DNA of 63,279 nt, taken from IMG/VR virus record IMGVR_UViG_3300009415_000003, one strand, 5' to 3'. Below the pieces are notes generated by a model. That model was given only the letters and a program-made list of their open reading frames with translations, made no database searches and had not been told where the DNA came from. Source of the stretch: a virus. Numbering within the stretch: position 1 is the first letter of the stretch; each line of letters starts with the position of its first letter. Below, one piece after another: positions 1 to 63,279 of this stretch. Made by a program: the position numbers and the translations under genes.

Positions 1-123
1 AACCTTAGCATGATTATAGAAAGTCTCTACTTTATGTTCATTCCAGCTATCAGAATCAATTATACAAATAGGCTGTACTGTAAGGCTTCCTGTCGTACTC
101 GTAAAGGGTAATCTGATATATGA
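1..123. repeat. Direct terminal repeat / circular-assembly overlap, copy 1
   Basis: Bases 1-123 are identical base for base to 63157-63279; implies a circular or terminally redundant unit of 63156 bp. Confidence 0.97.
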
Positions 124-354
124 TATAGCAGTAACAACTTGATTAGAATTGATATTGTAACTATCATTTAACATCCCGTTTCGCCAATCTGCTTTTGCGA
201 AGACTAAAGAATTAGAGACGTCTTGTCCATTCAATTCGATATAATTAGAATTGATATTGCTTTCTAAGTAATTTGATTTGATTGTGTCAGCTTCAACAAT
301 GGATTGAGCTGATAGAGAAAACGTGAATAATAGATAGATAATTAATAATTTCAT
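1..354 (-). CDS. Exported small protein, N-terminal 118 codons (gene crosses the window junction; C-terminal part is 63094..63156)
   Basis: The ATG at 352-354 overlaps the TGA of the upstream ORF (ATGA). It translates MKLLIIYLLFTFSLSA/QSIVEAD, a signal peptide with Gln at +1. The frame stays open to base 1 and continues through the repeat to TAA at 63094-63096, 138 aa in total. Confidence 0.7.
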   Translation of the reverse strand, partial: MKLLIIYLLFTFSLSAQSIVEADTIKSNYLESNINSNYIELNGQDVSNSLVFAKADWRNGMLNDSYNINSNQVVTAISYIRLPFTSTTGSLTVQPICIIDSDSWNEHKVETFYNHAKV

Positions 355-3300
355 CTGATTAATATTTTATAAGAATTAGATAATTGAGTACACTCGTTGA
401 CTTGTATATTGACCTGTTCGCCTTGATCCAGTTCTATTTCATAAATAAAAGGTTCATTATTATCTATTCCTGATTGAGTTCTTATGCATCCCGAATCGTA
501 TTCATTTATAATGAATTGATCCTTCCTGTAGTAGCTTGAAAGTTCAAATATATAATTTTTTGATTCTTGTGCTATGAAAGTTTCATTGAAACTTGACGTG
601 CCTTTTATTTCGGAGGGTAGATAATTAGTAGACATCAGATAATTTGCGTCATTTATGAGCGAAGACGGACAATTACAAAATTGATTAAAAAACTGAGATC
701 CTCTAATGACATCAAAAGTATTACTTGTGCAATTTGACGTTACAAATCCAGAAAACCTTATAGTTGATATATCGCATGGATCAGTATTGCCAATATTAAT
801 TGTTTCAAAAATATCCTCAGTATCTCCGCAATTTGTAGTGAATGTATATTGTTGTGAAAAAACAAGGCTGCCATTTGCGATTACTTCAAAAGTTCCATCA
901 AACTCAATAGGTCCACAACAATCATCAGAACAATTATAATTATATCCCCAAGACCAACCATATCCAGCTGCAAAACAATTAGCAGATAATGGGAATGGAG
1001 AATATGAATCAGTTCCAGTGCAACCTTCACACCCTGAAACATTAGCATTCCAGTTCTTTTCGGGGCAATTAGAATTACCTGATACATCTCTTGAATTTAA
1101 AGTATAGGTTCCGTCAGCACTTACACTTGTGCATCCAGAATTGCCTGAGATAAGAGTCGCACTGCCGTCTGGATTTAGTATCCTTCTGCTTTCAAAGTTA
1201 TCACAATCCGCACCCTGATAACTCCAACAAAGTTCGCACTCGTCGGGATCAAATAGTAAAGTAGCATTACAGTTACAAGTTGGTGCACAATTAAATTCAT
1301 TGCAGGTGGTCATTAAATTGCTGCATCCATTAGTGCCAATGAATATGACTTGATAAAACCCATTTTCAGTTACATTGTAAGTTGAATTGCCGTTTCCACT
1401 GCCTACATTTGTATTTCCACCTCCAGTACATCCTGAACTATTCCATTTCAAAACAACCCATGTACGATCTGGGCAACTATCCGATATATTAATGCGACAA
1501 TTTGAAGGGTCAAAAGAGGCTGTAGTTTGACTATCTGAACAGCTACAATTATTAACATTGCAATTCACTGTAGTTTGTGCATTCAAGGCGTTACATCCTT
1601 CACATCCTCTTACAGAAACTATCCAGTTGCCCGAAGCAGTGGCAGTAAAAGTATTGCTACTTCCATTTGGAAATTGTTGGCCAGAAGGTGAAACAAAAGT
1701 ATATGTCGCATTTGGGCAATTCGTAGCACTTGCAGTTAAAATACACCCATTACTTGTTAGCGTTACTGTGCTATTACAATTACATTGCGTTACAACATCA
1801 AAGCAATGCTCCGTTCTACATTGACTGCATCCAGTAGGGGTACAAGATACTACATAGCAATATCGACCTGGGCCATCGATGTCTACAATAGTATTAAGAT
1901 CTGTTAGGTTTCCGTTTTTCTCCCATAGATCACTTGCAGAACTACAATCTCCGTAATTCCCAAATGGTGTCGGATCAAAATCATAATTCCCCGTCCCTGA
2001 GCACCACGTCTGATCAGGAAAATTAAAGCTCGGGCAATTACAGCTCGGATCAACACAATTATTAGTGATTGTCCAAGTGTCTGAAAATGTTTCTCCCGCG
2101 CAATCCCCTGAATTACAAGTTAAATTTATTGTGAATACTCCATACTCTTCACATGTGGATTGACCAACGAAAAAACTACCATTACTCGAGATATTAATAT
2201 TACATCCAGACGGAGCTGTCACAGAACCCGACCAGTTCGAACAATTATTAATAAACCAATCCGAACCTAATTGATATGAGTTAAAACCCTCGGTTGTCCA
2301 ACATACTGACTCGTCGCTTGGCGCGGTGACTGTCGGTGCAGGATCACAAACTGGGTCCTGCGTACAAGTTGTTAGCTTAGCAAATCCAAAGTTTCTAACT
2401 GTACAGGGGTCCGTGGCTCCCGACAACTGTATACCATACCAACCGTCGCCGTTGGGGCACCCTGATAAAGAAACAGTAATGTCAACGCCTGGAGTAATAT
2501 TTTGTAAATTACAAAAAGACTCTGGAAAAGTAGTTGATCCCGCAGGACTTGCACCATTTCCATAATACGCGAGATTAACGTTACTATAAAGTGAGCCACA
2601 ATCCGAACCAACAAAATCTATAATCATCTCACAATCATTAACTCCTGTATCAATATTCACCTCACAATCACATACAGGCTCCAATGGAGGAACGCAATTT
2701 GCTTGTATTGATGGAGTGGTGATATCACAACAAGCGTCTCCGTTCTGTGTAATCTTTCTAGAAGTCCATAGAGAGTTATGGCAACCCGTGTCATTGGTCA
2801 TGTCATATGTCGTTATTCCTGAATTGACTGTAAAATTTGGAGACCCTGCTTGAGCTGGACTACATTCCATAACAAGACCCTCACCACCTGCAAAGTACTC
2901 TTGACACGCAGCTGAGCTTGCATCTACTCTAATGATACAATTATCAATAGTTACAATAGGTTCGCACAAACAGCAATTTGCAGGATCGTCTAATACAATG
3001 TTCCAGCTGCCAGACTTTTTACATCCGTCTGGAGTTTCAAGGTTAAACCCAATGCTTTGTCCTCCCTGACAACCATTATATTCAGGATTTATCGTTAAGC
3101 TGCTTTCTAAATTTGGGAGCCATTGTATCGTAGTTCCTGCCGGTTGCAAGTTTTGTATACCTACAATGATATCATCATCATTGTAGCAAACAGCATTAGC
3201 ATAACTACAATCGGGATCGACTTGAAACGTTGCGCCTCCATCAAGCGATATCACGCATTCAAATGTAGCCACTTCAAATACCGTCACATTGAATTGAGCT

Positions 3301-3554
3301 ATTGAGTTACATTCGGGCTTATCGCAGTCGCCAGAAAATCCGTAATATGTGCCACTCTCTGTGGTTATGAAACTTCCTGATCCAGTAGCTGTTAGTTCTG
3401 GTGTTCCGCTTAAATTCTTAGACCATTTAGCATCTCTTCCCCCGCCTGTTAGAAAAGCAGCATAGCAAAACTCACACTCTATGACAGCATCAACTGTTTG
3501 AGCATTGCCTGAAAAAAATGGCAAAATAAATAATACGATAAGTAACTTTTTCAT
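351..3554 (-). CDS. Exported giant cysteine-rich repeat protein (adhesin-like)
   Basis: 1067-aa ORF. The N-terminus MKKLLIVLFILPFFSGNA/QT is a signal peptide. I counted about 79 Cys by hand, in recurring GC/NC/CxC/CxxC modules. The C-terminal ~90 aa look like a beta-sandwich module. No catalytic motif recognised. Confidence 0.85.
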   Translation of the reverse strand: MKKLLIVLFILPFFSGNAQTVDAVIECEFCYAAFLTGGGRDAKWSKNLSGTPELTATGSGSFITTESGTYYGFSGDCDKPECNSIAQFNVTVFEVATFECVISLDGGATFQVDPDCSYANAVCYNDDDIIVGIQNLQPAGTTIQWLPNLESSLTINPEYNGCQGGQSIGFNLETPDGCKKSGSWNIVLDDPANCCLCEPIVTIDNCIIRVDASSAACQEYFAGGEGLVMECSPAQAGSPNFTVNSGITTYDMTNDTGCHNSLWTSRKITQNGDACCDITTPSIQANCVPPLEPVCDCEVNIDTGVNDCEMIIDFVGSDCGSLYSNVNLAYYGNGASPAGSTTFPESFCNLQNITPGVDITVSLSGCPNGDGWYGIQLSGATDPCTVRNFGFAKLTTCTQDPVCDPAPTVTAPSDESVCWTTEGFNSYQLGSDWFINNCSNWSGSVTAPSGCNINISSNGSFFVGQSTCEEYGVFTINLTCNSGDCAGETFSDTWTITNNCVDPSCNCPSFNFPDQTWCSGTGNYDFDPTPFGNYGDCSSASDLWEKNGNLTDLNTIVDIDGPGRYCYVVSCTPTGCSQCRTEHCFDVVTQCNCNSTVTLTSNGCILTASATNCPNATYTFVSPSGQQFPNGSSNTFTATASGNWIVSVRGCEGCNALNAQTTVNCNVNNCSCSDSQTTASFDPSNCRINISDSCPDRTWVVLKWNSSGCTGGGNTNVGSGNGNSTYNVTENGFYQVIFIGTNGCSNLMTTCNEFNCAPTCNCNATLLFDPDECELCWSYQGADCDNFESRRILNPDGSATLISGNSGCTSVSADGTYTLNSRDVSGNSNCPEKNWNANVSGCEGCTGTDSYSPFPLSANCFAAGYGWSWGYNYNCSDDCCGPIEFDGTFEVIANGSLVFSQQYTFTTNCGDTEDIFETINIGNTDPCDISTIRFSGFVTSNCTSNTFDVIRGSQFFNQFCNCPSSLINDANYLMSTNYLPSEIKGTSSFNETFIAQESKNYIFELSSYYRKDQFIINEYDSGCIRTQSGIDNNEPFIYEIELDQGEQVNIQVNECTQLSNSYKILIR

Positions 3555-3922
3555 TCAGCTGGTTCTGGTTCTTCAAAGCAAGCCCAATTAGGCGTAGCTT
3601 TTTTGCAAATGTCAAACTCATAACTAACCCTACTACTGCACCCTAAGCTCTCACAAACACAACTGACAAATACTGTATGACTCCCAACAGATAAAGTACC
3701 TGCATGAATAGTTACAGTTCCATCTATCTGTGATACTGTGCCCTCTGATGTACCATAGCTATAATTATTCGTGCTGTAATTATCAGTGCATGTGCTTGGA
3801 CCTAAAGTAATATCTTGACTCTCACAAAAGGGGCCACAAGGAATAAAGGCAATGTCAACTACCTCCACACTTGGACATGATAGCCAAAGGAAAATCAATA
3901 ATATGATGCTATTCCTAATCAT
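3551..3922 (-). CDS. Exported Cys-rich protein, paralogue of the N-terminal half of 4810..5466
   Basis: 123 aa with N-terminus MIRNSIILLIFLWLSC (signal peptide/lipobox). It shares the pattern C.DNY..Y...G.V..G.....F.V.C.C...C with the 218-aa neighbour. The start overlaps the upstream stop. Confidence 0.75.
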   Translation of the reverse strand: MIRNSIILLIFLWLSCPSVEVVDIAFIPCGPFCESQDITLGPSTCTDNYSTNNYSYGTSEGTVSQIDGTVTIHAGTLSVGSHTVFVSCVCESLGCSSRVSYEFDICKKATPNWACFEEPEPAE

Positions 3923-4800
3923 AGACAGTCCTCATTTTGAAAGGTGGTTTTGACAAATAGATTTGCAGAACACATGACTGTACAGCCTTCTGCATCTGTC
4001 ACCTCTACATGATAGGCTCCGTCATCTGTCACTATTGGATCTTCTACTGTAGATGTAAAACCATTTGGACCTGACCATACATAAGTGAATGGTGCGTTGC
4101 TTCCTGTTACTGTCAAATCAAATTGCCCAGACGGTGTATTATTTCTGCATATTTTGACGTTCTCGACTGAACAAGATAAGTCACTGTCTGATATTACAAT
4201 CTTCTCCACTGCTGCACCCATACACATACAATCATCTGTGACATCTTCGCTGACGGTCACTGAGTAAGTACCTGCCATTATTACATCTATGCATTCTGTC
4301 GTTTCGCCTGTGCTCCATACAAAATCAGGATTGACATAATTATTAGTCACTGCACAGATCTCTACCGACTCATCACAGAGCAACTCGTAAGGTGCTGATA
4401 TTTCGACTATGTATTTCTCGCAGCAATCCTCACTGCCTCCACCTTCACATGGGATGTATAGGGTAGTGGTTCCTGATCCAACACATCCTGTACAGTCTGG
4501 AAAAGAACCTGAGTATGTAAATGAGTAAGGTCCGCAAACCATTGGATCAAAACAGTGGTCATGTGGCCATTGGCTACCCTGAGTATAAATTGTTTCGCCT
4601 ACTGGTGAATTGAGAATGGTGATAGTGCCGCCTGGATCTGGCCTTAATCCATTTTCGTTAGAGTCAATTAAGTCTATGAAGTTATGACACTCTAACCAAT
4701 AGGCAATATGCAATTGGTGTTTCGTATGCTGATCATATTTATCATATGCATACCAAACACCAATTGTTATTAATATTATTAAGACTATCCAACGTTTCAA
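3919..4800 (-). CDS. Membrane-anchored/exported Cys-rich protein with SprB-repeat-like Ig module
   Basis: 293 aa with an N-terminal hydrophobic anchor MKRWIVLIILITIGVWYAY. The C-terminal CRNNTPSGQFDLTVTGSNAPFTYVWSGPNGFTSTVEDPIV..GAYHVEVTDAEGC fits the SprB-repeat/Ig-like pattern of Bacteroidota gliding adhesins. Confidence 0.75.
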   Translation of the reverse strand: MKRWIVLIILITIGVWYAYDKYDQHTKHQLHIAYWLECHNFIDLIDSNENGLRPDPGGTITILNSPVGETIYTQGSQWPHDHCFDPMVCGPYSFTYSGSFPDCTGCVGSGTTTLYIPCEGGGSEDCCEKYIVEISAPYELLCDESVEICAVTNNYVNPDFVWSTGETTECIDVIMAGTYSVTVSEDVTDDCMCMGAAVEKIVISDSDLSCSVENVKICRNNTPSGQFDLTVTGSNAPFTYVWSGPNGFTSTVEDPIVTDDGAYHVEVTDAEGCTVMCSANLFVKTTFQNEDCL

Positions 4801-4809
4801 TAGTGGTTT

Positions 4810-5466
4810 TTATGGGTCGCAAATTTCTAATTGTACTGGTAATTTCACTTGTACCGTCACATCAATTGTAGACACACAACCATCTGGGAATGTCACTGTA
4901 GCCGTGAATACATCACCGTCAGTACATGGACTACAAATTTCTGTATTGTTTCCTGTAGCGACGACTGCACCTGAGATGTCAGTCCATTCAACAGTAGACC
5001 CTGCTGGCAGTCCTGGTATATTACCATTCATCTGATCAGTCTCACAGACTCTATGAGTACAATTCCCTTGATTACCATCTGCAACATAGCCGCCTTGACC
5101 TGGTGGCACTGGTATTGTCCTTAATTGACAAGATAAATCTGGTGCTGCTGATACTGGCACTGAGAAAATAGTAACGTTCTCACATGGAGCAGTAGGATCA
5201 TCACATGTACAGGTGACTGAGAAATCAAAAGTAGGAGCTGTGAAGTTAGCAGGTATATTGTATGTAGCCACACCACTTGCATCAACGGTTACACCTGTAG
5301 AAGCAATATAAGTATATCCACTACCATAATTGTCAGAACATCCTGCATCAACCATTCCAGTCGCTCCATTTGGACCTAAACAAATAGGATCACAAATGAC
5401 ATCCTGAGAGAACACTGCAATAGAAATAAGTGATAATAGTATAATTAAAATAATCTTATCTCTCAT
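4810..5466 (-). CDS. Exported Cys-rich protein (paralogue family)
   Basis: 218 aa with signal peptide MRDKIILIILLSLISIAVFS/QD. About 20 Cys. Its N-terminal half is paralogous to 3551..3922. Confidence 0.8.
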   Translation of the reverse strand: MRDKIILIILLSLISIAVFSQDVICDPICLGPNGATGMVDAGCSDNYGSGYTYIASTGVTVDASGVATYNIPANFTAPTFDFSVTCTCDDPTAPCENVTIFSVPVSAAPDLSCQLRTIPVPPGQGGYVADGNQGNCTHRVCETDQMNGNIPGLPAGSTVEWTDISGAVVATGNNTEICSPCTDGDVFTATVTFPDGCVSTIDVTVQVKLPVQLEICDP

Positions 5467-5776
5467 CCTTAAAATATTTTTTAGTCATAACATAGAGTCT
5501 CAATTCACCTTCTTTTTTTTCTCTTCTTTCTTTTTCCTCTAAAGCCATTTGGTATTGAAAAACATCATTGCCATCAAGTGAAATTTTACTTTTCTTTTCA
5601 ATGACTTTTAATTCCAATGATTCCTCATCCGCTTTTCTGATGATCACTGTTTTCTTATCAATCAGCTCTGTTAATGTCCTATAAGTAATTCCTCCAAGTG
5701 GTGGAGGTGCTACAACTACCTGCCCAAATCCCACAAAGGAAATAGCCGATAAAATAAGTGTTGTGATTATTTTCAT
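5456..5776 (-). CDS. Exported small Lys/Glu-rich protein
   Basis: 106 aa with signal peptide MKIITTLILSAISFVGFG/QV. Overlaps both neighbours, suggesting translational coupling. Confidence 0.7.
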   Translation of the reverse strand: MKIITTLILSAISFVGFGQVVVAPPPLGGITYRTLTELIDKKTVIIRKADEESLELKVIEKKSKISLDGNDVFQYQMALEEKERREKKEGELRLYVMTKKYFKDER

Positions 5777-6681
5777 TGTATTTGATTTAAGCCTAAGTCA
5801 ACTATCGCAGCAGCATTAAGGTGGACATTATCACACCAAGTATATTGCTCTGTACTATGTGCGACTCCCGAGAAGTCTATAGCGAGTTGATCAAAGGCAT
5901 TATTGATATTCGTAATTCCGTTAGCTGGATAAATGACTGACCCAGTTTTTAATTTTATAAAATTCCATTCTGGTAGCTGACCTATATGACCATTTAAGCC
6001 ATTGATCAAGTCAGTCATATTAGAATAATAATTTGCTGAATTAGTCGCTCCTGTATCTGCTTCTCCTTGAGTCCATATGACTTTTAAGACATTGACATTT
6101 CTTGTGCCTGCCCATGCGATTAAATCATCATAAGCATCTAATGTAGTCTGATATAATTCATTAGGAGTATTGACATTCCAGTCTGAGTCATTAGGGTCTT
6201 GAAATAAAGATGTACCACCGTCAGCGACTTTTAATAATACCGTGACATTACAGTTCTCTTTTGAAAACTCATTAGCATAAACAGAACCAACTGAATAATG
6301 ATCGCTGAACCCGACATATCCAGTATTGCTACCAAATTCTAATAGATCACCAAAGCCATACCCATTACCTCCTACATTCGTATTCCATACATGAGCATCT
6401 CCGTCACTTGTAACTAAACTTAAATCATCTCCACATCGTGCACCTGCATTAGATTGACCTAATTCGATAATCACATCAATGTTGCATCCACAAGGTCTGT
6501 ATTCAGTAATACCTCCATCATCAATAAATGAAAAAACATTAGTCTCTTCTAAATATACCATCTCTGACTCATTAAAAGAATCAGAGATAGATGATTTACA
6601 TGTGTCCATTTCGCTTTGCGCAAAACCAAAGACAGAAAAAATAACTGCCACTATTCCAATATATCTCTTGAGTCCTATCAT
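5773..6681 (-). CDS. Exported SASA/DUF303-type carbohydrate O-acetylesterase (SGNH-like)
   Basis: 302 aa with signal peptide ..AVIFSVFGFA/QS. The blocks LGQSNAGAR, WTQGEADT and DNVHLN match the GQSNM ... W.QGE.D ... H signature of sialate O-acetylesterase-like esterases. Confidence 0.6.
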   Translation of the reverse strand: MIGLKRYIGIVAVIFSVFGFAQSEMDTCKSSISDSFNESEMVYLEETNVFSFIDDGGITEYRPCGCNIDVIIELGQSNAGARCGDDLSLVTSDGDAHVWNTNVGGNGYGFGDLLEFGSNTGYVGFSDHYSVGSVYANEFSKENCNVTVLLKVADGGTSLFQDPNDSDWNVNTPNELYQTTLDAYDDLIAWAGTRNVNVLKVIWTQGEADTGATNSANYYSNMTDLINGLNGHIGQLPEWNFIKLKTGSVIYPANGITNINNAFDQLAIDFSGVAHSTEQYTWCDNVHLNAAAIVDLGLNQIQ

Positions 6682-9099
6682 TTATTTCTGTAATTCTTTG
6701 ATTTGTTTTTCTAAGTCGTTTATTTTTTCAGCTTGTGCCTTTATAAGCGATAAGATTAATCCATCCATATCAGCCGTTTCTATTTTTTCATGATCGTGAA
6801 TAACTCCAATGTCATGACCTACGACATTGTAAAAATCCTCTGCCATGATACCAATATGCTGATCCTGATAACCTTGATAAGCCCACTTCGTAATGTCAAC
6901 ATTCAAGAACCGATCATACATTGATTGATAATTAACTGTTGAGAAATCATGCTTGAATTTCCTTGCTGATATTGCCGCCCAAGCTGTTGCACCAGCTCCT
7001 AATGTTGCACCTGTTAATTGAGCTTGATCTGAGTACATCCATATACCATTCTGACCGACCATTTTAACCTCGTCGGTATTAGTAGAATTTAAAGGGACGT
7101 TGTTAGCTGTGTTCCATAGAAAAACTCTATCATGTAAGGCATGCGAATTAGTCCCTAATATGACTGATGAATTAGTATTATTTCCTTCATTTCCATTACC
7201 TACTGCAATGGTAGATCCTGTATTTACAAAAACACCATTTATTCCAGATAAGAATGAATTGATTGAATTTCTATGGCTCATGTTCTGACCGCCTAAATAA
7301 TTATTTTGACCGTCAAATGATCTTACTTGCTGACCTATGACTGATGATCGACTTGTTTCATCTATTTTATTTCCAGCACCAAAGACAACATTATCAAATG
7401 AATTATCTACTCTGTTTTGCTGACCACCTACCCAAGTGTTATCACTATTATCTATTGAATCTCTTGTACCTATAGCACCAGAGGCTAATGAATTTAAGGC
7501 TATGTTATCTTGACCAAACCATAGTCCATTTTGTGAAGCCTGAATATCATTTCTTCTACCTCCACCAAATGAGTGATGAGAAGCCCTCCAGTAATTCTCA
7601 CGACCTGCAAAAAATCCAGACTGAGATAGTTCATTGTTATTAGTCCTACCTCCTGTCATAGACCAGTTACCATTAGAAGTAACATCATTTGAATTGACTA
7701 TATTAATTCTATGATTTGTCGTAACTCCCGTCATTAATGCATTATCACTATCCATCCCCGACACAATCAAATCAAAGTCACCTGTGCTGCCTCCATGTAA
7801 CAATCCTGTATGTAATGTCTTATGTAATCTTAGTACACAATTTTCATTAAACTGCCTGCCATCCTCATCTAAGTAAACTTCATTCGCACATAGTTCTTCT
7901 TCTACCGTTCCGTTTGGATTAAGAAACTGTAATGACTCACTAATGCCATCAGCATTAGTAATTCGCTGTACAAAAGGTGGATCATGCAAGACAATTGTAT
8001 CAGCTTCACATGTACTTGATACATGTACAATCAAGGTATCTTGAGCGACATATAATGAGCTTGGATGTACCGCTGGAATATCTTCACATTCGCTGATTGA
8101 ACCAACTAAGTCTAAAGGAAATGTTGTGTCCGTTCCTGTCTGTGGATCAGTAGACGTAATGATTAATTGACTACTGTCTGCATTATAGGCGAAGTCAGTA
8201 ATACATGATCTACAGAATGTAACTTTGCTTCCGTCTGGAGACGTGATCGTAGTATTGCCGCCTGTATTAGTCCATGATACTGTCGTGTCTGTTATCGTAT
8301 CTCCTACATTATTTGCATCCGCATCTTGTAAATTATACGTTCCATCTCCATTGTCAACCATTGTATAACAGTCAGCACATTCGCTCCCACCTTCTGGATA
8401 AGGCACTGTTGAAACTGTATTGCCGTCTACATCAATTAAGATTAAATTACCATCTGCATCTGTGCCTAAAGTGTAGCTTGGACAAGTCTCACAGAAAGTA
8501 ACTACTGTGCCTTCATCAGTTGTAAATGTTCCCGTACCTGTACCATCTATGTCTACGCTTAATATTCCATCATCACCATCTTCGCCTGGAGTTCCTGGTG
8601 CTCCAGTTTCTCCTGGTGGACCTGTTTCTCCGTCAGGTCCTGGTTCGCCTTGTGGGCCAGCCTCTCCTGGTGCTCCATCAGCACCGTCAGCTCCAGCAGG
8701 ACCTGGTTCATTAGGTGGACATTCTGCACAATCCCCTACGATATCACCACCGCCTCCACCTGACTTGAGACATTCGATTAAATCAGCATCACTCGTAAAG
8801 TTTACGATTCGACTTTTTGAATATCTTGTACCATCTATATTAACCATAGTTGATGTAAATGAAACATCATTATAGCCTACAGAAAAATTACGTTGTGCGC
8901 CTGTCACCACGTCAGAGACTTGTAATCCTTGAAATGGTGTCGCTGTATAATTCCCTGACTTAGTAAATTCTGTCTGCAATTCACAGACACATTCAATAGA
9001 TATTGGATTTAATTTCTGAGCACTTACATTAAGCGCAAAGAGTAATGAAAAAAGTAATGCTATATGTTTCATGTTTAAATTATTTGTGATCCAGTTCAT
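6682..9099 (-). CDS. Exported collagen-like / beta-helical fibre protein with C-terminal S74 intramolecular-chaperone (self-cleaving) domain
   Basis: 805 aa. There is a signal peptide MKHIALLFSLLFALNVSA/QK (an alternative ATG lies at 9072). It has 15 G-X-Y triplets and Asn/Gly/Ser-rich repeats resembling YadA-head/tailspike beta-helix. The C-terminal ISARKFKHDF...HIGIMAEDFYNVV...LILSLIKAQAEKINDLEKQIKEL fits the Peptidase_S74 chaperone-of-endosialidase pattern (S-x-R-x-K cleavage motif). Confidence 0.8.
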   Translation of the reverse strand: MNWITNNLNMKHIALLFSLLFALNVSAQKLNPISIECVCELQTEFTKSGNYTATPFQGLQVSDVVTGAQRNFSVGYNDVSFTSTMVNIDGTRYSKSRIVNFTSDADLIECLKSGGGGGDIVGDCAECPPNEPGPAGADGADGAPGEAGPQGEPGPDGETGPPGETGAPGTPGEDGDDGILSVDIDGTGTGTFTTDEGTVVTFCETCPSYTLGTDADGNLILIDVDGNTVSTVPYPEGGSECADCYTMVDNGDGTYNLQDADANNVGDTITDTTVSWTNTGGNTTITSPDGSKVTFCRSCITDFAYNADSSQLIITSTDPQTGTDTTFPLDLVGSISECEDIPAVHPSSLYVAQDTLIVHVSSTCEADTIVLHDPPFVQRITNADGISESLQFLNPNGTVEEELCANEVYLDEDGRQFNENCVLRLHKTLHTGLLHGGSTGDFDLIVSGMDSDNALMTGVTTNHRINIVNSNDVTSNGNWSMTGGRTNNNELSQSGFFAGRENYWRASHHSFGGGRRNDIQASQNGLWFGQDNIALNSLASGAIGTRDSIDNSDNTWVGGQQNRVDNSFDNVVFGAGNKIDETSRSSVIGQQVRSFDGQNNYLGGQNMSHRNSINSFLSGINGVFVNTGSTIAVGNGNEGNNTNSSVILGTNSHALHDRVFLWNTANNVPLNSTNTDEVKMVGQNGIWMYSDQAQLTGATLGAGATAWAAISARKFKHDFSTVNYQSMYDRFLNVDITKWAYQGYQDQHIGIMAEDFYNVVGHDIGVIHDHEKIETADMDGLILSLIKAQAEKINDLEKQIKELQK
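8566..8703 (-). repeat. Collagen-like G-X-Y triplet repeat (coding)
   Basis: Encodes GPAGADGADGAPGEAGPQGEPGPDGETGPPGETGAPGTPGEDGDDG (residues ~133-178 of the 805-aa ORF). Confidence 0.9.
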
Positions 9100-9437
9100 T
9101 ATTCACTTTTTAATTCAGATATCTTTTTGATAATATCAGTTTGTAATGTCATAAACATCTGTTCTAAATGATCTACTCTCTTTGTCAGCTCATCGTTCTG
9201 AGTTTTCAATTGAGCGATTTCAATGTTTTTCTTTTCAATTTCTTGAGGATCTTTTCCCAGAATCGAATAAATAATCGGACTCAATGAACCGACTAAAACA
9301 CCGATGATCAACTTAATGACATCATTATTCTTTTCGGGTATCTCGAAAAAGAATAAACTAACTGTAATCATGATCACGATGACAAACATCAGGATCGCTC
9401 CATAATAATTCTTCGCCTCTTTCATAAATTCTCCCAC
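9099..9437 (-). CDS. Two-TM membrane protein with C-terminal coiled coil (holin- or spanin-like)
   Basis: 112 aa with hydrophobic helices YGAILMFVIVIMITVSLFFF and LIIGVLVGSLSPIIYSIL, followed by a heptad-like EIEKKNIEIAQLKTQNDELTKRVDHLEQ. Confidence 0.6.
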   Translation of the reverse strand: MGEFMKEAKNYYGAILMFVIVIMITVSLFFFEIPEKNNDVIKLIIGVLVGSLSPIIYSILGKDPQEIEKKNIEIAQLKTQNDELTKRVDHLEQMFMTLQTDIIKKISELKSE

Positions 9438-9438
9438 T

Positions 9439-10620
9439 CTATTTATTTAGTGCTTCAAAAATCAACTGACTTAAAAATGGTTCGTTTAACATACTATAAT
9501 TTTTAAGCCCTAATAATTTCGCCCAGACTTTATTTTCTTTTAATGTGTAATTTGAAGCTATTTGTTTTGCTGTTAGGTTTCTGATTTCTGAGAATTTGTC
9601 ATCTGCATCAGAAATCATTTTATCTATCTCCGATTGAAATTCATCTATCTGATTACCTGATTTTTCTTCTGCTAATTTTACGGCTGATTGGTATTCTTTT
9701 TCATTTATAAAAATAGTAGCACCTTCAATTGGTTCATCAACTCCATATGTCACGCCTTGGTCTTCCTCTAATATCCAATATTGAGTTTCTTGAATTTGAT
9801 TAGCGACAACTCCTGTAATCTCATCTCTTGGATTAAATGAGAAATTAGCCTCTGATCTTAATCCTGGTATGTACCTGAAATATGAATCGCTTTGTGAGCT
9901 TGTGACTTGATACCTTTCTCTTACTTGAACTTGAACTGTAGCACCTGCTGGTACATTTAACCTATATCCATGACCACTTCCAAAAGGAATTATATTTTCT
10001 TGTACTGATCTTACGATATCAGGACTCGTATCATTTCTTGTGTCCTTGTATCTATACTTATGATAAGTCTTAGTCCATACCGGTGTCCCATTTATCACTA
10101 ACCTATAGTCAGCCCATAGCCTTGCTCTATTTCTTCTGGATAATAAATAGTGATTTCCAAAATCAAGATTCACTGTCATGTCAGTTATGCAGTTAGGCGA
10201 TGTTCTTGCTACACTTACATTAGCCCAATCTCCTTCAGTTCTTGGAATATTAGCATTCTGAGTTATTGGCGTCCATGCTGACCACCAGCCTGTTCGATTT
10301 GTTCCATTTTCAAAATCCCCTGTACAACGTTCAATGTCTATGTCTGTTAGATACCCATTGTTTGCTACAAAAGCATCTACCTGAGATTCTGTTAATTGTG
10401 TATCATTCAAATCTGGATGATCTACTAATTCATTAATGCAATCTGAGAACTTATTCAAATCATCACATGATAACTCATAAGGATCTGGAAAATCTATACA
10501 CTTATTAATATCTTCGCAATCAGCTTTAGCCACTCCTGCCCAGCATTCAATAAACAAGACTTCTTGAGTATTTGCTAAAGTCGCTAAAAAAGTAATTATT
10601 GTAATTAATATATATCTCAT
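9439..10620 (-). CDS. Exported protein, unknown function
   Basis: 393 aa with signal peptide MRYILITIITFLATLANT/QE. The N-terminal region is Cys-rich and the C-terminus is helical and Lys/Glu-rich. Confidence 0.75.
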   Translation of the reverse strand: MRYILITIITFLATLANTQEVLFIECWAGVAKADCEDINKCIDFPDPYELSCDDLNKFSDCINELVDHPDLNDTQLTESQVDAFVANNGYLTDIDIERCTGDFENGTNRTGWWSAWTPITQNANIPRTEGDWANVSVARTSPNCITDMTVNLDFGNHYLLSRRNRARLWADYRLVINGTPVWTKTYHKYRYKDTRNDTSPDIVRSVQENIIPFGSGHGYRLNVPAGATVQVQVRERYQVTSSQSDSYFRYIPGLRSEANFSFNPRDEITGVVANQIQETQYWILEEDQGVTYGVDEPIEGATIFINEKEYQSAVKLAEEKSGNQIDEFQSEIDKMISDADDKFSEIRNLTAKQIASNYTLKENKVWAKLLGLKNYSMLNEPFLSQLIFEALNK

Positions 10621-12998
10621 TCTTTAGTTAATTTAGGACAACAATCATCTCTTGATGGTACAGCTATCGTATCAGATCTATTAGAAAACTTCTCTATGAT
10701 GTAGGCTTTTCCGTCAATACAAGCTTCTTTTTCATATAAGAAACCACCAGCATTAATTGCATCTGCTATCGCTTTTATATCAGCTTCGCAAAGCTTAATT
10801 AAAAAAGCATCTTGATTTTCGCATCCTAAAGATTCTGCATTTGGATTAGGTGATAGTATTGTAGGTGATTCTTGGGCCACTCCATTTATGATTAATTCAG
10901 CACCTTCTATTACTGGGCATAAAAAATGAAATAGCCCTGGACTTGTGCCGTCGGCTGCTGCTATCCACTGCTTACCACCAGCTGCCACTAAAGCATCGTT
11001 GAATTCAGATAGAGTAGTGCCCTTTATGTCTCCATATTGATAGCTTACATTAGGATTAGGTCTACCTCCTGTGAATTGTAATGCGGCATCAGCACAAGCG
11101 TCGACACATTCTACTATAGGAAGTCCGACTACCTTTACTGTCTGATCTATCTCACATACTTCTATATCACAAGTTGGAAGCCTCTTAAAGCCTGTCGTGT
11201 CTGTTACTTCACCATCAATCGTGAAGACTCCATCGCAGATCATACCAGAAAGTTGATCACCGACCTTGCAAGGGAAAGCAGAACTAATAGATAACGCTTT
11301 TCTCTTTAGTGATTCTAATTCACGCGTCAGTTGTTTTTTAACAGTCAGATTTTTAACGAGCTGCAATTTTATCTGTACTGCTGCTATCTGAACCTTGATC
11401 GGTCTAACTGGATCAAGTTGAGGCGTTGCCGTTGATGCATCACACATATAGCAAGCTTGCTCGCATATCTGATCACAACCTTGACAGGGTGCAATATCGT
11501 CGCCTGTATAGGTTTCTATGACTTGCCCAGAAGCATTGTAGTCTGTTGTATCTTGCTGAGTCCCTGTTGATTCAAAAATATCTTCACAGTTGCTTAATTC
11601 TGCTAATGTCCTTGTGAATTCTGTACAACCATCTTCACCCGTTGTACATAGATTAATAGTGATTTTATTATAATCACATTCGCAATCGATCTTCTTAAAT
11701 TCTGTAATGAATTCTAATGAGCTGCAATCTTGGTAAGTTAGATCTCCAGTGCAGGGATTTTGATAGATCCATAGATCACCTGAGTATTGATCCTTTTCAT
11801 TTCCGATTAATGCACAAATCGTATTACCTGTTTGTATTGATACACAATCATCATCATCTACTTCGATAGGTGGCTCTGAAAAATCAGTACCATCACAATT
11901 TATGACTTCACCAGCATATTCAACAAGATCGTCAGGACTCTCAGCATTCAGATAAGAGTCTTCTGTATAGGTTTCATTGCTCCGTTCTGGGCAATCTGTT
12001 ATTAATCTTACTACCCGTGGGCCAGCTGTTCCATCTTCATTTTTCTGACATAAATTAAACCTCTCAGTAGTACAAGGCGAAACTGCATCATCTTCTATGT
12101 AATATTCAAACTTGTATCCACAATCTTTAATACAATCTAATGGTATGGGCACGTCAGGGCCATTCTCTACAGGTTGCCACGTTGGTCTTTCTGTCTCTTC
12201 GTATTCGTTTGTTTCATAACCATTCTCATCAAGTATAGGCTGACAGAATTTTACTTTTTTTACGCCCTTTTCAATGACATGATAGTACCATACTGTTTTA
12301 TAGGTCTCACCCAATGGAAGAGGATACACTGTATATTGGCACCCGTCTGTAATCCTTGTCATCTTTTTAGTGCCGATTTTAAAGCAAGGATCTATACTTG
12401 TATATTTTGTAAACCTCCAAGTCGGAGCTGGCAACCTTCCAAATGCAGCATTTGTTTTATCATCTTTGAACTTGTTGCCGAAATCGGCCCATCCTTGTAA
12501 TTCTGGTGTCCACAATGTATAAGGTCCAAGCTGCTCTCCTTCTCCGTATGATCTTCCATTACATCTGAATTCATCGACTATGAATCCTTGATTAAAAAAA
12601 ACTAAATTAGGTCTATCGCCACAATCATTACTGGAAGATCCAGCACTGAAACCATTGTCAAACATTGCTTCAGATATTCTAAATATGCCACAACTTGGGT
12701 TTATAATTGTTGGCAAATTACAAGACGGTGCAACATTATCGCACGATCTTGGTATAAATTCACTGCCTACTTGATTTAAGCAATCGCATGTTGATGAATT
12801 AATAATATCAACCCAAACAGCTTGATTTGTAATCGTATCACAAGCTTCATAAAAGTTACCAGTTACTGGCTGTCCGACTCCATTTTGTAATGCTTCTACT
12901 AAAACTGAATCGTCAGAATATAAAATAGGTTCACTTACTTTTTTCGAGCAACCGAAAAATAAGCCGAAAACCACAAAAAAATAAATGAACCTATTCAT
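10617..12998 (-). CDS. Cys-rich lipoprotein, unknown function
   Basis: 793 aa. The N-terminus MNRFIYFFVVFGLFFGCSKK is a lipoprotein signal with a lipobox Cys. Dozens of Cys throughout. Confidence 0.8.
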   Translation of the reverse strand: MNRFIYFFVVFGLFFGCSKKVSEPILYSDDSVLVEALQNGVGQPVTGNFYEACDTITNQAVWVDIINSSTCDCLNQVGSEFIPRSCDNVAPSCNLPTIINPSCGIFRISEAMFDNGFSAGSSSNDCGDRPNLVFFNQGFIVDEFRCNGRSYGEGEQLGPYTLWTPELQGWADFGNKFKDDKTNAAFGRLPAPTWRFTKYTSIDPCFKIGTKKMTRITDGCQYTVYPLPLGETYKTVWYYHVIEKGVKKVKFCQPILDENGYETNEYEETERPTWQPVENGPDVPIPLDCIKDCGYKFEYYIEDDAVSPCTTERFNLCQKNEDGTAGPRVVRLITDCPERSNETYTEDSYLNAESPDDLVEYAGEVINCDGTDFSEPPIEVDDDDCVSIQTGNTICALIGNEKDQYSGDLWIYQNPCTGDLTYQDCSSLEFITEFKKIDCECDYNKITINLCTTGEDGCTEFTRTLAELSNCEDIFESTGTQQDTTDYNASGQVIETYTGDDIAPCQGCDQICEQACYMCDASTATPQLDPVRPIKVQIAAVQIKLQLVKNLTVKKQLTRELESLKRKALSISSAFPCKVGDQLSGMICDGVFTIDGEVTDTTGFKRLPTCDIEVCEIDQTVKVVGLPIVECVDACADAALQFTGGRPNPNVSYQYGDIKGTTLSEFNDALVAAGGKQWIAAADGTSPGLFHFLCPVIEGAELIINGVAQESPTILSPNPNAESLGCENQDAFLIKLCEADIKAIADAINAGGFLYEKEACIDGKAYIIEKFSNRSDTIAVPSRDDCCPKLTKE

Positions 12999-13026
12999 TG
13001 ATATTAAAATTCTAATCCTTAATTAA

Positions 13027-14103
13027 TTATTCACCTTCTCCCTCACCTTCACCTCCTGCTGGTGTTGTTGGATCATCATCACATAAAACTAAAATTGCAT
13101 TAGCGATAATTCCTGCACCTGCTGGAATAACTAAAGGAGTCGTTAAGTCATAACAAGCATCCGCAAGTCCATCACAGTCTTCATCTGCATAAGTTAATTT
13201 CTCGCAAAACTTCTGACCAGCATCAATTGATACTGGAGTCGTTCCGTATTCTGTAGGTCCATTAGATGTAAGGACTGCGCCTGCGCAATTCTGGCCTTTG
13301 TACTCTCCTATAATTTCTAATGCAACGATACCATCTGGCGCAACTCCATCAATCAATGCACCTGCAGCAATAGCTGCATCTAATACATCTTGTATGGTTC
13401 CCGTAGCTCCAGGTCCGCAAATTTCTACTGTTTTTTCAACCGATTTTTCGGCTGGTAATGAAGGGGGAAACCCCGCAAAGTTTGACATTTTTGTATAATT
13501 TTCTGTATTAATAATATTTTCCTCAATTGGTTCCACGCCCTGCTCAAATTGAACATAGGTGTTATTCTCACAGTCTAAGTATTGCACTAATTCTACAGGC
13601 TCCTGATCTTTCGGACCGTCCACTAAGTACATAGTACATGGAGTCGGGTCTATGAATCTTTCTTTTTTACATGGTGTAAATCCTGCCGCCTCTGGACTAC
13701 CCATTTGCATGACTGATCCTGTAGCATTTCCGTAGTAACCTATAACCGTTCCATCAGGCTTGGTGCATACTTGGAGTGTGCATATATTACCTTCTGTATC
13801 TTTGTACTGTAGTGGAATATTTTTATTGACTTCTACTGCGCCTGTGATTTCTACGTCCTCTACATTTACTATGACATCTGCAACTTCTGAACAATTACAA
13901 AAGTCATCAAATATCTGATCCAAGTCAGCTTCATTGACAATGCAATCACGATCTATGGTAGTTGATACTGATCCACCAACAACAATACATCCAGGTTCAA
14001 GATCAAATGAGTTATATATGTCTTTGTTTCCCGTCTCAATGTCCATGATGACAATGTTGCATCCGACAAGCTGAATGATATATTTTCTTTTTCTTGCTGC
14101 CAT
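13027..14103 (-). CDS. Cys-rich structural-module protein, no signal peptide
   Basis: 358 aa starting MAARKRKYIIQLVG. Many Cys and a C-terminal (GE)n tail GGEGEGEGE. Confidence 0.75.
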   Translation of the reverse strand: MAARKRKYIIQLVGCNIVIMDIETGNKDIYNSFDLEPGCIVVGGSVSTTIDRDCIVNEADLDQIFDDFCNCSEVADVIVNVEDVEITGAVEVNKNIPLQYKDTEGNICTLQVCTKPDGTVIGYYGNATGSVMQMGSPEAAGFTPCKKERFIDPTPCTMYLVDGPKDQEPVELVQYLDCENNTYVQFEQGVEPIEENIINTENYTKMSNFAGFPPSLPAEKSVEKTVEICGPGATGTIQDVLDAAIAAGALIDGVAPDGIVALEIIGEYKGQNCAGAVLTSNGPTEYGTTPVSIDAGQKFCEKLTYADEDCDGLADACYDLTTPLVIPAGAGIIANAILVLCDDDPTTPAGGEGEGEGE

Positions 14104-14113
14104 TGTTTTGATT

Positions 14114-14145
14114 AAAAAAAGGGTTTGAATCTATAACCCAAACCC
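14114..14145 (-). terminator. Intrinsic terminator
   Basis: On the - strand, GGGUUUG-(11 nt)-CAAACCC is followed by U7. It lies 28 nt after the stop of 14173..14988. Confidence 0.7.
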
Positions 14146-14172
14146 TTATCCATTTCAACTACCAAATGTGTT

Positions 14173-14988
14173 TTACTTAGGATCTTTCTTCACTTCATCT
14201 ACTTCCTTCACTGTTTTCGCTTTTTTCACTGTTTTCGCTTTTTTCTTCGGAGCTTTTAAAGGCTCTGGCCCTTCTTCCGTATCTTCTTCCTCTGACACGT
14301 ATTCACATTTTGTTGCACATAATATCGGTGTAGTGCCTCCGATTAAAGCGTCCTCAGTTAAAGCGCAGTCTGCTAAATCAAATGAATATGTATATGAGGT
14401 TACCTCTCCAAATACGTTTTTATTAATAAGTATATTGGTCGCATCCGGAACGACTTCTAAGATTGATGCTTCGTCAATTTCCTCTACTGATGTGTTTTGA
14501 TAAGTGCATATATCTATCGCTTTACATAGCTTGGTAAATGACAGCTCTGTACCATCTTCTAAGACAAGTGATAGGATTGATGCTTGACCTATATGGCTTA
14601 TCTCTTCGGCTGTGACTTTCAATTTGATATCGCACTCAAGAATGATCTCACAAGTGTCTGGATTCAATTGATCTTCTACTGGTACTTGATAACTCATCAA
14701 GGCGTTACAAATCGCATTGTATAGTGTATTCAATCCACCTTCAAGCTTTGTGTCAACTGGTTTATTGAATCTAACAATACCGTCCACTGGAGCTATACAA
14801 CCTTCGTAATCTTTATATTGAGAATGTTTGAATCCTATGACTGGACCTGTAATATCTGCCACTGGGAGTACATTTTTACACACTGGAATAGAGCCGCATT
14901 GATCACATTTTTTAGGCTTGATCATGTTTGTTGGGCACTGGAAAGGATTCGCAGGTATGTAACCGTATATTTTTGTATTTGTAGCCAT
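14173..14988 (-). CDS. Structural-module protein with Lys-rich C-terminal tail
   Basis: 271 aa. The C-terminus ..PKKKAKTVKKAKTVKEVDEVKKDPK is encoded by a short tandem nucleotide repeat (about 14207-14245). Confidence 0.75.
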   Translation of the reverse strand: MATNTKIYGYIPANPFQCPTNMIKPKKCDQCGSIPVCKNVLPVADITGPVIGFKHSQYKDYEGCIAPVDGIVRFNKPVDTKLEGGLNTLYNAICNALMSYQVPVEDQLNPDTCEIILECDIKLKVTAEEISHIGQASILSLVLEDGTELSFTKLCKAIDICTYQNTSVEEIDEASILEVVPDATNILINKNVFGEVTSYTYSFDLADCALTEDALIGGTTPILCATKCEYVSEEEDTEEGPEPLKAPKKKAKTVKKAKTVKEVDEVKKDPK

Positions 14989-15444
14989 TTAATTATATTT
15001 TTTATCAACTTCTGTCCATTTCTTTTTTGGACATTCTGTAATTACTTTTACAACTTTTTCTCCATTCTTTATTCGCTTCACTTCATCTTCTGTCAATGGA
15101 TCATCTATTAATTCAGGTATTCTAAAATGTTCTATCATCCTCGCTTTAGTCGCTAATACACAAGTGCAAATCCCACAACCGTCAACCGCTGGCAAAAATG
15201 CTTTGGGTTTTACTTTTGTTATGTAATCACATCTGTTACATATTTCCATCCTCGCATCTTTATGCTCTTTAGTGGCTAATCTGGCATCATCTTCAGTTGG
15301 ATTAGCTGCTAAATACTTAGCTAACTGATCTCCAACATAACTTTCAAATCCTTTAGGCAAACCCAATGAGTCTATGATTTTTCTTTTTAGTAATGCAATC
15401 CTGTGATCCTGCACATTTACATGAATGTAATTTTTCGCATCCAC
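14989..15444 (-). CDS. Small Cys-cluster (zinc-ribbon-like) protein
   Basis: 151 aa containing CNRCDYI...VDGCGICTCVLATKARM...ECPKKKW, a C-x2-C ... C-x2-C-x-C ... CP..KW pattern typical of a zinc-binding module. Overlaps the upstream ORF by 92 nt. Confidence 0.6.
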   Translation of the reverse strand: MDAKNYIHVNVQDHRIALLKRKIIDSLGLPKGFESYVGDQLAKYLAANPTEDDARLATKEHKDARMEICNRCDYITKVKPKAFLPAVDGCGICTCVLATKARMIEHFRIPELIDDPLTEDEVKRIKNGEKVVKVITECPKKKWTEVDKKYN

Positions 15445-16096
15445 ATTTCTTACATGCCATCTTGTCTAAGTTCTTATATAAATCATAGCATCCGCATGCT
15501 TGATTTTCTACTACCCACTCATCCAATTGAGTTAAGATTTCAGCTGCTTCATCTTTGAGCATCTTAATCCTGATCGCTATGTCTTTTGGACTTAATGATT
15601 CAGAGTCTTTGTCAAATCCTTTTCTCCATCCTCTTGCTGTTAATGGCATTGAATGTTTAGATCCAACTTGAATCTGCACCATCAAATCGATGTACTTCCA
15701 TAGGAACCCCTCACACCACAAATCATTCAAACAACTCTCTGTGAACTTCTGACCCTCTTTCCAATAATCACTCATTCCAGGTTCTCCTAATGGAGTTGGA
15801 TTATCAAAAATGATAAAGCCATCTTCATCTTTCTGATAGCAAGCGATCCAGAAGCAATTTTTCAGCTTTACTATATCACCTTCATTATATGTGTCATTTG
15901 GATTCCATGCCTTTGCATCAGAATAATCAACCAAATGAGCTTTCAAATATTTATAAAAATCAATCCCTAAACATTCCCTAAATTCTCGTCTTTCGACCAT
16001 GAGAATCTCATCAATGTTGCAGGACTGTAGATCTTTACCGTATCTATATCCTTTACCTATTTCATTCTGTAACAATAGCGTCTTGTGTCCCATCAC
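15353..16096 (-). CDS. Hypothetical head-module protein
   Basis: 247-aa ORF with a Cys-rich C-terminus MACKKCGCEKLHSCKCAGSQDC. Overlaps both neighbours. Confidence 0.6.
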   Translation of the reverse strand: MMGHKTLLLQNEIGKGYRYGKDLQSCNIDEILMVERREFRECLGIDFYKYLKAHLVDYSDAKAWNPNDTYNEGDIVKLKNCFWIACYQKDEDGFIIFDNPTPLGEPGMSDYWKEGQKFTESCLNDLWCEGFLWKYIDLMVQIQVGSKHSMPLTARGWRKGFDKDSESLSPKDIAIRIKMLKDEAAEILTQLDEWVVENQACGCYDLYKNLDKMACKKCGCEKLHSCKCAGSQDCITKKKNHRLIGFA

Positions 16097-17357
16097 TTAC
16101 ATTTTGATTAGGTAATTCTTCGTTCCTGACATTATCAGTCGTCTTCGTAAATTCTAAACGATAATTCAAATAACTATCGTTTCCACTTGCTTCTGCTAAT
16201 GGCTTATTCATCAAGCAAATAAATGCGCTCAAATCGTGCTGATGCTTTCTAACAATCGTTTCGTCTAAGACATTGATTAATGCATGTTGAGCATTGGATC
16301 CTAAACTGCTCTTTTGTTCTGCTGCACCTGTTGCTGATTTATGTAGCATATGAGCTGCATAGATGTTAGATGAGGCCATTGACAGATCAGATTCCTTCCA
16401 TTCATGATTTCGGTTGACTGTTAAGTCTTCCCATTCTGCTTCATATCCATATGGAATATAATTGACCGCAATTTCACTACTCTTTTTCCCTTTGTTGCTC
16501 ATCACTTTTTCTACGACCCTTCTCACTTGTTCTGCTATCTGTTGTGGAGTCGTTTCTTCTGGTAATGCTCCAGCTTCACATTCTCTAATCGTTAGAATCT
16601 TCTTAGTCACGATCGCTGATCCTGCTACCTTACAACTGTAATCTCTAATCAGAGCTTCAATTGCTTGATCTCTCTGAGTATGCCAACTATCAGGATAACC
16701 ATAATCATCACTTTCTCCAGTGTCATTTTTTAAATGAAATATTGTTTCTCTGAAATCTTTCTTTTCGGAAAAATTAGGATACACATCTACGAATTTTCGA
16801 GACTCCTTTTCATGGAGCTTCCCAAGATCGTGACAGATCAATAGAGACTTATTCAATAGATCATCTGGCTTTCTGACGATGTAAGCAGACATAGGATGTA
16901 TGACTCTTAACGTGACTCTTACTAATCCCTCAAATCTTGTTTCCATGTAATGCAAATAAGCATTGCCTGAAATTTTCAAGTGCCTGAAACATTGCTGTGA
17001 GATAGATCTCAACAAGGGTAATGTCAGTCCAAAATTTTCAAGGTATTCGCAATAAGCCTCTTTAGACTCATCGGCCAAAGGATCAACCTCTGGATTCGTG
17101 TATCTTAATCCTGCTTTGCCTTTTGTGATAATGTCAACATCACCACCAAAAGCAAATCGGGATAAGTAATTAATACAAGTTGCATGTGAACTGGCTAGGT
17201 CCGTCAACTGGTATAAAAATTTCAAAGTACCGTGAGAACTATATTTAGTAGTTCCCCTATAGGGTATCACATATTTGAGCGTTCCAAATAAGTTTTGCTG
17301 ATCGTAAACGTTTCTATATACCTTCTGAAATGGATCTTGTAATTCTATGAATGACAT
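16062..17357 (-). CDS. Putative portal protein
   Basis: 431 aa and the only large unassigned ORF in the head module. Its composition and central region (..DDYGYPDSW..) are loosely portal-like. The position after the capsid gene is atypical, so the call is tentative. Confidence 0.4.
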   Translation of the reverse strand: MSFIELQDPFQKVYRNVYDQQNLFGTLKYVIPYRGTTKYSSHGTLKFLYQLTDLASSHATCINYLSRFAFGGDVDIITKGKAGLRYTNPEVDPLADESKEAYCEYLENFGLTLPLLRSISQQCFRHLKISGNAYLHYMETRFEGLVRVTLRVIHPMSAYIVRKPDDLLNKSLLICHDLGKLHEKESRKFVDVYPNFSEKKDFRETIFHLKNDTGESDDYGYPDSWHTQRDQAIEALIRDYSCKVAGSAIVTKKILTIRECEAGALPEETTPQQIAEQVRRVVEKVMSNKGKKSSEIAVNYIPYGYEAEWEDLTVNRNHEWKESDLSMASSNIYAAHMLHKSATGAAEQKSSLGSNAQHALINVLDETIVRKHQHDLSAFICLMNKPLAEASGNDSYLNYRLEFTKTTDNVRNEELPNQNVSDGTQDAIVTE

Positions 17358-17360
17358 CCA

Positions 17361-17774
17361 TTACAGTTGGTAGTTTATAATTGCCGCTCTTAACGATTTA
17401 TCATCTTTCAATGTGTCAACTTCAATTGCTAATTCATTATCAATGATGTAATCAATCAGTTCTTGGCCTTTCAGCTTGTTGACTATTGCAGCTCTCTTTT
17501 GAGCTTCTTCTACTTTCTTTGCCTGTTCGTCATCTGCTGGATTAGTTAGTACTGCTATGGACTTTAAACCTCTTGCAGCTGTCTTACCGAGACCGTCAAA
17601 ATAAGCGTCAGTGTCTTTTGATACTTCTGCTTTGAACGTCTTTACTAATTTTCCATTCTGGAAAACTTTGTAATCACCACCCCATCCTATAGCCCTTAAA
17701 TTGTCACCTATTCCAGTGATTAGTTTAGGGCTATTGTTAGATGATTCCGATGGTATGTATTTGGTTTTACTCAT
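17361..17774 (-). CDS. Head-module protein with C-terminal HeH/Rho_N-like motif
   Basis: 137 aa. The C-terminal LKGQELIDYIIDNELAIEVDTLKDDKSLRAAIINY resembles HeH/SAP-type helix-extension-helix motifs. Confidence 0.55.
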   Translation of the reverse strand: MSKTKYIPSESSNNSPKLITGIGDNLRAIGWGGDYKVFQNGKLVKTFKAEVSKDTDAYFDGLGKTAARGLKSIAVLTNPADDEQAKKVEEAQKRAAIVNKLKGQELIDYIIDNELAIEVDTLKDDKSLRAAIINYQL

Positions 17775-17778
17775 TCAA

Positions 17779-18348
17779 TTATGGTAGTGGAATTAATGGT
17801 AGTGTATCATAGTCGACTAATGTAGACATGACTTCACAATTAGATCTCCAGTTGTAGGTTACGGCATTGGTTAATTCACCTGTACCGCCTAATGAGATTT
17901 CGTGACCTGTGAGTTTGCCTTTATAGCTTGCGCCCATTTGACCACCGATATTCTCAAGTCCAATGATGTATTGTCTACAATCTGTCGTTAATATCCATGC
18001 TACCCAATCACAGAAACTTTGCATGTTACAATTCATCAATCGTAACTGCTTACTTAGTGTCTGATAATCGACTGTCAGATTATTTTCATACCTACAATTA
18101 GCCTCATCAAAACTTTGAGTGAATGTTACAAAGTCAGAATCCCATCCTGCTACTTCAAAAAACAATCCTTCTGACATGACAATTGTAGTATTACAATCTT
18201 CTGCATCAATTCCCATGTTAGGAAGATCTAATTGTCCACGTCTTGCAAAAGCTAATTTTGCAATCTTAGCATTACATGTACATCCATCAGACGTTGTGTC
18301 TACTGAAGTAAATTCATATGGATTATCGTCGCAACTAATTATTGGCAT
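17779..18348 (-). CDS. Hypothetical head-module protein
   Basis: 189-aa ORF directly after the capsid gene, with several Cys. Confidence 0.65.
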   Translation of the reverse strand: MPIISCDDNPYEFTSVDTTSDGCTCNAKIAKLAFARRGQLDLPNMGIDAEDCNTTIVMSEGLFFEVAGWDSDFVTFTQSFDEANCRYENNLTVDYQTLSKQLRLMNCNMQSFCDWVAWILTTDCRQYIIGLENIGGQMGASYKGKLTGHEISLGGTGELTNAVTYNWRSNCEVMSTLVDYDTLPLIPLP

Positions 18349-18351
18349 GAT

Positions 18352-19608
18352 CTATTTTTGAATTTTTTCAATAGTCTTCCAGCCACCTAAGTACATGTTA
18401 GGTCTTACTATTCCGACAAATAATAGTGAGTACGATAACCAAGTCCACTTGCCATACCAATCACTTGAAATGTCATTGTTCCGTTGGAACATCAAAGCAA
18501 CTTGATCACCATTAGCAGTCGTATTTTCTGGATCATCTGGGCTACTTCTGAATGAAGTACCAAACTGCCAGTTATTACTAATGTCCACTTCTGCATGAAG
18601 TGTTTGAGTTTTCAAGCATTCATCCCATGTACAACTGTGGTGATTCGGCACCACTGGAATTCTGTTTTCAAAATATAAGACTGGACCAACACCTGCTACA
18701 TCTCTATATGTCCAACATGTACCATTAGTAGCAACTGATTTGTTTTCTTTTCTCTGAGCCGCTTGTGCAAGTCTGTAAAGTGGGTATGATAATCTGGTGA
18801 CTACTGCACCGCTTGTACCTGTACCTGGATCTATGCCAGAATCAAAAGCATATTGAAGCTCTGGAGTTCCTTTCTCCATAACCCAACATCTTAGCCATTC
18901 TCCAAAGTCGCCTTGATATTCGCCCTTGACAAAATCAATTTTATTGCAATCAATGAAGTCTTCACACCACATATTAGCGTGACCTTCTCCAGCCATTCTA
19001 CGAGCTTGCGCTCTCATCCCTTCACATGAATTGACTGTCTGTTCAAATCTCTTTTTCTTTTCGGCTGTTATGTTTTCAGCCCAAAGATCCTCAGTATTGA
19101 TCTTATCAATATCATAAGATCCAGCATTGAATAGAGTCGTCTTTAATGCTCTAATGACCATTGAGACTGCTTCAGTCTGGTGCAGACTAAATATCTCATT
19201 TCCTTCTTGTGTTAGATTGACATCACCGCCTGAATACGATAACATATGGTCATAGCAATCATCTAACATCCAAGCATCATAACATTGTTGAAGCTTAATG
19301 TAGACTGGACATCCATCACCATAATTTCTTCTATCAGTTCCGATTGCCCCTGATGGAGTAGTCTTACAGTTCTTGTGAGGTCTAACGATAAGCGTATCAC
19401 CATTGACATCATGTATGTAGAACTTACCACGCTTATTAACTTGGACGTGTCCAAACATATTGAAAGCATCGTTATACTTCTGCATCGGGTCTACATAAGC
19501 GTATCGCTCTAAGTAGTGTACATCACTCTTAGTGTAGACTATGTTTCTACCCCTGCCCTCTTCAATGATTGAAGTAGGTATAATGGGCTTCTGTTGAATA
19601 TCTGCCAT
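18352..19608 (-). CDS. Probable major capsid protein
   Basis: 418-aa ORF starting 4 nt after the protease/scaffold gene. Size and position are typical of an HK97-fold capsid protein. About 14 Cys by hand count. There is no motif-level proof. Confidence 0.6.
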   Translation of the reverse strand: MADIQQKPIIPTSIIEEGRGRNIVYTKSDVHYLERYAYVDPMQKYNDAFNMFGHVQVNKRGKFYIHDVNGDTLIVRPHKNCKTTPSGAIGTDRRNYGDGCPVYIKLQQCYDAWMLDDCYDHMLSYSGGDVNLTQEGNEIFSLHQTEAVSMVIRALKTTLFNAGSYDIDKINTEDLWAENITAEKKKRFEQTVNSCEGMRAQARRMAGEGHANMWCEDFIDCNKIDFVKGEYQGDFGEWLRCWVMEKGTPELQYAFDSGIDPGTGTSGAVVTRLSYPLYRLAQAAQRKENKSVATNGTCWTYRDVAGVGPVLYFENRIPVVPNHHSCTWDECLKTQTLHAEVDISNNWQFGTSFRSSPDDPENTTANGDQVALMFQRNNDISSDWYGKWTWLSYSLLFVGIVRPNMYLGGWKTIEKIQK

Positions 19609-19611
19609 ATC

Positions 19612-20694
19612 TTATTGATTGTTATGCTTTCTCGCAGCTTCTATGTTCGCTAATAGGTCATTCTGGAATGCTGAGCCTATAGATCTCATAGCCTCTTTTG
19701 GATCTTTTCCATTTCCTGTAGGTGTAGGTTTGCCTTCAATCTTTGCTGTCAGCTCAACTATCTTCTCGTCTCGCTTAGTCAGCTCTTTATTGACTTCCTT
19801 TTTGTAGTCATCCATAGCCTTGGCGATCGTAGGCGCAAATCTTTTTGTTATCGCATTGACGATATCATCTTGATTGACAATCTGATCAGCTTTAGCGTAA
19901 GGCTTTAAAGAGTTCTCAATTTGAGCTTTGACCGTTTCGGGGATGGCCTCTTGAACTTGGTTTGCTACCAGTTCTTTTATATCGTGGTTTTCTATGTGTT
20001 CTTTGATCTGATCTACAGAGCTAAGTCCCATCCACTGTGCAACTTTTTCTAAAATGCTATTTTCTGCCATGTTTGGCTTTTTTTGATTATTAATTTTAGG
20101 AGCTATGCCGTGTGCTTTCTTATAAGCGGCGATAGCCATTTTCTTTTCATTCTGTTTTCTGGAAGTGGTCTTGATGATGTTGTCTACAAAACCGAGTTCT
20201 TTGGCTTCTTGTGCTGTAATGATTTCTTCACTATCTCCAGCGTCGAGAAGCTTTTCAATTTTGCTTTTACCAAGCCCTGTCTTTTTTCTGTAGATACCAA
20301 TGATGACATCATTAGCTCTTTGGATTTCTTTTGTATCATCGTCTGAACCGTCTACATAAGAAGCTCTATGAATAAAGTAGTCGCTGTTTTCTGTAATGTT
20401 TACGATCTGACAAGCACAAGCTATAATGGTAGCAGCTGATCCAGCTAACCCGTAAATGTTCGCTGTAGCTTCTACGCCTTTGCTAATTAAGTATTCGTAA
20501 ACAGCAATCGCTTCTACATAAGAACCGCCTCCTGAAAAAATATTGAGGATGAGATTAATATCATCTTTGAAATAGGATAGGTAACTAATTAAGTCACCAG
20601 CTGTAAAATCATATCCAATGTAACCATGAATTGTGATTTCCAATATCCCATCATCTAGATGGTTTAATTCTATCTTTTTAGCTTTGTCTACCAT
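19612..20694 (-). CDS. ClpP/S14-like prohead protease fused to scaffold-like C-terminal region
   Basis: 360 aa. The N-terminal half ..LNIFSGGGSYVEAIAVYEYL..IYGLAGSAATIIACA..FIHRASY matches the ClpP-type head maturation protease pattern (G-x-A-x-S-A-A). The C-terminal half is helical and Lys/Glu-rich. Confidence 0.8.
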   Translation of the reverse strand: MVDKAKKIELNHLDDGILEITIHGYIGYDFTAGDLISYLSYFKDDINLILNIFSGGGSYVEAIAVYEYLISKGVEATANIYGLAGSAATIIACACQIVNITENSDYFIHRASYVDGSDDDTKEIQRANDVIIGIYRKKTGLGKSKIEKLLDAGDSEEIITAQEAKELGFVDNIIKTTSRKQNEKKMAIAAYKKAHGIAPKINNQKKPNMAENSILEKVAQWMGLSSVDQIKEHIENHDIKELVANQVQEAIPETVKAQIENSLKPYAKADQIVNQDDIVNAITKRFAPTIAKAMDDYKKEVNKELTKRDEKIVELTAKIEGKPTPTGNGKDPKEAMRSIGSAFQNDLLANIEAARKHNNQ

Positions 20695-20784
20695 CCTCGT
20701 ATGTCAATACATACAAAGATTATCTAATATGTTATTAATGTATAACTTTGATAAAGTCTAAGGTAACGCTATGGAGTTACGTTA

Positions 20785-20940
20785 CTATATTCGCTTAGAA
20801 GATTTGCGAAGTCCGCATAGTTTCTGAGATACGTAAGCTGAAATTTTAAAATGGTCTCTGATCTTTTTCCAGCCCCACCCGTTACAAACTCTTTTATGAT
20901 TTGCTGGAATAGCGACTAACTGATCATAAGGAATGACCAT
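20785..20940 (-). CDS. Small hypothetical protein (ATG-initiated part of a longer start-less open frame)
   Basis: 51 codons from an ATG (MVIPYDQLVAIPANHKRVCNGWGWKK...). The same frame stays open upstream to ~21075, where it overlaps the end of 21069..21449. Confidence 0.4.
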   Translation of the reverse strand: MVIPYDQLVAIPANHKRVCNGWGWKKIRDHFKISAYVSQKLCGLRKSSKRI

Positions 20941-21068
20941 TAAAGTGTTGAGTTTCTTTTCTGGAATATCGAATACTGAGTCTATGTTGTCACCAGTAAA
21001 CCAATTCCATATATCAATGATTGCTTTTGGTTTGTCTATGATCTCACGTTTTATTAGTTCTTCTTTTT

Positions 21069-21449
21069 TCAGAGTCGACCGTTTTCTAATCCGTATTTAA
21101 TCCATTCCATTGCCGCTACTTGTGTATAGCTACATGTCCCACAACTGGACATGACTTTATTCTTAATCACTAAGTCTTTGATAACTGGATAGTTCTTTTC
21201 TTCGTATGCTTTGAGTAGCTCAAATTGCTGATCATCTGAAAGTTTGCTCCAATCCCATTCTCCTGGAAATCGGTCTGCTTTCTTCTTTTTGCTTTTTCGA
21301 TCTTTGAGCTTTAATATAGGAATACCGTCTAAGTCTGATTCTTTTTTGTAAGGTAGTATGATTTGTTTAGCCCATCTCTTTGCCCTGATGGCTTGAAATC
21401 TTGTGAGGTTCTTTTCTATTCTATTGCCTGATATAAGTGCATAGGGCAT
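21069..21449 (-). CDS. Hypothetical protein
   Basis: 126-aa ORF with a consensus -7 promoter box 5 nt upstream of its ATG. Confidence 0.7.
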   Translation of the reverse strand: MPYALISGNRIEKNLTRFQAIRAKRWAKQIILPYKKESDLDGIPILKLKDRKSKKKKADRFPGEWDWSKLSDDQQFELLKAYEEKNYPVIKDLVIKNKVMSSCGTCSYTQVAAMEWIKYGLENGRL

Positions 21450-21454
21450 TATTG

Positions 21455-21462
21455 CAAATATA
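21455..21462 (-). promoter_or_regulatory. Bacteroidota -7 promoter box TATATTTG
   Basis: The reverse complement of caaatata is TATATTTG (consensus TAnnTTTG). It ends 5 nt before the ATG at 21449, implying a leaderless or near-leaderless mRNA. Confidence 0.5.
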
Positions 21463-21571
21463 CAGAAAAATTGTAATACGTTAAGATTGTATTATTTATT
21501 TCAAAAGCGATTCTCTATTTTTGTAACTGTATGCTTTTAATTTACTGGTTTTCAATTAGTTAGGCCGGAAA

Positions 21572-21699
21572 CGTTATATATGAATTATAAGTAATAGGAC
21601 TCGACCCCTTTTCAATAGGTTAATGCAGTTACTTTGCCGACATTTTCACTGCAATAGTTTGCTGAGTATGTCCTACTACTTATAATATTACATATGACG
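21572..21699 (-). repeat. Long imperfect inverted repeat (29/30-nt arms, 69-nt spacer); candidate structured RNA
   Basis: Arms 21572-21600 and 21670-21699 pair over ~29 bp. Two arm mismatches are G.U pairs only in the - strand transcript. The spacer contains an inner hairpin UGCAGU...ACUGCA. Confidence 0.6.
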
Positions 21700-21791
21700 C
21701 TATATTTTTACTTTTTAAAAAGGTAAATCCTCCGATATTGGCTTTTGTTTTAAAGACTCTTTTTGCCAGAAGTGATAAAACTTAATAGAAC

Positions 21792-22082
21792 CTATCGCCT
21801 ACCCACATTTCGGGTTTCGCTACCACCTTTTGGGGATGGTTTTACTTTTACGGGCTTTTCATTAACTTTCTCTAATTGCTCAATGTCTAAGTAGACAGTC
21901 TCTGGATACTCTCCATCTTTAACCATTTTACATTTAAGCCCTAACTGTATGCATCCATTAAGATGTTTTAGTTTAGCCACACAAACACCCTCAAAACCTG
22001 TTACTTTACATTTTAATTTGTCTCCTAATTTCATACTTTTTACTAATTTATAATTTGATTGTGGAATATTGCCCTCCCACAA
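21792..22082 (-). CDS. Hypothetical small protein
   Basis: The ORF-track start is TTG at 22082. The first ATG at 22034 gives 80 aa (MKLGDKLKCKVTGFEGVCVAKLKHLNGC...), so the start is uncertain. Confidence 0.6.
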   Translation of the reverse strand: MWEGNIPQSNYKLVKSMKLGDKLKCKVTGFEGVCVAKLKHLNGCIQLGLKCKMVKDGEYPETVYLDIEQLEKVNEKPVKVKPSPKGGSETRNVGRR

Positions 22083-22116
22083 ATAAGGTCTACTAAGTTT
22101 ATCACCGAGCCATTAT

Positions 22117-22206
22117 AAAGAATCCCTCATGGTGCGTTGATATAATCTCTCTACCACACTTCTCCACGGACATGCAGGTGACTTACTCTAATCGAAGGGA
22201 CTCTTT
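22117..22206 (-). terminator. Large-loop GC-rich hairpin, terminator-like
   Basis: 11-bp closing stem (22117-22127 with 22196-22206; one pair is G.U on the - strand only) around a 68-nt interior, followed by UUUAUAAU. It begins 23 nt after the stop at 22229. Confidence 0.45.
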
Positions 22207-22228
22207 AAAATACCGCATATCAGAGAAT

Positions 22229-22537
22229 TTAATCACTAGCATTCGTTTCGACAATTTCAAAATCATCAGAGCTTGTAAAGAAATCTTCATCGGTAACATT
22301 GACCTCATCGTTTACTTTCGTAGCCGAGCCTTTTACATCTGACCAATTCATATTGTTTAATAACCAGTCGATCCCTTCAAAGTCATCATCCATTACATAA
22401 TTTACTTCACCTATGTACTCAGCAGTTCCTTTTTTAAAATCTTCTTGTTCACCATAATAGTCTGCTCGATTTTCGGCTACTAATTTTAGTGGTAATTGAA
22501 ATTGTCCTTTAGGTGTGTTTACTTGAATTACTTTCAT
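22229..22537 (-). CDS. Highly acidic small protein
   Basis: 102 aa with about 23 Asp/Glu against about 9 Lys/Arg by hand count, and an acidic C-terminal tail DEDFFTSSDDFEIVETNASD. Confidence 0.7.
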   Translation of the reverse strand: MKVIQVNTPKGQFQLPLKLVAENRADYYGEQEDFKKGTAEYIGEVNYVMDDDFEGIDWLLNNMNWSDVKGSATKVNDEVNVTDEDFFTSSDDFEIVETNASD

Positions 22538-22612
22538 TGTATATTAAAAATTTTAATTTCAAAATCCGTGATTAAACTCTCGATATGCAGTGTACATTAT
22601 AAACAATAAAAT

Positions 22613-22771
22613 TTAATATTCCTCAAACTTTAAAGCGATTGGGTCAAACGCATAACTAAGGTAATCTTCATAACAATCAAAAGTTATCCATCCTCTTTTT
22701 TCAGTCTTAACCCAATCTCCACGTTTTACCCACCTAACTAATTTTAGGTTATCTATTAAGTTTTGTATCAT
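22613..22771 (-). CDS. Small hypothetical protein (start revised to internal ATG)
   Basis: The track ORF begins at TTG 22918 and would read through a terminator-like hairpin. The ATG at 22771 gives 52 aa (MIQNLIDNLKLVRWVKRGDW...). Confidence 0.5.
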   Translation of the reverse strand: MIQNLIDNLKLVRWVKRGDWVKTEKRGWITFDCYEDYLSYAFDPIALKFEEY

Positions 22772-22783
22772 CCAATTGTTAGA

Positions 22784-22842
22784 GTTAAAAACGGCCTGCG
22801 AGCTGTCATTACACACAACCGAAGTGAGGTATCTCGCAGACC
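22784..22842 (-). terminator. Large-loop GC-rich hairpin, terminator-like
   Basis: On the - strand, GGUCUGCGAG-(30 nt)-CUCGCAGGCC (one U.G pair) is followed by GUUUUUAAC. Confidence 0.5.
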
Positions 22843-22942
22843 TAATTCTTAATAATATTTTTTTGAAGTAGGCTATATGTAACGACAAGACTAATATACA
22901 ACAAAATTGTATATACAAAAGAAATGTAATTTATAATTTTAC

Positions 22943-22950
22943 TATCTTTG
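22943..22950 (+). promoter_or_regulatory. -7 promoter box TATCTTTG for the tRNA
   Basis: Matches TAnnTTTG and ends 3 nt before tRNA position 1. Confidence 0.5.
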
Positions 22951-22953
22951 TTC

Positions 22954-23026
22954 CGCAGGGTGAAGCAGTTGGTAGCTTGTCGGGCTCATAACCCGAAGGT
23001 CGTTGGTTCGAGTCCAGCCCCTGCAA
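22954..23026 (+). tRNA. tRNA-fMet(CAU): Initiator-type tRNA-Met (anticodon CAU)
   Basis: Hand-folded cloverleaf: acceptor CGCAGGG/CCCUGCA with a C1.A72 mismatch, D arm AAGC-AGUUGGUA-GCUU, anticodon arm UCGGG-CUCAUAA-CCCGA with three consecutive G-C pairs next to the loop, variable AGGUC, T arm GUUGG-UUCGAGU-CCAGC, discriminator A. It is close to E. coli tRNA-fMet. No CCA is encoded. Confidence 0.9.
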
Positions 23027-23050
23027 CTATCATAGATTTGTATTTTTATT

Positions 23051-23085
23051 CCCTGTCCACTGGTACTGGATAGGGTTTTTATTTT
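23051..23085 (+). terminator. Intrinsic terminator after the tRNA (conserved hairpin, copy 1)
   Basis: CCCTGTCCA-CTGGTAC-TGGATAGGG followed by TTTTTATTTT. The G.T pair is tolerated only on the + strand. Confidence 0.7.
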
Positions 23086-23363
23086 GATCGATCTTTAAGT
23101 GCTTGGAATACTTCGCTTGGTCTGAATTTTGGATGACCATGCTCTCCTATGCCGACATAGTAAGCTTTGATTATTTCTTTCCGTCTCATGCCATCTATCG
23201 TGGATTCGGCACAATCTAAAAGATCTGCTAACTCTGATTTTCCGACAAGTCTTTCTGGATTACGTTGCTCTCTAAGTAAAAGAGATAGTTGATCAAATCT
23301 CTCATTTGTATTTTGCCTTAGAGCATTTAGATCATCAATCGTTGCTATGTTAATTTCTGCCAT
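23079..23363 (-). CDS. Excisionase/MerR-like helix-turn-helix DNA-binding protein
   Basis: Start revised to ATG 23363 (MAEINIATIDDL...), with a -7 box TATATTTG at 23380-23387. The segment SELADLLDCAESTIDGMRRKEIIKAYYVG..GHPKFRPSEV fits the HTH_17/excisionase-type motif. Confidence 0.6.
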   Translation of the reverse strand: MAEINIATIDDLNALRQNTNERFDQLSLLLREQRNPERLVGKSELADLLDCAESTIDGMRRKEIIKAYYVGIGEHGHPKFRPSEVFQALKDRSK

Positions 23364-23500
23364 AATATAAATTTTGAGGCAAATATATGGCAGGACTTTA
23401 AAGCGTACCAAAAGGTACTTTAGTACTCAAAAGTATTTTCTTTTAAAGTTTTGTTTGCTCCTTGAAATTGTATCATATGTTCTATTTCTGATACTGTATA

Positions 23501-23531
23501 CCCTGTCCTTTCTTATTGGATAGGGCTTTTT
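23501..23531 (+). terminator. Conserved hairpin, copy 2 (+ strand terminator-like)
   Basis: CCCTGTCC-(9 nt)-GGATAGGG followed by CTTTTTAATT. The arms are identical to those at 23051-23075, but the loop differs. Confidence 0.5.
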
Positions 23532-23781
23532 AATTAGCCTTAAAGTGCCCTACCATATCCAAATATTCAAACCATTTTTTTCTCAATAGATCATATTCAG
23601 CTTTAATGAACACCTCAGCACCTGATTTAAACATTAGATAACAATCATCTGGATCATCGGTCGCGCTGACACCTAATATTTCAGAGAATAAGAAAGAAGC
23701 TTTTTTATACATTTTTTCATCTGAGTAATATTCATTTTCGATCAGTATCTCACAAGTTAGAATAGGTATTTGTTTCATCAT
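23530..23781 (-). CDS. Hypothetical small protein
   Basis: 83-aa ORF whose start overlaps the stop of the 1197-aa gene. Confidence 0.65.
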   Translation of the reverse strand: MMKQIPILTCEILIENEYYSDEKMYKKASFLFSEILGVSATDDPDDCYLMFKSGAEVFIKAEYDLLRKKWFEYLDMVGHFKAN

Positions 23782-26700
23782 TAGCCTTGAGGTCTTGGGT
23801 CAAATGTTGGTTTTGTATGAGGATCACCACCAGCTATGAATGGAGAATGATAGTAAGAATATAGAATGCACTCACATCCAGGTTTGCTAAGAATCCCAAT
23901 ATACCATATTTTCAACTGATCATCGAAGGGCAATGTTTCGGGTCCATAGATAGGATAGCTGCATTTTATTTCTTCCTTGATCTCATTGTCTATGATCGGA
24001 GTTTCTTGTGTTAGACCAAATGGTATCACATTAGGGTCTGTAAATCCTTTCATTTGATACCATACGACTTTACGCTCACATTTCTCAGAAAATTGATATA
24101 GGCAGTCTATACATTCGCCTTGTACGTCGCAGCAGCATTGATTAGGCTTTACTCTCGTTAGTGGCTCTAATAATATAAAAGGCTTACATGGATCTTGCCA
24201 GCTGATCTCTAAAGTTTCTAATGTGAACGTGTCACCTGTGTCTAAACAGATAGGGTCTGATTGTGCGCTTAATCCATCAGCTGCGATATTGAAATTGATA
24301 GCACCTACATTAGTGGTAGCTTCTATCTCATCAATCATACTTTGAATATCACCTTCAATAAATACCGTGAAGCATGGTCTACACTGATCATCGTATTCAC
24401 ATTCTATCCTTATTTCTGGACTGTTGCCACAAGGGTCTTTAGTAATTATTTTTTTTACGCTTGGGCATGGTTCACAATCACAATCTGTGGTTCCTGAACT
24501 TTGCAAGATGATCACCGTATTTATATCTTGTCCAAATTCTCTGATGGTGTAAGTGCCCCCACCTGTATGGGTACATCCATTATCTTCTACTACGATGTCT
24601 ACTGGAAATCCATGAACATTAGAGTTGGTACCTGACTGTCCATTGACTCCATTTGTCCCATTAACCGTATTGCCGTCCACTGTAGCGACTATCGACCCTG
24701 CTACGAATAACTGCCACGTCAATTGATTATTAGTTAAGTCAGCGACAAAGTTAGCCTGCAACGATCCACATTCTGGACATTCACAGTCATCATATTCGTA
24801 ATCTACTGCCATACTAAGTTTGACTGGGCAATCTAAATCACAGATTTGAGCTGAAATATTAGATGTAGGTGTTGCTTCCTGCCATATCGCTTCACCTGTA
24901 TTAGGGTCAACTTCTGATGTCAATCCTCCATTCCCATCATCAACTAATAAGCAGTATTCAAATAGTGCCATCGATGGGATAGAATTATTGATACCACCTA
25001 ACATAAGAATCAAACAACCGTCAACAACTTCGCAGTCTATTTCTGGAAAGTTCTCACAGATTACAGGGTCTACATTACCACCGTTTCCAGTTGGCCTATC
25101 AACACAAATTCCTAAGACTTGATTAGGGCTATTGAGCGTTAGTGTTGTGCGCTCTGTGCATAGATTATTCTGAATTGTGTCTATAAACCCATAGTATTGA
25201 AATCCTTTATAACTGATCGTCGTCAGCTTTCGCTTATCTATTTTAAAAAGATCAGCGCAACATAAATGTAATTGAAATGTCACTTTGTTAGTCAAGAACC
25301 GCCCGACAAATTCACGACCGATGTATTTAGTCCAAAGTTCCTCTTCATGGTCTCCATAGACAATAGCGCAATCTTCTGGATTTATACCCGGTAATCCTAC
25401 ATTTTCACCATCTAACAATTGATAGAATGATGGGATTCCTGATATCTGATCTCCACACCAATTGATAGAGGCTTCACCAATAACATTCCCAAATTCATCT
25501 AAATATTCTTGAGTTGGGACATAATAACCTATCCCAATTCTCCAACAAATATCATAACTGATCTTTTGATTTCCTTCACTGTCTGGAGCATTGTCTGTTA
25601 AGCATGTCAAGTGGGCTGGAAGCACTTCATCATTCACTCCAAAAGAATGGCTAAAGACTTCTGTTAAAACCGTAGGCTCAATACACTTGTTTCGATCTTC
25701 ATTGCATCCATCTTGAAAGCCTGCGCCGAAATCTATTTTCTTATCGTATGGTTGGTCTAAGTCTTGATATCTTGAATCTGTCGTAATACATGGATCGCTA
25801 CTTTTTTTGAATCCTCTGATTTGGCATTTCTGTTGGAATTTCTCTAAAGCTCTATTGTTTAGACTGTCCTTAATTACATAATCGCTTAGGTCTTGCTGTT
25901 CATCTTCTTTATAGTGTCCATCCAATCCATCTACGTCAAAAGCAGGTCTAATGTCTAATACTCTGCTTCCTGACTTCCAATCTATCTTGGAGCCTGTCAT
26001 GTGCGCTAATGACTCTGTTAAATCATAGATTGTTTTATTACAATCTAATGTTTGAGACATTTGGATGATATCACCTTCACAGTATTTTAATCTTTTGGGT
26101 ACGCTTGTTACGCAACTATATTGTAATGTCATTTCAATTCCCAATACATTTGGGTCTGTCTCATATTTACCCTGAACACAATATTTTAGCCTAAATAAAA
26201 GACACTCTTCGAAAGAACTATGATTTTTAAATAAATCACACCCAACAGTAACTTTTCCTGAAACAATCATATATCTATTATTAGTAGGATCGTCTATGAA
26301 AGAAGTTTGTGTGCTGATGTCGTCGCTTGCAATAACAGATGATATACTATATGATAATGACTGTGATATTGTTTTATTTGTGGTTAGATAAGCTTCTGCA
26401 AAAACATTTATACTGTCTATTGTTTTAATACCTTTTATCACTCTAAGCCTATATTCAAAACAATAATCTGCTACAATACATGGATCTATTTTTATAGAAT
26501 TTCCTTGTATTTGTAAATTTGGATCAAGCTCAACATTTAAAGGAACTTCGAAAAACTTGCAACCTAATTCTGCTCCGAGTTCAGGAGCTGACAATGGTAA
26601 ATCTGAATGGCTAAAAGTTGTCTCTTTTGAACTTGCTTTTAGTTTATAGTTTTCTAAATTTATATTTGCGTTGCCTCCAAAACTTTTATCTGATAAATAC

Positions 26701-27374
26701 ATCCAAGTCTTTCTCCACTTAGGATCTTGTAAAAATGGAGTTTGTAGGTTTACCCCAATTTTACAGTAGGCTTTTTGTAATAATGCAAATGGATTGAATC
26801 TTGGCCTTAAATCTTCTGGAGTGAACTGATTAGGTAAATAGGTATCCCCAAACCATTCGATTGGCCAAACAAAACAATCAGCACCAGGTATCCATCCGTT
26901 TTCTAATAATGGCCAAGTTGCTTCTATATTTTCTTTCGTTAATTCAAACTCTCCTAAGTCTGGAATCTCGCAAAGCTTACAGCTCTTAGCTAACTCTAAT
27001 GGATGGTTTATCTTATTGGTTAATTCAAAAGTATATTGACATGATGAATCTATTCTTCCAGTGACTCTAATGTGTGAGAAGTCAAGTGATAATCCACATC
27101 TGAGAGCATTAATTTCTAAGTATACACATTGTTCAATTTGAAATAAATTAGAAGATATAAGAGGTTCGAATATTGCTTTATTTGTAGGGCTTTGTGGTGC
27201 TGTAGCTTCTAACGTCGTATCATTCCTGAATCCTTTAACAGTAAACTCTGAATCTTCCTGTATTGTCGTTAGGTCAAATTCTGGACTAAGATCTATTAAT
27301 ATAAACCCACTATCAGTAAGGTCCTGTGGAATCGAATGAGGTAGATTAATTATTTGAATCGAAATACAACTCAT
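23781..27374 (-). CDS. Large Cys-rich tail-tip/baseplate protein (Tal-like by position)
   Basis: 1197-aa ORF, the second gene after the tape measure. No signal peptide. Many Cys, including CCC and CxC clusters. Assigned by position only. Confidence 0.55.
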   Translation of the reverse strand: MSCISIQIINLPHSIPQDLTDSGFILIDLSPEFDLTTIQEDSEFTVKGFRNDTTLEATAPQSPTNKAIFEPLISSNLFQIEQCVYLEINALRCGLSLDFSHIRVTGRIDSSCQYTFELTNKINHPLELAKSCKLCEIPDLGEFELTKENIEATWPLLENGWIPGADCFVWPIEWFGDTYLPNQFTPEDLRPRFNPFALLQKAYCKIGVNLQTPFLQDPKWRKTWMYLSDKSFGGNANINLENYKLKASSKETTFSHSDLPLSAPELGAELGCKFFEVPLNVELDPNLQIQGNSIKIDPCIVADYCFEYRLRVIKGIKTIDSINVFAEAYLTTNKTISQSLSYSISSVIASDDISTQTSFIDDPTNNRYMIVSGKVTVGCDLFKNHSSFEECLLFRLKYCVQGKYETDPNVLGIEMTLQYSCVTSVPKRLKYCEGDIIQMSQTLDCNKTIYDLTESLAHMTGSKIDWKSGSRVLDIRPAFDVDGLDGHYKEDEQQDLSDYVIKDSLNNRALEKFQQKCQIRGFKKSSDPCITTDSRYQDLDQPYDKKIDFGAGFQDGCNEDRNKCIEPTVLTEVFSHSFGVNDEVLPAHLTCLTDNAPDSEGNQKISYDICWRIGIGYYVPTQEYLDEFGNVIGEASINWCGDQISGIPSFYQLLDGENVGLPGINPEDCAIVYGDHEEELWTKYIGREFVGRFLTNKVTFQLHLCCADLFKIDKRKLTTISYKGFQYYGFIDTIQNNLCTERTTLTLNSPNQVLGICVDRPTGNGGNVDPVICENFPEIDCEVVDGCLILMLGGINNSIPSMALFEYCLLVDDGNGGLTSEVDPNTGEAIWQEATPTSNISAQICDLDCPVKLSMAVDYEYDDCECPECGSLQANFVADLTNNQLTWQLFVAGSIVATVDGNTVNGTNGVNGQSGTNSNVHGFPVDIVVEDNGCTHTGGGTYTIREFGQDINTVIILQSSGTTDCDCEPCPSVKKIITKDPCGNSPEIRIECEYDDQCRPCFTVFIEGDIQSMIDEIEATTNVGAINFNIAADGLSAQSDPICLDTGDTFTLETLEISWQDPCKPFILLEPLTRVKPNQCCCDVQGECIDCLYQFSEKCERKVVWYQMKGFTDPNVIPFGLTQETPIIDNEIKEEIKCSYPIYGPETLPFDDQLKIWYIGILSKPGCECILYSYYHSPFIAGGDPHTKPTFDPRPQG

Positions 27375-28510
27375 GTAGTACTAAAAGTGGCTAAATCGTT
27401 TGCATAGAATCCTGTGAACTTAATGACACCTTTACTGTCTTCGTCGTGTCTGACTTGTACTGATGTACCTCCAATGATAGGTGCATATACTGACTGATTA
27501 GGGCTGCAATTAATTAGAGACTTATATCCTCCAGCATTGCCAAATGCTTCATAGTAGCACTCATTACATTCATCAACATTGACAGACTTTTCTAACTCAA
27601 TCATCTTCCATGATCGCTTATTTAACGCTATCCTTCCATGCTTATCTACTTGTTCCTGATAGCTGCTTGCACAAAATCCCTGTCTACATATTTCTTGAAA
27701 ACTTCTGTTAATCGTTGTTGATTTAACGCAATCGAAAGTCATATTAGACCAGGTACCTCTTGGCTGTTGGAATAATACATCTATTCTTTCACCTGACTTA
27801 CAACAGCACTGTACGACCTTTACCCAATATTCAAATGGATTATCTGCTGATTGACTCGAAACTTTATAGCAAACTAAGTTTCCAAAAACAGGACTTGATA
27901 GAGGCAAAGGCCCATTCGCTGGACCTGTTGGAATAATACTGACATTCCCAGAAGCTCCGAGTGTCTGTAAAAATCTTAATCCAGAATCATAGTGACCTTC
28001 AAAATTTAACTGAGGTGAACCACAAGCATAAACCCAATCATCTGCATCGCTACATAATTCTATTATTCCACTATTCACAGCCATGATTATATCACTTCCG
28101 TTAGGTGAATCTTCATAGAATTGAAAGTTAGATGCTAATACTTCAAAGTCTATTGTAGTTCCTGTGTCTACAGTCGGCTCGTTGTCTTCACAATCAGTTG
28201 GATAGCAAGCGTCCCCATATTTGAATTGGACCTCAATTTTAGCAGAATCATCTTGCTCTACACTTGATGATCCTGGCGCTGGACATTTGGTAGTCAATCT
28301 GCAAGAGATGAGGTCTTTTAAATTAATAGGGACGCTGCCATTTCCAATGAACGGGTTATCTGGATCTCCTATAGATACACCATCAATGCAAACGTCATAA
28401 GCAAATCGCTTTGTTTCATCTTCAGTACTTGGTGCCGATGTTCCGATGATACAAATGTCATCTGACATCATGTATAGGTCTTTCGGATTCGATTGTGTTG
28501 CTGTTGCCAT
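27371..28510 (-). CDS. Distal tail protein candidate (by position)
   Basis: 379-aa ORF immediately downstream of the tape measure, with overlapping stop/start. Cys-rich. Confidence 0.5.
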   Translation of the reverse strand: MATATQSNPKDLYMMSDDICIIGTSAPSTEDETKRFAYDVCIDGVSIGDPDNPFIGNGSVPINLKDLISCRLTTKCPAPGSSSVEQDDSAKIEVQFKYGDACYPTDCEDNEPTVDTGTTIDFEVLASNFQFYEDSPNGSDIIMAVNSGIIELCSDADDWVYACGSPQLNFEGHYDSGLRFLQTLGASGNVSIIPTGPANGPLPLSSPVFGNLVCYKVSSQSADNPFEYWVKVVQCCCKSGERIDVLFQQPRGTWSNMTFDCVKSTTINRSFQEICRQGFCASSYQEQVDKHGRIALNKRSWKMIELEKSVNVDECNECYYEAFGNAGGYKSLINCSPNQSVYAPIIGGTSVQVRHDEDSKGVIKFTGFYANDLATFSTT

Positions 28511-31507
28511 CTATATTCTACTGTCTTGTAATCTTCTTTTTTCTGCTAATGATTCTCTGTTGCTTGTCGTAATCGCATTTCCCACAGCTTCACTTGTTGC
28601 TGTCGCTATTTCTGGTGCAGCATCTTTTAATGATTCGCCTGTACTGGTTGCTATCTGTTTGGCCATTTCTGGAATGGTAGATTTGATCGCTAAGGCTACT
28701 GCTCTGGCCATCAGTTCACCTTCTGTACCTCTGTTAAGGAATCTTGCATTAGGTACTCCACCTGTAAAACCACCTTCCATGAATCCAGCTGGGAATGCTT
28801 TTGGCTTATATCCTTTTTGAATAGCCATATTCTGTAGTTCCTTTAGCAATGGTCTGGCCCTTCGATCATTGACTACTCGTTTAGGTGTTACAAATTCACC
28901 TTTATGTACATCGCCTGCATAGTCATCATCTCTACCATGTCCAGTAAAGCCACCTTCTCTAAACTGTTGGCTTGATATAATCGCTAATTGTGCGGCTCCT
29001 GCTATGGCTGCCGCTGCTGCTAAAAATGGATTAGGTAAAGCTTTGATGATCGCTAAGCCTATTGCTATTGCTGCTTCCTTGAGTGCTATTTTTTTACGCT
29101 CTTTAGCTGCTTGCTTTTCTATTTCGGTTTTCTTTGCTTCCTGCTCTTCTAATATCTGTTCTTGAAGTGCTGCATTACCTTCTGCTGCATCTAAGCGAGC
29201 TGCTGTTTGGACGTCAATAGATTCTAAGGCTGAATCAGTTTCTTGCTTGATTCGCTCTTTTTGTCCTTCGAATACAGATTTAAAAGCATCTTCAATAGCT
29301 TTTAGTCCAGCCGTCGCAATCTGTTTTAATCCTTCCTGTCTTGCTTGTTCTTGTTCTGCTAACTGATCGTTTAGGTCTGATCGAGCTGCTAAGATTTGTT
29401 CGTTTGCATTTTCTTCTAATGATACTCTAAGATCTGCACTGTTGCTGTCTCCATCGAACGTTAATATTTCAGGAAGAGATGATGATGCGCCTTGATCTAA
29501 TGAAGCTACATCTCCAGTTGACCTATTACCGTTCTCTAATCTATTTCGCGTCTCTGTGATGGTAGAGTTAATGCCATCCAATTGAGCTTCTAAGGCTATG
29601 ATCTCTTTTAGCTTTTCTTCTATGATGTTCTCATCAGAAGTGCTATTGATTTCTTTATTGAGGTCTGATATTATCTTTCTGATGTCAGATATCCCAGCTT
29701 CACCTGATCCAAGTCTTTTGTAAGCTTCTGCTAATTGGTCTACTGTTTTGGCAGCCTTTGCGGTTTCTTTTGTTGCCTCTTTTTGGATTTCTATAACCTC
29801 TTCTGTGGTTCCTTTTAGTTCATCTTGTGCATTGACTTGATCACTGAGTACCCCTATCAATTCAAATGCTTTGTTCTTAGCATCTTCTGCACTAATTCCA
29901 GTTTCTTTATAAGCCTCTACTAATCCTCCAAATTCATCGTTTGCAAAAGCATTTAATTCATCTTGAGTCGTAACTAATTTTTTAACTCTACCCTCCATTC
30001 GATCAACTGCTTCTCTTGCTGCTTTTATATCGGCTGGCCATTTTGAAAATACAGCGTCTAAGGTGATATTCCCCGAAAGACCATCAGTTACAAAATTTAG
30101 TGTGTTAGTTAATCCCTCAGTGAATGATTTAAAGAAGTTTGATAAACCAGAATTGCCATTCAATAATTCCGAGAAAAAGCCATTAAATGCTGTTGTTAAT
30201 TTCTGTGTCTGACCTCTAAGCGTATCAGTATTGTTATTAGCTTGTGCTAATGCATTGCCTGTCTGATCTAATGCACCATTCAATTCAGTAACAACTTCTC
30301 TATTTTGAATCAGTGTTAGTGCTGCAGCTGCATTTTGTTTTCCAAATAGATCAGTGGCATCAGTTATACTTGTTACCTCTGTAGATAAGACTTGAAGTAT
30401 ATCATTGAAGTCTTGAGTCTCTGGATTTAGTTCTTCTCTTTGGGTCTTAGCTAATGCCAGTATGATGTTTCTTAGCTTGGTACCTGCTTCTGCACCTTCA
30501 ATATTTCCTTTGGCTAATGCCTGTAATAGTGCGTTACCTTGCTCAAATTCTATATTCGATTGAGCTAATATTGATCCTACATTTTTAAATGATTCTGCTA
30601 ACTGTTCAATTCGTGCGGTACCTAACTGCTGAGAAGTCGCTAATATATCCGTGAATCGTGCGGCTTCTCTTGCTTCTGCTCCATAGACATTTAAGAATCC
30701 AGCTAAAGCATTACCTGCCTGTGGTAGATCAATTCCAGCTGCTTTAGATAGGATCTCGGCTTGTCTGGTGACTTCTGCTAATGCATCTGCACTCTGTAGT
30801 AGTTCTGGATTCTTAGATCCTATCAAACTAAATGCATCTAATACAGCAGGACCAGCCGTTCCAAATTGCTGTGAGATCTGTCGTGCTCGATCTGCTAATC
30901 CGTCTAAATCTTCATTGTTTAATCCTGTGATAGATTGTAGAGATTTGAGTGAATCCTCAAAGTCATTGATATTTTTTAATCCACTCCTGAGAACATTTGC
31001 AAAAGTGGCAACACTGGCAGTAATCCCAAAAGCTGCACCAAATGATCTAAGTGCACCACCTGCTTTGCTTAGTGCTTTCTTATAGTTTCCAACTGATCTT
31101 TGAAACTGCCCTACACTGGCATCAATCGATTTGAGTCTTTTGTCTAATGCTTGAACTTGAGCTAATTGAGTCTTAAAGGCTTGTGTATTCGTCTGACCTG
31201 CAGCTGCTAAATCCTTTACAGAGGTACGGGCTTTGTTTAATTCTGCCGATAACTGACGGTATGCGCCTGCTCCTGTCTTACCTGTAGCTATCGTGTCATT
31301 TAGTAATTTGCGCTGTTCTGTTCTTAGGTTTTGCTGTTGGCCCTTGAGCTGGGCTACAACTTCTGCATACTTTTGGTAGTTTTTTGTCCCAATGGGAATC
31401 TCTTTGAGTAATCCAGTAAATAGCTTAATAGCATTGTTCAACTCTTTTTGAGAGTTCAATGAGGCTTCAAAGCCATCTATTTCTATTCTACGTCGTATTA
31501 CTTCCAC
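28511..31507 (-). CDS. Tail tape measure protein (TP901-family core)
   Basis: 998 aa with a GTG start and Ala/Gln/Leu-rich coiled coils. The segment LKSLQSITGLNNEDLDGLADRARQISQQFGTAGPAVLDAFSLIG fits the TP901-type tape-measure core. Confidence 0.85.
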   Translation of the reverse strand: MEVIRRRIEIDGFEASLNSQKELNNAIKLFTGLLKEIPIGTKNYQKYAEVVAQLKGQQQNLRTEQRKLLNDTIATGKTGAGAYRQLSAELNKARTSVKDLAAAGQTNTQAFKTQLAQVQALDKRLKSIDASVGQFQRSVGNYKKALSKAGGALRSFGAAFGITASVATFANVLRSGLKNINDFEDSLKSLQSITGLNNEDLDGLADRARQISQQFGTAGPAVLDAFSLIGSKNPELLQSADALAEVTRQAEILSKAAGIDLPQAGNALAGFLNVYGAEAREAARFTDILATSQQLGTARIEQLAESFKNVGSILAQSNIEFEQGNALLQALAKGNIEGAEAGTKLRNIILALAKTQREELNPETQDFNDILQVLSTEVTSITDATDLFGKQNAAAALTLIQNREVVTELNGALDQTGNALAQANNNTDTLRGQTQKLTTAFNGFFSELLNGNSGLSNFFKSFTEGLTNTLNFVTDGLSGNITLDAVFSKWPADIKAAREAVDRMEGRVKKLVTTQDELNAFANDEFGGLVEAYKETGISAEDAKNKAFELIGVLSDQVNAQDELKGTTEEVIEIQKEATKETAKAAKTVDQLAEAYKRLGSGEAGISDIRKIISDLNKEINSTSDENIIEEKLKEIIALEAQLDGINSTITETRNRLENGNRSTGDVASLDQGASSSLPEILTFDGDSNSADLRVSLEENANEQILAARSDLNDQLAEQEQARQEGLKQIATAGLKAIEDAFKSVFEGQKERIKQETDSALESIDVQTAARLDAAEGNAALQEQILEEQEAKKTEIEKQAAKERKKIALKEAAIAIGLAIIKALPNPFLAAAAAIAGAAQLAIISSQQFREGGFTGHGRDDDYAGDVHKGEFVTPKRVVNDRRARPLLKELQNMAIQKGYKPKAFPAGFMEGGFTGGVPNARFLNRGTEGELMARAVALAIKSTIPEMAKQIATSTGESLKDAAPEIATATSEAVGNAITTSNRESLAEKRRLQDSRI

Positions 31508-31574
31508 TATGCTGGTGATAGTGGTAGTTGAAATGGAGCTTAAATATACAAATTATATGTTATGCGTGAAAGTT

Positions 31575-31632
31575 GTATTTTATAAAGGTGACAGCTTCGA
31601 TACCTTCTGGACGGGTCAATTCACTGTCACCT
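31575..31632 (-). terminator. Large-loop hairpin, terminator-like
   Basis: Perfect 9-bp arms AGGTGACAG/CTGTCACCT (31586-31594 and 31624-31632) with a 29-nt loop, followed on the - strand by UUUAUAAAAU. It lies after the stop at 31656 and before a TATATTTA box (31541-31548). Confidence 0.5.
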
Positions 31633-31655
31633 GATTTCGTATGTCTTAGAAGCTG

Positions 31656-31886
31656 TTAACAGTATCTGATCCCTTTATTGAACCCTCTACCCATTTGGTC
31701 TTTGTCTGCATAGTCACGCTCTAAAGTATAATTATCAGGATTGTATCCTTTATTAGTGATTAACTCTCTTGCTTCGTTTTCATCTAATGAGATGATGCTG
31801 AATACGGTAGTACCTTTTGAGCGTAACTCATGATTAATAAGTTCTGGAGTTTCATTATTCCAAATTGCTGTGTATCTTTTATTCAT
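31656..31886 (-). CDS. Hypothetical small protein
   Basis: 76-aa ORF. Confidence 0.65.
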   Translation of the reverse strand: MNKRYTAIWNNETPELINHELRSKGTTVFSIISLDENEARELITNKGYNPDNYTLERDYADKDQMGRGFNKGIRYC

Positions 31887-31948
31887 TATTATACATTTAA
31901 TTATTATTGATTTAATAGGGCTTTAATGTTATCGCAGCCCGTTTTGAT

Positions 31949-32113
31949 TTATCCTAAAAATTCTTTTCTTATCTGATCCTCAGCTTTTTCAAGAGCCTTT
32001 AATTGACTGCTTAGGTATGAAGATGCAGCTGCTTCAGGGTTTGCCATCATTTGTTCTAATGTAGCTCCGTTTTCTAATCCTGTTTTGATAATTTTATTTA
32101 TATAATCTTGCAT
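31949..32113 (-). CDS. Small hypothetical protein (below the ORF-track cutoff)
   Basis: 54 codons from an ATG (MQDYINKIIKTGLENGATLEQMMANPEAAASSYLSSQLKALEKAEDQIRKEFLG), sitting 21 nt downstream of copy 1 of the duplicated regulatory region. Confidence 0.55.
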   Translation of the reverse strand: MQDYINKIIKTGLENGATLEQMMANPEAAASSYLSSQLKALEKAEDQIRKEFLG

Positions 32114-32134
32114 TTTTACTTTATTTAATTGTTA

Positions 32135-32226
32135 TTGATAATGTAAATATACGAATTATATTGACATATTACACTATAAAATGTAAACTATTTTACATTA
32201 TTTACAATAATTAACATTTGTTAATC
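32135..32226 (-). repeat. Duplicated promoter/operator region, copy 1
   Basis: The 92-bp region aligns without gaps to 32838-32929. The first 49 bp are identical and about 32 of the remaining 43 match. It contains a TATATTTA box and a TTAACA-nn-TGTTAA palindrome. Confidence 0.85.
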
Positions 32227-32510
32227 TAATCACGGCCTATCATGTGAAGCTCTGTGACTGTCATTCCATTCTTTTGATAGGGTAGCTTTTGACGTTTGAT
32301 CTTATCGTTGGCTGACCTGTAGGATAGTTTGTGAGTATCGCAAAGGAGCTTTAGATTTGAATAGTAAAGCTCCTGGTCTTCTGATTTTAATTTGTAGAAT
32401 CTCATATGGGCGTTAACATATAAGCGTAATACTACCGACTTTAATCTTTTTTTCTCTGTGGATACTAACGCCTTGAATTTCTCCTTTTTGTATCCGATTA
32501 TATAATTCAA
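32226..32510 (-). CDS. Hypothetical protein, probably frame-broken at an A7 run (see finding)
   Basis: The track ORF starts at TTG. A 42-codon ATG ORF (32413..32541) overlaps it in the neighbouring frame, and the two frames meet at the A7 run 32447-32453. Confidence 0.45.
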   Translation of the reverse strand: MNYIIGYKKEKFKALVSTEKKRLKSVVLRLYVNAHMRFYKLKSEDQELYYSNLKLLCDTHKLSYRSANDKIKRQKLPYQKNGMTVTELHMIGRD

Positions 32511-32579
32511 TCGCTTTCATTTTAATTTCAAGTTCTGTCATAATTACTTTTTTAATTGTTATTGATATTATTCGCTATA

Positions 32580-32807
32580 CTACTCCTGTTCTCCATCAAT
32601 GCAAACGCCACCTTCCTCTATAACATAAACAATTGATTCTTTATCAGTGAATTTAATTTCTCCATCTTCCTCAAAGCACCCCCATATATGGTCGTTGTTG
32701 TAAAGATTCTGAAACTCTTCTGGAGTATCTGACAGATTAATAAATTTTATAACAGTTTCTGAATCTTTAGAATCATGAATCGCTACTTTAATATCTAAAT
32801 TTTGCAT
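32580..32807 (-). CDS. Acidic small hypothetical protein
   Basis: 75-aa ORF sitting 30 nt downstream of copy 2 of the duplicated regulatory region. Confidence 0.65.
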   Translation of the reverse strand: MQNLDIKVAIHDSKDSETVIKFINLSDTPEEFQNLYNNDHIWGCFEEDGEIKFTDKESIVYVIEEGGVCIDGEQE

Positions 32808-32837
32808 TTTTATAATTTTACTCTCCGCTTAATTGCT

Positions 32838-32929
32838 TTGATAATGTAAATATACGAATTATATTGACATATTACACTATAAAATGAAAATAATATTAAT
32901 TTATTTACATAAATAAACAATTGTTAATC
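32838..32929 (-). repeat. Duplicated promoter/operator region, copy 2
   Basis: See 32135-32226. It contains the perfect palindrome AACAATTGTT. Confidence 0.85.
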
Positions 32930-32988
32930 CTGATAATGGAGATTGTAATGATTAAACCCTTTGCAGTACTGGAGATTCAGCCAATAGA

Positions 32989-33513
32989 TTATGCTCTAAT
33001 GATATTTGGTAGTTCTTCTAAGGGTTTAAGAATCTCAGATAATAATGCATTCATGTATCTATCAGAAACTAATAAAGATGTCATTTCTTCATTAGCATAT
33101 TGATCTCCAATTTTTATCCAATCTTTTCTTACCCCTGTTTTACTAAATGATCTACTACCTGATGTTGGTACATTTTCTTTCCTTGCTTTGGCCCAAACAG
33201 CAGAAAGAAATTGTTTTAATTCATTATCATCAAGTTGAGGTTTAACTGCTCTACCCCAATCTTTTGCTACTTCTAACCATCTTGTAATCCCAATCCTAAA
33301 TTGAAATCCAGTATCAACATATCTACCATACTTCTCCATGTACTGATTAAGTTTGACCTTATTGGATGATATGATTACTTCTGACTTTAATGAATTAATA
33401 AGCCTACCTGTAGCTCTGTGTCCTTGGTCATCTAAAGTTTTTCGATCAAATGAATCTAAGGATTTGCCGATATCTTCTAACTCTTGAATTAGAACATCAA
33501 TTGAGTTTTCCAT
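32989..33513 (-). CDS. Hypothetical protein, weak HK97-gp10-like (tail completion) resemblance
   Basis: 174 aa. The ..HRATGRLINSLKSEV.. motif resembles the TG-L--S pattern of the gp10 family. This is weak evidence. Confidence 0.35.
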   Translation of the reverse strand: MENSIDVLIQELEDIGKSLDSFDRKTLDDQGHRATGRLINSLKSEVIISSNKVKLNQYMEKYGRYVDTGFQFRIGITRWLEVAKDWGRAVKPQLDDNELKQFLSAVWAKARKENVPTSGSRSFSKTGVRKDWIKIGDQYANEEMTSLLVSDRYMNALLSEILKPLEELPNIIRA

Positions 33514-33647
33514 TAAAATCTAATTTTATTCTAATAATATGTCAATAGGTAGTTGCATCTATCTTATATCTTCGTCACTTAATAAGCGTTGATCTTTATA
33601 GATTTGGATCTGCTATTCTATATTGGTCTATTAGTCTTAGTCCTTTT

Positions 33648-33836
33648 TCAAAGTCTTCTATTAGTATGTCTATTGGTAGCTGCATCTAACTTGATGATTT
33701 CATTTTTAATTGATATCATTTCAATTTTAAGATATTGGAATATTTCAGAATCTATTGGAGCGTTAAGAAATGAATTTTTTGCATCTCTATATTTTGAAAT
33801 TAATGATTTGTAACTTTCATTATCTATCATAAACAA
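33648..33836 (-). CDS. Hypothetical small protein
   Basis: 62-aa ORF. Its 3' end is partly duplicated downstream (33538-33565). Confidence 0.55.
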   Translation of the reverse strand: MFMIDNESYKSLISKYRDAKNSFLNAPIDSEIFQYLKIEMISIKNEIIKLDAATNRHTNRRL

Positions 33837-34543
33837 CTATCACATTTAATCATAGCAAATTCATCATCCTCTACAGTCTTTACATCAAACATCTGATCTT
33901 CTACATGACAGCCGCAAATGGTTAGATTAACCCACGATATTCTTATCCTGTTATCTCCGATACAATCATAACTGCATTTGATGTCTTTTCGGTTCTCGAT
34001 CTTATGATCGATCGAGTCGCCACAATCTTTGCAGTATAGTATCTTTCCTTCATCCTTCCAGCACTTCACCTGTTCTCGAGTGGCAAAGACTTGTATCTCT
34101 TCGCTATTCGCTGATTCCTTAATCTTGTATAATCGGTAAGATCTCAGTTCGTCTATGACTGCAAATAAGACATCTTCATTTTCATTATCTACTGCTATGC
34201 TTCCTTTTCTCTGATTTTCTGGACATCCATCGCATAGCTCTCTTTGGCTGACTCCGATCAATACATCCAAGCACTTGATTTTCTTATTGATCGCCTGACG
34301 CTTGCACCCCCTTAGCATCATGATCAATCTTAAATCATCAGCGCATTTGTCTGGATTGTAGCCGCCTCTCTGCCAGTAGTAGCTATTATCATAGTCGTAT
34401 TGGTCTTTGCCTAAGTTGTCTAATGTAAGCTGCTTAAAGCTGTCTACGATTCCAAATGTGTTGATTCTACTGTAGGGATGGGCGTTGTGTCGCTTGGCTA
34501 TGTTTAGAAGAATGTTTGATACGGTGTTTAGGTTAAAGGCCAT
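33827..34543 (-). CDS. Cys-rich hypothetical protein
   Basis: 238-aa ORF with multiple CxxC/CxC pairs (CDGCP, CKDCGD, CGCH, CDSC). Confidence 0.7.
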   Translation of the reverse strand: MAFNLNTVSNILLNIAKRHNAHPYSRINTFGIVDSFKQLTLDNLGKDQYDYDNSYYWQRGGYNPDKCADDLRLIMMLRGCKRQAINKKIKCLDVLIGVSQRELCDGCPENQRKGSIAVDNENEDVLFAVIDELRSYRLYKIKESANSEEIQVFATREQVKCWKDEGKILYCKDCGDSIDHKIENRKDIKCSYDCIGDNRIRISWVNLTICGCHVEDQMFDVKTVEDDEFAMIKCDSCL

Positions 34544-34545
34544 TA

Positions 34546-34800
34546 TTAGATAATTTTACCCTTGATCTTCAATTCTTCCAATTTACTATTTGTGAAAATC
34601 AAATAGTCACCTTCACAACTAACAGTAATGCTATTATCACCTTTACGGTGTGCTTCTATTTTTTCAGAGTCCAAAGTATTATCTAATTCTATAGACAAAT
34701 CTTTATGCTTTGTAACACTATAAAGTTCACACATAGTGTTTTCAAAGTCTGCAAAAAAAACATCATTGCTACTTTCAGTTAGATTATTACCCATTATCAT
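34546..34800 (-). CDS. Hypothetical small protein
   Basis: 84-aa ORF. Confidence 0.6.
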   Translation of the reverse strand: MIMGNNLTESSNDVFFADFENTMCELYSVTKHKDLSIELDNTLDSEKIEAHRKGDNSITVSCEGDYLIFTNSKLEELKIKGKII

Positions 34801-34996
34801 GAATATTTACACGTTCACCAAATACAGGATTATCGTCATAATAGATATTCCCGTTCATATAACATACTGATTTAGGAGCTTCGATCTGTTCGCCTGTTCT
34901 CTCATCAATGTGGCAGCAGTATTCTTGACAGCATGTATTAACTATTACTTTATTGAGTACTGGAGGGTTCCTAAATGCGCTTTGTGGTAGGCTCAT
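34787..34996 (-). CDS. Hypothetical small Cys-containing protein
   Basis: 69-aa ORF (..NTCCQEYCCHIDE..). Confidence 0.6.
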   Translation of the reverse strand: MSLPQSAFRNPPVLNKVIVNTCCQEYCCHIDERTGEQIEAPKSVCYMNGNIYYDDNPVFGERVNIHDNG

Positions 34997-35271
34997 TAAT
35001 TCTGATTTCGTCTTAAAATATTATGATCTAAATAATTGTCATCTGGCACATCATCTAAAACGTTTTTACTTAGTGGTTCGTTCGGTTCCACTATATCTTC
35101 TGAATTGAATAGCTTGTTTCTGATCGCTTTGATTCTCATGCTGACGGTCATTCTTATCTTGTATCTAAATCCGTTTTTCTTTAAGAATATATGCATCCTT
35201 TGAAGCTCCTGCCACAATTCTTCATTCTCATATTTGAGTAATTTGTTGTTATCTTCCCACCATGAAAACAT
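34996..35271 (-). CDS. Hypothetical small protein
   Basis: 91-aa ORF. Confidence 0.6.
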   Translation of the reverse strand: MFSWWEDNNKLLKYENEELWQELQRMHIFLKKNGFRYKIRMTVSMRIKAIRNKLFNSEDIVEPNEPLSKNVLDDVPDDNYLDHNILRRNQN

Positions 35272-35419
35272 AGGTTTAAAGATACGACTTTTTTACTATA
35301 GGTTATTCTTTAAAAATATCGGTACTTACGCAATTTACAACGTGAACAAGTATTGTATTGCCAGCCAACGCTTATTTTTTGCTCTCCTTTTTCCTATGTC
35401 CTACACATATCTTTGTACA

Positions 35420-35638
35420 TTATCTGCAATTATTTTCTCCTTTCTTTTGCCAACGCTTGTATCTATTAACCACTCTTTTAAGTTGATTGAATGAGTGGAT
35501 TCTTATAGCAAATTCAAAGTTAAGATGACGGACATACCAATCTTTCATGTTGGGACTAAAAAATGTCAAGTCACCACTATGCATATTTGCTAATGACCTT
35601 GTTTTAAATCCTTGTTCTTTTAAATAATCTAATATCAT
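35420..35638 (-). CDS. Hypothetical small protein
   Basis: 72-aa ORF preceded by the conserved 20-nt box. Confidence 0.6.
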   Translation of the reverse strand: MILDYLKEQGFKTRSLANMHSGDLTFFSPNMKDWYVRHLNFEFAIRIHSFNQLKRVVNRYKRWQKKGENNCR

Positions 35639-35652
35639 TTGTTTTAATTTTC

Positions 35653-35672
35653 AGTTAGACTCCCGCAAAGGA
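35653..35672 (-). promoter_or_regulatory. Conserved 20-nt box TCCTTTGCGGGAGTCTAACT (copy on the - strand)
   Basis: Identical 20/20 to 57152-57171 on the + strand. Both copies end 14 nt before an ATG. Confidence 0.7.
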
Positions 35673-35730
35673 GAAAAATAACAGTTCATTCCACTTCGCT
35701 TCTTTTGCCATCACACAGGCGTATAAGAGT

Positions 35731-36768
35731 CTATTCAGACACATATCCGATTTTGCTCGCTTCCGCTCTAAACGGACGTGAAAAAGTTGGTCGTAGTTTC
35801 TTCCATATTTGTTCACTATAGTCTCTTTTATCTAACATTGAGAAAAGTACATTTGGGTGACTTTGTTTTAAAAAATACTGAGCCGTTTCTTTTCTTGTAC
35901 CGAACTCATTGTAAGCCTCTTTACAGTCTTGTTCTATTTTCAGATATTCATCTTCTAATTGTTTCTTTACAGTCCTAACCCATTCGTAAAACTCATCTGG
36001 AACTCTTTCTAATAGTTCATCTATGTTTTTACCTGCCTTTAGGTTTTCCCATATTGATATATTTGAGAATTGGGTAATAAGTTTGTGGAGTCTAATATAT
36101 TCAGTGAATTTTATTTTCATTCTAAATCCACAATTAAAGACTATTACATATCCTTCACTATTATTAGTGTCTTGTTCTTTTAGAGATTCAAATGATTCTG
36201 AGCTATAAGATTTGACAATATCGAATCCGTGAGACTCTAAAGGCATTTCTTTACCAGTTTTTGTTTCTATTACAGCTAATAACACAAGTTCTTCTTTTGC
36301 TCCGTAATCAACCACTATTTTATTATCAGGGTAAATTATTTCAAAGAGATAAGTGTAATTCTGATTAAGGTATGGTATTATGTGACTATACTTTCCCGAC
36401 AACCAAGATGTAGACTTAATCGCTTGGGCTGATTCAAAAGATCCTCTGGTGGATATAAAGGGATTGTTGCCTATCCAATACATTATTCCTAAAGATCCGT
36501 CCATCTTTTCATACACTCTGTAATCTTGAGATGGTATATTAGGCATATCGTCCTCTTGTAACTCTTCCATATTGAATAACTTAGGAAATGGTCTTGCTAC
36601 TATTTCTTGATGCTCGTTAAGTATTAATCCTCTACACATTAATGTAGTGTCGTTCCAGAATTTTTCAAATTGAGTTTTAGGACTATAGTTGTATATCCAA
36701 AGTTTTTCAGTCGGATGTTTTCTTGATTTTATCCATCCTTCTTCGATGTATTTATTTAAGTCTTTCAT
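35731..36768 (-). CDS. ATP-dependent RNA ligase, T4 RnlA (Rnl1)-like
   Basis: 345 aa. Nucleotidyl-transferase motif I is YEKMDGSLG (KxDG). The N-terminal ..NYSPKTQF..LMCRGLILNEHQEIVARPFPKLFN resembles the T4 Rnl1 N-terminal region. Confidence 0.7.
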   Translation of the reverse strand: MKDLNKYIEEGWIKSRKHPTEKLWIYNYSPKTQFEKFWNDTTLMCRGLILNEHQEIVARPFPKLFNMEELQEDDMPNIPSQDYRVYEKMDGSLGIMYWIGNNPFISTRGSFESAQAIKSTSWLSGKYSHIIPYLNQNYTYLFEIIYPDNKIVVDYGAKEELVLLAVIETKTGKEMPLESHGFDIVKSYSSESFESLKEQDTNNSEGYVIVFNCGFRMKIKFTEYIRLHKLITQFSNISIWENLKAGKNIDELLERVPDEFYEWVRTVKKQLEDEYLKIEQDCKEAYNEFGTRKETAQYFLKQSHPNVLFSMLDKRDYSEQIWKKLRPTFSRPFRAEASKIGYVSE

Positions 36769-36881
36769 ATGTTATTTTGTTTTTGCTTTACAATTGTCAG
36801 ACACTATTCCGCTTTGCTACATACCCTTGCTCTTGCTATATCGAACTACTTTTATATTTTCCATTTAAGTTATCGTTTTTT

Positions 36882-37169
36882 TTAATAAGGTGGATTCATA
36901 ACATGCTCCTGAGCTACATCAGTTGCCAGCTCATCCCAGTACATATAGAAACAGTCTTGTTTGCTTCCTAATCCGTAGTTCTTACCTATCGTAAGATACT
37001 GATACCATCCTACATTCTCACTAATTATTTTTTGCTTAATTCCATCTCTTAGGCTTTTCTCAGATCGATCTTTGGGGTCTTTGGGTTGACGCCTAATTCC
37101 TTCGTAAACGTCTGTAAAAAAAGCTCTGTTAACTGGATCATGTCGGACCTTAACCAAGTAAGAATCCAA
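36882..37169 (-). CDS. -1 frame extension of 37049..38050 (no ATG of its own)
   Basis: The 95-codon frame begins at a TTG that is the last part of a U9 run. See the frameshift finding. Confidence 0.45.
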   Translation of the reverse strand: MDSYLVKVRHDPVNRAFFTDVYEGIRRQPKDPKDRSEKSLRDGIKQKIISENVGWYQYLTIGKNYGLGSKQDCFYMYWDELATDVAQEHVMNPPY

Positions 37170-38050
37170 AAAAAAACAACGCTGTAGTATGTCAACATAG
37201 GTATTTCGTTGAAGAAATCAGCGCGTTCATTAATGAACTTCTTTTGTGGAACTCGATAATACGGTAGTGATTCGTCTTTCTTCCTGCATAGTATGGCCAT
37301 CTCTTTTGCGCTTAGCTCCATCTCATATAGGCCCTCAGTATCTCCTAATCGCTTAATCCTATCCCGGTACTCTTTTTTGATTTCGTTTCGTGCTATGACT
37401 TCACCAGCCTTATACCCTTGCTTTGCATAGTGTCTTATGATATCTTCCTGCTGGATGTAGAATGTTTCACCTTTAAACTCAAAGCTTAATTCATCAATTT
37501 TGTACTTACACGTTCCGAATAGTTCTGAGAATTGCATAATTGCCTGGAATCGTTCATGTAATGTCAGTCCTGTATTTTTCATCGAGTCTACAATGGCCTT
37601 ATCTCGATCGTTGAGCTTATCGTATGGCATCATGTCCAGAGCTGACTGTAATGTCTCAAAGTAGAATGTATTGAACATGTTGAAGTAATGGACGTACAAC
37701 CGCTCTACGCTTATCTGATCATCATATGATAATCTGTAGACTGATTCGTATAGTTTACTGCTGTCTGCTGCATCTTCCTCTAATTGATAGGGTATTTCAT
37801 AGAATAGTTTCTTTTCGTCTTCTGTGAAGCCCTGATATATCATTAGGACCGCTTCTGTTCTATATTCATCTAAGTCACCTAAATACAAATCATCAGCATC
37901 TTTGATTTCTTCTGCATTCTTTCTAACCAAGTCCCATCCTTTTTGATCTGCTTTTTTGAAGTCTATGAACATAGATAGTGTGGTAGATCTTAGATCGTGT
38001 ATTGGTAGGGATAGGGTTTGTGAGTTTATGTTTAGGGTTATGGTTTGCAT
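37049..38050 (-). CDS. Hypothetical protein carrying a U9 slippery run near its 3' end
   Basis: 333-aa ORF. The zero-frame codons GUU GUU UUU UUU UGG lie at 37166-37180. Confidence 0.7.
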   Translation of the reverse strand: MQTITLNINSQTLSLPIHDLRSTTLSMFIDFKKADQKGWDLVRKNAEEIKDADDLYLGDLDEYRTEAVLMIYQGFTEDEKKLFYEIPYQLEEDAADSSKLYESVYRLSYDDQISVERLYVHYFNMFNTFYFETLQSALDMMPYDKLNDRDKAIVDSMKNTGLTLHERFQAIMQFSELFGTCKYKIDELSFEFKGETFYIQQEDIIRHYAKQGYKAGEVIARNEIKKEYRDRIKRLGDTEGLYEMELSAKEMAILCRKKDESLPYYRVPQKKFINERADFFNEIPMLTYYSVVFFWILTWLRSDMIQLTELFLQTFTKELGVNPKTPKIDLRKA

Positions 38051-38067
38051 TTATGTTGATTTTAAAT

Positions 38068-38160
38068 AAGGCGGTCCCTCCATAGTGTGCATGATCAACG
38101 TTAACCCGTCGGCTTTGGACTTTACGATCAGAGGCCTGAGGATCCAGATTAGACCGCCTT
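38068..38160 (-). terminator. Large-loop GC-rich hairpin, terminator-like
   Basis: Perfect 9-bp arms AAGGCGGTC/GACCGCCTT around a 75-nt GC-richer interior that has further internal pairing. It begins 12 nt after the stop at 38172 and ends 18 nt before the ATG at 38050. Confidence 0.45.
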
Positions 38161-38171
38161 AACTATTTTGG

Positions 38172-38351
38172 TTACTTACCGATTGAGGTTTTCCAGTTCT
38201 CAACGTCGGCATGATGGACCTCCGATAATCTTTCTTCAATGGACACCATCTTGTCTGATTCAGGATGCGACTTAAAAAGCTCTTTCCTTTCGTTTGACAA
38301 TAGGTAGTTTCCAAAACTTACCAAATCTTTTTGATTAAAATACAAAACCAT
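38172..38351 (-). CDS. Small hypothetical protein (59 aa, below the track cutoff)
   Basis: ATG ORF MVLYFNQKDLVSFGNYLLSNERKELFKSHPESDKMVSIEERLSEVHHADVENWKTSIGK. Confidence 0.55.
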   Translation of the reverse strand: MVLYFNQKDLVSFGNYLLSNERKELFKSHPESDKMVSIEERLSEVHHADVENWKTSIGK

Positions 38352-38446
38352 ATTCTTGAAATTTTCATGGTTATATGCCTACTCTATTAGTCCTTTTCGG
38401 CTTCCTGACTTTGTTATTAACAATACATAAATATTGCAATGCTGTA

Positions 38447-38584
38447 TTATTTTTTTCTTTTGCTTATTATATTCTGCATTAAGCTCCTCAATGTACAAGC
38501 TGTGTATTGGTGCATTTCTGCTTGAAGCTGCATGTTTAGATCCATGGCTATTTGAGCTTTGCCTAACTCATCTTTGATTCTCAT
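38447..38584 (-). CDS. Small hypothetical protein (45 aa)
   Basis: ATG ORF MRIKDELGKAQIAMDLNMQLQAEMHQ... starting 30 nt after the stop of 38614..39048. Confidence 0.4.
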   Translation of the reverse strand: MRIKDELGKAQIAMDLNMQLQAEMHQYTACTLRSLMQNIISKRKK

Positions 38585-38613
38585 TTTAAAAAATCTTTTT
38601 ACTTTCTTTCTTT

Positions 38614-39048
38614 TCATATCTCATTCATTAACTCATCCAAATCAATATCAAACTCTTCCAGCACATGATCAATGTTCTCAAAGATCACCTGGAGCGTGTC
38701 CTTTGCGCTGTAGCCTTGATCATCGATGTCGTGGTTGACTTGGTCTTTAATACATTTGATTTTGTTTAGAGCTTCTATAAATCGTCTTCGTTCGGGCTTT
38801 ACGTCTGGTACTTTTTCAAAGTTTCGAACAAAATGAGAATTATGGTCTGTTGTGATCTCACCATCTTCATGACGTATAACCCATTCGTGACCACTTACAT
38901 ATGAAAATCCATTATGCAATATTTTTAAGTTGTGATCGCCTTTATTAACTTGTATGTCCCCTAAGAATTCTTTTATCTCTTCGTAATTCTCACCTGTCCA
39001 CTTGACGGCTTGGACTTTGTCTGATTTGTATTGGTAGGTGTGGTTCAT
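38614..39048 (-). CDS. Hypothetical protein
   Basis: 144-aa ORF. Confidence 0.7.
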   Translation of the reverse strand: MNHTYQYKSDKVQAVKWTGENYEEIKEFLGDIQVNKGDHNLKILHNGFSYVSGHEWVIRHEDGEITTDHNSHFVRNFEKVPDVKPERRRFIEALNKIKCIKDQVNHDIDDQGYSAKDTLQVIFENIDHVLEEFDIDLDELMNEI

Positions 39049-39064
39049 AATCTACTGTTGTATG

Positions 39065-39796
39065 TTACTTTCCTTTGGCCTTATCTCTGATTCTTTTCCG
39101 CTTCTTTTTTCTGGTATTCGATTCTACTTGACTGCTTGCAATATTTGCATTAGCTTCTGATATCCGATCTTCTGTTGATTGGTTTTCTTCTATGATCAGC
39201 TCCATGATTTCAGTCATAGTCTTATCGTCCTGTGGATATTTGCCAAACATCTGACGGTAGTAGGCTTTGACAGATACATACTTTTCACTCGAATTGTCAC
39301 CAAATTCTACTTGTAGCTTGACTTCAAAGTCTTCTAAGGTTAGAACATCTTCAATTTTGATTGATGGTGGTATTAGGTCTTCGTCTTCCTTTAGAGAGGC
39401 TGTTACTTTGTCCTTGGTCTTATCTGTCGTAGTGATTGTTTCGTCTCCATAGCAGTTAGTACAGTTGCCATTGTTGTCATATCTGAAGTGCTTGTCTGGA
39501 TAAATGTCTACGACTCTTGGCTGTCTTATCTTAGTGACATGTTCTACTATCGTTTGTGTTGTCTGTCCTTCATAGATGTCTATGATGTTTTGAGGATCTA
39601 ACTTGAGTCTCTTAATCCATTCAAATCTACCTGTTTGATCTTCATTAGCCACCTTGACATATTCACACCACATGGTTACTTGGAATCTTCCATTGGCGTA
39701 AAAATTTGTACCTGCAGTCATGTCTCTGATGTTTGCTATCATCTTTAGGAACATCTGCTGTGTCATAACTGTATTAGGCTGTTGAGTAGAATCCAC
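39065..39796 (-). CDS. Hypothetical protein with basic C-terminal tail
   Basis: 243-aa ORF overlapping the end of the large terminase gene. The C-terminus is ..NTRKKKRKRIRDKAKGK. Confidence 0.7.
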   Translation of the reverse strand: MDSTQQPNTVMTQQMFLKMIANIRDMTAGTNFYANGRFQVTMWCEYVKVANEDQTGRFEWIKRLKLDPQNIIDIYEGQTTQTIVEHVTKIRQPRVVDIYPDKHFRYDNNGNCTNCYGDETITTTDKTKDKVTASLKEDEDLIPPSIKIEDVLTLEDFEVKLQVEFGDNSSEKYVSVKAYYRQMFGKYPQDDKTMTEIMELIIEENQSTEDRISEANANIASSQVESNTRKKKRKRIRDKAKGK

Positions 39797-41279
39797 TGCT
39801 TTTTATTTTAGGTTTTAAATCAAATATTGCTCGCTGTAAAAGGGCATCCCATATATCTGGAGATGAACCATTTAGTATTCTTTTCATTTCAGGCTTTGGT
39901 AGCATTCGCTTCTTACCTTCATGATCAGGTTTGTATTTCTTGATTGCTTTGCGCTCCTGTATTAATCTGGCTTTTACTGTGGTGTTATCCCATTTAGCTT
40001 CTAAAACTCTGTCAGAGAACTCCACATGGCCTTCATTGATCATTCTGGCCATGATGTAACTACACTGAGTCTTGAGATTGAAATAGTTTTCATTATTCAA
40101 TGCTTTAGATCCATTATTGAATCGCTTAGTTGTCTTTATGAAGCCTCCAATGAACTTACCTACACCATCATCATCATAGCTAACTTGACGACCTCTAACG
40201 CTATGTTTTTTCATAAAAGCATCTAACTTCTCAATGACCTCTTTACCCCCAGCTTTATCTTCAATTAAAATGTCTTGGACTATGTAACCTTCCCAGTAGA
40301 TAAATACTAACTTATCTGATCCCTCTAATGCTATATCAGCAGTGATATACTTATCTCTGTTATCGCTTATTGATTCATAGCTAAATGAATCTAATAGAGC
40401 GTCATAATTTATCAGATCGTCTTCTGATATTCTAACCTTCCAGTTTCCTTCTAATAGGCTGGTCCGCTCTGCTTCGTCTTGTGCTAATAAATTAGCTAAG
40501 TACTGTGGGTTTGTTTCTAATAGTTTTTTGTTCTGATAGATTGATCCTGGAATGAATGATACTGATTTGATTAGATCGGTTTCTTTGATCAGTCCATCTG
40601 ACGCCTCTACTATTGGATTGATCTTATCTTCTGCTTGCTTTATGATTTCCTTTTTTGTATTTCCCCAAACATAATTGTCGCCATCTTTGAACAGATATCT
40701 TAGCTTTCCTGATCTTTCTTCTATTGGATATCCATCCTCTCCGATCCACCAGCTTATGAGTCCTGATCCCCAACCATCTTTTCCATTGACTAAAAAACTG
40801 TCAGGGTCTGGATTGCAAGTGCCTCTCACCCTAGGAGATATGCCACATGTTGATCTATTTCTGGATAGTAGATACCAAAACATCTTAGAACTAAAGTGGG
40901 TCAGCTCATCAAATCCTATGTAGGGTATTTCTGCACCTTGATAATCGTATACATTCTTTTCGTATTCTAAGTGGCTATACTTGAATTTGATACCTGATGG
41001 GAATGTCCATGTGGCTTTTGAGTCTTTTGGGTCGCCCCCAATGGTAGGGTAAACTTTCATACTGGCATCCCATAGACCGCCCTCATTCTTTATCTGTGGC
41101 ATGGTTCGCCTGAATGTAACTGCACCCCAACCTTTATTTGACATGTATTTGGTTTGGGCTGGATCTAATAGCAATACAAATGTCTTACCTACTCCTGCAG
41201 CACCACCACCAACTAAGATATCAGCTTTATTGATCATGAAGTCTCTTTGAAATCCATTCTGTGGTTTGATTCTAATCAA
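39774..41279 (-). CDS. terL: Terminase large subunit
   Basis: 501 aa with Walker A ILVGGGAAGVGKTF. The size and a start that overlaps the small terminase gene support the call. Confidence 0.85.
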   Translation of the reverse strand: MIRIKPQNGFQRDFMINKADILVGGGAAGVGKTFVLLLDPAQTKYMSNKGWGAVTFRRTMPQIKNEGGLWDASMKVYPTIGGDPKDSKATWTFPSGIKFKYSHLEYEKNVYDYQGAEIPYIGFDELTHFSSKMFWYLLSRNRSTCGISPRVRGTCNPDPDSFLVNGKDGWGSGLISWWIGEDGYPIEERSGKLRYLFKDGDNYVWGNTKKEIIKQAEDKINPIVEASDGLIKETDLIKSVSFIPGSIYQNKKLLETNPQYLANLLAQDEAERTSLLEGNWKVRISEDDLINYDALLDSFSYESISDNRDKYITADIALEGSDKLVFIYWEGYIVQDILIEDKAGGKEVIEKLDAFMKKHSVRGRQVSYDDDGVGKFIGGFIKTTKRFNNGSKALNNENYFNLKTQCSYIMARMINEGHVEFSDRVLEAKWDNTTVKARLIQERKAIKKYKPDHEGKKRMLPKPEMKRILNGSSPDIWDALLQRAIFDLKPKIKSSGFYSTA

Positions 41280-41730
41280 CGTCGAATCCAGTAGGTAAGT
41301 TAATTTTTCCTGAATGTTCTTTCTTATCTGCTAATCCTAAATCTCTTGCTATTATGTTGGCGTTATAGGCTCCTACTGCTGCACCTTCAAACTTTTGACT
41401 GTAGATAATCTCTCTTACATGCGTAATGACGTTAGAAAAGTCTTTATCAACTTTATTCTCTAAATCTAATTCTGATTCAAATTGAGCAAAATATTTAGTA
41501 TTGACTCCTAAGAAAATACAGAGTCCGGTTAACGTGAATGGTGATGCTGTGGGTATCTTTACCATTTCAACGTCTTTGCCTTTAAAGTCTGTCTTTTCCC
41601 ACTTCTGATTAGATTGATGTTCAAAGTATTCATAGCAAGCATCTAATAGGATATTAGGGGTTTTAAATATCTTATCCCTTCCATGCTTAGATCTTAATTT
41701 CCAGAATTGATTTCCAGTAGGTGCTGCCAT
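41272..41730 (-). CDS. terS: Terminase small subunit (gp3 / GP3_package type)
   Basis: 152 aa. The N-terminus GNQFWKLRSKHGRDKIFKTPNILLDACYEYF is the characteristic gp3-type DNA-packaging signature. Confidence 0.8.
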   Translation of the reverse strand: MAAPTGNQFWKLRSKHGRDKIFKTPNILLDACYEYFEHQSNQKWEKTDFKGKDVEMVKIPTASPFTLTGLCIFLGVNTKYFAQFESELDLENKVDKDFSNVITHVREIIYSQKFEGAAVGAYNANIIARDLGLADKKEHSGKINLPTGFDVD

Positions 41731-41735
41731 AAAGT

Positions 41736-42242
41736 CTATTTCTCACTATCTAAATGATCAATGATCTTGTCTATTCTTTCAAATACTGACTCTATGTATT
41801 GGGTCATAGTGTTGGATATAGAACTTAATGAAGTTTTGCTATGAGGGCCTATATCGTTTCTTGCTGTCATCGTTAGGCGTTCATTGCCTATGATGTGATC
41901 TAAATGATATGATCTCTTTCCTGGAGTCTCTAATTTGGCTTTGAGTCCAGAAGGATATTGAATTGAGGGCGGTACTTCTACTAATTCTATTGCTAAAGCA
42001 TCATCGTGATCTTTAATGATGCTATTATATATTTGGTCTCGCACTCTGAATAGATAAGCATCGTCAATGAATAAATGGAATGATCCCAATACTGAATAAG
42101 CAGCTTCTAATGACTGATTCCAAAAGTTAGAAGTCATTTGAATGTATGCATTTTCTTTAGCTTCTGTTCGCTCCTTAATAGTTAACTCTGGCCTTTGGAA
42201 TGATGTACTTACTTCTGGTTTTCTACCTTTGAATCTACTCAT
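41736..42242 (-). CDS. Hypothetical protein
   Basis: 168-aa ORF. Confidence 0.7.
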   Translation of the reverse strand: MSRFKGRKPEVSTSFQRPELTIKERTEAKENAYIQMTSNFWNQSLEAAYSVLGSFHLFIDDAYLFRVRDQIYNSIIKDHDDALAIELVEVPPSIQYPSGLKAKLETPGKRSYHLDHIIGNERLTMTARNDIGPHSKTSLSSISNTMTQYIESVFERIDKIIDHLDSEK

Positions 42243-42507
42243 AGTTATTTGGTTTTATGTATTCTGATAGATCCTTATAGTCTGGATGTGATATTAGAGC
42301 ATTGCCTCTTATAAGATCTTTTTCATCAGGTACCGAAGATCCTGTAATGCTGAATTTACCTATAGTCGTTTCTTGATCCTTTGAAAAATATACTCTATAT
42401 CCTTTAAAATGCTTGATACTGTTATAATCTCCAACAGATTTAGATAGTGCAACTGCTAATCTATTGCAAATGATAATGTAGATTGGTTCAATGGGAGCAT
42501 ACTTCAT
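42235..42507 (-). CDS. Hypothetical small protein
   Basis: 90-aa ORF. Confidence 0.65.
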   Translation of the reverse strand: MKYAPIEPIYIIICNRLAVALSKSVGDYNSIKHFKGYRVYFSKDQETTIGKFSITGSSVPDEKDLIRGNALISHPDYKDLSEYIKPNNYE

Positions 42508-42627
42508 TTAGTCGATTTCCTTTCTTTGTGCCGTCTAATATTCCAATATAGGTTTGTCATCTGTAATGAAAATGTTACAAAGCTGAATGATATTAGAACT
42601 ACAATTAAAGTATTTGTCAATTGATAA

Positions 42628-42665
42628 TTTTAATAAAAGCTGCCAACTCTGAGTGAATTGGCAGC
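42628..42665 (-). terminator. Intrinsic terminator
   Basis: On the - strand, GCUGCCAA-(11 nt)-UUGGCAGC is followed by UUUUAUUAAAA. Confidence 0.65.
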
Positions 42666-42747
42666 CTGTCTGATTATAAATAAACCTCCTTGTAACAAAT
42701 ATACGAAAAAATTATAATTAATAAGTTCATGGGGGCAGACTATTATC

Positions 42748-43419
42748 TTATTGATACAATCCAATAATCTCATTTAATTCGTCTCTTGTGTATTTCTGAT
42801 TATCCCAATTTCTTATAATCGCTCGCATTTCTATTTTTATAGATTTTAAACTCTCCTTGTCAGGCTTTAATGTCGGATAAAGTCTTGGTAAACTATCTAC
42901 ATATTCAAAGTAATCATCTCCATACCTTCGCTTCAGTCCGTGTCGGTATCGGTTCTCATCGCCTGATCTCCATTGATTAGATAAGACACTGCACTTATGA
43001 ATATTATCCATGTGATACTTTAGATTCGGAAATGCTCCAACAGACCAAAAGTGACCACCGTCGTATGCTCTGTGGATCTCTCCAGTACAGATACATGGCT
43101 GATTTTCATCTATTATTCTTGCTAATTTCTGTAGTAAAACTGTTAACTCCTTGCCGATCTGACTCACTGACTTTAGCTTCTCTTTTTCTTTTTTAATTCT
43201 GATTCGATCTTTTCTTGCAATTTGGTCCTGTTTTTTCTTCTTTGCTTTAAGTGATAATTGATATCCACATTCAGGACTGCACCACTTAACCATGCTTTTG
43301 CTTATTAGTCTGGTGTACTTCCTTTTGCAATGATGACAAACATACTGCTTGACCTTTGCCTTTTTCTCTTTTGATTTCTTCACTCCGATTTGGTCTTCTT
43401 TTGAATAAGGTTTAGCCAT
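42748..43419 (-). CDS. ninG: NinG-like recombination protein
   Basis: 223 aa. A zinc ribbon CHHCKRKY..WCSPECG is followed by CICTG..YDGGHFWS..NIHKCSVLSN, as in the lambda NinG family. Confidence 0.65.
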   Translation of the reverse strand: MAKPYSKEDQIGVKKSKEKKAKVKQYVCHHCKRKYTRLISKSMVKWCSPECGYQLSLKAKKKKQDQIARKDRIRIKKEKEKLKSVSQIGKELTVLLQKLARIIDENQPCICTGEIHRAYDGGHFWSVGAFPNLKYHMDNIHKCSVLSNQWRSGDENRYRHGLKRRYGDDYFEYVDSLPRLYPTLKPDKESLKSIKIEMRAIIRNWDNQKYTRDELNEIIGLYQ

Positions 43420-43492
43420 TCTTGTTTTTATTTAATATTTGAGCTGCAAAATTTAATCTATACTATTCCACTACAAATGCTGTCGTGATTTA

Positions 43493-43771
43493 TCAATCTT
43501 CAAATATTTTAGCTGCTTGCTGAAATTTATGAAATAGCTGGACATTTGCGGAATAATATATAAAATTTCCATCTCGCCTACATTTGACTAATCCTGATCC
43601 TTTTAATAATCTTAAAAACCTACTGGCCTCTGATTGATTAATCTGCAATTTTTTATAAATATCTGTTACGCATATCTCGTCATAATCATAAATTAAATTA
43701 AATATTCTTTTTCTATTTTTATGATTTAAAGCATATGATATTTTATGCAACTGATCTACTGATTCATTCAT
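43493..43771 (-). CDS. ArsR/SmtB-type winged-helix transcriptional regulator
   Basis: 92 aa. NRKRIFNLIYDYDEICVTDIYKKLQINQSEASRFLRLLKGSGLVKCRRDGNFIYY fits the ArsR HTH pattern. Confidence 0.65.
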   Translation of the reverse strand: MNESVDQLHKISYALNHKNRKRIFNLIYDYDEICVTDIYKKLQINQSEASRFLRLLKGSGLVKCRRDGNFIYYSANVQLFHKFQQAAKIFED

Positions 43772-44445
43772 GATTTTTGTTTTAATTTTGCTGCTTTTTT
43801 ATCTTTCATTGCCGCTTGACTGAGTATTTGATCGTAACTGTGGTTTCCTGATCTCAAATTCTGAGATTCTCCACGATCTCCTTTTAGGTTTTCATGCTCT
43901 CTATGTCTATTGTCCGATATAAATTTGCCTGATTGTTTGCAATATGATAGAAACCAATTAAAAACCCTGCTAATATCGATTTTATTAAAGTCTGGCCCAT
44001 ATTTTCCTTTCGCTGCATTTTTAAAAACAACATCAATTTCAGATAATTTCAAACCATTAAAATCCTCTATGATCATTTCTGACAAAATCATTTCTGATTC
44101 CTGATCTAATGTGTTTTCCGTTTGTCCAAAATATCGATGAAGATTAATTTTTATTTTTGCTGCTAAAAAAAGAATCATTTGATTTTCGTCAAATCGCTTT
44201 AATGTTGGTGATGGACTGATCAGAACATCTTCGAATGTTTGGATCCTTAAATTTTCTGTGTCAATGTTTACTAACGCAGAAATATCAGTGAATCCCCAGC
44301 TCTTTAAGTCTCTCAACATCCTTCCTTCGTCTATCCAGTTCTTGACTTTTATTTCCGATTGTCTGATTTCTACCAGACTTGAAGTCTTTGACACTTTCGA
44401 CATATTTTGCAAATTTTTCGAGGTTAAAAATAGTTTGAGGTGCAA
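43768..44445 (-). CDS. Hypothetical protein (start uncertain)
   Basis: The 225-aa ORF overlaps 44285..45208 by 161 nt. Internal ATGs at 44403 and 44319 would shorten the overlap. Confidence 0.55.
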   Translation of the reverse strand: MHLKLFLTSKNLQNMSKVSKTSSLVEIRQSEIKVKNWIDEGRMLRDLKSWGFTDISALVNIDTENLRIQTFEDVLISPSPTLKRFDENQMILFLAAKIKINLHRYFGQTENTLDQESEMILSEMIIEDFNGLKLSEIDVVFKNAAKGKYGPDFNKIDISRVFNWFLSYCKQSGKFISDNRHREHENLKGDRGESQNLRSGNHSYDQILSQAAMKDKKAAKLKQKS

Positions 44446-45208
44446 GCCATTCGCGCTTGATTATATTTTTATTTGATTGATCAACTTTAAATTCTATGAC
44501 TTCTCTGATTTGATTCTCTGTATATTGATTTTGGAGAAGCGTAAGTATGTGGCTGCGAAATGGGATAGAATTTTCAGGATAAGATGTTCCAGCTAATTCA
44601 TTGAGGTACTGTAGACAAAATCCAGCGATCTTTTCATTTTCTGGAATTTCAGATAAAAAATCATCTAAGTTGGTGCATTCAAAAGACAAAAAATCTTTTT
44701 CTTTTTTCTGTTTTTTTCTGTTCTGTTCTGCTCTGTTATTATCTGTTATAGTATTATCTAATATACTTTGTGTATTTATGGCGCCTTTACTCCGACTGAA
44801 ACTATTTAAACTCCGTCCGTTATCGCTTAAATGCTGGATTAATAAAGTTAATGACGGAGCTTCATTTTTTCTTTTTCGGTATGCATCTTCAATTGAGTCA
44901 ACAAATTTCTGTGACCATAAGATATTATCTTGCCATAAATTAGCGTCAAATTCCTTTAGCTTGATGAGCAATTCTATGATACTAATTAAAATAGGCTCAT
45001 CGACTTTAAATTGATCAGCTAAGTACATAATTTGGGTATCATCATCAAAGTCTAAAAAATGATATTCAGCTTTGCCTAATTCTTCTAATAGCATAAACCA
45101 TACAGCATAACCATCATTTCCAAACTTGTTTCTTATCAAATGCATCTTCTTTCCATGATCAGCGTAATGAGGAAAGTATGTCACTGTATTTTTTGGTTTT
45201 CTTGCCAT
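44285..45208 (-). CDS. Replication initiator, DUF4373 (Lin1244/Lin1753-like) / DnaD-like
   Basis: 307 aa. The N-terminal YFPHYADHGKKMHLIRNKFGNDGYAVWFMLLEELG is the DUF4373 signature found in phage replication proteins. Confidence 0.65.
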   Translation of the reverse strand: MARKPKNTVTYFPHYADHGKKMHLIRNKFGNDGYAVWFMLLEELGKAEYHFLDFDDDTQIMYLADQFKVDEPILISIIELLIKLKEFDANLWQDNILWSQKFVDSIEDAYRKRKNEAPSLTLLIQHLSDNGRSLNSFSRSKGAINTQSILDNTITDNNRAEQNRKKQKKEKDFLSFECTNLDDFLSEIPENEKIAGFCLQYLNELAGTSYPENSIPFRSHILTLLQNQYTENQIREVIEFKVDQSNKNIIKREWLAPQTIFNLEKFAKYVESVKDFKSGRNQTIGNKSQELDRRRKDVERLKELGIH

Positions 45209-45218
45209 TTATGATTTG

Positions 45219-45431
45219 TTAGGGTTGAATATTTTTACTTTTTAATAATTTCAAATCATCTTCACTGTAGCAGGCTAACATTACTCTATTGTGATGCTGT
45301 CTTATTATGCCCTCATTCCTATTTTTTAACTTCATGTAGTCACTTTCTTTTATTTCTATGGTAGTGCGCCCATAGAGAGTAAAAGTCTCTCTATGGGCGT
45401 TGTATTGCGTTTTTACGTCATAGAACCTCAT
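45219..45431 (-). CDS. Hypothetical small protein
   Basis: 70-aa ORF. Confidence 0.6.
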   Translation of the reverse strand: MRFYDVKTQYNAHRETFTLYGRTTIEIKESDYMKLKNRNEGIIRQHHNRVMLACYSEDDLKLLKSKNIQP

Positions 45432-47932
45432 GATGCTATGTCGAATAAGGTAGGGACTGATAATTTATATTCTAATGACTTCATATAGAATAATCCATCA
45501 TCATAATAGTCTGGATTTAATTCTGTAGAAATGCATTTACGGTTCATCTGAACTGCTCTATATGCTGTTGAAAATAAGCCTCCAAATGGATCATCAATAA
45601 TATCACCTTCCATACTGTATCGGTTTATCAACCTGTCTATGATGTCAAATTGAAGAGGGCAAATGTGTTTTTCTTTTTTCCTATTTGCTTGATTAGCATT
45701 TAGGGTTTTCATTCTATTTACATCAGTCCATACAAGCTCATTATTTGAGATGGTAGGTAATGTCATGAATAGACTACTTAGCTTTTCACGGGCTTCTAAT
45801 TCTTCACATGATTCTAAATGCTCAATGAATGAATAGACTTCATTCTCATTAAACTCTTTCCATTGATTAAATATCACCTTCATAGATCGCTTATCTAAAT
45901 CATTAGAAGCTAAGAATCTATTTCCATTAGATCTCCAATAAGCATGTGCGTCTAACTGCCAGTTGGCCCTTGTATATTCTTCTTTTGTTTTACTTACTGG
46001 TTCATCAGAGTAAGCATTATTTGACTCAGTGGGAGGCTTCCTAAATAATAGAACATATTCAGGTAAACCTACACCCATCTTAGATCCATCTTTACACTGT
46101 TCACTCCAGCCCAATCTATAGGTCTGATTGTTTTCTCTAACCACATCTGTAGTGATTGTGATTTTTCCAATCAAATAGAATCCATGTTTTTCAAAGTGCT
46201 GGACCGTTTGGCCACTAAAATCTTTGATTGTAGTAAAAGATGTACCATTCTGATAACTGTACCTGATCCTATCTTTTACATGAATCGCTGCGATTCTTCC
46301 AGGCTTCAAAGTTCTTAGTAGTTCAGGTGTTAAATAATCCATCTGCTTAAAGAAATTATCATTTCCATCATTATGACCAAAGTCATTATAGTTATCTGAA
46401 TATTCATAATGATCACCAAATGGTATTGATGTCAAAATCATGTCAGTCGAATCACTATCCATTTCCTTATGTGTGATTGTTGTATCATTATTAAAAAGAG
46501 TACAACCTAAGACTTCACTGGATCTTGGATTGTTAAATATTTTACGTTTCATGTCTGCTGATATTTTATCATTATTTAATCCGTATTCTCTTACTATGTT
46601 GATCATTTCAGTCTGTAGATTGATATGGTTTTTCCATTTCATTTTTAACTTTTTCAAGACATCATACTCATTATTCGTAAAGATGATATACACATTGACT
46701 TCATGATTCTGATTGAATCTATATGTCCTGTGAAGTGCTTGTATAAAATTATTGAACTTATAATCTATTCCTACATAGATTACATTATGGCAATGCTTTT
46801 GAAAATTACATCCTGATCCAGCTATGCTTGGTTTTGTCGATAAGATCTTGAAACGGCCATTCTTAAAATCGTTTAGGTTTTTTTCCTTTAGGTCGTTTTT
46901 CTGAGAACCATAGACAGATCTTAAATCATAGTCTTTAAATACCTTAGTTATTTCTTCTCGTTCTTTCTCTCGATGGTGCCATAATATCCAATGATTATCA
47001 GGATCAGCGTCTACTAATTCTTTTGCCTTTTGAACTCTTATTTTTAAAGAGCTGGACTTTTCTTTAGAAGTAGCTGTAAGGCTTGTTTTATTTTTAGTGT
47101 ATAGTGTAACTTGGCCCCGATCATCTACATAAGATTCATCTTGAATATTCTTAACTTCAATATCATGAACGTGCATTTTAGGTAGGTCATAGCCTTTGTC
47201 ATCATATCCTAAATCTGATGGCTTATTGATGAATATGGCCCAAGTAGACACCCACATCCAAAACTCTTGTTTTTTATTTTCATAGAGTTTCAAATTTCCA
47301 GCCTTAGTTGAATCTCTTTGAAAGAATCTGGTTAAGGCGTGTCCTCTATCTATAACTCCTAAATAGTCTGCATAATTTAATATCTCTATGTAGTCATTAG
47401 GTGTCGGTGTTGCTGTTGCTACAAATCTATAAGGAACTTTAGTAAAATGATCTAATACATAATTAGTGGTTTGAGATCCTAAGGATCTAAGACAACTCGC
47501 TTCATCGAATGATACACCACCGAAAACAGAAGCATCTATATCGCCTTTTCTGATGCGCTCATAATTAGTTAGATAGATTTTCTTTTCCCAGTTAGTTACA
47601 CTATCTGTATCTGTTATGTATTCTAATTCTATATCAGTCGATAGAAGCGTTAAGTCATCTTTAAATTCACCTATGACTCCGAGAGGTAAACAGACTAAGA
47701 AAGGCTTTTTTGTTTTTCTAATTACTTGGATAGCTATCTCCAGTTGCATTATTGTTTTACCTAATCCAAATGATGCAAATATTGCTCTACGACCTCCATT
47801 TAGTGACCATTTTACTATATCGCTTTGATGAGGCTTTAAGATGGGGTCCATAGATTTATTACGAATATCAAAACCGTATTTTTCAGCTACGACAATCTTT
47901 GACTCTAAAAACTCTTTATACTGCATGGTCAT
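45428..47932 (-). CDS. SNF2/DEAD-like helicase fused to N6/N4 DNA methyltransferase
   Basis: 834 aa. Helicase motifs: I ASFGLGKT, II FDEASCL, and V/VI ..STKPSIAGSGCNFQ..ALHRTYRFNQ. The C-terminal methyltransferase has motif IV-like TSIPFG followed by motif I DDPFGGLFST (beta-class order). Confidence 0.75.
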   Translation of the reverse strand: MTMQYKEFLESKIVVAEKYGFDIRNKSMDPILKPHQSDIVKWSLNGGRRAIFASFGLGKTIMQLEIAIQVIRKTKKPFLVCLPLGVIGEFKDDLTLLSTDIELEYITDTDSVTNWEKKIYLTNYERIRKGDIDASVFGGVSFDEASCLRSLGSQTTNYVLDHFTKVPYRFVATATPTPNDYIEILNYADYLGVIDRGHALTRFFQRDSTKAGNLKLYENKKQEFWMWVSTWAIFINKPSDLGYDDKGYDLPKMHVHDIEVKNIQDESYVDDRGQVTLYTKNKTSLTATSKEKSSSLKIRVQKAKELVDADPDNHWILWHHREKEREEITKVFKDYDLRSVYGSQKNDLKEKNLNDFKNGRFKILSTKPSIAGSGCNFQKHCHNVIYVGIDYKFNNFIQALHRTYRFNQNHEVNVYIIFTNNEYDVLKKLKMKWKNHINLQTEMINIVREYGLNNDKISADMKRKIFNNPRSSEVLGCTLFNNDTTITHKEMDSDSTDMILTSIPFGDHYEYSDNYNDFGHNDGNDNFFKQMDYLTPELLRTLKPGRIAAIHVKDRIRYSYQNGTSFTTIKDFSGQTVQHFEKHGFYLIGKITITTDVVRENNQTYRLGWSEQCKDGSKMGVGLPEYVLLFRKPPTESNNAYSDEPVSKTKEEYTRANWQLDAHAYWRSNGNRFLASNDLDKRSMKVIFNQWKEFNENEVYSFIEHLESCEELEAREKLSSLFMTLPTISNNELVWTDVNRMKTLNANQANRKKEKHICPLQFDIIDRLINRYSMEGDIIDDPFGGLFSTAYRAVQMNRKCISTELNPDYYDDGLFYMKSLEYKLSVPTLFDIAS

Positions 47933-48140
47933 TAATTCTATTGTGAGTGATAGGGTTTGCTTCTTTTCTAAGTTTATTTAATTTAACAGCATTGATAATC
48001 TCAAACCTATTAGCGATGTAATATCTCTGTGTTGTCTTTCGGTATTCGTCTTTTTTCTTAGCTCTATTTGCTTTCATTTGTGCCTTATGCTTTTCTTTAT
48101 TTTTCTGATACCAATCTGCTTTGTATTGCTTTGATGTCAT
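47916..48140 (-). CDS. Basic small protein
   Basis: 74-aa Lys/Arg-rich ORF. Confidence 0.6.
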   Translation of the reverse strand: MTSKQYKADWYQKNKEKHKAQMKANRAKKKDEYRKTTQRYYIANRFEIINAVKLNKLRKEANPITHNRINDHAV

Positions 48141-48169
48141 ATTGCGAATATTTAATGTAGATAAATGCG

Positions 48170-48499
48170 CTATTTCTTGCTGTAGTAATTACAATTAGTT
48201 CCATGAGCTTTAACATTCTTAGTCTTACCTACATGAGTGAACTGTATGATATTCTGTTTCATGGCTTTTCTCATAATGCTTCCAAAAGCTCTGCCATTAA
48301 TCTTAGATAGGTCTATGTGGTCGCTGCAATATTCTCTAAAGTCGCTGCACTCAAATAAACCTTCTGGATTGTACTGTCTCAATAACTCCAGTATCTTATC
48401 TGAAAAGTTATCTATCTGTTTTTCTGCTTTGTCTATGGCTAAATTTATGCCTGTCTTTGCAGCTTCTTTAGACTCGAACATGTTTAGTTGTAGTGTCAT
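48170..48499 (-). CDS. Hypothetical protein
   Basis: 109-aa ORF. Confidence 0.65.
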   Translation of the reverse strand: MTLQLNMFESKEAAKTGINLAIDKAEKQIDNFSDKILELLRQYNPEGLFECSDFREYCSDHIDLSKINGRAFGSIMRKAMKQNIIQFTHVGKTKNVKAHGTNCNYYSKK

Positions 48500-48500
48500 G

Positions 48501-48857
48501 TCAATCTAATAATGTTTTGTAATGAGTGATGACTTTCTCCATTTTAAATATGTAGTACAAATTGAAGTCTTCATACCCTTCATTGTCTTGATCCCATAGC
48601 CTGTAAAAAACTGATCTAAGTCTTTTTGATGGCGTTTTCCCTTTTGGCATTTCGATATTGAATTGTAGCTCATCGAATTGCTCAATCTGTTCGTCTGTAT
48701 ATTCTTCACCTTTAAATGCAAAGAATCCTGATACGTTTTGACTTGTCATTAATTGGCCAGACTTTTCTGGACCTAACTCCATTGTCTCTACTGTAACTTT
48801 TATTGATCGATCCTTTAAGGTTTCAATCTTTGCGATGTGTCCTGGAAATATGATCAT
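48501..48857 (-). CDS. Hypothetical protein in the recombination module
   Basis: 118-aa ORF next to ssb. Confidence 0.65.
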   Translation of the reverse strand: MIIFPGHIAKIETLKDRSIKVTVETMELGPEKSGQLMTSQNVSGFFAFKGEEYTDEQIEQFDELQFNIEMPKGKTPSKRLRSVFYRLWDQDNEGYEDFNLYYIFKMEKVITHYKTLLD

Positions 48858-48859
48858 AA

Positions 48860-49258
48860 TTAAAAAGGAAGATCCGATTCGTCTTTAATTTGATTCGTTG
48901 GTTCCTCTACTGGTGGACCTGAATAAGAACCTGTACTCTCTGATCTTTCTAAGCTCCTAATTTGTCGAGCTACAATATCAGTTGCGTATTTCTTAACTCC
49001 ATTTTGATCTTCCCAACTTCGATATTTGATCTTTCCATCAATGAATACTTTGTCGCCTTTTTTTAGGTTGCCCACTGAGTCCCTGTTGTAGATTGTCACT
49101 GTATGCCAATCTGTATTCTTTACCCATTCGCCTGATGTCTTATCTTTATAGTTGTCAGCAGTTGCTACGGATAGCCTATGAGCAAATCCACCAGAATCAA
49201 ATATTTTCTTTTCTGGATCTGCTCCAAGATTTCCAATTAGTGTTACTTTGTTTATCAT
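48860..49258 (-). CDS. ssb: Single-stranded DNA-binding protein
   Basis: 132 aa with an OB-fold N-terminus MINKVTLIGNLGADPE, ..TDWHTV.., and the acidic tip DESDLPF. Confidence 0.85.
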   Translation of the reverse strand: MINKVTLIGNLGADPEKKIFDSGGFAHRLSVATADNYKDKTSGEWVKNTDWHTVTIYNRDSVGNLKKGDKVFIDGKIKYRSWEDQNGVKKYATDIVARQIRSLERSESTGSYSGPPVEEPTNQIKDESDLPF

Positions 49259-49262
49259 TTAT

Positions 49263-49655
49263 TTAATATTTTTTACCGTGTTTATATTCTCTTAGTGAAT
49301 TGAATCGCATTTTAGCCTTAATATGAGACTCTAAGTCTATTCCTTTAAATGCAGATAAGTCCATAACTCGAATCATAATATCTGCAAGCTCATCTTCAAA
49401 TGTGTCTTTAACGTCTAATTTAAATAGATGCTCAAATGTCATGTCGTCTTCATGCTGAATATCCTGATACGTAGTGCTGCCATCCTGATCATAAGGCTCA
49501 TGAAGGTCACAGTGATTACCGACCCTATCAGATTCACAAGCTTCTGCAACTTCTGTGACAATAAGCATAAGCATTTCACCTATGTTCTTTTCATCTTCGT
49601 AGAATCCATTCTTCTTATTTATTTCATGTATATCCTTACTTAGTTGATTTATCAT
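49263..49655 (-). CDS. mazG: MazG-like nucleotide pyrophosphohydrolase
   Basis: 130 aa with the paired acidic helices ..LIVTEVAEACESDR.. and ..DELADIMIRVMDL.., and the C-terminal ..FNSLREYKHGKKY. Confidence 0.65.
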   Translation of the reverse strand: MINQLSKDIHEINKKNGFYEDEKNIGEMLMLIVTEVAEACESDRVGNHCDLHEPYDQDGSTTYQDIQHEDDMTFEHLFKLDVKDTFEDELADIMIRVMDLSAFKGIDLESHIKAKMRFNSLREYKHGKKY

Positions 49656-49707
49656 TAATTATGTTTTAAATGTTATTGAATGTGATTTGATATTAAATGC
49701 TTCATGA

Positions 49708-50676
49708 TTAAGCTGCTACTTTATCAATTATTTCTTGAATCTTATTCAACTGTTTTTCATTGAATTTATATCCTTCCTTTTCCATATCATCAAATACATC
49801 TGTATATCCTTCTCTGTACTTTATTTCCCAACTTGCAAATATGGTATTGGTTACTGGTTTAGCTGTTTTTTCTACTTTAGCATCCTCAAACATTGAAGCA
49901 GCTTTATCTACTTTAGATTCATCAACTTTATCATTATCTACATAGTCATATCCTTTATCTGTTATTACCGCCTGATCTGATGCGATTGCATCAGATAGTT
50001 TCTCGTATGCATTATCTATTGATAGTGGAGCATACTTTGATAAAAGAAGCTTTAAGACAGTCTTTGATGCCATTGAATCAAAATCTGTTTTCCAGTTAGA
50101 ATCATTTCTACTATAGCTTTTTGAATACTTAGCTGCATGATCAGTTAATTTCTGAATAGACATATAGCTGGTTTTTTCAAAGCCATTCAGCAATTTGAAA
50201 TATGCCATATATCCTACAACTGGCTTGTCTATTCTTTCATCATCTTCTAACCATTCAATATCAAAATCTCCAGTTAATCTATCTACTCTCCTGATTTCTG
50301 ATTGCCTGACATCTGTGACATTTATTGTTTTAAATTGTCCTGTCCTCATAGCAAGCTGAACAAAGCCCTTCCATCCTGTTTGATATTGAGCTTCTAATAC
50401 TTCATCCCATTTACCTTTATCATCTTTAAATTTTCTTTTATAAGGTATGATCCAAGCAAAGCCTAAGTTCTGATCTACTGGTAAGCCTAAAGATGTAGCC
50501 TTTAAACAAGCATACATTAAGCTTGATGGTGTACATTTCTGAAGCTTATTATTGCTCGATACAATTGATACTAAATTTGTAACAAACTGCTCTTTTCTTG
50601 CACCTAATACTTCTGATAAATATTGAGTTACTTTAGAGTTAGTTATGTATGAATTAAATTGCTGTAGTTGAGACAT
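49708..50676 (-). CDS. recT: RecT-family single-strand annealing protein
   Basis: 322 aa. ..PSSLMYACLKATSLGLPVDQNLGFAWIIPY...QTGWKGFVQLAMRTGQF.. fits the RecT pattern. It is paired with an upstream exonuclease. Confidence 0.8.
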   Translation of the reverse strand: MSQLQQFNSYITNSKVTQYLSEVLGARKEQFVTNLVSIVSSNNKLQKCTPSSLMYACLKATSLGLPVDQNLGFAWIIPYKRKFKDDKGKWDEVLEAQYQTGWKGFVQLAMRTGQFKTINVTDVRQSEIRRVDRLTGDFDIEWLEDDERIDKPVVGYMAYFKLLNGFEKTSYMSIQKLTDHAAKYSKSYSRNDSNWKTDFDSMASKTVLKLLLSKYAPLSIDNAYEKLSDAIASDQAVITDKGYDYVDNDKVDESKVDKAASMFEDAKVEKTAKPVTNTIFASWEIKYREGYTDVFDDMEKEGYKFNEKQLNKIQEIIDKVAA

Positions 50677-51632
50677 TATTTATTGATTTTAATTGCGATA
50701 GTTGATTTTACATTTGATGATTTGTAGAACTTTGTCCAATCTTTAGGATGAGCTTTTTTGACTGCTTCTGCACTAACTGATTGTCTTACAAATGAATCCT
50801 TATAGCTGATCGTGAATTGTGGAGTCTTGATAGATTTAATACCGTTATCCTCCATGTTCTGCTTTAGTGATTCTTTGAAGGATGCTATTCTTTCTTCTGC
50901 ATACTGTTTAAGCATCAGAGCGTCGTTTAAAGTTGCTATAGCTTCTATTTGATTAGATTCCTGTTCGCTTAGTTGTAAGACTTCTTTTTCTTCGTAGACT
51001 GGTATATCATCCCATGCCTCATCTAATTTTTGATAGCCCTCTTGTAGCATTTCAACTAACAAATCTAATGTGCCATGATCAAAATAGTGGTATGATAATT
51101 TGTCTGGATCGTACTTGTAGTTGTCTGGTGTTTGGTAAATATCATTTGTATCGTAATGAACTAAAACGAGTACTGCATCAGTTAATTCATCCATAATCAA
51201 CTTATGCTGTGCTAATTGTGCTTGATACTTTTGCTTTGTTGCACTGATACTATCTTTAGTTGCCTTTACTTCATGCCAATATTCTATTTTCTTCTGACGC
51301 TCAATGACATCAATGTGATTTGATACAACAAAGTTTTTAAATATTTTTACTGGTAATGATCTATAGGGATTACTTTCTTTATCCATTGTTTCTAATGACA
51401 TAAAATAATCCTCTTCTACATTATCCCCTAAGTCGAAATATTTAGAGTGGATTTCAAGTCTATTGGCTTCACCTTTTATTTCTGCTATCCTACGAAGTAA
51501 GACGTTATTCATTTCGCCTGTTGCAGCATAGTGGATGATAGCTGACGCATCACTACTGCCAAATCCTTTTAATCTTTTACTGGAGTCTGCTTTTTTAGCG
51601 ACTGCCATTTTTGTTATAGTTGCTGTTGACAT
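50676..51632 (-). CDS. YqaJ/lambda-exonuclease-like PD-(D/E)XK recombination exonuclease
   Basis: 318 aa with GFGSSDASAII and a D..E.K arrangement (HIDVIE...HEVKATK). Its stop overlaps the recT start. Confidence 0.6.
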   Translation of the reverse strand: MSTATITKMAVAKKADSSKRLKGFGSSDASAIIHYAATGEMNNVLLRRIAEIKGEANRLEIHSKYFDLGDNVEEDYFMSLETMDKESNPYRSLPVKIFKNFVVSNHIDVIERQKKIEYWHEVKATKDSISATKQKYQAQLAQHKLIMDELTDAVLVLVHYDTNDIYQTPDNYKYDPDKLSYHYFDHGTLDLLVEMLQEGYQKLDEAWDDIPVYEEKEVLQLSEQESNQIEAIATLNDALMLKQYAEERIASFKESLKQNMEDNGIKSIKTPQFTISYKDSFVRQSVSAEAVKKAHPKDWTKFYKSSNVKSTIAIKINK

Positions 51633-51663
51633 AATATTTTTATTTAAGTTGATTTATTTGTCG

Positions 51664-51704
51664 TTCAAAAACTCTGGCTTTCACTATTCAGCTAATCACC
51701 AGAG
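51664..51704 (-). terminator. Hairpin terminator
   Basis: On the - strand, CUCUGG-(21 nt)-CCAGAG is followed by UUUUUGAA, 25 nt after the stop at 51729. Confidence 0.45.
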
Positions 51705-51728
51705 AACAATATGAACAACTTTATTTTT

Positions 51729-52310
51729 TTAAAATGGCATTGAAAAATAATGACTGCTACCACCTGAAAAATATGATTGGGCTGCCAATACTGGATTTAA
51801 AATCTCCATCTTTTTCATGGCTTCATCTTGTTTAAATCTATATTCATTAGATTTTCTTTCAATTGCTTTTTGCATTAAGCAATCTATAGGTTCTATCTCA
51901 GCACCCCAACGAGCAATTATATACATGTTATCATCATTTGTTGTGGATGGATATTTATCGTAATTATGCCCTATTAGAACTGGATCAGGTGCTTGATCAT
52001 CAGCCCATATCCTAAGATGCTTGAAGTATTTTTCTTTTTCGCAAAGTGCAATTAAAGAAAGAACCTCTAATGGAATTGGGGTTTTATCGTACTCTCTATA
52101 GCTATAGTTACGTGGGCATAATGTAGACCACATTCTTAGCATTGATGTATTTAAGTGTTCAAATGGAATTGGGCTTGAGTCTTTTTCCCCACCTACTAAA
52201 TTTAGTTGATTCTCAAGACCTAATTCTTCACACTTAGTTTTCCATTCATCTAATTGTGCAACATCTGTAATAAGATCCTTTGTGTCTTCGATAATAAAAG
52301 TTTCTACCAT
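51729..52310 (-). CDS. Hypothetical protein (start revised)
   Basis: The track ORF (to 52463) reads through a terminator-like hairpin. The ATG at 52310 gives 193 aa (MVETFIIEDTKDL...). Confidence 0.6.
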   Translation of the reverse strand: MVETFIIEDTKDLITDVAQLDEWKTKCEELGLENQLNLVGGEKDSSPIPFEHLNTSMLRMWSTLCPRNYSYREYDKTPIPLEVLSLIALCEKEKYFKHLRIWADDQAPDPVLIGHNYDKYPSTTNDDNMYIIARWGAEIEPIDCLMQKAIERKSNEYRFKQDEAMKKMEILNPVLAAQSYFSGGSSHYFSMPF

Positions 52311-52324
52311 GTTTATTTTTTTTA

Positions 52325-52400
52325 GTTTTTTATAAAAAAAAGCGGCCCCGTCTTTGAATAAATGCCACATACACAATAATGTGATATTAAGGGCCGCTTT
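52325..52400 (-). terminator. Large-loop GC-rich hairpin terminator
   Basis: Perfect 10-bp arms AAAGCGGCCC/GGGCCGCTTT (52339-52348 and 52391-52400) with a 42-nt loop, followed on the - strand by U7. Confidence 0.55.
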
Positions 52401-52521
52401 ATTGATCTCTACTTTTAGAGAAGCTACATTCTCATTATCTTGAATACCACGATTAGAAAACATATGATGGCCATCATTCTCATCAGGCTGGTTTCAACAA
52501 TAGCGTCTAATCGGTTTTGAT

Positions 52522-52716
52522 TCATTGTATGAGTTTTGCGATTTTTAAAATCTTTACATTATTGATGACCATTTTACATTCTATCTTTAGCTCTTTAGCT
52601 ATATCAGAAAGGCTATATCCTTGAGTCACCATTTCTAAAATCTTGCATCTTGTTTCATTCCTAAGTACAACTTCCTGATGCTTTTTAATACGTTTCTGTT
52701 CAATTGCAGTATTCAT
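52522..52716 (-). CDS. Small helix-turn-helix protein
   Basis: 64 aa. ..GYSLSDIAKELKIECKMVINNVK.. is HTH-like. Confidence 0.55.
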   Translation of the reverse strand: MNTAIEQKRIKKHQEVVLRNETRCKILEMVTQGYSLSDIAKELKIECKMVINNVKILKIAKLIQ

Positions 52717-52728
52717 ATTTTTGATTAT

Positions 52729-53100
52729 TTAATTTAAATTAATGGCAGGACGATATTCTAATACTAACTCAGTCATAATCTTGTGTACTTCTTTAGGGTA
52801 CTTTTCTAATAGTCTTGAAGGTGGGCAGTCTGGATTTCCGATGTATGTAATTCCAAGCGTTCCTGCATGTTTAAATCTTCCTGCATTTTCGAGGATAATT
52901 TCTAAATGATGTAGGAATATTTCAGCATTTATTTTTTCGACTTTCAAATGTATACCATCGTAATATTCAATCTCATAAAACCATACTTCAATATCTTTAA
53001 TGGTTCTATAATCTTGAGATATCGACAGAACATGGAATCCGCCTATTTCAAATATCTTTTGTAGTTCTATCATATTATTTTTTTTATTAGACAGGGACAT
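52729..53100 (-). CDS. Hypothetical protein
   Basis: 123-aa ORF. Confidence 0.65.
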   Translation of the reverse strand: MSLSNKKNNMIELQKIFEIGGFHVLSISQDYRTIKDIEVWFYEIEYYDGIHLKVEKINAEIFLHHLEIILENAGRFKHAGTLGITYIGNPDCPPSRLLEKYPKEVHKIMTELVLEYRPAINLN

Positions 53101-53164
53101 ATCTATGGCACCCTTATCTATGTGATAGACTGGACTATCTTACTTTCCAATCATGATTTAGTTA

Positions 53165-53195
53165 CTTAAAAACATGAGGCTATAAAACCTCATGT
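53165..53195 (-). terminator. Intrinsic terminator
   Basis: On the - strand, ACAUGAGG-(8 nt)-CCUCAUGU is followed by UUUUUAAG. Confidence 0.6.
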
Positions 53196-53220
53196 GTGAT
53201 TCCGAAAATCAATTCAGATA

Positions 53221-53640
53221 TCATGCTCCTTTTGGGTAATTCATTAGATCTTCCAAAGCTTTATCATGATTTGCTTCTGCTTTATGCAACATGATTATAT
53301 TGTTTCGTAGATCAGTTCTATTTTCAGATAGTCTAAATGCCATAGCAGCCGATAGAATCGCTAAACGTGCTTTTTGGACATCTGCTATAAGATTCTGGAA
53401 TGGCATTTTTGGTTTAGCCAAATTGTTATCCTTGATAAACTCAACGATATATTTATCTGTCTCATTAGCAAATTTCCATTCTGCTTCATCATTGCTTATG
53501 ACAAAGGTGTCTGCTATGTGGTTGATGACATCTTCGCCATCAATAGCGATTATTCGCCATGGATCGTTTTGAGTAAAGCAGATTGCTACTTCGTATTCAA
53601 GTGTATCTACTTCTTCTACATTGTAATCGAAAAAATTCAT
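53221..53640 (-). CDS. Hypothetical protein
   Basis: 139-aa ORF. Confidence 0.7.
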   Translation of the reverse strand: MNFFDYNVEEVDTLEYEVAICFTQNDPWRIIAIDGEDVINHIADTFVISNDEAEWKFANETDKYIVEFIKDNNLAKPKMPFQNLIADVQKARLAILSAAMAFRLSENRTDLRNNIIMLHKAEANHDKALEDLMNYPKGA

Positions 53641-53735
53641 ATCTTTGTTTTTTATTTGCGAAAAAATTATGGCTCAGATCATTCCCTTGATTTGGGCCTT
53701 TTTGATTTGTTATGTTATTGCCAGCCTCCATTATA

Positions 53736-53972
53736 CTAATCAGCATATTGGCTGATTCTTTCATTATAGACTATCTTCATAGCTCTTATAATACTTCCGA
53801 GCTGAGCAGGATTTTTAAGCCTACCTGCTCGCGCATTGGTGTATGTTCTATATTTTACTTTAGCTAGTTCAGCTATTCTTCTACCGCTGCCATGTACAAC
53901 ATCTGAATACTTAGCTGACTCTATAGCGAATTCGCTATTGCTTAGTAGTGTGTATTCTTCATTAGTAATCAT
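53736..53972 (-). CDS. Early helix-turn-helix regulator (Cro/CI-like)
   Basis: 78 aa. ..SGRRIAELAKVKYRTYTNARAG.. is HTH-like. It is the first gene of the leftward early operon. Confidence 0.55.
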   Translation of the reverse strand: MITNEEYTLLSNSEFAIESAKYSDVVHGSGRRIAELAKVKYRTYTNARAGRLKNPAQLGSIIRAMKIVYNERISQYAD

Positions 53973-53976
53973 ACGT

Positions 53977-54008
53977 CAAATGTAAAACTAAATATTCATA
54001 ATGTCAAA
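53977..54008 (-). promoter_or_regulatory. Leftward early promoter TTTG-N20-TACATTTG
   Basis: On the - strand, TTTG (54005-54008) is followed by 20 nt and then TACATTTG (53977-53984). The -7 box ends 4 nt (53973-53976) before the ATG at 53972. Confidence 0.6.
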
Positions 54009-54085
54009 TAAGATTGAGTGAAATATTTTACAATTACCTGTGAAATGTTAAATTTTAAAAAAAACGTAAATAAATCCTCTAAAAG

Positions 54086-54116
54086 TTGTGAGATGTTAAG
54101 GTATGTCTTATATTTG
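54086..54116 (+). promoter_or_regulatory. Rightward early promoter TTG-N20-TATATTTG
   Basis: TTG at 54086-54088, a 20-nt spacer, then TATATTTG at 54109-54116, with the ATG at 54145. Confidence 0.6.
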
Positions 54117-54144
54117 AGTATCGTTAAACATTTAATCTTTAAAA

Positions 54145-54351
54145 ATGACATACACTATAACAATAGAAAAGACAGCATTAACAGGATGTGGAGCATATAA
54201 CACTTCTTCTCAGACATTAGAAGTTAAATCTTTTGATTCTAAAAAAGAAGCAAATAAGGAGATCAGAAGAATGGTAAAAGAGGAAGGGTACAAAAGAGGA
54301 TATTTTGTTAACAATCCAAACTTAAACACGGAATTGCATTTAAATTACTAA
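54145..54351 (+). CDS. Hypothetical small protein
   Basis: 68-aa ORF, the first gene of the rightward block. Confidence 0.65.
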   Translation: MTYTITIEKTALTGCGAYNTSSQTLEVKSFDSKKEANKEIRRMVKEEGYKRGYFVNNPNLNTELHLNY

Positions 54352-54355
54352 TATA

Positions 54356-54526
54356 ATGACCATCAAAGAGCTAAAAAAAGAATTAGGACTATCTGATAAA
54401 AAAATAGCCGAGTTTTTCGGGTATAAAAATGCTATGTCTTACTACAATGCTAAGAATGGTAAAACTAAGATCGAGAATGGATTAGTTAGATTCTATGAAC
54501 ACGTTCGAGAAGTAAATAAATTATGA
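54356..54526 (+). CDS. Small helix-turn-helix protein (56 aa, below the track cutoff)
   Basis: ATG ORF MTIKELKKELGLSDKKIAEFFGYKNAMSYYNAKNGKTKIENGLVRFYEHVREVNKL. Its stop overlaps the next ATG (ATGA). Confidence 0.55.
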   Translation: MTIKELKKELGLSDKKIAEFFGYKNAMSYYNAKNGKTKIENGLVRFYEHVREVNKL

Positions 54527-54861
54527 CAGGAGAAGATTTTTTACAGTCGAAAGGAATTTGGAATCACCAACGAATCCAACAATCAGTAGGATATAAAGAC
54601 TATGATGTGGCTGAATTATTAGATGAGTTTTTACATATACATAGTGTTGTATTGCAATGCGAACACTTGTCTAAAAACAATTGCCCATTAAATAGACCAC
54701 CGAACAAAGAAGTCGAGCAAAAATCAGATGGAATCATATCGCCTATTATAGACCGAAGGGAACTGTTAGAGGCTTTCAAAAAGTATAGTAACGAAGCTGA
54801 TAATGTTTTACACATAGGGGATGATGACATTGAAAAATTCTTAGCCTCTAATAGTCTATAA
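54523..54861 (+). CDS. Hypothetical protein
   Basis: 112-aa ORF. Confidence 0.65.
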   Translation: MTGEDFLQSKGIWNHQRIQQSVGYKDYDVAELLDEFLHIHSVVLQCEHLSKNNCPLNRPPNKEVEQKSDGIISPIIDRRELLEAFKKYSNEADNVLHIGDDDIEKFLASNSL

Positions 54862-54977
54862 TGGAAAATGATAAGTGGCGGCTCGATAGACCTGAACATC
54901 ATATCGACCTATTATCTATTAGATCATTTTTTTGAGCTGTGGAGCTTTTTACCTTATTAATTTGAAAATTAAAATAT

Positions 54978-55436
54978 ATGAGAGATATAAAATTCAGAGC
55001 TTGGTGTAAAATTGAGAACACTATGTACGACTTGCACGGAGGTAAACTTGATTTGCTTTCAAGATTCAGTATATTTTCAGACTCAAGTTGGTGCTTGGGT
55101 GACGAAGAGGAAACACTTACAGGAACGAGAGAACCAAACGAAGGTGACGATCCGATAGATGATGGTGTAATAATGCAGTATACAGGTCTTAAAGATAAGA
55201 ACGGTGTCGAGCTTTACGAAGGTGACATACTTGGGCTGCAAGACTCAGAAGATGAATCTAAGTTTATAGTAGAGTATCACCAATCATCCTTCCAAAAGAA
55301 ATACCTAAGTCACGATCAGCCAGTAGGTCCAATAAGTTCGTTTGACTTGAAAGATATAGGCTTTATTGTTATTGGCAACATTTATGAAACCCCCGAACTC
55401 GTACAAGTCGCTTATGGTGGCGGTGGCAAAAAATAA
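54978..55436 (+). CDS. YopX-family protein
   Basis: 152 aa. MRDIKFRAW...IMQYTGLKDKNGVELYEGDIL...IGNIYETPEL is the YopX pattern. Confidence 0.7.
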   Translation: MRDIKFRAWCKIENTMYDLHGGKLDLLSRFSIFSDSSWCLGDEEETLTGTREPNEGDDPIDDGVIMQYTGLKDKNGVELYEGDILGLQDSEDESKFIVEYHQSSFQKKYLSHDQPVGPISSFDLKDIGFIVIGNIYETPELVQVAYGGGGKK

Positions 55437-55524
55437 GATTGTACATAATATACAATGGACTGGTGATATGTTCTGGCTGATTTTTAAAGCGTGGGCTATT
55501 CCACAAAACTTAAACACTTGAAAA

Positions 55525-55974
55525 ATGAATAAATGGATTAACGTTAATGATAGGCTGCCCGATCGCGATACAGATGTAATAACATGGTCAGAATATTTCG
55601 AATTAAGAGTTGGAAGATGCACAAATAATGGCTATTGGTTTATTGATAGTCAATCACTACCTCAAGAGGTGATATACTGGCAGCCGTTACCCGAAGCACC
55701 ATCTAATAAATCAGATGACAGCATACCCGTAATTATGCAAGAGATCGATAGCGAACGTCTGTTGATGGATTTTCAACAATGGCAATTAGACAACCCTAAT
55801 GATGTATACTACAACAGCTACCAAGAAAATGCTAAAAAATTCTTATCCATGAATGGTGCATCTATTATCATAGCGGAACAAAGTGAAGCGACGGCCAGTT
55901 GTCTTTCCGAAGATCATAAAGATAGCATAAGACTATTTAAAAAGTGTAAGGTTTGCGGATACACTAACACATAG
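55525..55974 (+). CDS. DUF551-domain protein
   Basis: 149 aa. The N-terminal WINVNDRLPDRDTDVI...YWQPLPEAP fits DUF551. Confidence 0.6.
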   Translation: MNKWINVNDRLPDRDTDVITWSEYFELRVGRCTNNGYWFIDSQSLPQEVIYWQPLPEAPSNKSDDSIPVIMQEIDSERLLMDFQQWQLDNPNDVYYNSYQENAKKFLSMNGASIIIAEQSEATASCLSEDHKDSIRLFKKCKVCGYTNT

Positions 55975-56022
55975 GCAGACTGGATTATAAGGAGATTAAA
56001 ATAACAAATATATTATTAAAAC

Positions 56023-56226
56023 ATGGAAGATATTTTAAAAAGAAACGGAACATTGAGTTACCAATTAATCGGTAGAAATGGAAATGCTTTTGCACTCATG
56101 GCGCAATTCTCAGCAGCAGCAGAGAGAGCTAAGTGGTCGCAAGAAGATATCAAGGCGGTTACTAATGAGTGCATGTCTGGAGACTACGATCATTTATTGA
56201 GAACCCTTATTACTTTCCAAGCGTAG
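56023..56226 (+). CDS. Hypothetical small protein
   Basis: 67-aa ORF (..GNAFALMAQFSAAAERAKWSQEDIKAVTNECMSGDYDHLL..). Confidence 0.65.
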   Translation: MEDILKRNGTLSYQLIGRNGNAFALMAQFSAAAERAKWSQEDIKAVTNECMSGDYDHLLRTLITFQA

Positions 56227-56277
56227 GTAATCATATGAACAAGCATAAGCATAGTATTTTTATAAAAAGCGTTGGCA

Positions 56278-56736
56278 ATGATATTTAAAACAATAGAAGA
56301 AGCGAAAGAACACTTCTACACTTATTCTGAAATACCAGAGGGGAAGTATAATCCAAACAAGGAATGGTATACTTACCACTACGACCCAAAACCCGAAATG
56401 GGAGACTGGCTTTTATTCCAACACATTAAAGGTAAAACGATTAGTAGACCAATATTTGCTTTATGCTGTGGTCACACTGTTTGGGATCAGGCACTTGTGT
56501 TGGAATATGTAGAGCCTTGGAGGACATGGTTTAGTAATCTGTACATTGGAGACCCTGAAGACTTGGACGAAGACGGAGACCCTAATAGTGCAGACTGGTT
56601 TATATCCTACATTTACAAGGAATGTAAGCAAATACAATTCTGGACTGAGAATATTAGGGTTTTGGGATTTTGGAAAACTAAACCCAAGTTCAGACAGTTG
56701 AGGGAGGCTTATAAAAATATTATGTCTTATGCCTAA
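56278..56736 (+). CDS. Hypothetical protein
   Basis: The track start is TTG 56272. The first ATG at 56278 gives 152 aa. Confidence 0.65.
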   Translation: MIFKTIEEAKEHFYTYSEIPEGKYNPNKEWYTYHYDPKPEMGDWLLFQHIKGKTISRPIFALCCGHTVWDQALVLEYVEPWRTWFSNLYIGDPEDLDEDGDPNSADWFISYIYKECKQIQFWTENIRVLGFWKTKPKFRQLREAYKNIMSYA

Positions 56737-56804
56737 TTATTTGTAAGCGAAGCGACCCGAAGGGTTACACATAATGTATGGCTATAACTCGTCGTCATTT
56801 TACT

Positions 56805-56824
56805 CTCTTGCGGGAGGATTAACT
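56805..56824 (+). promoter_or_regulatory. Conserved box, divergent copy CTCTTGCGGGAGGATTAACT
   Basis: Shares the TTGCGGGAG..TAACT core with the copies at 57152 and 35653. It ends 12 nt before the ATG at 56837. Confidence 0.55.
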
Positions 56825-56836
56825 AAAACTAAATAA

Positions 56837-57076
56837 ATGGAAAAGATTACATATTACCCGCACTCAGGAATAAACTTTGAAGCAGATTCTTTAAAGCCGT
56901 GTCCGTGCTGTGGATCAGAAGCAAAATTGCAATTCGTAGGTAATGCAAGAACAAAACGAAGAAGTGTGACTATTAAATGCACTAAATGCAGATTACAAAG
57001 AACTGATGCTGCAATTAGGCACGTAGAGCAGTGGGTGGCAGAGGTATGCATTGAGCAGTGGAATTTAAGAGAGTAA
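56837..57076 (+). CDS. lar: Lar-family restriction-alleviation protein
   Basis: 79 aa. LKPCPCCGSEAKLQF...IKCTKCRLQ...EQWNLRE fits the Lar_restr_allev pattern (two Cys pairs plus WN.R). Confidence 0.6.
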   Translation: MEKITYYPHSGINFEADSLKPCPCCGSEAKLQFVGNARTKRRSVTIKCTKCRLQRTDAAIRHVEQWVAEVCIEQWNLRE

Positions 57077-57151
57077 TATTATGCGATGTTATAGCGTATT
57101 AAGGTGTCGTTTTAATGCACCTTAATGGAAAATTATAACAATCGTCTGTCA

Positions 57152-57171
57152 TCCTTTGCGGGAGTCTAACT
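57152..57171 (+). promoter_or_regulatory. Conserved 20-nt box TCCTTTGCGGGAGTCTAACT
   Basis: Identical to the reverse complement of 35653-35672. It ends 14 nt before the ATG at 57186. Confidence 0.7.
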
Positions 57172-57185
57172 TATAAATTAAACTA

Positions 57186-57419
57186 ATGGAAATATTGAAA
57201 CTTATAACTGCATTTGAAGAAAGGAATAACCTCTCAATAGGTCTGACTTTATTCAGTGACGGGAGTGGTTGGATTAAAGGATTCTGGGATCAACGAGAGA
57301 TAAAGGAGTTTGAGAGTGAGGTCGAACTTAGAGCTTACTTAGTCGATACCCAATATGAATTAGCACCATCGGGTAGATGTTATGACCCACCGAGGGAGTC
57401 AAAGAAAGGAGAAAAATAA
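57186..57419 (+). CDS. Hypothetical small protein
   Basis: 77-aa ORF, the last gene of the + block. Confidence 0.65.
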   Translation: MEILKLITAFEERNNLSIGLTLFSDGSGWIKGFWDQREIKEFESEVELRAYLVDTQYELAPSGRCYDPPRESKKGEK

Positions 57420-57457
57420 TTGTAGATAATGTACTGGCTATATTGTATTAATAGAGA

Positions 57458-57895
57458 TTATCGATTAACCACCACTTTATCAAACATCTCAACTTCCATC
57501 ATACGAATAAACCTCTGATAAGCCATATAGCTCTGCATCCCCATCCAGTCACCATTTCGATCAAGCTTAACACCTTCATTAATGAGTGGACACCCTCTGG
57601 TGTTCTTAATCGTATTACCTGTATGAAATAGCACTGCTGAAAAATTAGGTATGTTTTCGATTCTGACAATAAAAGGATGGCCTAAACGATTGCGGTAGAG
57701 CTTTAGAAATCGGCTGTTGGCTGTATTGGTTTCATAGATCAAATCAAACGTCCCTGATGGTATGCGTGTCTCTCCTGCGATCTTAGGCTTCCTGTGTCCA
57801 TCTTCTATCACATTACAGAAGTGTTTGCCTCGAACTTCTAAGCTGGACCAAGTGGAGTTCTTGGTTTCGGACATTAGTTTGATTGCAATAGACAT
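57458..57895 (-). CDS. DUF5675-domain protein
   Basis: 145 aa. ..FCNVIEDGHR..GETRIPSGTFDL...VLFHTGNTIKNTRGCPLI.. fits the DUF5675 pattern. Confidence 0.6.
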   Translation of the reverse strand: MSIAIKLMSETKNSTWSSLEVRGKHFCNVIEDGHRKPKIAGETRIPSGTFDLIYETNTANSRFLKLYRNRLGHPFIVRIENIPNFSAVLFHTGNTIKNTRGCPLINEGVKLDRNGDWMGMQSYMAYQRFIRMMEVEMFDKVVVNR

Positions 57896-58140
57896 ATCTG
57901 AGGATTGTAATTTTCTTTTAAAAAAATAACTATCTGTTTAGATGATACAAGTCGTGCACCATAAGCCACTGCAATATTTACTTGCCATTGTCTGACGTCA
58001 TAATGTGGCTGATATTTACCTCTTTTATTTTCAAACCATGATTTAGAAATTCCTATTTTCGCAGCAAAGTCATGCAACTCTTTGATTGAACTTGCAACCA
58101 TATGAGAATAACCGTTTTTTGGATTGTCTATTAATATCAT
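57874..58140 (-). CDS. DUF4031-domain protein
   Basis: 88 aa. ..YSHMVASSIKELHDFAAKIGISKSWFENK...HYDV...AVAYGARLV fits DUF4031. Confidence 0.6.
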   Translation of the reverse strand: MILIDNPKNGYSHMVASSIKELHDFAAKIGISKSWFENKRGKYQPHYDVRQWQVNIAVAYGARLVSSKQIVIFLKENYNPQICLLQSN

Positions 58141-58167
58141 GATATTGATTTATTTTTATATGTACCT

Positions 58168-58908
58168 TTATGTTAAAGTCTTAACAATAATAAAAATAAT
58201 AAATACCAAAACACTAACTCCTAAAATAATTGATATTTTTAAAAGATACCTGTGGATTGGACCAAATAGCCCAAGATCATATCCCAACTTCTCAGGTCTA
58301 ACTATTTTCCTACTGCTGCCATATCTATTCTTAACCATTTGATCTAATCCATCTATTGAGTCCTGAGTTATTGTAGCTTTTTCATTGTAGGTATCTCCCA
58401 TGATATCTTCTCTAACATGGGTATGGCTGAAACCTAAAGCATGACCCCATTCATGTATATAGAATGTCTCAAGATGATAGCTTCCTTTTTGATATTTTTG
58501 TGTGAAATATTCAGCATCATTTAATAGTATTTTTTTATCATGGTACCAGCCCAATACTCCTTTATTGAATCCATGCTTAAACTTTTTCTTTTTGCCATTC
58601 AATAAAGTAGCAACTGCATTTCCATCTCTACCATTTACTGCTGCATAGACCTTAATGTCCGCTTTCCTGATATCAGATGTTTGTACTAGCAACAACCGAT
58701 GATCTTTCAATATTTTATTCCAATGAGTTGTAGCAGCTACCATAGTTAGCAGCTGATCCCTTGTACCCATATCTTTATTGTAATTGACCATATGCCAATA
58801 GAGAATACCATCTTTATTAAAGTCAGCTAACTTTTTAGTCTTATAATATTCCGGCCCGTTGTGGTCATGTATAGACTGGCACCCTTGTATTACGATGTTC
58901 TCTGACAT
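58168..58908 (-). CDS. Matrixin-like (M10) zinc metalloprotease with C-terminal TM anchor
   Basis: 246 aa with HEWGHALGFSHTH (HExxHxxGxxH) and a Met-turn-like EDIMGDTY. The C-terminal helix is ISIILGVSVLVFIIFIIV. No N-terminal signal peptide. Confidence 0.7.
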   Translation of the reverse strand: MSENIVIQGCQSIHDHNGPEYYKTKKLADFNKDGILYWHMVNYNKDMGTRDQLLTMVAATTHWNKILKDHRLLLVQTSDIRKADIKVYAAVNGRDGNAVATLLNGKKKKFKHGFNKGVLGWYHDKKILLNDAEYFTQKYQKGSYHLETFYIHEWGHALGFSHTHVREDIMGDTYNEKATITQDSIDGLDQMVKNRYGSSRKIVRPEKLGYDLGLFGPIHRYLLKISIILGVSVLVFIIFIIVKTLT

Positions 58909-59432
58909 GGTGTATCTTGTTTAATTTCTTGATCTTTTAACTTCTGAGTGCCTACGATCATCAGACCAATTCCTAAACATGTAAGGCCCCAAAATCCTGC
59001 AGTTGGTATAGCAACACTATCTGGCTGCAAAACAATAGTAGTATCCATAGGCATAGGCTGAACCTGAATTATAGTGTCTGGAATGATTGGAATACCGCTC
59101 TGCATGCATTGGCTAAGATCAAAGACATAAGTCGTCATAAATACCTCCTTACCTCCAGGTGCAATCGAGTCTACTATGACCCATGCATGACCTGAATACT
59201 CTAATATCTGATCTGGCAGTATATCAAACCTTGCTATAACTTGATTTATAATGCTTTGCTGAGTCACTAAGGAATCAATATTAGATGTAGCTATTTCATT
59301 CACACTATAGATCTGATCTGCTTGTGTAGTTCCTATAAAGAAGCAAGTGTCTTGCTGTGAAAAAGCGCTGCTACAATTAAGCAGCAACGCTAAAAAACCA
59401 ACACTCAATCTGACATAAATATTTTTTATCAT
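58890..59432 (-). CDS. Exported protein with IPTL/PEP-CTERM-like C-terminal sorting tail
   Basis: 180 aa with signal peptide ..LALLLNCSSAFS/QQ. The C-terminus is AIPTAGFWGLTCLGIGLMIVGTQKLK: a motif, a TM helix and a basic cluster. Confidence 0.65.
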   Translation of the reverse strand: MIKNIYVRLSVGFLALLLNCSSAFSQQDTCFFIGTTQADQIYSVNEIATSNIDSLVTQQSIINQVIARFDILPDQILEYSGHAWVIVDSIAPGGKEVFMTTYVFDLSQCMQSGIPIIPDTIIQVQPMPMDTTIVLQPDSVAIPTAGFWGLTCLGIGLMIVGTQKLKDQEIKQDTPCQRTS

Positions 59433-60490
59433 AGTCCTAACTCTTTACACATCTGATCAATAAATTCAACTGCATCAGTAAGCTTTGCGCCCTTCTGTGA
59501 GTATTGAACTTTGAATGTAGACAACCGACTTAGTACTGCTTGTTTCTTAGCTGAGTCTGATTTGGCTTTTGCTAAATCATCCTTAACATTACTAAGTTCA
59601 AATTTAGTATCTTCTAATTCTCTTTTGATTTCTTCAATCTCAATTTCCAACTCATCACATTCAGGGTTTAAATCTATAGGATCAATAGGGTCTACGGGTT
59701 CATCGATCTGATCAAACGGGTAGTGTCGTTTGCCGAATAAAACTAAGTCCTCTGTGAAGCGGTCCTGTGGGTTTCCTGAGCTGCCGTCTAATGTTAATTT
59801 AGAACTATAAGGATAACCCATAGGATTGTGATTGTTATATGGAGAATTGTTTGTCTGTGATTCTGTTAATCGGTTAAGTATATTATTCCTAATAGTGTTT
59901 ATATCCCAATTATTTGGAGGTCCAGAAGCCCAAGCAATAACAGCTGACTCATTCCATGGTATTGGATTATTGGGATTCTGATGTTCATGAAATAATCCCA
60001 ACATATGTCCAAATTCATGTAGGACGGTTATTGAGTCTAACCATCCAAAATTCATGGTTTGTTGTGTGCTTAATGCATTAGGTATTCTACCTACAAAAGA
60101 CCATGCTCCAGAATTATTAAATCCAATTCTAATGTCTGACTCACTAACAGGCACACCCCACTGAAAATCAATATTAACTACTTTCTTCCATCGTTCGGCG
60201 TTTTTAATGACAAAATTCCACTTAATAGAATTACCACCAATCCATGCCACTTTAATGGTTTGCCCAGTTTCCCAGTATCTGTTTTTTATACTGACATATC
60301 TGTCTGGTAAATTTGATATCTCTACAGGCTTAATACTGTTGTTTGTTTTTGCAAAATTATTCCACTCATCAATATTAGCAATCTGTATGCAGTCGCCCTG
60401 CTTCTCTGAATCTATCGGGTTTAATGGTTGCTCACTGATGCAGCTAACTAAAAAAAGAAGAGCTGGAAATAAATATTTTAAATGTCTCAT
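59429..60490 (-). CDS. Astacin-like (M12A) zinc metalloprotease lipoprotein
   Basis: 353 aa with lipobox ..ALLFLVSC. HEFGHMLGLFHEHQNPN matches the astacin signature HExxHxxGxxHE. The C-terminus is a coiled coil. Confidence 0.75.
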   Translation of the reverse strand: MRHLKYLFPALLFLVSCISEQPLNPIDSEKQGDCIQIANIDEWNNFAKTNNSIKPVEISNLPDRYVSIKNRYWETGQTIKVAWIGGNSIKWNFVIKNAERWKKVVNIDFQWGVPVSESDIRIGFNNSGAWSFVGRIPNALSTQQTMNFGWLDSITVLHEFGHMLGLFHEHQNPNNPIPWNESAVIAWASGPPNNWDINTIRNNILNRLTESQTNNSPYNNHNPMGYPYSSKLTLDGSSGNPQDRFTEDLVLFGKRHYPFDQIDEPVDPIDPIDLNPECDELEIEIEEIKRELEDTKFELSNVKDDLAKAKSDSAKKQAVLSRLSTFKVQYSQKGAKLTDAVEFIDQMCKELGL

Positions 60491-61395
60491 TTGCTTTGGA
60501 TTAAGTTATTGACTCTAATTAGAAGTTTTTGTATTTCTGCTTTTTCAAAATCTGTAAGGCAGTCAATCTTATCAGGATCAACATTAATATCGGGTTTCGT
60601 TCCCTTACCATAGACGGCTTTGATCATATCCCAGTCACCCTGCACAACTTTTCTATTTAACTTTGCTGTATTGGCTATCTTAAACGCCTCAGAGCCATTC
60701 TCAAAGACTTCTGCAGGATAGGCATAGAACATGATTGAATCCCAGTTAAGCGGTCCGAAAACTGCTGTTTTTGCCAACCTATCTTTATAGGCAAAAAATG
60801 CATCTACTTGGAATTGTGTCCATCCTTGGCTAATTCTCCATTCAGCATATTTAACACGATTAAACTTGACATCTTTATGATACTGCGTATGAAAAAATCC
60901 AAGCATGTGTAGTAGCTCATGTGGGATCACCCTTCCATCTTCATAGTCGCCTGTGTCATATTCTTCAAACCCTGCTGAGGTACTTGTAGAATCTTGGTGA
61001 ATCTTCCTGCAATCAGTTCCTAAATAGGATAAGCCGCCTTTTGATTCTTGAAATCCGAAACGATTATCTGCAAAAGTATTTCCATAGACTTGCAAAAATG
61101 TAAACTTCTCATTCCCTGCTGATCTAATCGTATCTTGGATTCTTGATAACCAACTCTCATAATAGCCTTGATATCTGTCAATCGTTTCCTGACTCTTTTT
61201 TGTATTGATATAAAGATACTTGTAGGTGATTGTATCGTCTGGCCACCATAGATATTTAAGTCCTACTGATTGCTGAATTGGCTGGATGCAGTAATGATCG
61301 TGAGTGACTTCTACTGAGTTGAATGATTCAACTGGACCTGTGTAGTTGCACGCCAAAAGGAAAAGAATTGATATATATGCAATGAATCTGTTCAC
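60487..61395 (-). CDS. Astacin/metzincin-like zinc metalloprotease lipoprotein
   Basis: 302 aa with lipobox ..ILFLLAC, HELLHMLGFFHTQ (HExxHxxGxxH) and the Met-turn SIMFY. Confidence 0.7.
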   Translation of the reverse strand: MNRFIAYISILFLLACNYTGPVESFNSVEVTHDHYCIQPIQQSVGLKYLWWPDDTITYKYLYINTKKSQETIDRYQGYYESWLSRIQDTIRSAGNEKFTFLQVYGNTFADNRFGFQESKGGLSYLGTDCRKIHQDSTSTSAGFEEYDTGDYEDGRVIPHELLHMLGFFHTQYHKDVKFNRVKYAEWRISQGWTQFQVDAFFAYKDRLAKTAVFGPLNWDSIMFYAYPAEVFENGSEAFKIANTAKLNRKVVQGDWDMIKAVYGKGTKPDINVDPDKIDCLTDFEKAEIQKLLIRVNNLIQSK

Positions 61396-61416
61396 TATAT
61401 TGAGTCTCTAAATTAG

Positions 61417-62463
61417 TTAATAGGCATAGTTCATATTATCATACCTTAATAAATCATAGTCATGTAAATCCTTAGTAATAAACCGCCTAACTCGATAGAC
61501 CTCATTCTGAGTCAATGTATCTGTTAATGATATACCTTCTTTAATGCTACCATCCCAGTGAGCTTTAATGAACTTGTACATAGTCGTCTCAATACAATCA
61601 GTACCAAAACAAGGCGCATCCGATGCATTCCATAATCTCGGAACCAATACGCTGTCCATCTGACTTGATAAACTTGGCTGCATTGAGTTAGACGTATGGC
61701 AACTATTACACTTCTGATCGTATAGCTCCCAGTCACCGTATATCAGATTACTTTCCCCTCTGATAAACTTTGAAATGTTATTGTTATATGGTAGTAGATT
61801 CTGCTGAAAGGCTGACAAAGCACAAGCGACGACCTCAAAGATGATTGTGGTATCATATGCTGCTACTGCTAATTCATTCAAATGTATGTCGTGAGCTGCT
61901 ACTAATGTAAGGTCTGGCAAAAAGTGAGCTGATGATGCTTTGGTAACTTGGAATTCCCCTGGCACTTCTGTCTTGAAACCTGCCGATAAGACACGATCAC
62001 CATTGAATGCAATACCTAATGATGTCCTTGACTTGACTGTTTTTTCATCAACTGGAATGGCTTTTGCTGCTACTGGATCTGCACCCCAATTGATAAGAGA
62101 CTTTACATATTTACCCCTGAATTTACCACTCCCTGCGCGTAATGGTGTCAATGCATAATATCCAGCTTCAACACTATGGCAATCCTCACAAGCTGTTTTA
62201 CTTACATCTGTAGGCATGTGAAATAGAAGGTCACCAAGCTCAATGGCTGCTGATGTGTCCTTAATGGCCATTGTGGACTTGATCTCTACTTTTTTAGGTA
62301 CTTCGTATTTATATAGCTTTGATAAGTCTGACAAGGCTTCGACTTGGGTACGATCATAGAATGGCTTATCTTGTTCAGTGCAACTTGAAAAAGTGCAGCA
62401 AATTAATGCTGCACTTGTAATCAATAAGCTATATATAAAAAGACGAAATCTATCTTTATTCAT
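61417..62463 (-). CDS. Di-haem cytochrome c peroxidase / MauG-family lipoprotein
   Basis: 348 aa with lipobox ..CCTFSSC. It has two CxxCH haem motifs (CEDCH and CNSCH) in CCP-like context: LGDLLFHMP...CEDCH and ALSAFQQNLLPYNNNISKFIRGE...CNSCH. Confidence 0.7.
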   Translation of the reverse strand: MNKDRFRLFIYSLLITSAALICCTFSSCTEQDKPFYDRTQVEALSDLSKLYKYEVPKKVEIKSTMAIKDTSAAIELGDLLFHMPTDVSKTACEDCHSVEAGYYALTPLRAGSGKFRGKYVKSLINWGADPVAAKAIPVDEKTVKSRTSLGIAFNGDRVLSAGFKTEVPGEFQVTKASSAHFLPDLTLVAAHDIHLNELAVAAYDTTIIFEVVACALSAFQQNLLPYNNNISKFIRGESNLIYGDWELYDQKCNSCHTSNSMQPSLSSQMDSVLVPRLWNASDAPCFGTDCIETTMYKFIKAHWDGSIKEGISLTDTLTQNEVYRVRRFITKDLHDYDLLRYDNMNYAY

Positions 62464-62785
62464 CAGAATTTATTTTATCACAAAAAGTGCTTTCTGGAAA
62501 TTTCTCGCAAAGGAAAATATCAAGCAATTCATCTTTTAATTTTTGAGCACACCTGCATCCTAATACCTTATCTATTGCATTAATGGCAGTGGTACCTAAG
62601 CTGATGATCTCAGCTATCCCTAACGCCTCTGGACTATGTTGATACTGAGTATATGATCTATACTCATCTGGTGACATCTTCACATAAACAGAATCAGTCG
62701 GAAAATAGCCCACACTCTGAGAGTGCAGGCTTAAAACACTTAAACTAATAACTAATGATAAGACTATTAACCTTTTAATCATCAA
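62456..62785 (-). CDS. Exported small protein
   Basis: 109 aa with signal peptide ..LSVLSLHS/QS and four Cys. Confidence 0.65.
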   Translation of the reverse strand: MMIKRLIVLSLVISLSVLSLHSQSVGYFPTDSVYVKMSPDEYRSYTQYQHSPEALGIAEIISLGTTAINAIDKVLGCRCAQKLKDELLDIFLCEKFPESTFCDKINSDE

Positions 62786-63032
62786 GTAAATTATTAGCTG
62801 TTTTTAAAGCTTCTGGTTTACCTGATATGTGTCTGATGGTTCGAGATCCTAATAAAAACCCAAATGCTGTTTCTAATAGAAAGTCTGTGTATGATGCAGG
62901 ATCTAATCCTGAAATTCCACCTAATAGTTCAACTGATCCTGCCATTGCAATTACAATAAATAAATGAAGCATGGGTGAACTGGCCTTTAAGCGGTCCAAT
63001 AATTGAGCCAATACGGAATTAAGTGATGTCAT
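62775..63032 (-). CDS. Two-TM small membrane protein (holin candidate), start revised
   Basis: The track start TTG 63068 lies upstream of the promoter box. The ATG at 63032 gives 85 aa, MTSLNSVL...MLHLFIVIAMAGSVELLGGI...FLLETAFGFLLGS..., with a charged C-terminus. Confidence 0.5.
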   Translation of the reverse strand: MTSLNSVLAQLLDRLKASSPMLHLFIVIAMAGSVELLGGISGLDPASYTDFLLETAFGFLLGSRTIRHISGKPEALKTANNLLDD

Positions 63033-63054
63033 GATATTAAGATTTTTAGTTATA

Positions 63055-63062
63055 TAAATATA
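63055..63062 (-). promoter_or_regulatory. -7-like promoter box TATATTTA
   Basis: The reverse complement of taaatata, 22 nt upstream of the ATG at 63032. Confidence 0.4.
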
Positions 63063-63093
63063 CAACAAAATAGTATTACTATATTATACTATT

Positions 63094-63279
63094 TTATCGA
63101 TAGCAAACCATTTTGAAATTATCATTTACTGAATTGCCATTTTGATCTCGGAAATAAACCTTAGCATGATTATAGAAAGTCTCTACTTTATGTTCATTCC
63201 AGCTATCAGAATCAATTATACAAATAGGCTGTACTGTAAGGCTTCCTGTCGTACTCGTAAAGGGTAATCTGATATATGA
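63094..63279 (-). CDS. C-terminal part of the junction-spanning exported protein (partial at the window edge)
   Basis: Same frame as 1..354 through the repeat. It ends ...YFRDQNGNSVNDNFKMVCYR, with TAA at 63094-63096. Confidence 0.7.
   Translation of the reverse strand, partial: SYIRLPFTSTTGSLTVQPICIIDSDSWNEHKVETFYNHAKVYFRDQNGNSVNDNFKMVCYR
63157..63279. repeat. Direct terminal repeat / circular-assembly overlap, copy 2
   Basis: Identical to 1-123. Confidence 0.97.

Follow-up and report, generated by a model that had tools for sequence, protein, structure and literature searches.

We identified a block of 18 genes that runs from position 12,998 down to 1 and on across the circular junction to position 58,168 of the window (the whole stretch of DNA that was analysed, 63,279 bp; Table 1). 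The window ends in a direct repeat (its last 123 bases equal its first 123), and the block (1-12998 plus 58168-63279, 17,987 bp) makes up 28.5% of the circular 63,156-bp genome, close to the 28% given in an earlier account based on the letters alone (the sequence-only reading). Its genes overlap or lie no more than 28 nt apart throughout, a tight coupling that had also been described; 68 further genes were counted elsewhere in the genome. By its hallmarks (TerS, TerL, tape measure protein, prohead protease, RecT, helicase and a circular assembly) the element is genuinely a phage, and a tailed one, as had been proposed. The last signal-less gene ahead of the block keeps its position in relatives: its counterpart in contig L096 encodes a 362-aa protein, and in L094 and L097, too, an analogous gene lacking a signal stands directly upstream of the first signal-bearing gene. 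The hairpin upstream of this gene is possibly an attenuator that separates the head genes from the block.

Table 1. Features of the block and its upstream flank (coordinates are those of the window; a slash marks the predicted cleavage site as written in the analysis).
Position	Strand	Feature	Remarks
14119..14147	-	Terminator-like hairpin, 13-bp stem and T-run	Consensus match only; 10 nt upstream of the 13027-14103 start
13027..14103	-	358-aa Cys-rich protein, signal-less	Last signal-less gene ahead of the block
10617..12998	-	793-aa lipobox protein (MNRFIYFFVVFGLFFGC/S; LFFGC)	5.5% Cys; first signal-bearing block gene
9439..10620	-	393-aa Q-rule signal-peptide protein (TLANT/Q)	Beta-rich conserved core, aa ~95-270; helical C-terminal region
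9099..9437	-	112-aa membrane protein	Two TM segments and coiled coil; phrog_9990 match
6682..9099	-	805-aa Q-rule signal-peptide protein (LNVSA/Q)	Cys-containing N-domain, collagen, Asn/Gly-rich region
5773..6681	-	302-aa Q-rule SASA-family carbohydrate esterase (VFGFA/Q)	GQSN at aa 75
5456..5776	-	106-aa protein, N-terminal signal or anchor (FVGFG/Q)	Pro-rich linker, charged helical C-terminus
4810..5466	-	218-aa Q-rule signal-peptide protein (IAVFS/Q)	6.0% Cys; weak Rib/Ig-like C-terminal domain
3919..4800	-	293-aa protein, N-terminal signal anchor	6.1% Cys; sub-threshold SprB-repeat or Ig-like match
3551..3922	-	123-aa lipobox protein (LWLSC/P)	7.3% Cys
351..3554	-	1067-aa Q-rule signal-peptide protein (FFSGNA/Q)	79 Cys (7.4%)
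1..354	-	138-aa junction ORF, 5' part (MKLLIIYLLFTFSLSA/Q; FSLSA/Q)	4-nt overlap with the 351-3554 stop
63094..63279	-	138-aa junction ORF, 3' part	
62775..63068	-	85-97-aa holin-like protein, signal-less	Two internal TM segments
62456..62785	-	109-aa Q-rule signal-peptide protein (LSLHS/Q)	
61417..62463	-	348-aa lipobox di-haem cytochrome c peroxidase/MauG-family protein (FSSC)	CEDCH at aa 92, CNSCH at aa 252
60487..61395	-	302-aa astacin-like metzincin, lipobox FLLAC	HELLHMLGFFH; Pfam Astacin 26.1 bits, cut-off 22.5
59429..60490	-	353-aa lipobox astacin-like metzincin (FLVSC)	HEFGHMLGLFH; Pfam Astacin 32.4 bits, cut-off 22.5
58890..59432	-	180-aa Q-rule signal-peptide protein (SSAFS/Q)	C-terminal TM segment
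58168..58908	-	246-aa matrixin-type metzincin	HEWGHALGFSH; Pfam Peptidase_M10 E = 3.6e-13, 50.1 bits, cut-off 24

That the block is a bacterial fragment encoding secreted proteins, mis-joined to a phage contig, is scarcely credible. Cellular-type domains and a slightly higher GC content in 1-5 kb would fit such an artefact, but the contig closes on itself through its terminal repeat, and the source contig in ENA (63,297 bp) has its ends at another place, so that the window junction and the block are internal there. A Logan assembly of a separate run covers 17357-5400 with identical proteins, the neighbourhood of position 58 kb is common to two further contigs, and both block boundaries are bridged by independent assemblies. 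With the same synteny in seven related contigs and an even GC3 across the genome (0.275-0.307), the chimera that the sequence-only reading had raised is excluded as far as these data go.

We called export signals with a simple rule of hydrophobicity and charge, applied to the 18 block genes and the 68 others. Rule-positive N-termini (signal peptide, lipobox or signal anchor) were found in 16 of the 18 block genes versus one of the 68 elsewhere (Fisher p = 2.6e-14), in line with the statement that almost every ORF of the block opens with an export or anchor segment; the two negative genes are 62775-63068, with its internal TM segments, and 58168-58908, the last gene of the block, which has a C-terminal TM anchor. 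Each of the nine Gln(+1) sites and five lipoboxes quoted earlier was located in an ORF (Table 1). The signal anchor of 3919-4800 looks uncleaved, and the lipobox of 60487-61395 requires a GTG start at 61,395 (the automatic caller took a TTG 13 codons downstream). The ENA caller likewise gives a 138-aa gene for the junction ORF, whose L095 orthologue (75% identity) keeps the signal. As judged from their form, the signals are canonical, of Bacteroidota type, and kept in orthologues and relatives, which upholds the view that the Q-rule N-termini are genuine export signals. They are retained across relatives at 34-75% protein identity, and in the orthologues of L095 and L103 (43-75% identity) they persist despite diverged signal sequences, so they are under selection. 

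It is very unlikely that these N-termini are membrane tethers used in assembly, or propeptides removed by the prohead protease, on proteins that stay in the cytoplasm. Nine proteins show the full n-h-c architecture with small residues at -1/-3 and Gln at +1, and five further proteins have canonical lipoboxes; a Q-rule site is specific to signal peptidase I and a lipobox to signal peptidase II. A periplasmic location fits both the haem c protein and the Cys-rich folds, and the undoubted head and tail genes of this phage encode no such N-terminal segments. What speaks for such a non-export role is that export of the block proteins is as yet a prediction, and that protease-removed "signal peptides" have been suggested for capsid proteins of Porphyromonas gingivalis phages (Matrishin et al., 2023; PMC10367356).

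In seven related low-GC phage contigs (L083, L093, L094, L095, L096, L097, and L103), signal-less genes of the head module likewise give way to genes with Q-rule signals or lipoboxes, and the block is flanked by head genes on one side and by genes for lysis or replication on the opposite one. We take the block to be a genuine, lineage-conserved late module of a low-GC siphovirus-like clade. In contrast, the Flavobacterium phages 11b and FCL-2 each have four signal- or TM-like genes, against 16 signal-positive block genes here, an unusual scale; the four resemble holins and spanin-like lipoproteins, plus one Q-rule protein, and the overall Cys content of the two phages is 0.9%. About 17 consecutive late genes with export signals, filling 28% of a 63-kb tailed-phage genome, are almost undescribed for tailed phages; the earlier statement that no equivalent has been described is nearly right, except that five Q-rule signal-peptide genes had already been noted in P. 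gingivalis phages (Matrishin et al., 2023; PMC10367356).

The enzymes named in the sequence-only reading (an esterase, metzincins, and a di-haem protein), as well as the collagen stretch, are all borne out by Pfam scores above the gathering cut-offs and by motifs; the metzincins number three. Each metzincin and the esterase keep their catalytic motif whole (HExxHxxGxxH in the metzincins), and the enzymes, the di-haem protein included, look intact. The esterase matches Pfam SASA (E = 2e-12, 47.7 bits, cut-off 24.8), and the L096 block also holds a SASA lipoprotein. The di-haem protein matches Pfam CCP_MauG (E = 4e-7, 31.1 bits, cut-off 25.6) and, by phmmer against PDB, cytochrome c551 peroxidase; syntenic L096 encodes a lipoprotein homologue (34% identity). 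Haem attachment at CxxCH is periplasmic, so this protein, with two such motifs, would need export to work. Among the metzincins, 59429-60490 has a C-terminal coiled coil and an NCBIfam AbsR1-like domain (E = 8e-29, far under the model cut-off), and 58168-58908 has collagenase matches in PDB.

The block probably includes the lysis membrane proteins; inside the block of the syntenic contig L096 lie genes for a holin-like protein and an M15 endolysin. There, a gene with TM segment and coiled coil, analogous to 9099-9437, is followed by these two genes, and 9099-9437 is a candidate holin or spanin-like lysis component; 62775-63068 takes the position of a 107-aa two-TM gene upstream of the L096 endolysin. 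Genes of 105 aa resembling 5456-5776 are found in L095 and L103.

The large block proteins are harder to place. In 10617-12998 two domains are conserved (aa 92-381 and aa 383-633), and the first defines a family of 88 representatives. Q-rule or lipobox signals were seen in 12 of the 66 members inspected, and the other 54 are signal-less; the N-proximal domain is conserved, in many cases right at the N-terminal end, and long, variable C-termini (up to ~1,900 aa) come after it. In L084 and L091 the gene is the first to third one after that for the major head protein, and in phages of other hosts the family also adjoins major head protein genes. This fibre-like architecture speaks for a role in the virion, at least in that family. 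Homologues of 9439-10620 carry Q-rule signals in six out of six cases read (P0011, P0012, P0014-P0017), and in L097 the counterpart is split into two genes, each half with its own signal; the AF2 model is weak (pLDDT 61), with faint TNF/C1q-like jelly-roll matches only. 6682-9099 contains 16 Gly-X-Y collagen triplets (aa 133-180) and, at its C-terminus, a weak Peptidase_S74-like match under the Pfam cut-off; its N-terminal domain and collagen share 43% identity with signal-bearing L095 and L103 proteins, while the C-terminal parts differ, and a tblastn search with the non-collagen part against isolate phages gave no match. 351-3554 has no Pfam, PHROG or NCBIfam match, no detectable internal repeats, and only one homologue among 5.8 billion proteins, on the sister contig L095 and with its own signal; in L095 and L103 the counterpart of 3551-3922 is fused to the N-terminus of the 351-3554 orthologue. 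The "adhesin-like repeats" proposed before come down to sub-threshold SprB, Rib and Ig matches in 3919-4800 and 4810-5466. The count of 79 Cys in 351-3554 was exact, but high Cys density does not hold as a mark of export: signal-less proteins encoded beside the tape measure gene and the head genes reach 4.5-5.9% Cys, and signal-less homologues from phages of other hosts are equally rich.

An alternative that we consider unlikely, but take seriously, is that 10617-12998, 9439-10620, 6682-9099 and the proteins of 351-5466 are virion fibres or decorations that mature outside the cytoplasm: they would be exported, fold oxidatively in the periplasm, and join cytoplasm-built particles once lysis mixes the compartments, with the enzymes and small proteins as accessories. 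The mostly signal-less 10617-12998 family, with its place after the major head protein and its variable regions behind a conserved domain, favours this, as do the swapping of domains between relatives, the collagen and S74-like end of 6682-9099 (phage fibres likewise have them), and the possible jelly-roll core of 9439-10620. Equal Cys richness in this phage's signal-less tail-tip proteins suggests that they and the block proteins form one functional class. The block also sits between structural and lysis genes, the usual place of host-recognition genes. We know of no precedent for exported-fibre maturation among tailed phages, however, and the lipoproteins, including 10617-12998 and its L096 homologue, would remain membrane-anchored. 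The large block proteins show no homology to known tail-fibre families beyond the collagen triplets, the AF2 fold of 10617-12998 domain 1 (pLDDT 82.7) has no Foldseek match, including none to a virion protein, and a 1197-aa protein encoded downstream of the tape measure gene could alone be the receptor-binding protein.

We favour, at a probability of roughly 55%, a conserved late module that is exported by Sec and lipoprotein pathways and acts at the envelope of the infected cell, with lysis membrane proteins embedded in it; we infer export itself, the timing of expression, and every functional role. The products would be made late, from one tightly packed transcription unit with the head genes, and moved across the membrane by the host Sec machinery. 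Signal peptidase I would cleave some, exposing a Gln that would, as happens in host proteins, probably cyclise to pyroglutamate, and signal peptidase II would cleave and lipidate the remaining ones. Folding would take place in the periplasm or at the outer membrane, which permits disulfides and haem c attachment. The module would then comprise enzymes that act on the envelope (the metzincin proteases, the SASA-type sugar O-acetyl esterase, and the di-haem peroxidase/MauG-like lipoprotein), large Cys-rich binding proteins of fibre or lectin type, in which proximal domains are conserved and distal ones can be swapped, and small membrane proteins, probably including holin and spanin functions. 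It may alter or occupy the infected cell's surface and that of the debris, both ahead of lysis and during it, for example by receptor destruction or masking, which the sequence-only reading had put forward along with matrix building as possible roles, or by adhesion. We do not expect the products to be part of the cytoplasm-assembled particles; a lipid anchor on five or six members would hold these at the membrane and off the virion. Domain searches of the block proteins found no T9SS C-terminal domain, which leaves exposure at the surface, or release ahead of lysis, as a conjecture. Counted against this envelope module are the absent N-terminal signal of 58168-58908, the collagen and weak S74-like end of 6682-9099, the shared Cys richness, the slot of the block, and the lack of any block protein similar to known superinfection-exclusion proteins. 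The secretome proposed in the sequence-only reading therefore stands for its signals, conservation and enzymes, but a pure secretome is insecure, given the mostly signal-less, fibre-like family of 10617-12998.

It is quite unlikely that the block is instead lysogenic-conversion cargo, morons that reshape the surface of a lysogen (adhesins, proteases, peroxidase) from a prophage and not late in lytic growth. Cellular-type enzymes without a PHROG family would suit such cargo, bacterial chromosomes carry exported S74 fibre proteins that share a motif with 9439-10620, and the relative L096 was binned into a MAG. However, Pfam and PHROGs searches of the tested ORFs turned up no integrase, excisionase or repressor, the assembly is circular, and the block genes run into the head genes or directly adjoin them, with no space for promoters of their own; the block has the same GC3 as the remainder of the phage, and its gene content is conserved among relatives, unlike variable cargo.

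The host of this phage, which we read as the carrier of a late envelope module, is probably a member of the Bacteroidota, since the signals obey the Q-rule, Shine-Dalgarno cores lie upstream of only 3 out of 86 genes, a TTTG/TAnnTTTG promoter is found in the divergent early region, and the closest isolate TerL proteins are those of Bacteroides phages.

We found predicted export signals at the start of nearly every gene in a block of late genes that runs on one strand through 1-12998 and 58168-63279 and comprises 18 genes, including an open reading frame (ORF) that spans the junction (Table). All of the N-termini quoted in an earlier, sequence-only reading of the window are present; its figure of about 28% of the genome agrees with our 17,987 bp (28.5%), and the genes are as tightly coupled as it described, overlapping or lying at most 28 nt apart. 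A crude rule based on hydrophobicity and charge (best 9-residue Kyte-Doolittle window starting in the first 15 residues, with a score of at least 2.5 and no charged residue) picked out ten of ten genes between 12998 and 351 and six of eight from the junction ORF down to 58168; by this rule 16 of the 18 block genes carry a signal, compared with one of 68 elsewhere (Fisher p = 2.6e-14), the only outside gene being a doubtful 101-aa ORF. Read directly, the predicted cleavage sites end tripartite n-h-c signals with small residues at -1 and -3. Nine block proteins have predicted signal peptidase I sites that expose Gln at +1 (the Bacteroidetes Q-rule), a residue with a background frequency of 4%, and five genes have lipobox ends of the [LVI][ASTVI][GAS]C type, the site of signal peptidase II (FFGC, LSC, LAC, VSC, and SSC). 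The membrane-embedded protein that had been named as the one exception is indeed one (62775-63068, internal transmembrane (TM) segments only), but the matrixin at 58168-58908, which has only a C-terminal TM anchor, is a second. The start of one astacin-like protein (60487-61395) is ambiguous: translation from the GTG at 61395 yields a perfect lipoprotein signal (MNRFIAYISILFLLAC), while the TTG at 61356 chosen by the ENA caller removes the lipobox. No T9SS C-terminal sorting domain (Por_Secre_tail/TIGR04183, type B) was found with Pfam and NCBIfam in the full block proteins, nor in isolated C-terminal 120-aa segments at E up to 10.

The window is a tailed phage that is distant from all cultured phages. 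Its best isolate match for the large terminase (TerL) has 34% identity, in Bacteroides phages; megablast found no isolate-phage relatives of the block, and tblastn found no isolate-phage matches to 10617-12998, 351-3554, or the non-collagen part of 6682-9099 (aa 191-805 of the last gave nothing at E <= 1e-3 against 50,697 phage records). IMG/VR relatives with about 50% TerL identity have almost nothing else in common with the window, and a pattern search of IMG/VR for the family of 10617-12998 (the J family) returned no match. Pfam and PHROGs gave no recognisable portal, tail tube, or endolysin anywhere in the window. The minus strand holds all genes except a small early block at 54.0-57.4 kb.

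Features of the window, with phage genes identified by PHROGs and Pfam; bit scores are for Pfam, with the cut-off in brackets
Coordinates	Strand	Feature	Details
49708-50676		RecT	PHROGs/Pfam
45428-47932		Helicase	PHROGs/Pfam
44285-45208		Replication initiator	PHROGs/Pfam
42748-43419		NinG	PHROGs/Pfam
41272-41730		Small terminase	PHROGs/Pfam
39774-41279		Large terminase	PHROGs/Pfam
35731-36768	-	T4 Rnl1-like RNA ligase	phrog_562 'RNA ligase and tail fiber protein attachment catalyst', E = 1e-69
33827-34543		Signal-less Cys-rich protein	4.5-5.9% Cys
28511-31507		Tape measure protein	PHROGs/Pfam
27371-28510, 23781-27374		Two signal-less Cys-rich proteins downstream of tape measure	4.5-5.9% Cys
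22954-23027	+	tRNA-Met gene	
19612-20694		Prohead protease	PHROGs/Pfam
17779-18348, 15353-16096, 14173-14988, 13027-14103		Signal-less Cys-rich head-module proteins	4.5-5.9% Cys
14119-14147	-	Terminator-like hairpin	13-bp stem and T-run
10617-12998		J protein	793 aa, lipobox; conserved domain 1 at aa 92-381
9439-10620		I protein	393 aa
9099-9437		Small membrane protein	Two TM segments
6682-9099		Collagen-like protein	16 Gly-X-Y triplets at aa 133-180; Collagen 38 bits (27.2)
5773-6681		SASA esterase	47.7 bits (24.8); GQSN catalytic serine motif at aa 75
5456-5776, 3551-3922		Small lipoproteins or signal-anchored coiled-coil proteins	
3919-4800		Signal-anchored protein	Signal anchor
351-3554		Large Cys-rich protein	79 Cys in 1067 residues
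63094-63279 plus 1-354		Junction ORF	138 aa
62775-63068		Small membrane protein	Internal TM segments only
62456-62785		Signal-peptide protein	109 aa
61417-62463		Di-haem lipoprotein	CCP_MauG 31.1 bits (25.6); CEDCH at aa 92, CNSCH at aa 252
60487-61395		Astacin-like lipoprotein	Astacin 26.1 bits (22.5); start ambiguous
59429-60490		Astacin-like lipoprotein	Astacin 32.4 bits (22.5)
58168-58908		Matrixin	Peptidase_M10 50.1 bits (24); C-terminal TM anchor
57458-58140	-	DUF4031 and DUF5675 genes	phrog_4887 and phrog_1501; DUF5675 protein at 57458-57895
53977-54008	-	Bacteroidetes-type promoter	Heads leftward early operon

The same 123 bases stand at both ends of the window (1-123 is identical to 63157-63279), so the assembly is circularly closed, with 63,156 unique bp; since the ENA source record is a MEGAHIT k141 contig (63,297 bp), these bases most likely arose as an overlap during assembly of a genome that is circular or terminally redundant, rather than being a biological DTR. 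In that source contig, which is differently linearised, the window junction and both block boundaries are internal. In a Logan assembly of another run (SRR5821659), the stretch from 17357 to about 5400 is present and encodes identical proteins, and a JGI contig is 98% identical across part of 10617-12998. GC3 is 0.275-0.28 in the block and 0.295-0.307 elsewhere, and this near-uniformity indicates that the slightly higher overall GC of 1-5 kb reflects amino-acid composition rather than foreign origin. A host flank or a chimera, the mis-join that the first description had wanted excluded, is thus ruled out at the sequence level by the terminal repeat, the differently linearised source contig, the independent assemblies, the uniform GC3, and synteny in relatives (see below). 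A reading of the block as lysogenic-conversion cargo (morons) is argued against by its tight coupling to the head genes and by the lack of a lysogeny module, with no integrase or repressor among the ORFs tested with Pfam and PHROGs; promoter-like sites are no commoner than in shuffled sequence.

The esterase, the collagen stretch, the metzincins, and the di-haem protein that had been read from the block by eye all have Pfam matches above the gathering score and the expected motifs (all three metzincins contain the zinc-binding motif HExxHxxGxxH); the adhesin-like repeats did not hold up, since the SprB, Rib, and Ig matches in block proteins are all sub-threshold, and 351-3554 contains no internal repeats. 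The di-haem lipoprotein belongs to the CCP/MauG family, and its motifs fit a peroxidase and a MauG-like activity alike (in the PDB it matches cytochrome c551 peroxidase only weakly, E = 0.009). Covalent attachment of haem c takes place outside the cytoplasm, so this protein works only if it is exported. The C-terminus of the collagen-like protein matches Peptidase_S74 below the cut-off (17.3 bits vs. 22; E = 0.006), with a weak match to phrog_1786 at aa 564-802. For the I protein, the AF2 model is poor (pLDDT 61), and faint matches to jelly rolls, TNF-like lectins, or C1q (E = 7e-3 to 0.1) are only a hint of a TNF/C1q-like jelly roll. Most block proteins have no PHROG family; in 58168-63279 PHROGs gave nothing beyond the two flanking DUFs, and DUF5675 had no match in the PDB.

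We favour, at a probability a little above even (about 0.55), the reading that the block is a late exported module acting on the surface of the infected cell. The genes would be co-transcribed late, and their products exported by the host Sec system, processed by signal peptidases I and II, and matured in the periplasm or outer membrane. Among these products, enzymes and binding proteins would alter the surface of infected cells and of the debris they leave, or occupy it, and a few small membrane proteins would serve lysis. The lipid anchors on five or six members, together with the haem protein, argue that at least these proteins stay in the envelope. The two small membrane proteins (9099-9437 and 62775-63068) have topologies that fit a holin or spanin, and candidate endolysins in the window are the DUF5675 protein and the tail-anchored matrixin. 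Holin/endolysin/spanin cassettes could explain at most four or five of the 18 block genes. The related contig L096 does have a two-TM gene and a Peptidase_M15_3 endolysin inside its block. This endolysin (12049-12462 of L096) sits between the two-TM holin-like gene and the homologue of the di-haem lipoprotein; the matching slot in the window is taken by the 109-aa signal-peptide protein.

The low-GC contigs that carry homologues of block proteins (L083, L093-L097, and L103) show the same pattern. Orthologues in L095 and L103 (both 36.5% GC) share 62-71% identity with the I protein, 43% with the N-terminal third of the collagen-like protein, 50-55% with 351-3554 (to whose orthologue a module like 3551-3922 is fused), and 75% with the junction ORF; each carries a Q-rule signal that keeps the n-h-c/Gln layout although its sequence has diverged. 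L096, a 20-kb contig of 37% GC binned into an NCBI MAG, is syntenic with 17357-9100 of the window: it encodes, in order, signal-less Cys-rich genes, a signal-bearing 770-aa protein, an SASA lipoprotein, a lipobox J homologue, an I homologue, a TM coiled-coil protein, the two-TM protein, the endolysin, and a lipoprotein homologue (34% identical) of the di-haem protein. The same switch from signal-less to signal-bearing genes is seen in L083, L093, L094, and L097 (35-39% GC), which encode three to five Q-rule proteins in a row. The I-family gene of L097 is divided in two (10001-11279), and each half starts with its own Q-rule signal peptide; all six I homologues whose sequences were read carry Gln at +1. 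Because the signals are kept despite extensive sequence divergence, selection is maintaining the predicted export of the block proteins, and export must matter for phage fitness. Homologues are very scarce: a database of 5.8 billion proteins contains eight of 10617-12998 and one of 351-3554. As a baseline, the Flavobacterium phages 11b and FCL-2 have four signal/TM-like genes each, which resemble holin-like proteins, spanin-like lipoproteins, and one Q-rule protein.

The count of 79 cysteines in the 1067 residues of 351-3554 was exact, and the high Cys content of the block is real, but it is not specific to export: several signal-less proteins of the head module and tail region reach 4.5-5.9% (Table). 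Cys averages 2.8% over 13-34.5 kb, compared with 1.25% in the early region and 0.9% in phages 11b and FCL-2; the signal-less homologous regions in phages of other hosts are likewise Cys-rich. An all-vs-all blastp found no paralogues inside the genome, so the exported and non-exported Cys-rich proteins are not detectable duplicates. In disulfide-stabilised virions (Agrobacterium phage Milano, PMC10811340; cyanophage Pam3, PMC9942802), Cys-rich structural proteins reportedly lie on the outside of the tailed particles, which is relevant to the Cys-rich signal-less proteins at 13-34 kb of the window. Those structural proteins are not known to carry export signals or to be assembled anywhere but in the cytoplasm.

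The J family contains members with and without signals. A profile search with the J domain returned 88 representatives, of which 66 were inspected: 12 have signals (all Q-rule or lipobox; lipoboxes are present in homologues P0006, P0033, and P0054, and every signal peptidase I-type member has Gln at +1), and 54 have none. Eleven of the 12 signal-bearing members have a low-GC-type amino-acid composition. The signal-less homologues come from phage contigs with a GC content of 43-60%, where they lie among Cys-rich signal-less proteins, one to three genes downstream of the major head protein; one such contig shares a bin with an alphaproteobacterial Robiginitomaculum MAG. Many signal-less members have the domain at their extreme N-terminus, ahead of long variable regions, and domain exchange is seen among members. 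This is the architecture of phage fibres, which suggests that the family's original place was probably in the virion or lysate and that export signals came later, in a subset. J domain 1 gave a confident AF2 model (pLDDT 82.7, pTM 0.73), for which Foldseek against PDB and BFVD found nothing below E = 0.05 or above TM 0.25, and Pfam found no informative domains in six long members. Having members with and without signals, the family is a natural test case for why phage proteins come to be exported, and it is one of several families without known fold or function that this analysis brought to light.

The fibre-like architecture of the J family, the collagen/S74-like protein, and the genomic slot are what speak for the main rival reading, in which big fibres are exported for oxidative folding and join the particles at lysis; such a route has no known precedent and conflicts with the lipoboxes, and we consider it unlikely. 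A related proposal, to which we give slightly less credence still, is that part of the host-recognition apparatus is made outside the cytoplasm and docks on finished capsids or tails at lysis ('post-lysis arming'). Taken as a whole, that proposal would have large Cys-rich fibres and lectin-like proteins exported, disulfide-bonded in the periplasm, and given pyroglutamate caps; co-exported proteases, together with the esterase and the haem enzyme, would act in processing either the fibres or the surface of the cell; and the J family would be a virion fibre that switched from cytoplasmic to periplasmic assembly on moving to Bacteroidota hosts. Either surface reprogramming (receptor destruction or masking, adhesion, or matrix) or maturation of virion fibres outside the cytoplasm would be new biology.

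The general view is that tailed phages are built entirely in the cytoplasm and export only a few small proteins (spanins, exclusion lipoproteins, and SAR endolysins), and the exported proteins known are single genes: spanins, SAR endolysins, Llp of T5, Cor of phi80 and N15, and Lom and Bor of lambda. By masking the receptor, Llp prevents the loss of progeny phages to cell debris. Similar to the block, Llp, Cor, Lom, and Bor are exported, lie beside host-recognition genes, and act on the envelope of the infected or lysogenic cell, but they are single small genes with no enzyme or large fibre among them, and PHROGs found no homology of block proteins to proteins of these types. A second comparison is with trimeric cell-surface fibre adhesins related to phage fibres, such as bacterial 'tail fiber domain' proteins with Peptidase_S74 and the mosaic fibre proteins of Bdellovibrio. 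In these, a signal peptide is combined with a fibrous stalk and with a distal binding domain that varies, and an S74 chaperone is present in some. One example is P0024, a chromosomal protein with a Peptidase_S74 domain, whose gene adjoins those of a ribosome recycling factor (Pfam RRF) and an amino-acid/UMP-kinase-family protein (Pfam AA_kinase), and which has the motif TQLTExQVDAFVANNGY in common with the I protein. The longer form, TQLTExQVDAFVANNGYLT, occurs once in the I protein (aa ~70-90) and as tandem repeats in signal-bearing fibre proteins of other bacteria (P0021, P0022, and P0024; contig L101). Bacterial fibre adhesins are encoded by cells for cellular functions, whereas the block is a phage late operon in which the S74 match is below threshold.

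The nearest described case is that of temperate phages of Porphyromonas gingivalis, which have five scattered genes with Q-rule signal peptides, which the authors view as adapted to secretion by the host and as potentially able to change its outer membrane (Matrishin et al., 2023; PMC10367356). Compared by description only, both sets are Bacteroidota-phage genes with predicted signal peptidase I sites exposing Gln, but the block consists of about 17 contiguous genes in a late operon with no lysogeny module detected, includes enzymes and very large Cys-rich proteins, and is conserved as a unit in relatives. The statement that no equivalent had been described therefore needs qualifying: our literature search for a contiguous, conserved late module of exported genes with periplasm-dependent enzymes found none, and returned the P. 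gingivalis study as the only partial precedent. There is a real chance that a contiguous module of about 17 exported genes hides something categorically new; with it, a phage lineage devotes more than a quarter of its genome to predicted exported late proteins, including proteases, a sugar esterase, and a periplasm-dependent haem enzyme. The phage group concerned is ecologically important and poorly studied, and in Bacteroidota viromes a signal peptide is no ground for dismissing genes as non-viral.

Four lines of evidence point to a Bacteroidota host: the Q-rule, scarce Shine-Dalgarno sequences, a promoter, and the Bacteroides-phage TerL. Shine-Dalgarno cores are present upstream of only 3 of the 86 genes. 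The promoter of the leftward early operon, in the divergent early region, consists of TTTG, a 20-nt spacer, and TACATTTG; genome-wide, the TTTG/TAnnTTTG motif occurs five times against a shuffled expectation of 2.65, which is not above expectation. The end of the terminator-like hairpin lies 10 nt short of the 13027-14103 start codon, and the hairpin could act as an attenuator of transcription passing from the head genes into the block.

The order of modules in 19612-41730 is unusual, running from the small terminase and TerL through the tape measure to a pair of large Cys-rich proteins, and on to the prohead protease with a putative capsid gene. The tRNA-Met gene is antisense to the surrounding minus-strand late genes. 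The DUF4031 and DUF5675 genes come after the block as the last of the minus-strand operon, which converges there with the early genes of the plus strand. The homologue of T4 RNA ligase 1/gp63 is probably an RNA-repair gene; it is of note in view of where fibres might be attached in this phage, and by what means.

Follow-up and report, generated by a model that had tools for sequence, protein, structure and literature searches.

Once an endolysin has acted, the layer outside the murein is handled by spanins (Rz/Rz1) or, in mycobacteriophages, by LysB. Spanins are non-enzymatic fusogens, and LysB, an esterase, shows that a post-endolysin step can be enzymatic; to our knowledge, no proteolytic version of this step has been described. 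Among metzincin proteases, the comparison for two of those considered here is myroilysin (M12A; Myroides profundi / Myroides sp. CSLB8; PDB 5czw, 5gwd, 5zjk), a free, secreted digestive enzyme in which a cysteine of the pro-peptide blocks the zinc (PMC9629494). A 2023 survey of astacins included only one viral sequence, from a reovirus (PMC9848320).

The window, that is, the whole 63,279-nt stretch of viral DNA analysed (IMG/VR record IMGVR_UViG_3300009415_000003), is the complete, circular genome of an uncultured, siphovirus-like phage. Its circularity follows from a 123-bp direct terminal repeat (bases 63157-63279 are identical to bases 1-123), and it encodes a tape measure, terminase, head protease, RecT and helicase. 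The host very probably belongs to the Bacteroidota. An initial annotation described three tandem metzincin proteases beside a lipoprotein gene resembling di-haem cytochrome c peroxidase or MauG. All four open reading frames lie on the minus strand where it placed them and contain the motifs that it quoted, and all four products pass the curated Pfam cut-offs (CCP_MauG 25.6, Astacin 22.5 and Peptidase_M10 24 bits), so the motifs are not chance matches. The combination was also held to be non-standard for a phage, and tblastn found no match for any of the four proteins in 50,697 GenBank phage genomes. Because the contig is circular, the unit proves larger than these four genes, starting with an ORF across the junction (354 to 63094) and continuing down to 57458. 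All of the module features below are on the minus strand.

Metzincins and the di-haem lipoprotein

M12b (353 aa, 59429..60490; Pfam Astacin 32.4 bits) is a lipoprotein of the myroilysin type, aligning with myroilysin across the whole catalytic domain (PDB 5gwd, E 2e-29, Met-turn aligned). Downstream of its lipobox (LVS-C17) are the zinc motif H158EFGH162xxGxxH168E, present as earlier quoted (HEFGHMLGLFHEHQNPN, 59429-60490), and the Met-turn M224-x-Y226; it shares with myroilysin both HEFGHxLGLxHEHQNP and the Met and Tyr of the Met-turn. Its catalytic residues are invariant in the clade alignment (dN/dS 0.11). Cys34 of the pro-segment, conserved across the M12b clade, is compatible with a cysteine-switch latency like that of myroilysin; an early Cys is also present in most viral homologues. 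M12a (302 aa, 60487..61395; Astacin 26.1 bits) is a more distant, astacin-like relative (E 1e-6 against myroilysin; dN/dS 0.06), with a lipobox (LLA-C16), H159ExxH163xxGxxH169 (HELLHMLGFFH) and the Met-turn SIM222FY224 (SIMFY), but with Thr following the third His, where the family has its specific Glu. Whereas myroilysin is freely secreted, both phage enzymes are lipoproteins encoded in a lysis region, and M12b is extended at its C-terminus by ~80 aa resembling a coiled coil (coiled-coil-type matches at 273-341). M12a and M12b, 29% identical over 80 aa, are old paralogues rather than products of a recent duplication.

The third protease, M10 (246 aa, 58168..58908; Peptidase_M10 50.1 bits), is matrixin-like and covers profile positions 7-157 of 159. 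It has H152ExxH156xxGxxH162 (HEWGHALGFSH) and a Met-turn at IM170 (IMGDTY) that aligns with ALMYPSY of MMP-1. Unlike MMPs and bacterial matrixin-like peptidases, of which we take karilysin of Tannerella forsythia to be an example, M10 has no signal peptide and carries a C-terminal membrane anchor. It also has Thr after the third His, where MMPs have Ser, and, instead of a PRCGxPD switch, a conserved N-terminal C10-Q-S-x-H14 that is a possible cysteine switch. Since hydropathy gives no N-terminal signal and a C-terminal TM anchor at 218-246, the catalytic domain is predicted to lie on the cytoplasmic side of the membrane. Its dN/dS is 0.14, and a search of 5.8 billion proteins at word-index sensitivity returned no homologues beyond its own small phage clade.

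The three zinc-protease signatures are thus those of real metzincins. They are only partly in tandem: M12a and M12b are adjacent, but a gene for a 180-aa protein separates M12b from M10. A periplasmic or surface location, as first proposed for the protease battery, fits the three lipoproteins (the di-haem protein, M12a and M12b) but not M10, whose only targeting element is its C-terminal TM segment.

The di-haem lipoprotein (348 aa, 61417..62463; CCP_MauG 31.1 bits) has a lipobox (LIC-C23) and haem sites C92xxC95H96 and C252xxC255H256 (dN/dS 0.08). Its AF2 model (pLDDT 89.4) matches only bCCP, MauG, MbnH and YhjA structures among the top 50 Foldseek matches in the PDB (TM 0.52-0.61, probability 1.0), and the family profile matches PDB bCCPs at E 4e-26. 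From the model, the CCP/MauG fold can be assigned confidently, in agreement with the initial annotation. The two-domain fold is shared with bCCPs (Shewanella CcpA 3o5c, Nitrosomonas 1iqc, Geobacter MacA 4aal) and with the MauG/MbnH branch; the two CxxCH sites have bCCP-like spacing, and the ELGxxLF, AIxxFE and VPxLxN segments are conserved, but identity to bCCPs is only ~15%. In the phage family, the Met that serves bCCPs as axial ligand of the C-terminal haem is replaced by His in 22 of 30 members and by Cys in 8 of 30, Gly occupies the distal His71 position, and, in the window phage's clade, the inter-haem Trp is Ser; Q172, H180 and D139 are invariant instead. Because these bCCP residues are missing, peroxidase function is not established. 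The family is tiny, with 36 clusters among 1.84 billion representatives; wherever the context of a member was read, the contig is phage-like or uninformative, and a lipoprotein-type N-terminus is present in nearly all of the members read.

Module organisation and the endolysin

The late operon closes with a conserved, tightly packed module of ~5.7 kb, most of whose genes overlap. These encode, in order, a 138-aa exported protein, a holin-like protein, a 4-Cys exported protein, the di-haem lipoprotein, M12a, M12b, the 180-aa protein, M10, an optional DUF4031 protein and the lysin. From the di-haem gene to M10, a gap of 21 nt is followed by overlaps of 4, 4 and 19 nt, as first described. Predicted envelope targeting across the module amounts to three lipoboxes, three or four signal peptides and two C-terminal anchors. 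The seven genes compared have dN/dS values of 0.06-0.20, and the module genes are under purifying selection; the catalytic and haem-binding residues, under the same constraint, are all intact.

The 138-aa ORF has its 5' part at 1..354, beginning with a signal peptide (MKLLIIYLLFTFSLSAQS), and crosses the circular junction to a 3' end at 63094..63156, called on the circularised sequence. Its start overlaps the stop of the gene for a 1067-aa, 79-Cys secreted protein, which heads the block of exported proteins upstream. The 138-aa product has no Pfam match and has a homologue at the same position in a related phage, L081. The next ORF (62775..63068; probable ATG start at 63032, giving 85 aa) encodes a small membrane protein, also conserved in L081, that is a candidate holin by its size, TM segments and position. 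A 19-mer hydropathy scan gives one clear hydrophobic segment and a possible second, short one, and the C-terminus is charged; the protein matches no holin family, and an unrelated multi-TM protein occupies its position in a second relative, L001. The 109-aa 4-Cys protein (62456..62785) has a signal peptide and four conserved Cys (LGCRCAQ...C...C; dN/dS 0.14), is conserved in L001, L081 and a third relative, L003, and is always encoded directly upstream of the di-haem protein within the window phage's clade.

The 180-aa exported protein (58890..59432; dN/dS 0.20) combines an N-terminal signal peptide with a C-terminal TM segment that, following IPTAGFWGL, resembles an IPTL-CTERM-type sorting tail. 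It is conserved in L001 and L081, and its slot in L003 holds a different Cys-rich protein with a signal peptide. The DUF4031 protein (88 aa, 57874..58140; Pfam 61.5 bits) occurs in L001 but in neither L081 nor L003, and so does not belong to the module core.

The initial annotation saw no canonical endolysin and considered an unconventional lysis system, but the last gene of the late operon, which converges on a plus-strand block ending at 57419, encodes a probable endolysin, a 145-aa DUF5675 protein (57458..57895; Pfam 67.8 bits) with the motif H91-x-G...G-C102. The DUF5675 domain is classed as a C82-like lysin (preprint 10.64898/2026.04.11.717860). By tblastn it matches 92 phage records, the majority of them from crAss-like Bacteroides phages; several records annotate the match as an L,D-carboxypeptidase/transpeptidase, and some have a "lysis regulatory protein/holin" feature overlapping or abutting it; the product is probably a C82/YkuD-like L,D-carboxypeptidase/transpeptidase. 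With this lysin present, and a Peptidase_M15_3 endolysin in the same slot in L001, L081 and L003, an endolysin-free lysis system is not needed. The larger ORFs in the rest of the genome included no further recognisable lysin, holin or spanin.

The module gene order is common to four phages (the window phage, L001/L002, L081 and L003), among which di-haem protein identity falls to 53%. In all four the module ends at the endolysin, and it is retained although the endolysin type is swapped; in L003, a 2-TM holin-like ORF lies between M10 and the endolysin.

Possible functions of the module

We tentatively favour the reading that the module is a late-expressed, envelope-directed lysis accessory. 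The candidate holin and the DUF5675 lysin would perform the canonical membrane and murein steps. M12a and M12b would be exported in advance via Sec/Lsp, probably as cysteine-switch zymogens like myroilysin, and would cleave proteins that hold or coat the Gram-negative envelope, such as outer-membrane-to-murein tethers, outer-membrane proteins and surface proteins, a job done in other hosts by spanins or, enzymatically, by mycobacteriophage LysB. The tail-anchored M10 would work on the cytoplasmic side of the inner membrane, or would reach the envelope after the holin fires, and the di-haem lipoprotein would be a redox enzyme of the periplasm, the same compartment, either peroxidase-like or MauG-like. 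Spanins and LysB are functional analogues only: a lysis cassette supplying an outer-membrane lipoprotein and inner-membrane-anchored periplasmic proteins is comparable, but there is no sequence or architectural homology with the module proteins, and the proteolytic version is one that we infer.

A role in lysis is suggested by the retention of the module at the endolysin in four phages despite the endolysin swap, by its envelope-targeting signals, and by the pro-segment Cys conserved in the M12b clade, given the latency of myroilysin. Moreover, in unrelated phage contigs, myroilysin-type M12 genes recur 0-3 genes upstream of peptidoglycan peptidases (an overlapping Peptidase_M15_3 in the crAss-like L011, an M23-like peptidase in L016 and Peptidase_M15_4 in L072), and in L007 genes for a small multi-TM protein and for small exported proteins again come before that of a homologue of the di-haem protein. 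Against it, protease-endolysin adjacency occurs in only ~4 of the 14 independent phage lineages examined (~1.6 expected by chance; binomial p ~0.07), and in other phage contigs members of the di-haem family are found with neither metzincins nor a visible lysin (L004, L005 beside the small terminase, and L008-L010 following tail-like genes). The 1067-aa Cys-rich protein at the head of the exported block has no obvious lysis role, and the predicted orientation of M10 counts against a simple periplasmic one.

As possible substrates, the initial annotation conjectured receptors, gliding adhesins and co-encoded Cys-rich proteins. The lipoprotein proteases might instead clip receptor, outer-membrane or gliding proteins, stopping further adsorption to infected cells and debris by receptor destruction or superinfection exclusion, as do the phage T5 lipoprotein Llp and viral receptor-destroying enzymes. 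Lipoproteins can be surface-exposed in Bacteroidota, and the di-haem protein, M12a and M12b are lipoproteins; on the circular map the tail-fibre genes directly precede the module, and this adjacent tail region encodes a SASA-family carbohydrate esterase of the receptor-modifying type (5773-6681), along with a protein that weakly matches the SprB repeat. We nevertheless consider such surface remodelling unlikely. No clear acidic lipoprotein export signal follows the lipobox Cys, M10 probably has its catalytic domain on the cytoplasmic side, and neither the constant coupling to the endolysin nor the endolysin-adjacent M12 genes of L011, which lack any signal peptide, would be explained.

Position alone is no proof of function, because morons are classically inserted beside lysis genes. 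The location of the module might reflect nothing more, with the proteases digesting external protein, to feed the infected cell or as fitness factors, as myroilysin does for Myroides, and the di-haem enzyme detoxifying periplasmic H2O2. The closest characterised relative is a secreted elastase of a marine flavobacterium. In cellular genomes, the relatives of M12b are secreted proteases of an ordinary kind, which also counts against the lysis reading, and hundreds of cellular homologues, many in Aquimarina, Tenacibaculum, Maribacter and Neolewinella, have signal peptides and chromosomal contexts; the varied positions of the di-haem family in other phages fit as well. Auxiliary genes of this kind are, however, an improbable explanation: no integrase or lysogeny module was found among the ORFs scanned, and digestive enzymes would be of little benefit in one lytic cycle. 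The module genes overlap those next to them, with no sign of a separate promoter or terminator, and the enzymes carry lipid or membrane anchors instead of being freely secreted. Nor is the di-haem protein a borrowed host peroxidase, since the Met ligand, distal His and Trp of bCCPs are absent from it and it has no relative in 185,579 species genomes scanned with one pattern.

It is very unlikely that the module is a maturation system in which a MauG-like enzyme oxidatively modifies or cross-links the 4-Cys, 180-aa or 1067-aa protein and the metzincins process it. MauG, with its Tyr ligand, is characterised by variation at the axial position held by Met, and the His or Cys found here is likewise not bCCP-type ligation; the fixed place of the 4-Cys gene and the small exported proteins before the L007 homologue are also compatible. 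But the MauG Tyr ligand and inter-haem Trp are missing in the window phage's clade, no candidate partner resembles preMADH or MbnP, and di-haem family members exist without proteases or a Cys-rich protein. Enzymes carried on the tail or ejected to digest surface protein at entry are the most improbable of all: although tail-fibre genes directly precede the module and an M12 homologue lies between the portal and prohead protease genes in viral contig L067, haem c attachment is periplasmic, and the Sec/lipoprotein signal peptides and membrane anchors route the module proteins out of the cytoplasm, where virions are assembled.

Organization of the late operon

Bases 1-123 of the window recur exactly at 63157-63279 as a direct terminal repeat. 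Because the two ends are identical over these 123 bases, the sequence represents a phage genome that is complete and assembled as a circle, with a length of 63,156 bp. Its genes include those of a tailed phage (tape measure protein, large and small terminase subunits, and head maturation protease) and several for replication and recombination (RecT, a helicase, a replication initiator, and NinG), and apart from its tRNA it has no DNA-level relatives among GenBank phages. This tRNA-Met (CAT; 22954-23027, plus strand) is the sole tRNA, lies on the strand opposite to all surrounding genes, which are on the minus strand, and is 88 to 91% identical to tRNAs of a Pseudomonas phage and of Lak megaphages. 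Between the packaging genes and the tape measure gene, a minus-strand gene (35731-36768) matches the PHROG "RNA ligase and tail fiber protein attachment catalyst" (E 1e-69).

The late operon lies entirely on the minus strand. From the tail fibre region (collagen-like fibre, 6682-9099; SASA-type esterase, 5773-6681), it continues through the gene for a 1,067-aa secreted protein with 79 cysteines (351-3554) and that for a 138-aa exported protein, whose ORF crosses the junction (354 to 63094) and appears only once the genome is circularised. There follow an ~85-aa membrane protein (62775-63032/63068), a 109-aa exported protein with four cysteines (62456-62785), the lipoprotein resembling cytochrome c peroxidase (CCP; 61417-62463), the lipoproteins M12a (60487-61395) and M12b (59429-60490), the exported, C-terminally anchored 180-aa protein p180 (58890-59432), the tail-anchored protease M10 (58168-58908), a DUF4031 protein, and, as the last gene, DUF5675 (57458-57895), after which the operon stops, facing a convergent plus-strand block. 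Neighbouring genes mostly overlap, by 4 to 22 nt. Scans for sigma-70 promoters and terminators returned chance-level results, the models being uninformative for this type of host.

The initial annotation had drawn attention to the CCP, M12a, M12b, and M10 genes as a cluster of three tandem proteases beside a di-haem protein, all with lipoboxes or transmembrane (TM) anchors. An ORF listing bears out these four minus-strand ORFs, their coordinates, and the motifs quoted for them, but the unit is larger, extending from the 138-aa ORF down to DUF5675. There are three real metzincin genes, but they are not strictly tandem, since the p180 gene separates M12b from M10. CCP, M12a, and M12b are lipoproteins as described, whereas M10 lacks both a signal peptide and a lipobox and has only a C-terminal hydrophobic anchor.

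The order of small TM protein, 4-Cys protein, CCP, M12a, M12b, exported protein, M10, and lysin is kept in four phages, across which identity drops to 53% for CCP and to 33 to 34% for M10. For the seven genes compared between the window and the related phage contig L001, dS is 0.2 to 1.0 and dN/dS is 0.06 to 0.20, values that rule out pseudogenes. In the relatives of the module, zinc ligands, catalytic Glu, Met-turns, and both CxxCH motifs are invariant, the sole exception being M12a of L003, the most distant contig. The module genes are intact at their active sites and under purifying selection, bear export or anchor signals, and occupy a fixed place between a small membrane protein and a lysin where the late operon ends.

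Several neighbouring genes also encode unusual proteins. Directly upstream of the module, the 1,067-aa protein has a Bacteroidota-type signal peptide (…FFSGNAQ), no Pfam or PHROG match, and a C-terminal part conserved in the related contig L081; an exported protein of this kind closing a block of tail genes is odd. In the tail region (5773-6681, 6682-9099, and 3919-4800, minus strand), the esterase belongs to the SASA family of carbohydrate (sialate O-acetyl-type) esterases (5773-6681; E 2e-12), the collagen-repeat fibre has a weak match to an endosialidase chaperone (S74), and a further protein has a sub-threshold SprB-repeat match; together, these matches hint that the receptor is a glycan and the host a gliding member of the Bacteroidota. 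The C-terminal end of p180 (…IPTAGFWGLTCLGIGLMIVGTQKLK, residues about 140 to 165) resembles a sorting tail of the IPTL-CTERM or PEP-CTERM type, and its only NCBIfam match is a weak one to "midcut-by-XrtH" (E 0.028).

The three metzincin proteases

Profile HMM searches place each of the four proteins above its curated Pfam threshold: M10 scores 50.1 bits against Peptidase_M10 (cut-off, 24) and covers profile positions 7 to 157 of 159, M12b and M12a score 32.4 and 26.1 bits against Astacin (cut-off, 22.5), and CCP scores 31.1 bits against CCP_MauG (cut-off, 25.6). The zinc motif HExxHxxGxxH reads HELLHMLGFFH in M12a, HEFGHMLGLFH in M12b, and HEWGHALGFSH in M10 and is invariant across the clade alignments of all three, except in the M12a orthologue of L003 (L003 1235-2116), where the sequence is HEVVGHALGSMLH. 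This orthologue has HEVVGH, with one additional residue per spacer and no obvious signal peptide. HELLGH, which HEVVGH resembles, is the motif of M49 peptidases, and the L003 protein may be inactive or bind zinc differently. Met-turn methionines align with those of solved enzymes, M224 of M12b and M222 of M12a with the SIMHY Met of myroilysin and M170 of M10 with the ALMYP Met of MMP-1 (HEWGHALGFSH...DIMGDTY against HELGHSLGLSH...ALMYPSY). By these alignments, all three proteases belong to the metzincin clan.

M12b aligns with myroilysin, a solved flavobacterial astacin, over the whole catalytic domain, including the Met and Tyr of the Met-turn (E 2e-29), which identifies it as an unambiguous myroilysin homologue, and it has both marks of the astacin family, H168-E169 and M224-x-Y226. 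M12a matches myroilysin structures at E 1e-6; it retains M222-x-Y224 but has H169-T170, without the family Glu. The two share just 29% identity over 80 aa and are thus old paralogues, which rules out a recent tandem duplication. An NCBIfam assignment of M12b to "beta-glucuronidase AbsR1" is sub-threshold (100.7 bits against a cut-off of 650) and was rejected, myroilysin being the relevant solved homologue. Cysteine-switch latency is documented for myroilysin (PMC9629494), and the conserved pro-segment Cys of M12b (C34) fits the same form of latency. M10 has no N-terminal hydrophobic segment, and so no secretion signal, and no PRCGxPD pro-peptide; its N-terminus contains a conserved C10-Q-S-x-H14.

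M12b has at least 981 homologues; those found in genomes are frequent in marine Bacteroidota (Maribacter, Aquimarina, Tenacibaculum, and Neolewinella) as well as in many other phyla, and those in the two chromosomal contexts inspected have signal peptides. M12 proteases occur at 68 viral loci in IMG/VR, most of them in giant-virus MAGs or large contigs. The typical viral M12 lacks a signal peptide and has a Cys early in the sequence, followed by the catalytic domain and, at the C-terminus, a TM tail, a layout that the M10 of the window shares. Many giant-virus MAGs and contigs of 100 to 395 kb (L013-L080) encode such astacins, with two to three copies at some loci (L041, L057, and L080). By tblastn, no match to any of the three proteases was obtained among 50,697 deposited phage genomes. 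A review of astacins from 2023 gives one viral example (PMC9848320). Literature searches found no discussion of a viral myroilysin-like family in work on astacins and nothing relevant on phage astacins beside endolysins or on phage-encoded cytochrome c peroxidase; phage-borne astacins and matrixins are essentially absent from the protease literature.

The di-haem protein

Relatives of CCP are scarce: a word-index search of 5.8 billion proteins returned 2, and a HMMER search run exhaustively over 1.84 billion cluster representatives returned 36. The latter supplied the 30 family members used for structure prediction, raising the pLDDT of the AF2 model from 38.8 with a 3-sequence alignment to 89.4 (pTM, 0.83). 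The top 50 Foldseek hits of this model are all bacterial CCPs (bCCPs), MauG, MbnH, or YhjA (TM scores, 0.52 to 0.61), and the 30-member profile matches solved bCCPs at E 4e-26, MbnH at 2e-17, and MauG at about 1e-11. The protein is thereby modelled as a two-domain CCP/MauG fold and, like bCCPs, has two CxxCH motifs within that fold.

The resemblance does not extend to the residues around the haems. In bCCPs, the C-terminal (electron-transfer) haem has His/Met ligation, but the column of this Met (…AVxxM) is occupied by His in 22 and by Cys in 8 of the 30 family members, with H302 in the window protein. Both His and Cys can ligate haem, although His/Cys ligation is rare among c-type cytochromes, and the alignment points to bis-His or His/Cys ligation in this family. 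By profile alignment, the distal His71 of bCCPs is replaced by Gly in a GGG loop, and the inter-haem Trp94 is replaced by Ser in the window clade, the Trp being retained in 5 of 30 members. D139, Q172, and H180 are invariant in the family; one reading, a gap-free alignment of E170 with bCCP Gln104, would put H180 on the catalytic Glu114. From profile and model, therefore, the CCP/MauG-like character proposed for this protein is sound with respect to fold and CxxCH motifs, but with the Met ligand, His71, and Trp94 all replaced, peroxidase or MauG function is not established.

Nearly all family members read are 310 to 380 aa in length with lipoprotein-type N-termini, and their contexts, in the members for which these were read, are phage-like or too short to judge. 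The gene adjoins that for the small terminase in contig L005, follows large tail-like ORFs in L008-L010, and in L007 is preceded by a multi-TM protein together with small exported ones (the multi-TM proteins of L007 and L001 have no detectable similarity). When 185,579 species genomes were scanned with a pattern built from a six-sequence alignment, no relative was found, so that no host or prophage can be assigned through this gene. Scans of IMG/VR queried with the CCP alignment or with M12b alone gave no match, tblastn found no CCP in the 50,697 deposited GenBank phage genomes, and the BFVD library of viral structures has no match to the fold (best E, 1.7). As judged from these searches, the protein apparently represents a tiny branch of the CCP/MauG superfamily that is confined to phages and has altered haem ligation. 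Given the absence of the fold from BFVD and of the protein from the phage genomes searched, it would bring haem c redox chemistry into the known range of phage-encoded functions.

The lysis region and possible roles of the module

The initial annotation saw no canonical endolysin in this genome, but one is present at the end of the module. The DUF5675 protein (57458-57895, minus strand) scores 67.8 bits in Pfam, and 92 deposited phage genomes encode homologues of it, most of these genomes being of crAss-like Bacteroides phages. Several of the homologues are labelled "L,D-carboxypeptidase/transpeptidase", and in some records a "lysis regulatory protein/holin" feature overlaps or adjoins the match. 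The domain has been classed structurally as a C82 (YkuD)-like lysin (2026 preprint, 10.64898/2026.04.11.717860). In L001/L002, L081, and L003, a Peptidase_M15_3 endolysin occupies exactly the slot of DUF5675, which places the module inside the lysis region; because one or the other lysin is always present, the metzincins themselves are ruled out as the endolysin. Small TM proteins stand at the head of the module in the window, L001, and L081 and immediately before the lysin in L003, where the ORF is holin-like (69 aa, two TM segments). None of these proteins matches a Pfam holin family, and in the rest of the genome, PHROG scans covering the larger ORFs yielded no further lysin, holin, or spanin. 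The region has the features of a phage lysis cassette, with a candidate holin recognised by its position and TM segments. It differs in architecture from a two-component spanin, which pairs a type II inner-membrane coiled-coil protein with a small outer-membrane lipoprotein from an embedded or overlapping gene; PHROG scans gave no spanin match, and the lipoproteins here are enzymes of 300 to 350 aa, so that these and the membrane-anchored p180 offer only a loose analogy.

It is quite possible, though we would put it somewhat below an even chance, that the module assists lysis by acting on the envelope. Ahead of lysis, the CCP-like protein and both astacins would be delivered by Sec/Lsp to the periplasm or the outer membrane; once the holin has triggered and the murein has been cleaved, the proteases would attack proteins of the envelope, completing the disruption that spanins accomplish in other Gram-negative hosts and that LysB accomplishes enzymatically in mycobacteria. 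M10, with its tail anchor and N-terminal CQSxH, might work at the cytoplasmic membrane face or reach the envelope via holin lesions.

Alternatively, the lipoproteins, which lie beside tail genes including the SASA-type esterase, might destroy receptors and exclude superinfection, an option that we consider doubtful. Similarly unlikely is that the genes are morons or auxiliary metabolic genes: the proteases have digestive relatives and the context of the CCP family varies, but the enzymes are membrane-anchored, the genes are translationally coupled, and the CCP family is missing from cellular genomes (pattern scan, 185,579 species), all of which speaks against this. Maturation of co-encoded exported proteins in the manner of MauG would accommodate both a haem ligation unlike that of bCCPs and the 4-Cys protein as a constant neighbour, and the fold is as similar to MauG and MbnH as to bCCPs by Foldseek; however, MauG has a Tyr axial ligand and an inter-haem Trp where the family has His or Cys and the window clade Ser, respectively, and no partner of the MauG or MbnH type (mau- or mbn-like neighbours, preMADH or MbnP) occurs in the window or its relatives, leaving this only a slim chance. 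That the proteins are virion enzymes is highly improbable, as their signal peptides count against it.

To our knowledge, spanins are rarely recognisable in Bacteroidota phages, which is why little is understood of how these phages breach the outer membrane when they lyse the cell. Conserved envelope-targeted proteases between a holin-like gene and an endolysin provide a concrete candidate for the missing step. A bolder reading, which we regard as unlikely, is that some Bacteroidota phages finish lysis with enzymes in place of spanins, pre-positioning latent cysteine-switch lipoprotein metzincins and a phage-only, His/His- or His/Cys-ligated di-haem enzyme of the CCP/MauG fold in the envelope, which, after holin and endolysin action, would dismantle outer-membrane attachments proteolytically and/or oxidatively. 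If true, this would constitute a third-step lysis mechanism of a new kind, and no functional c-type di-haem enzyme would have been known from a virus before. Every component comes from a known superfamily; what is new is the phage-restricted CCP/MauG branch with altered haem ligation, the occurrence of metzincins in phages as lipoprotein and tail-anchored forms, and their conserved assembly within a lysis region.

With respect to a role in lysis, a peptidoglycan peptidase lies within four genes of M12 in 3 of 13 phage-like loci: Peptidase_M15_3 overlapping the M12 gene in the crAss-like L011, an M23-like peptidase in L016, and Peptidase_M15_4 in L072. Including the window clade, proteases and endolysins adjoin in 4 of 14 lineages, versus about 1.6 expected by chance (binomial P of about 0.07), a pattern that is suggestive but not conclusive. 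That myroilysin-type proteases recur next to endolysins, in crAss-like phages and elsewhere, suggests that the idea may reach abundant gut and marine phages. The 64-kb contig L011 has an apparent lysis cassette at 249-3274, comprising TM proteins, a protein with TM and coiled-coil segments, and a small lipoprotein; its astacin, overlapped by the Peptidase_M15_3 gene, has no signal peptide and ends in an amphipathic C-terminal tail.
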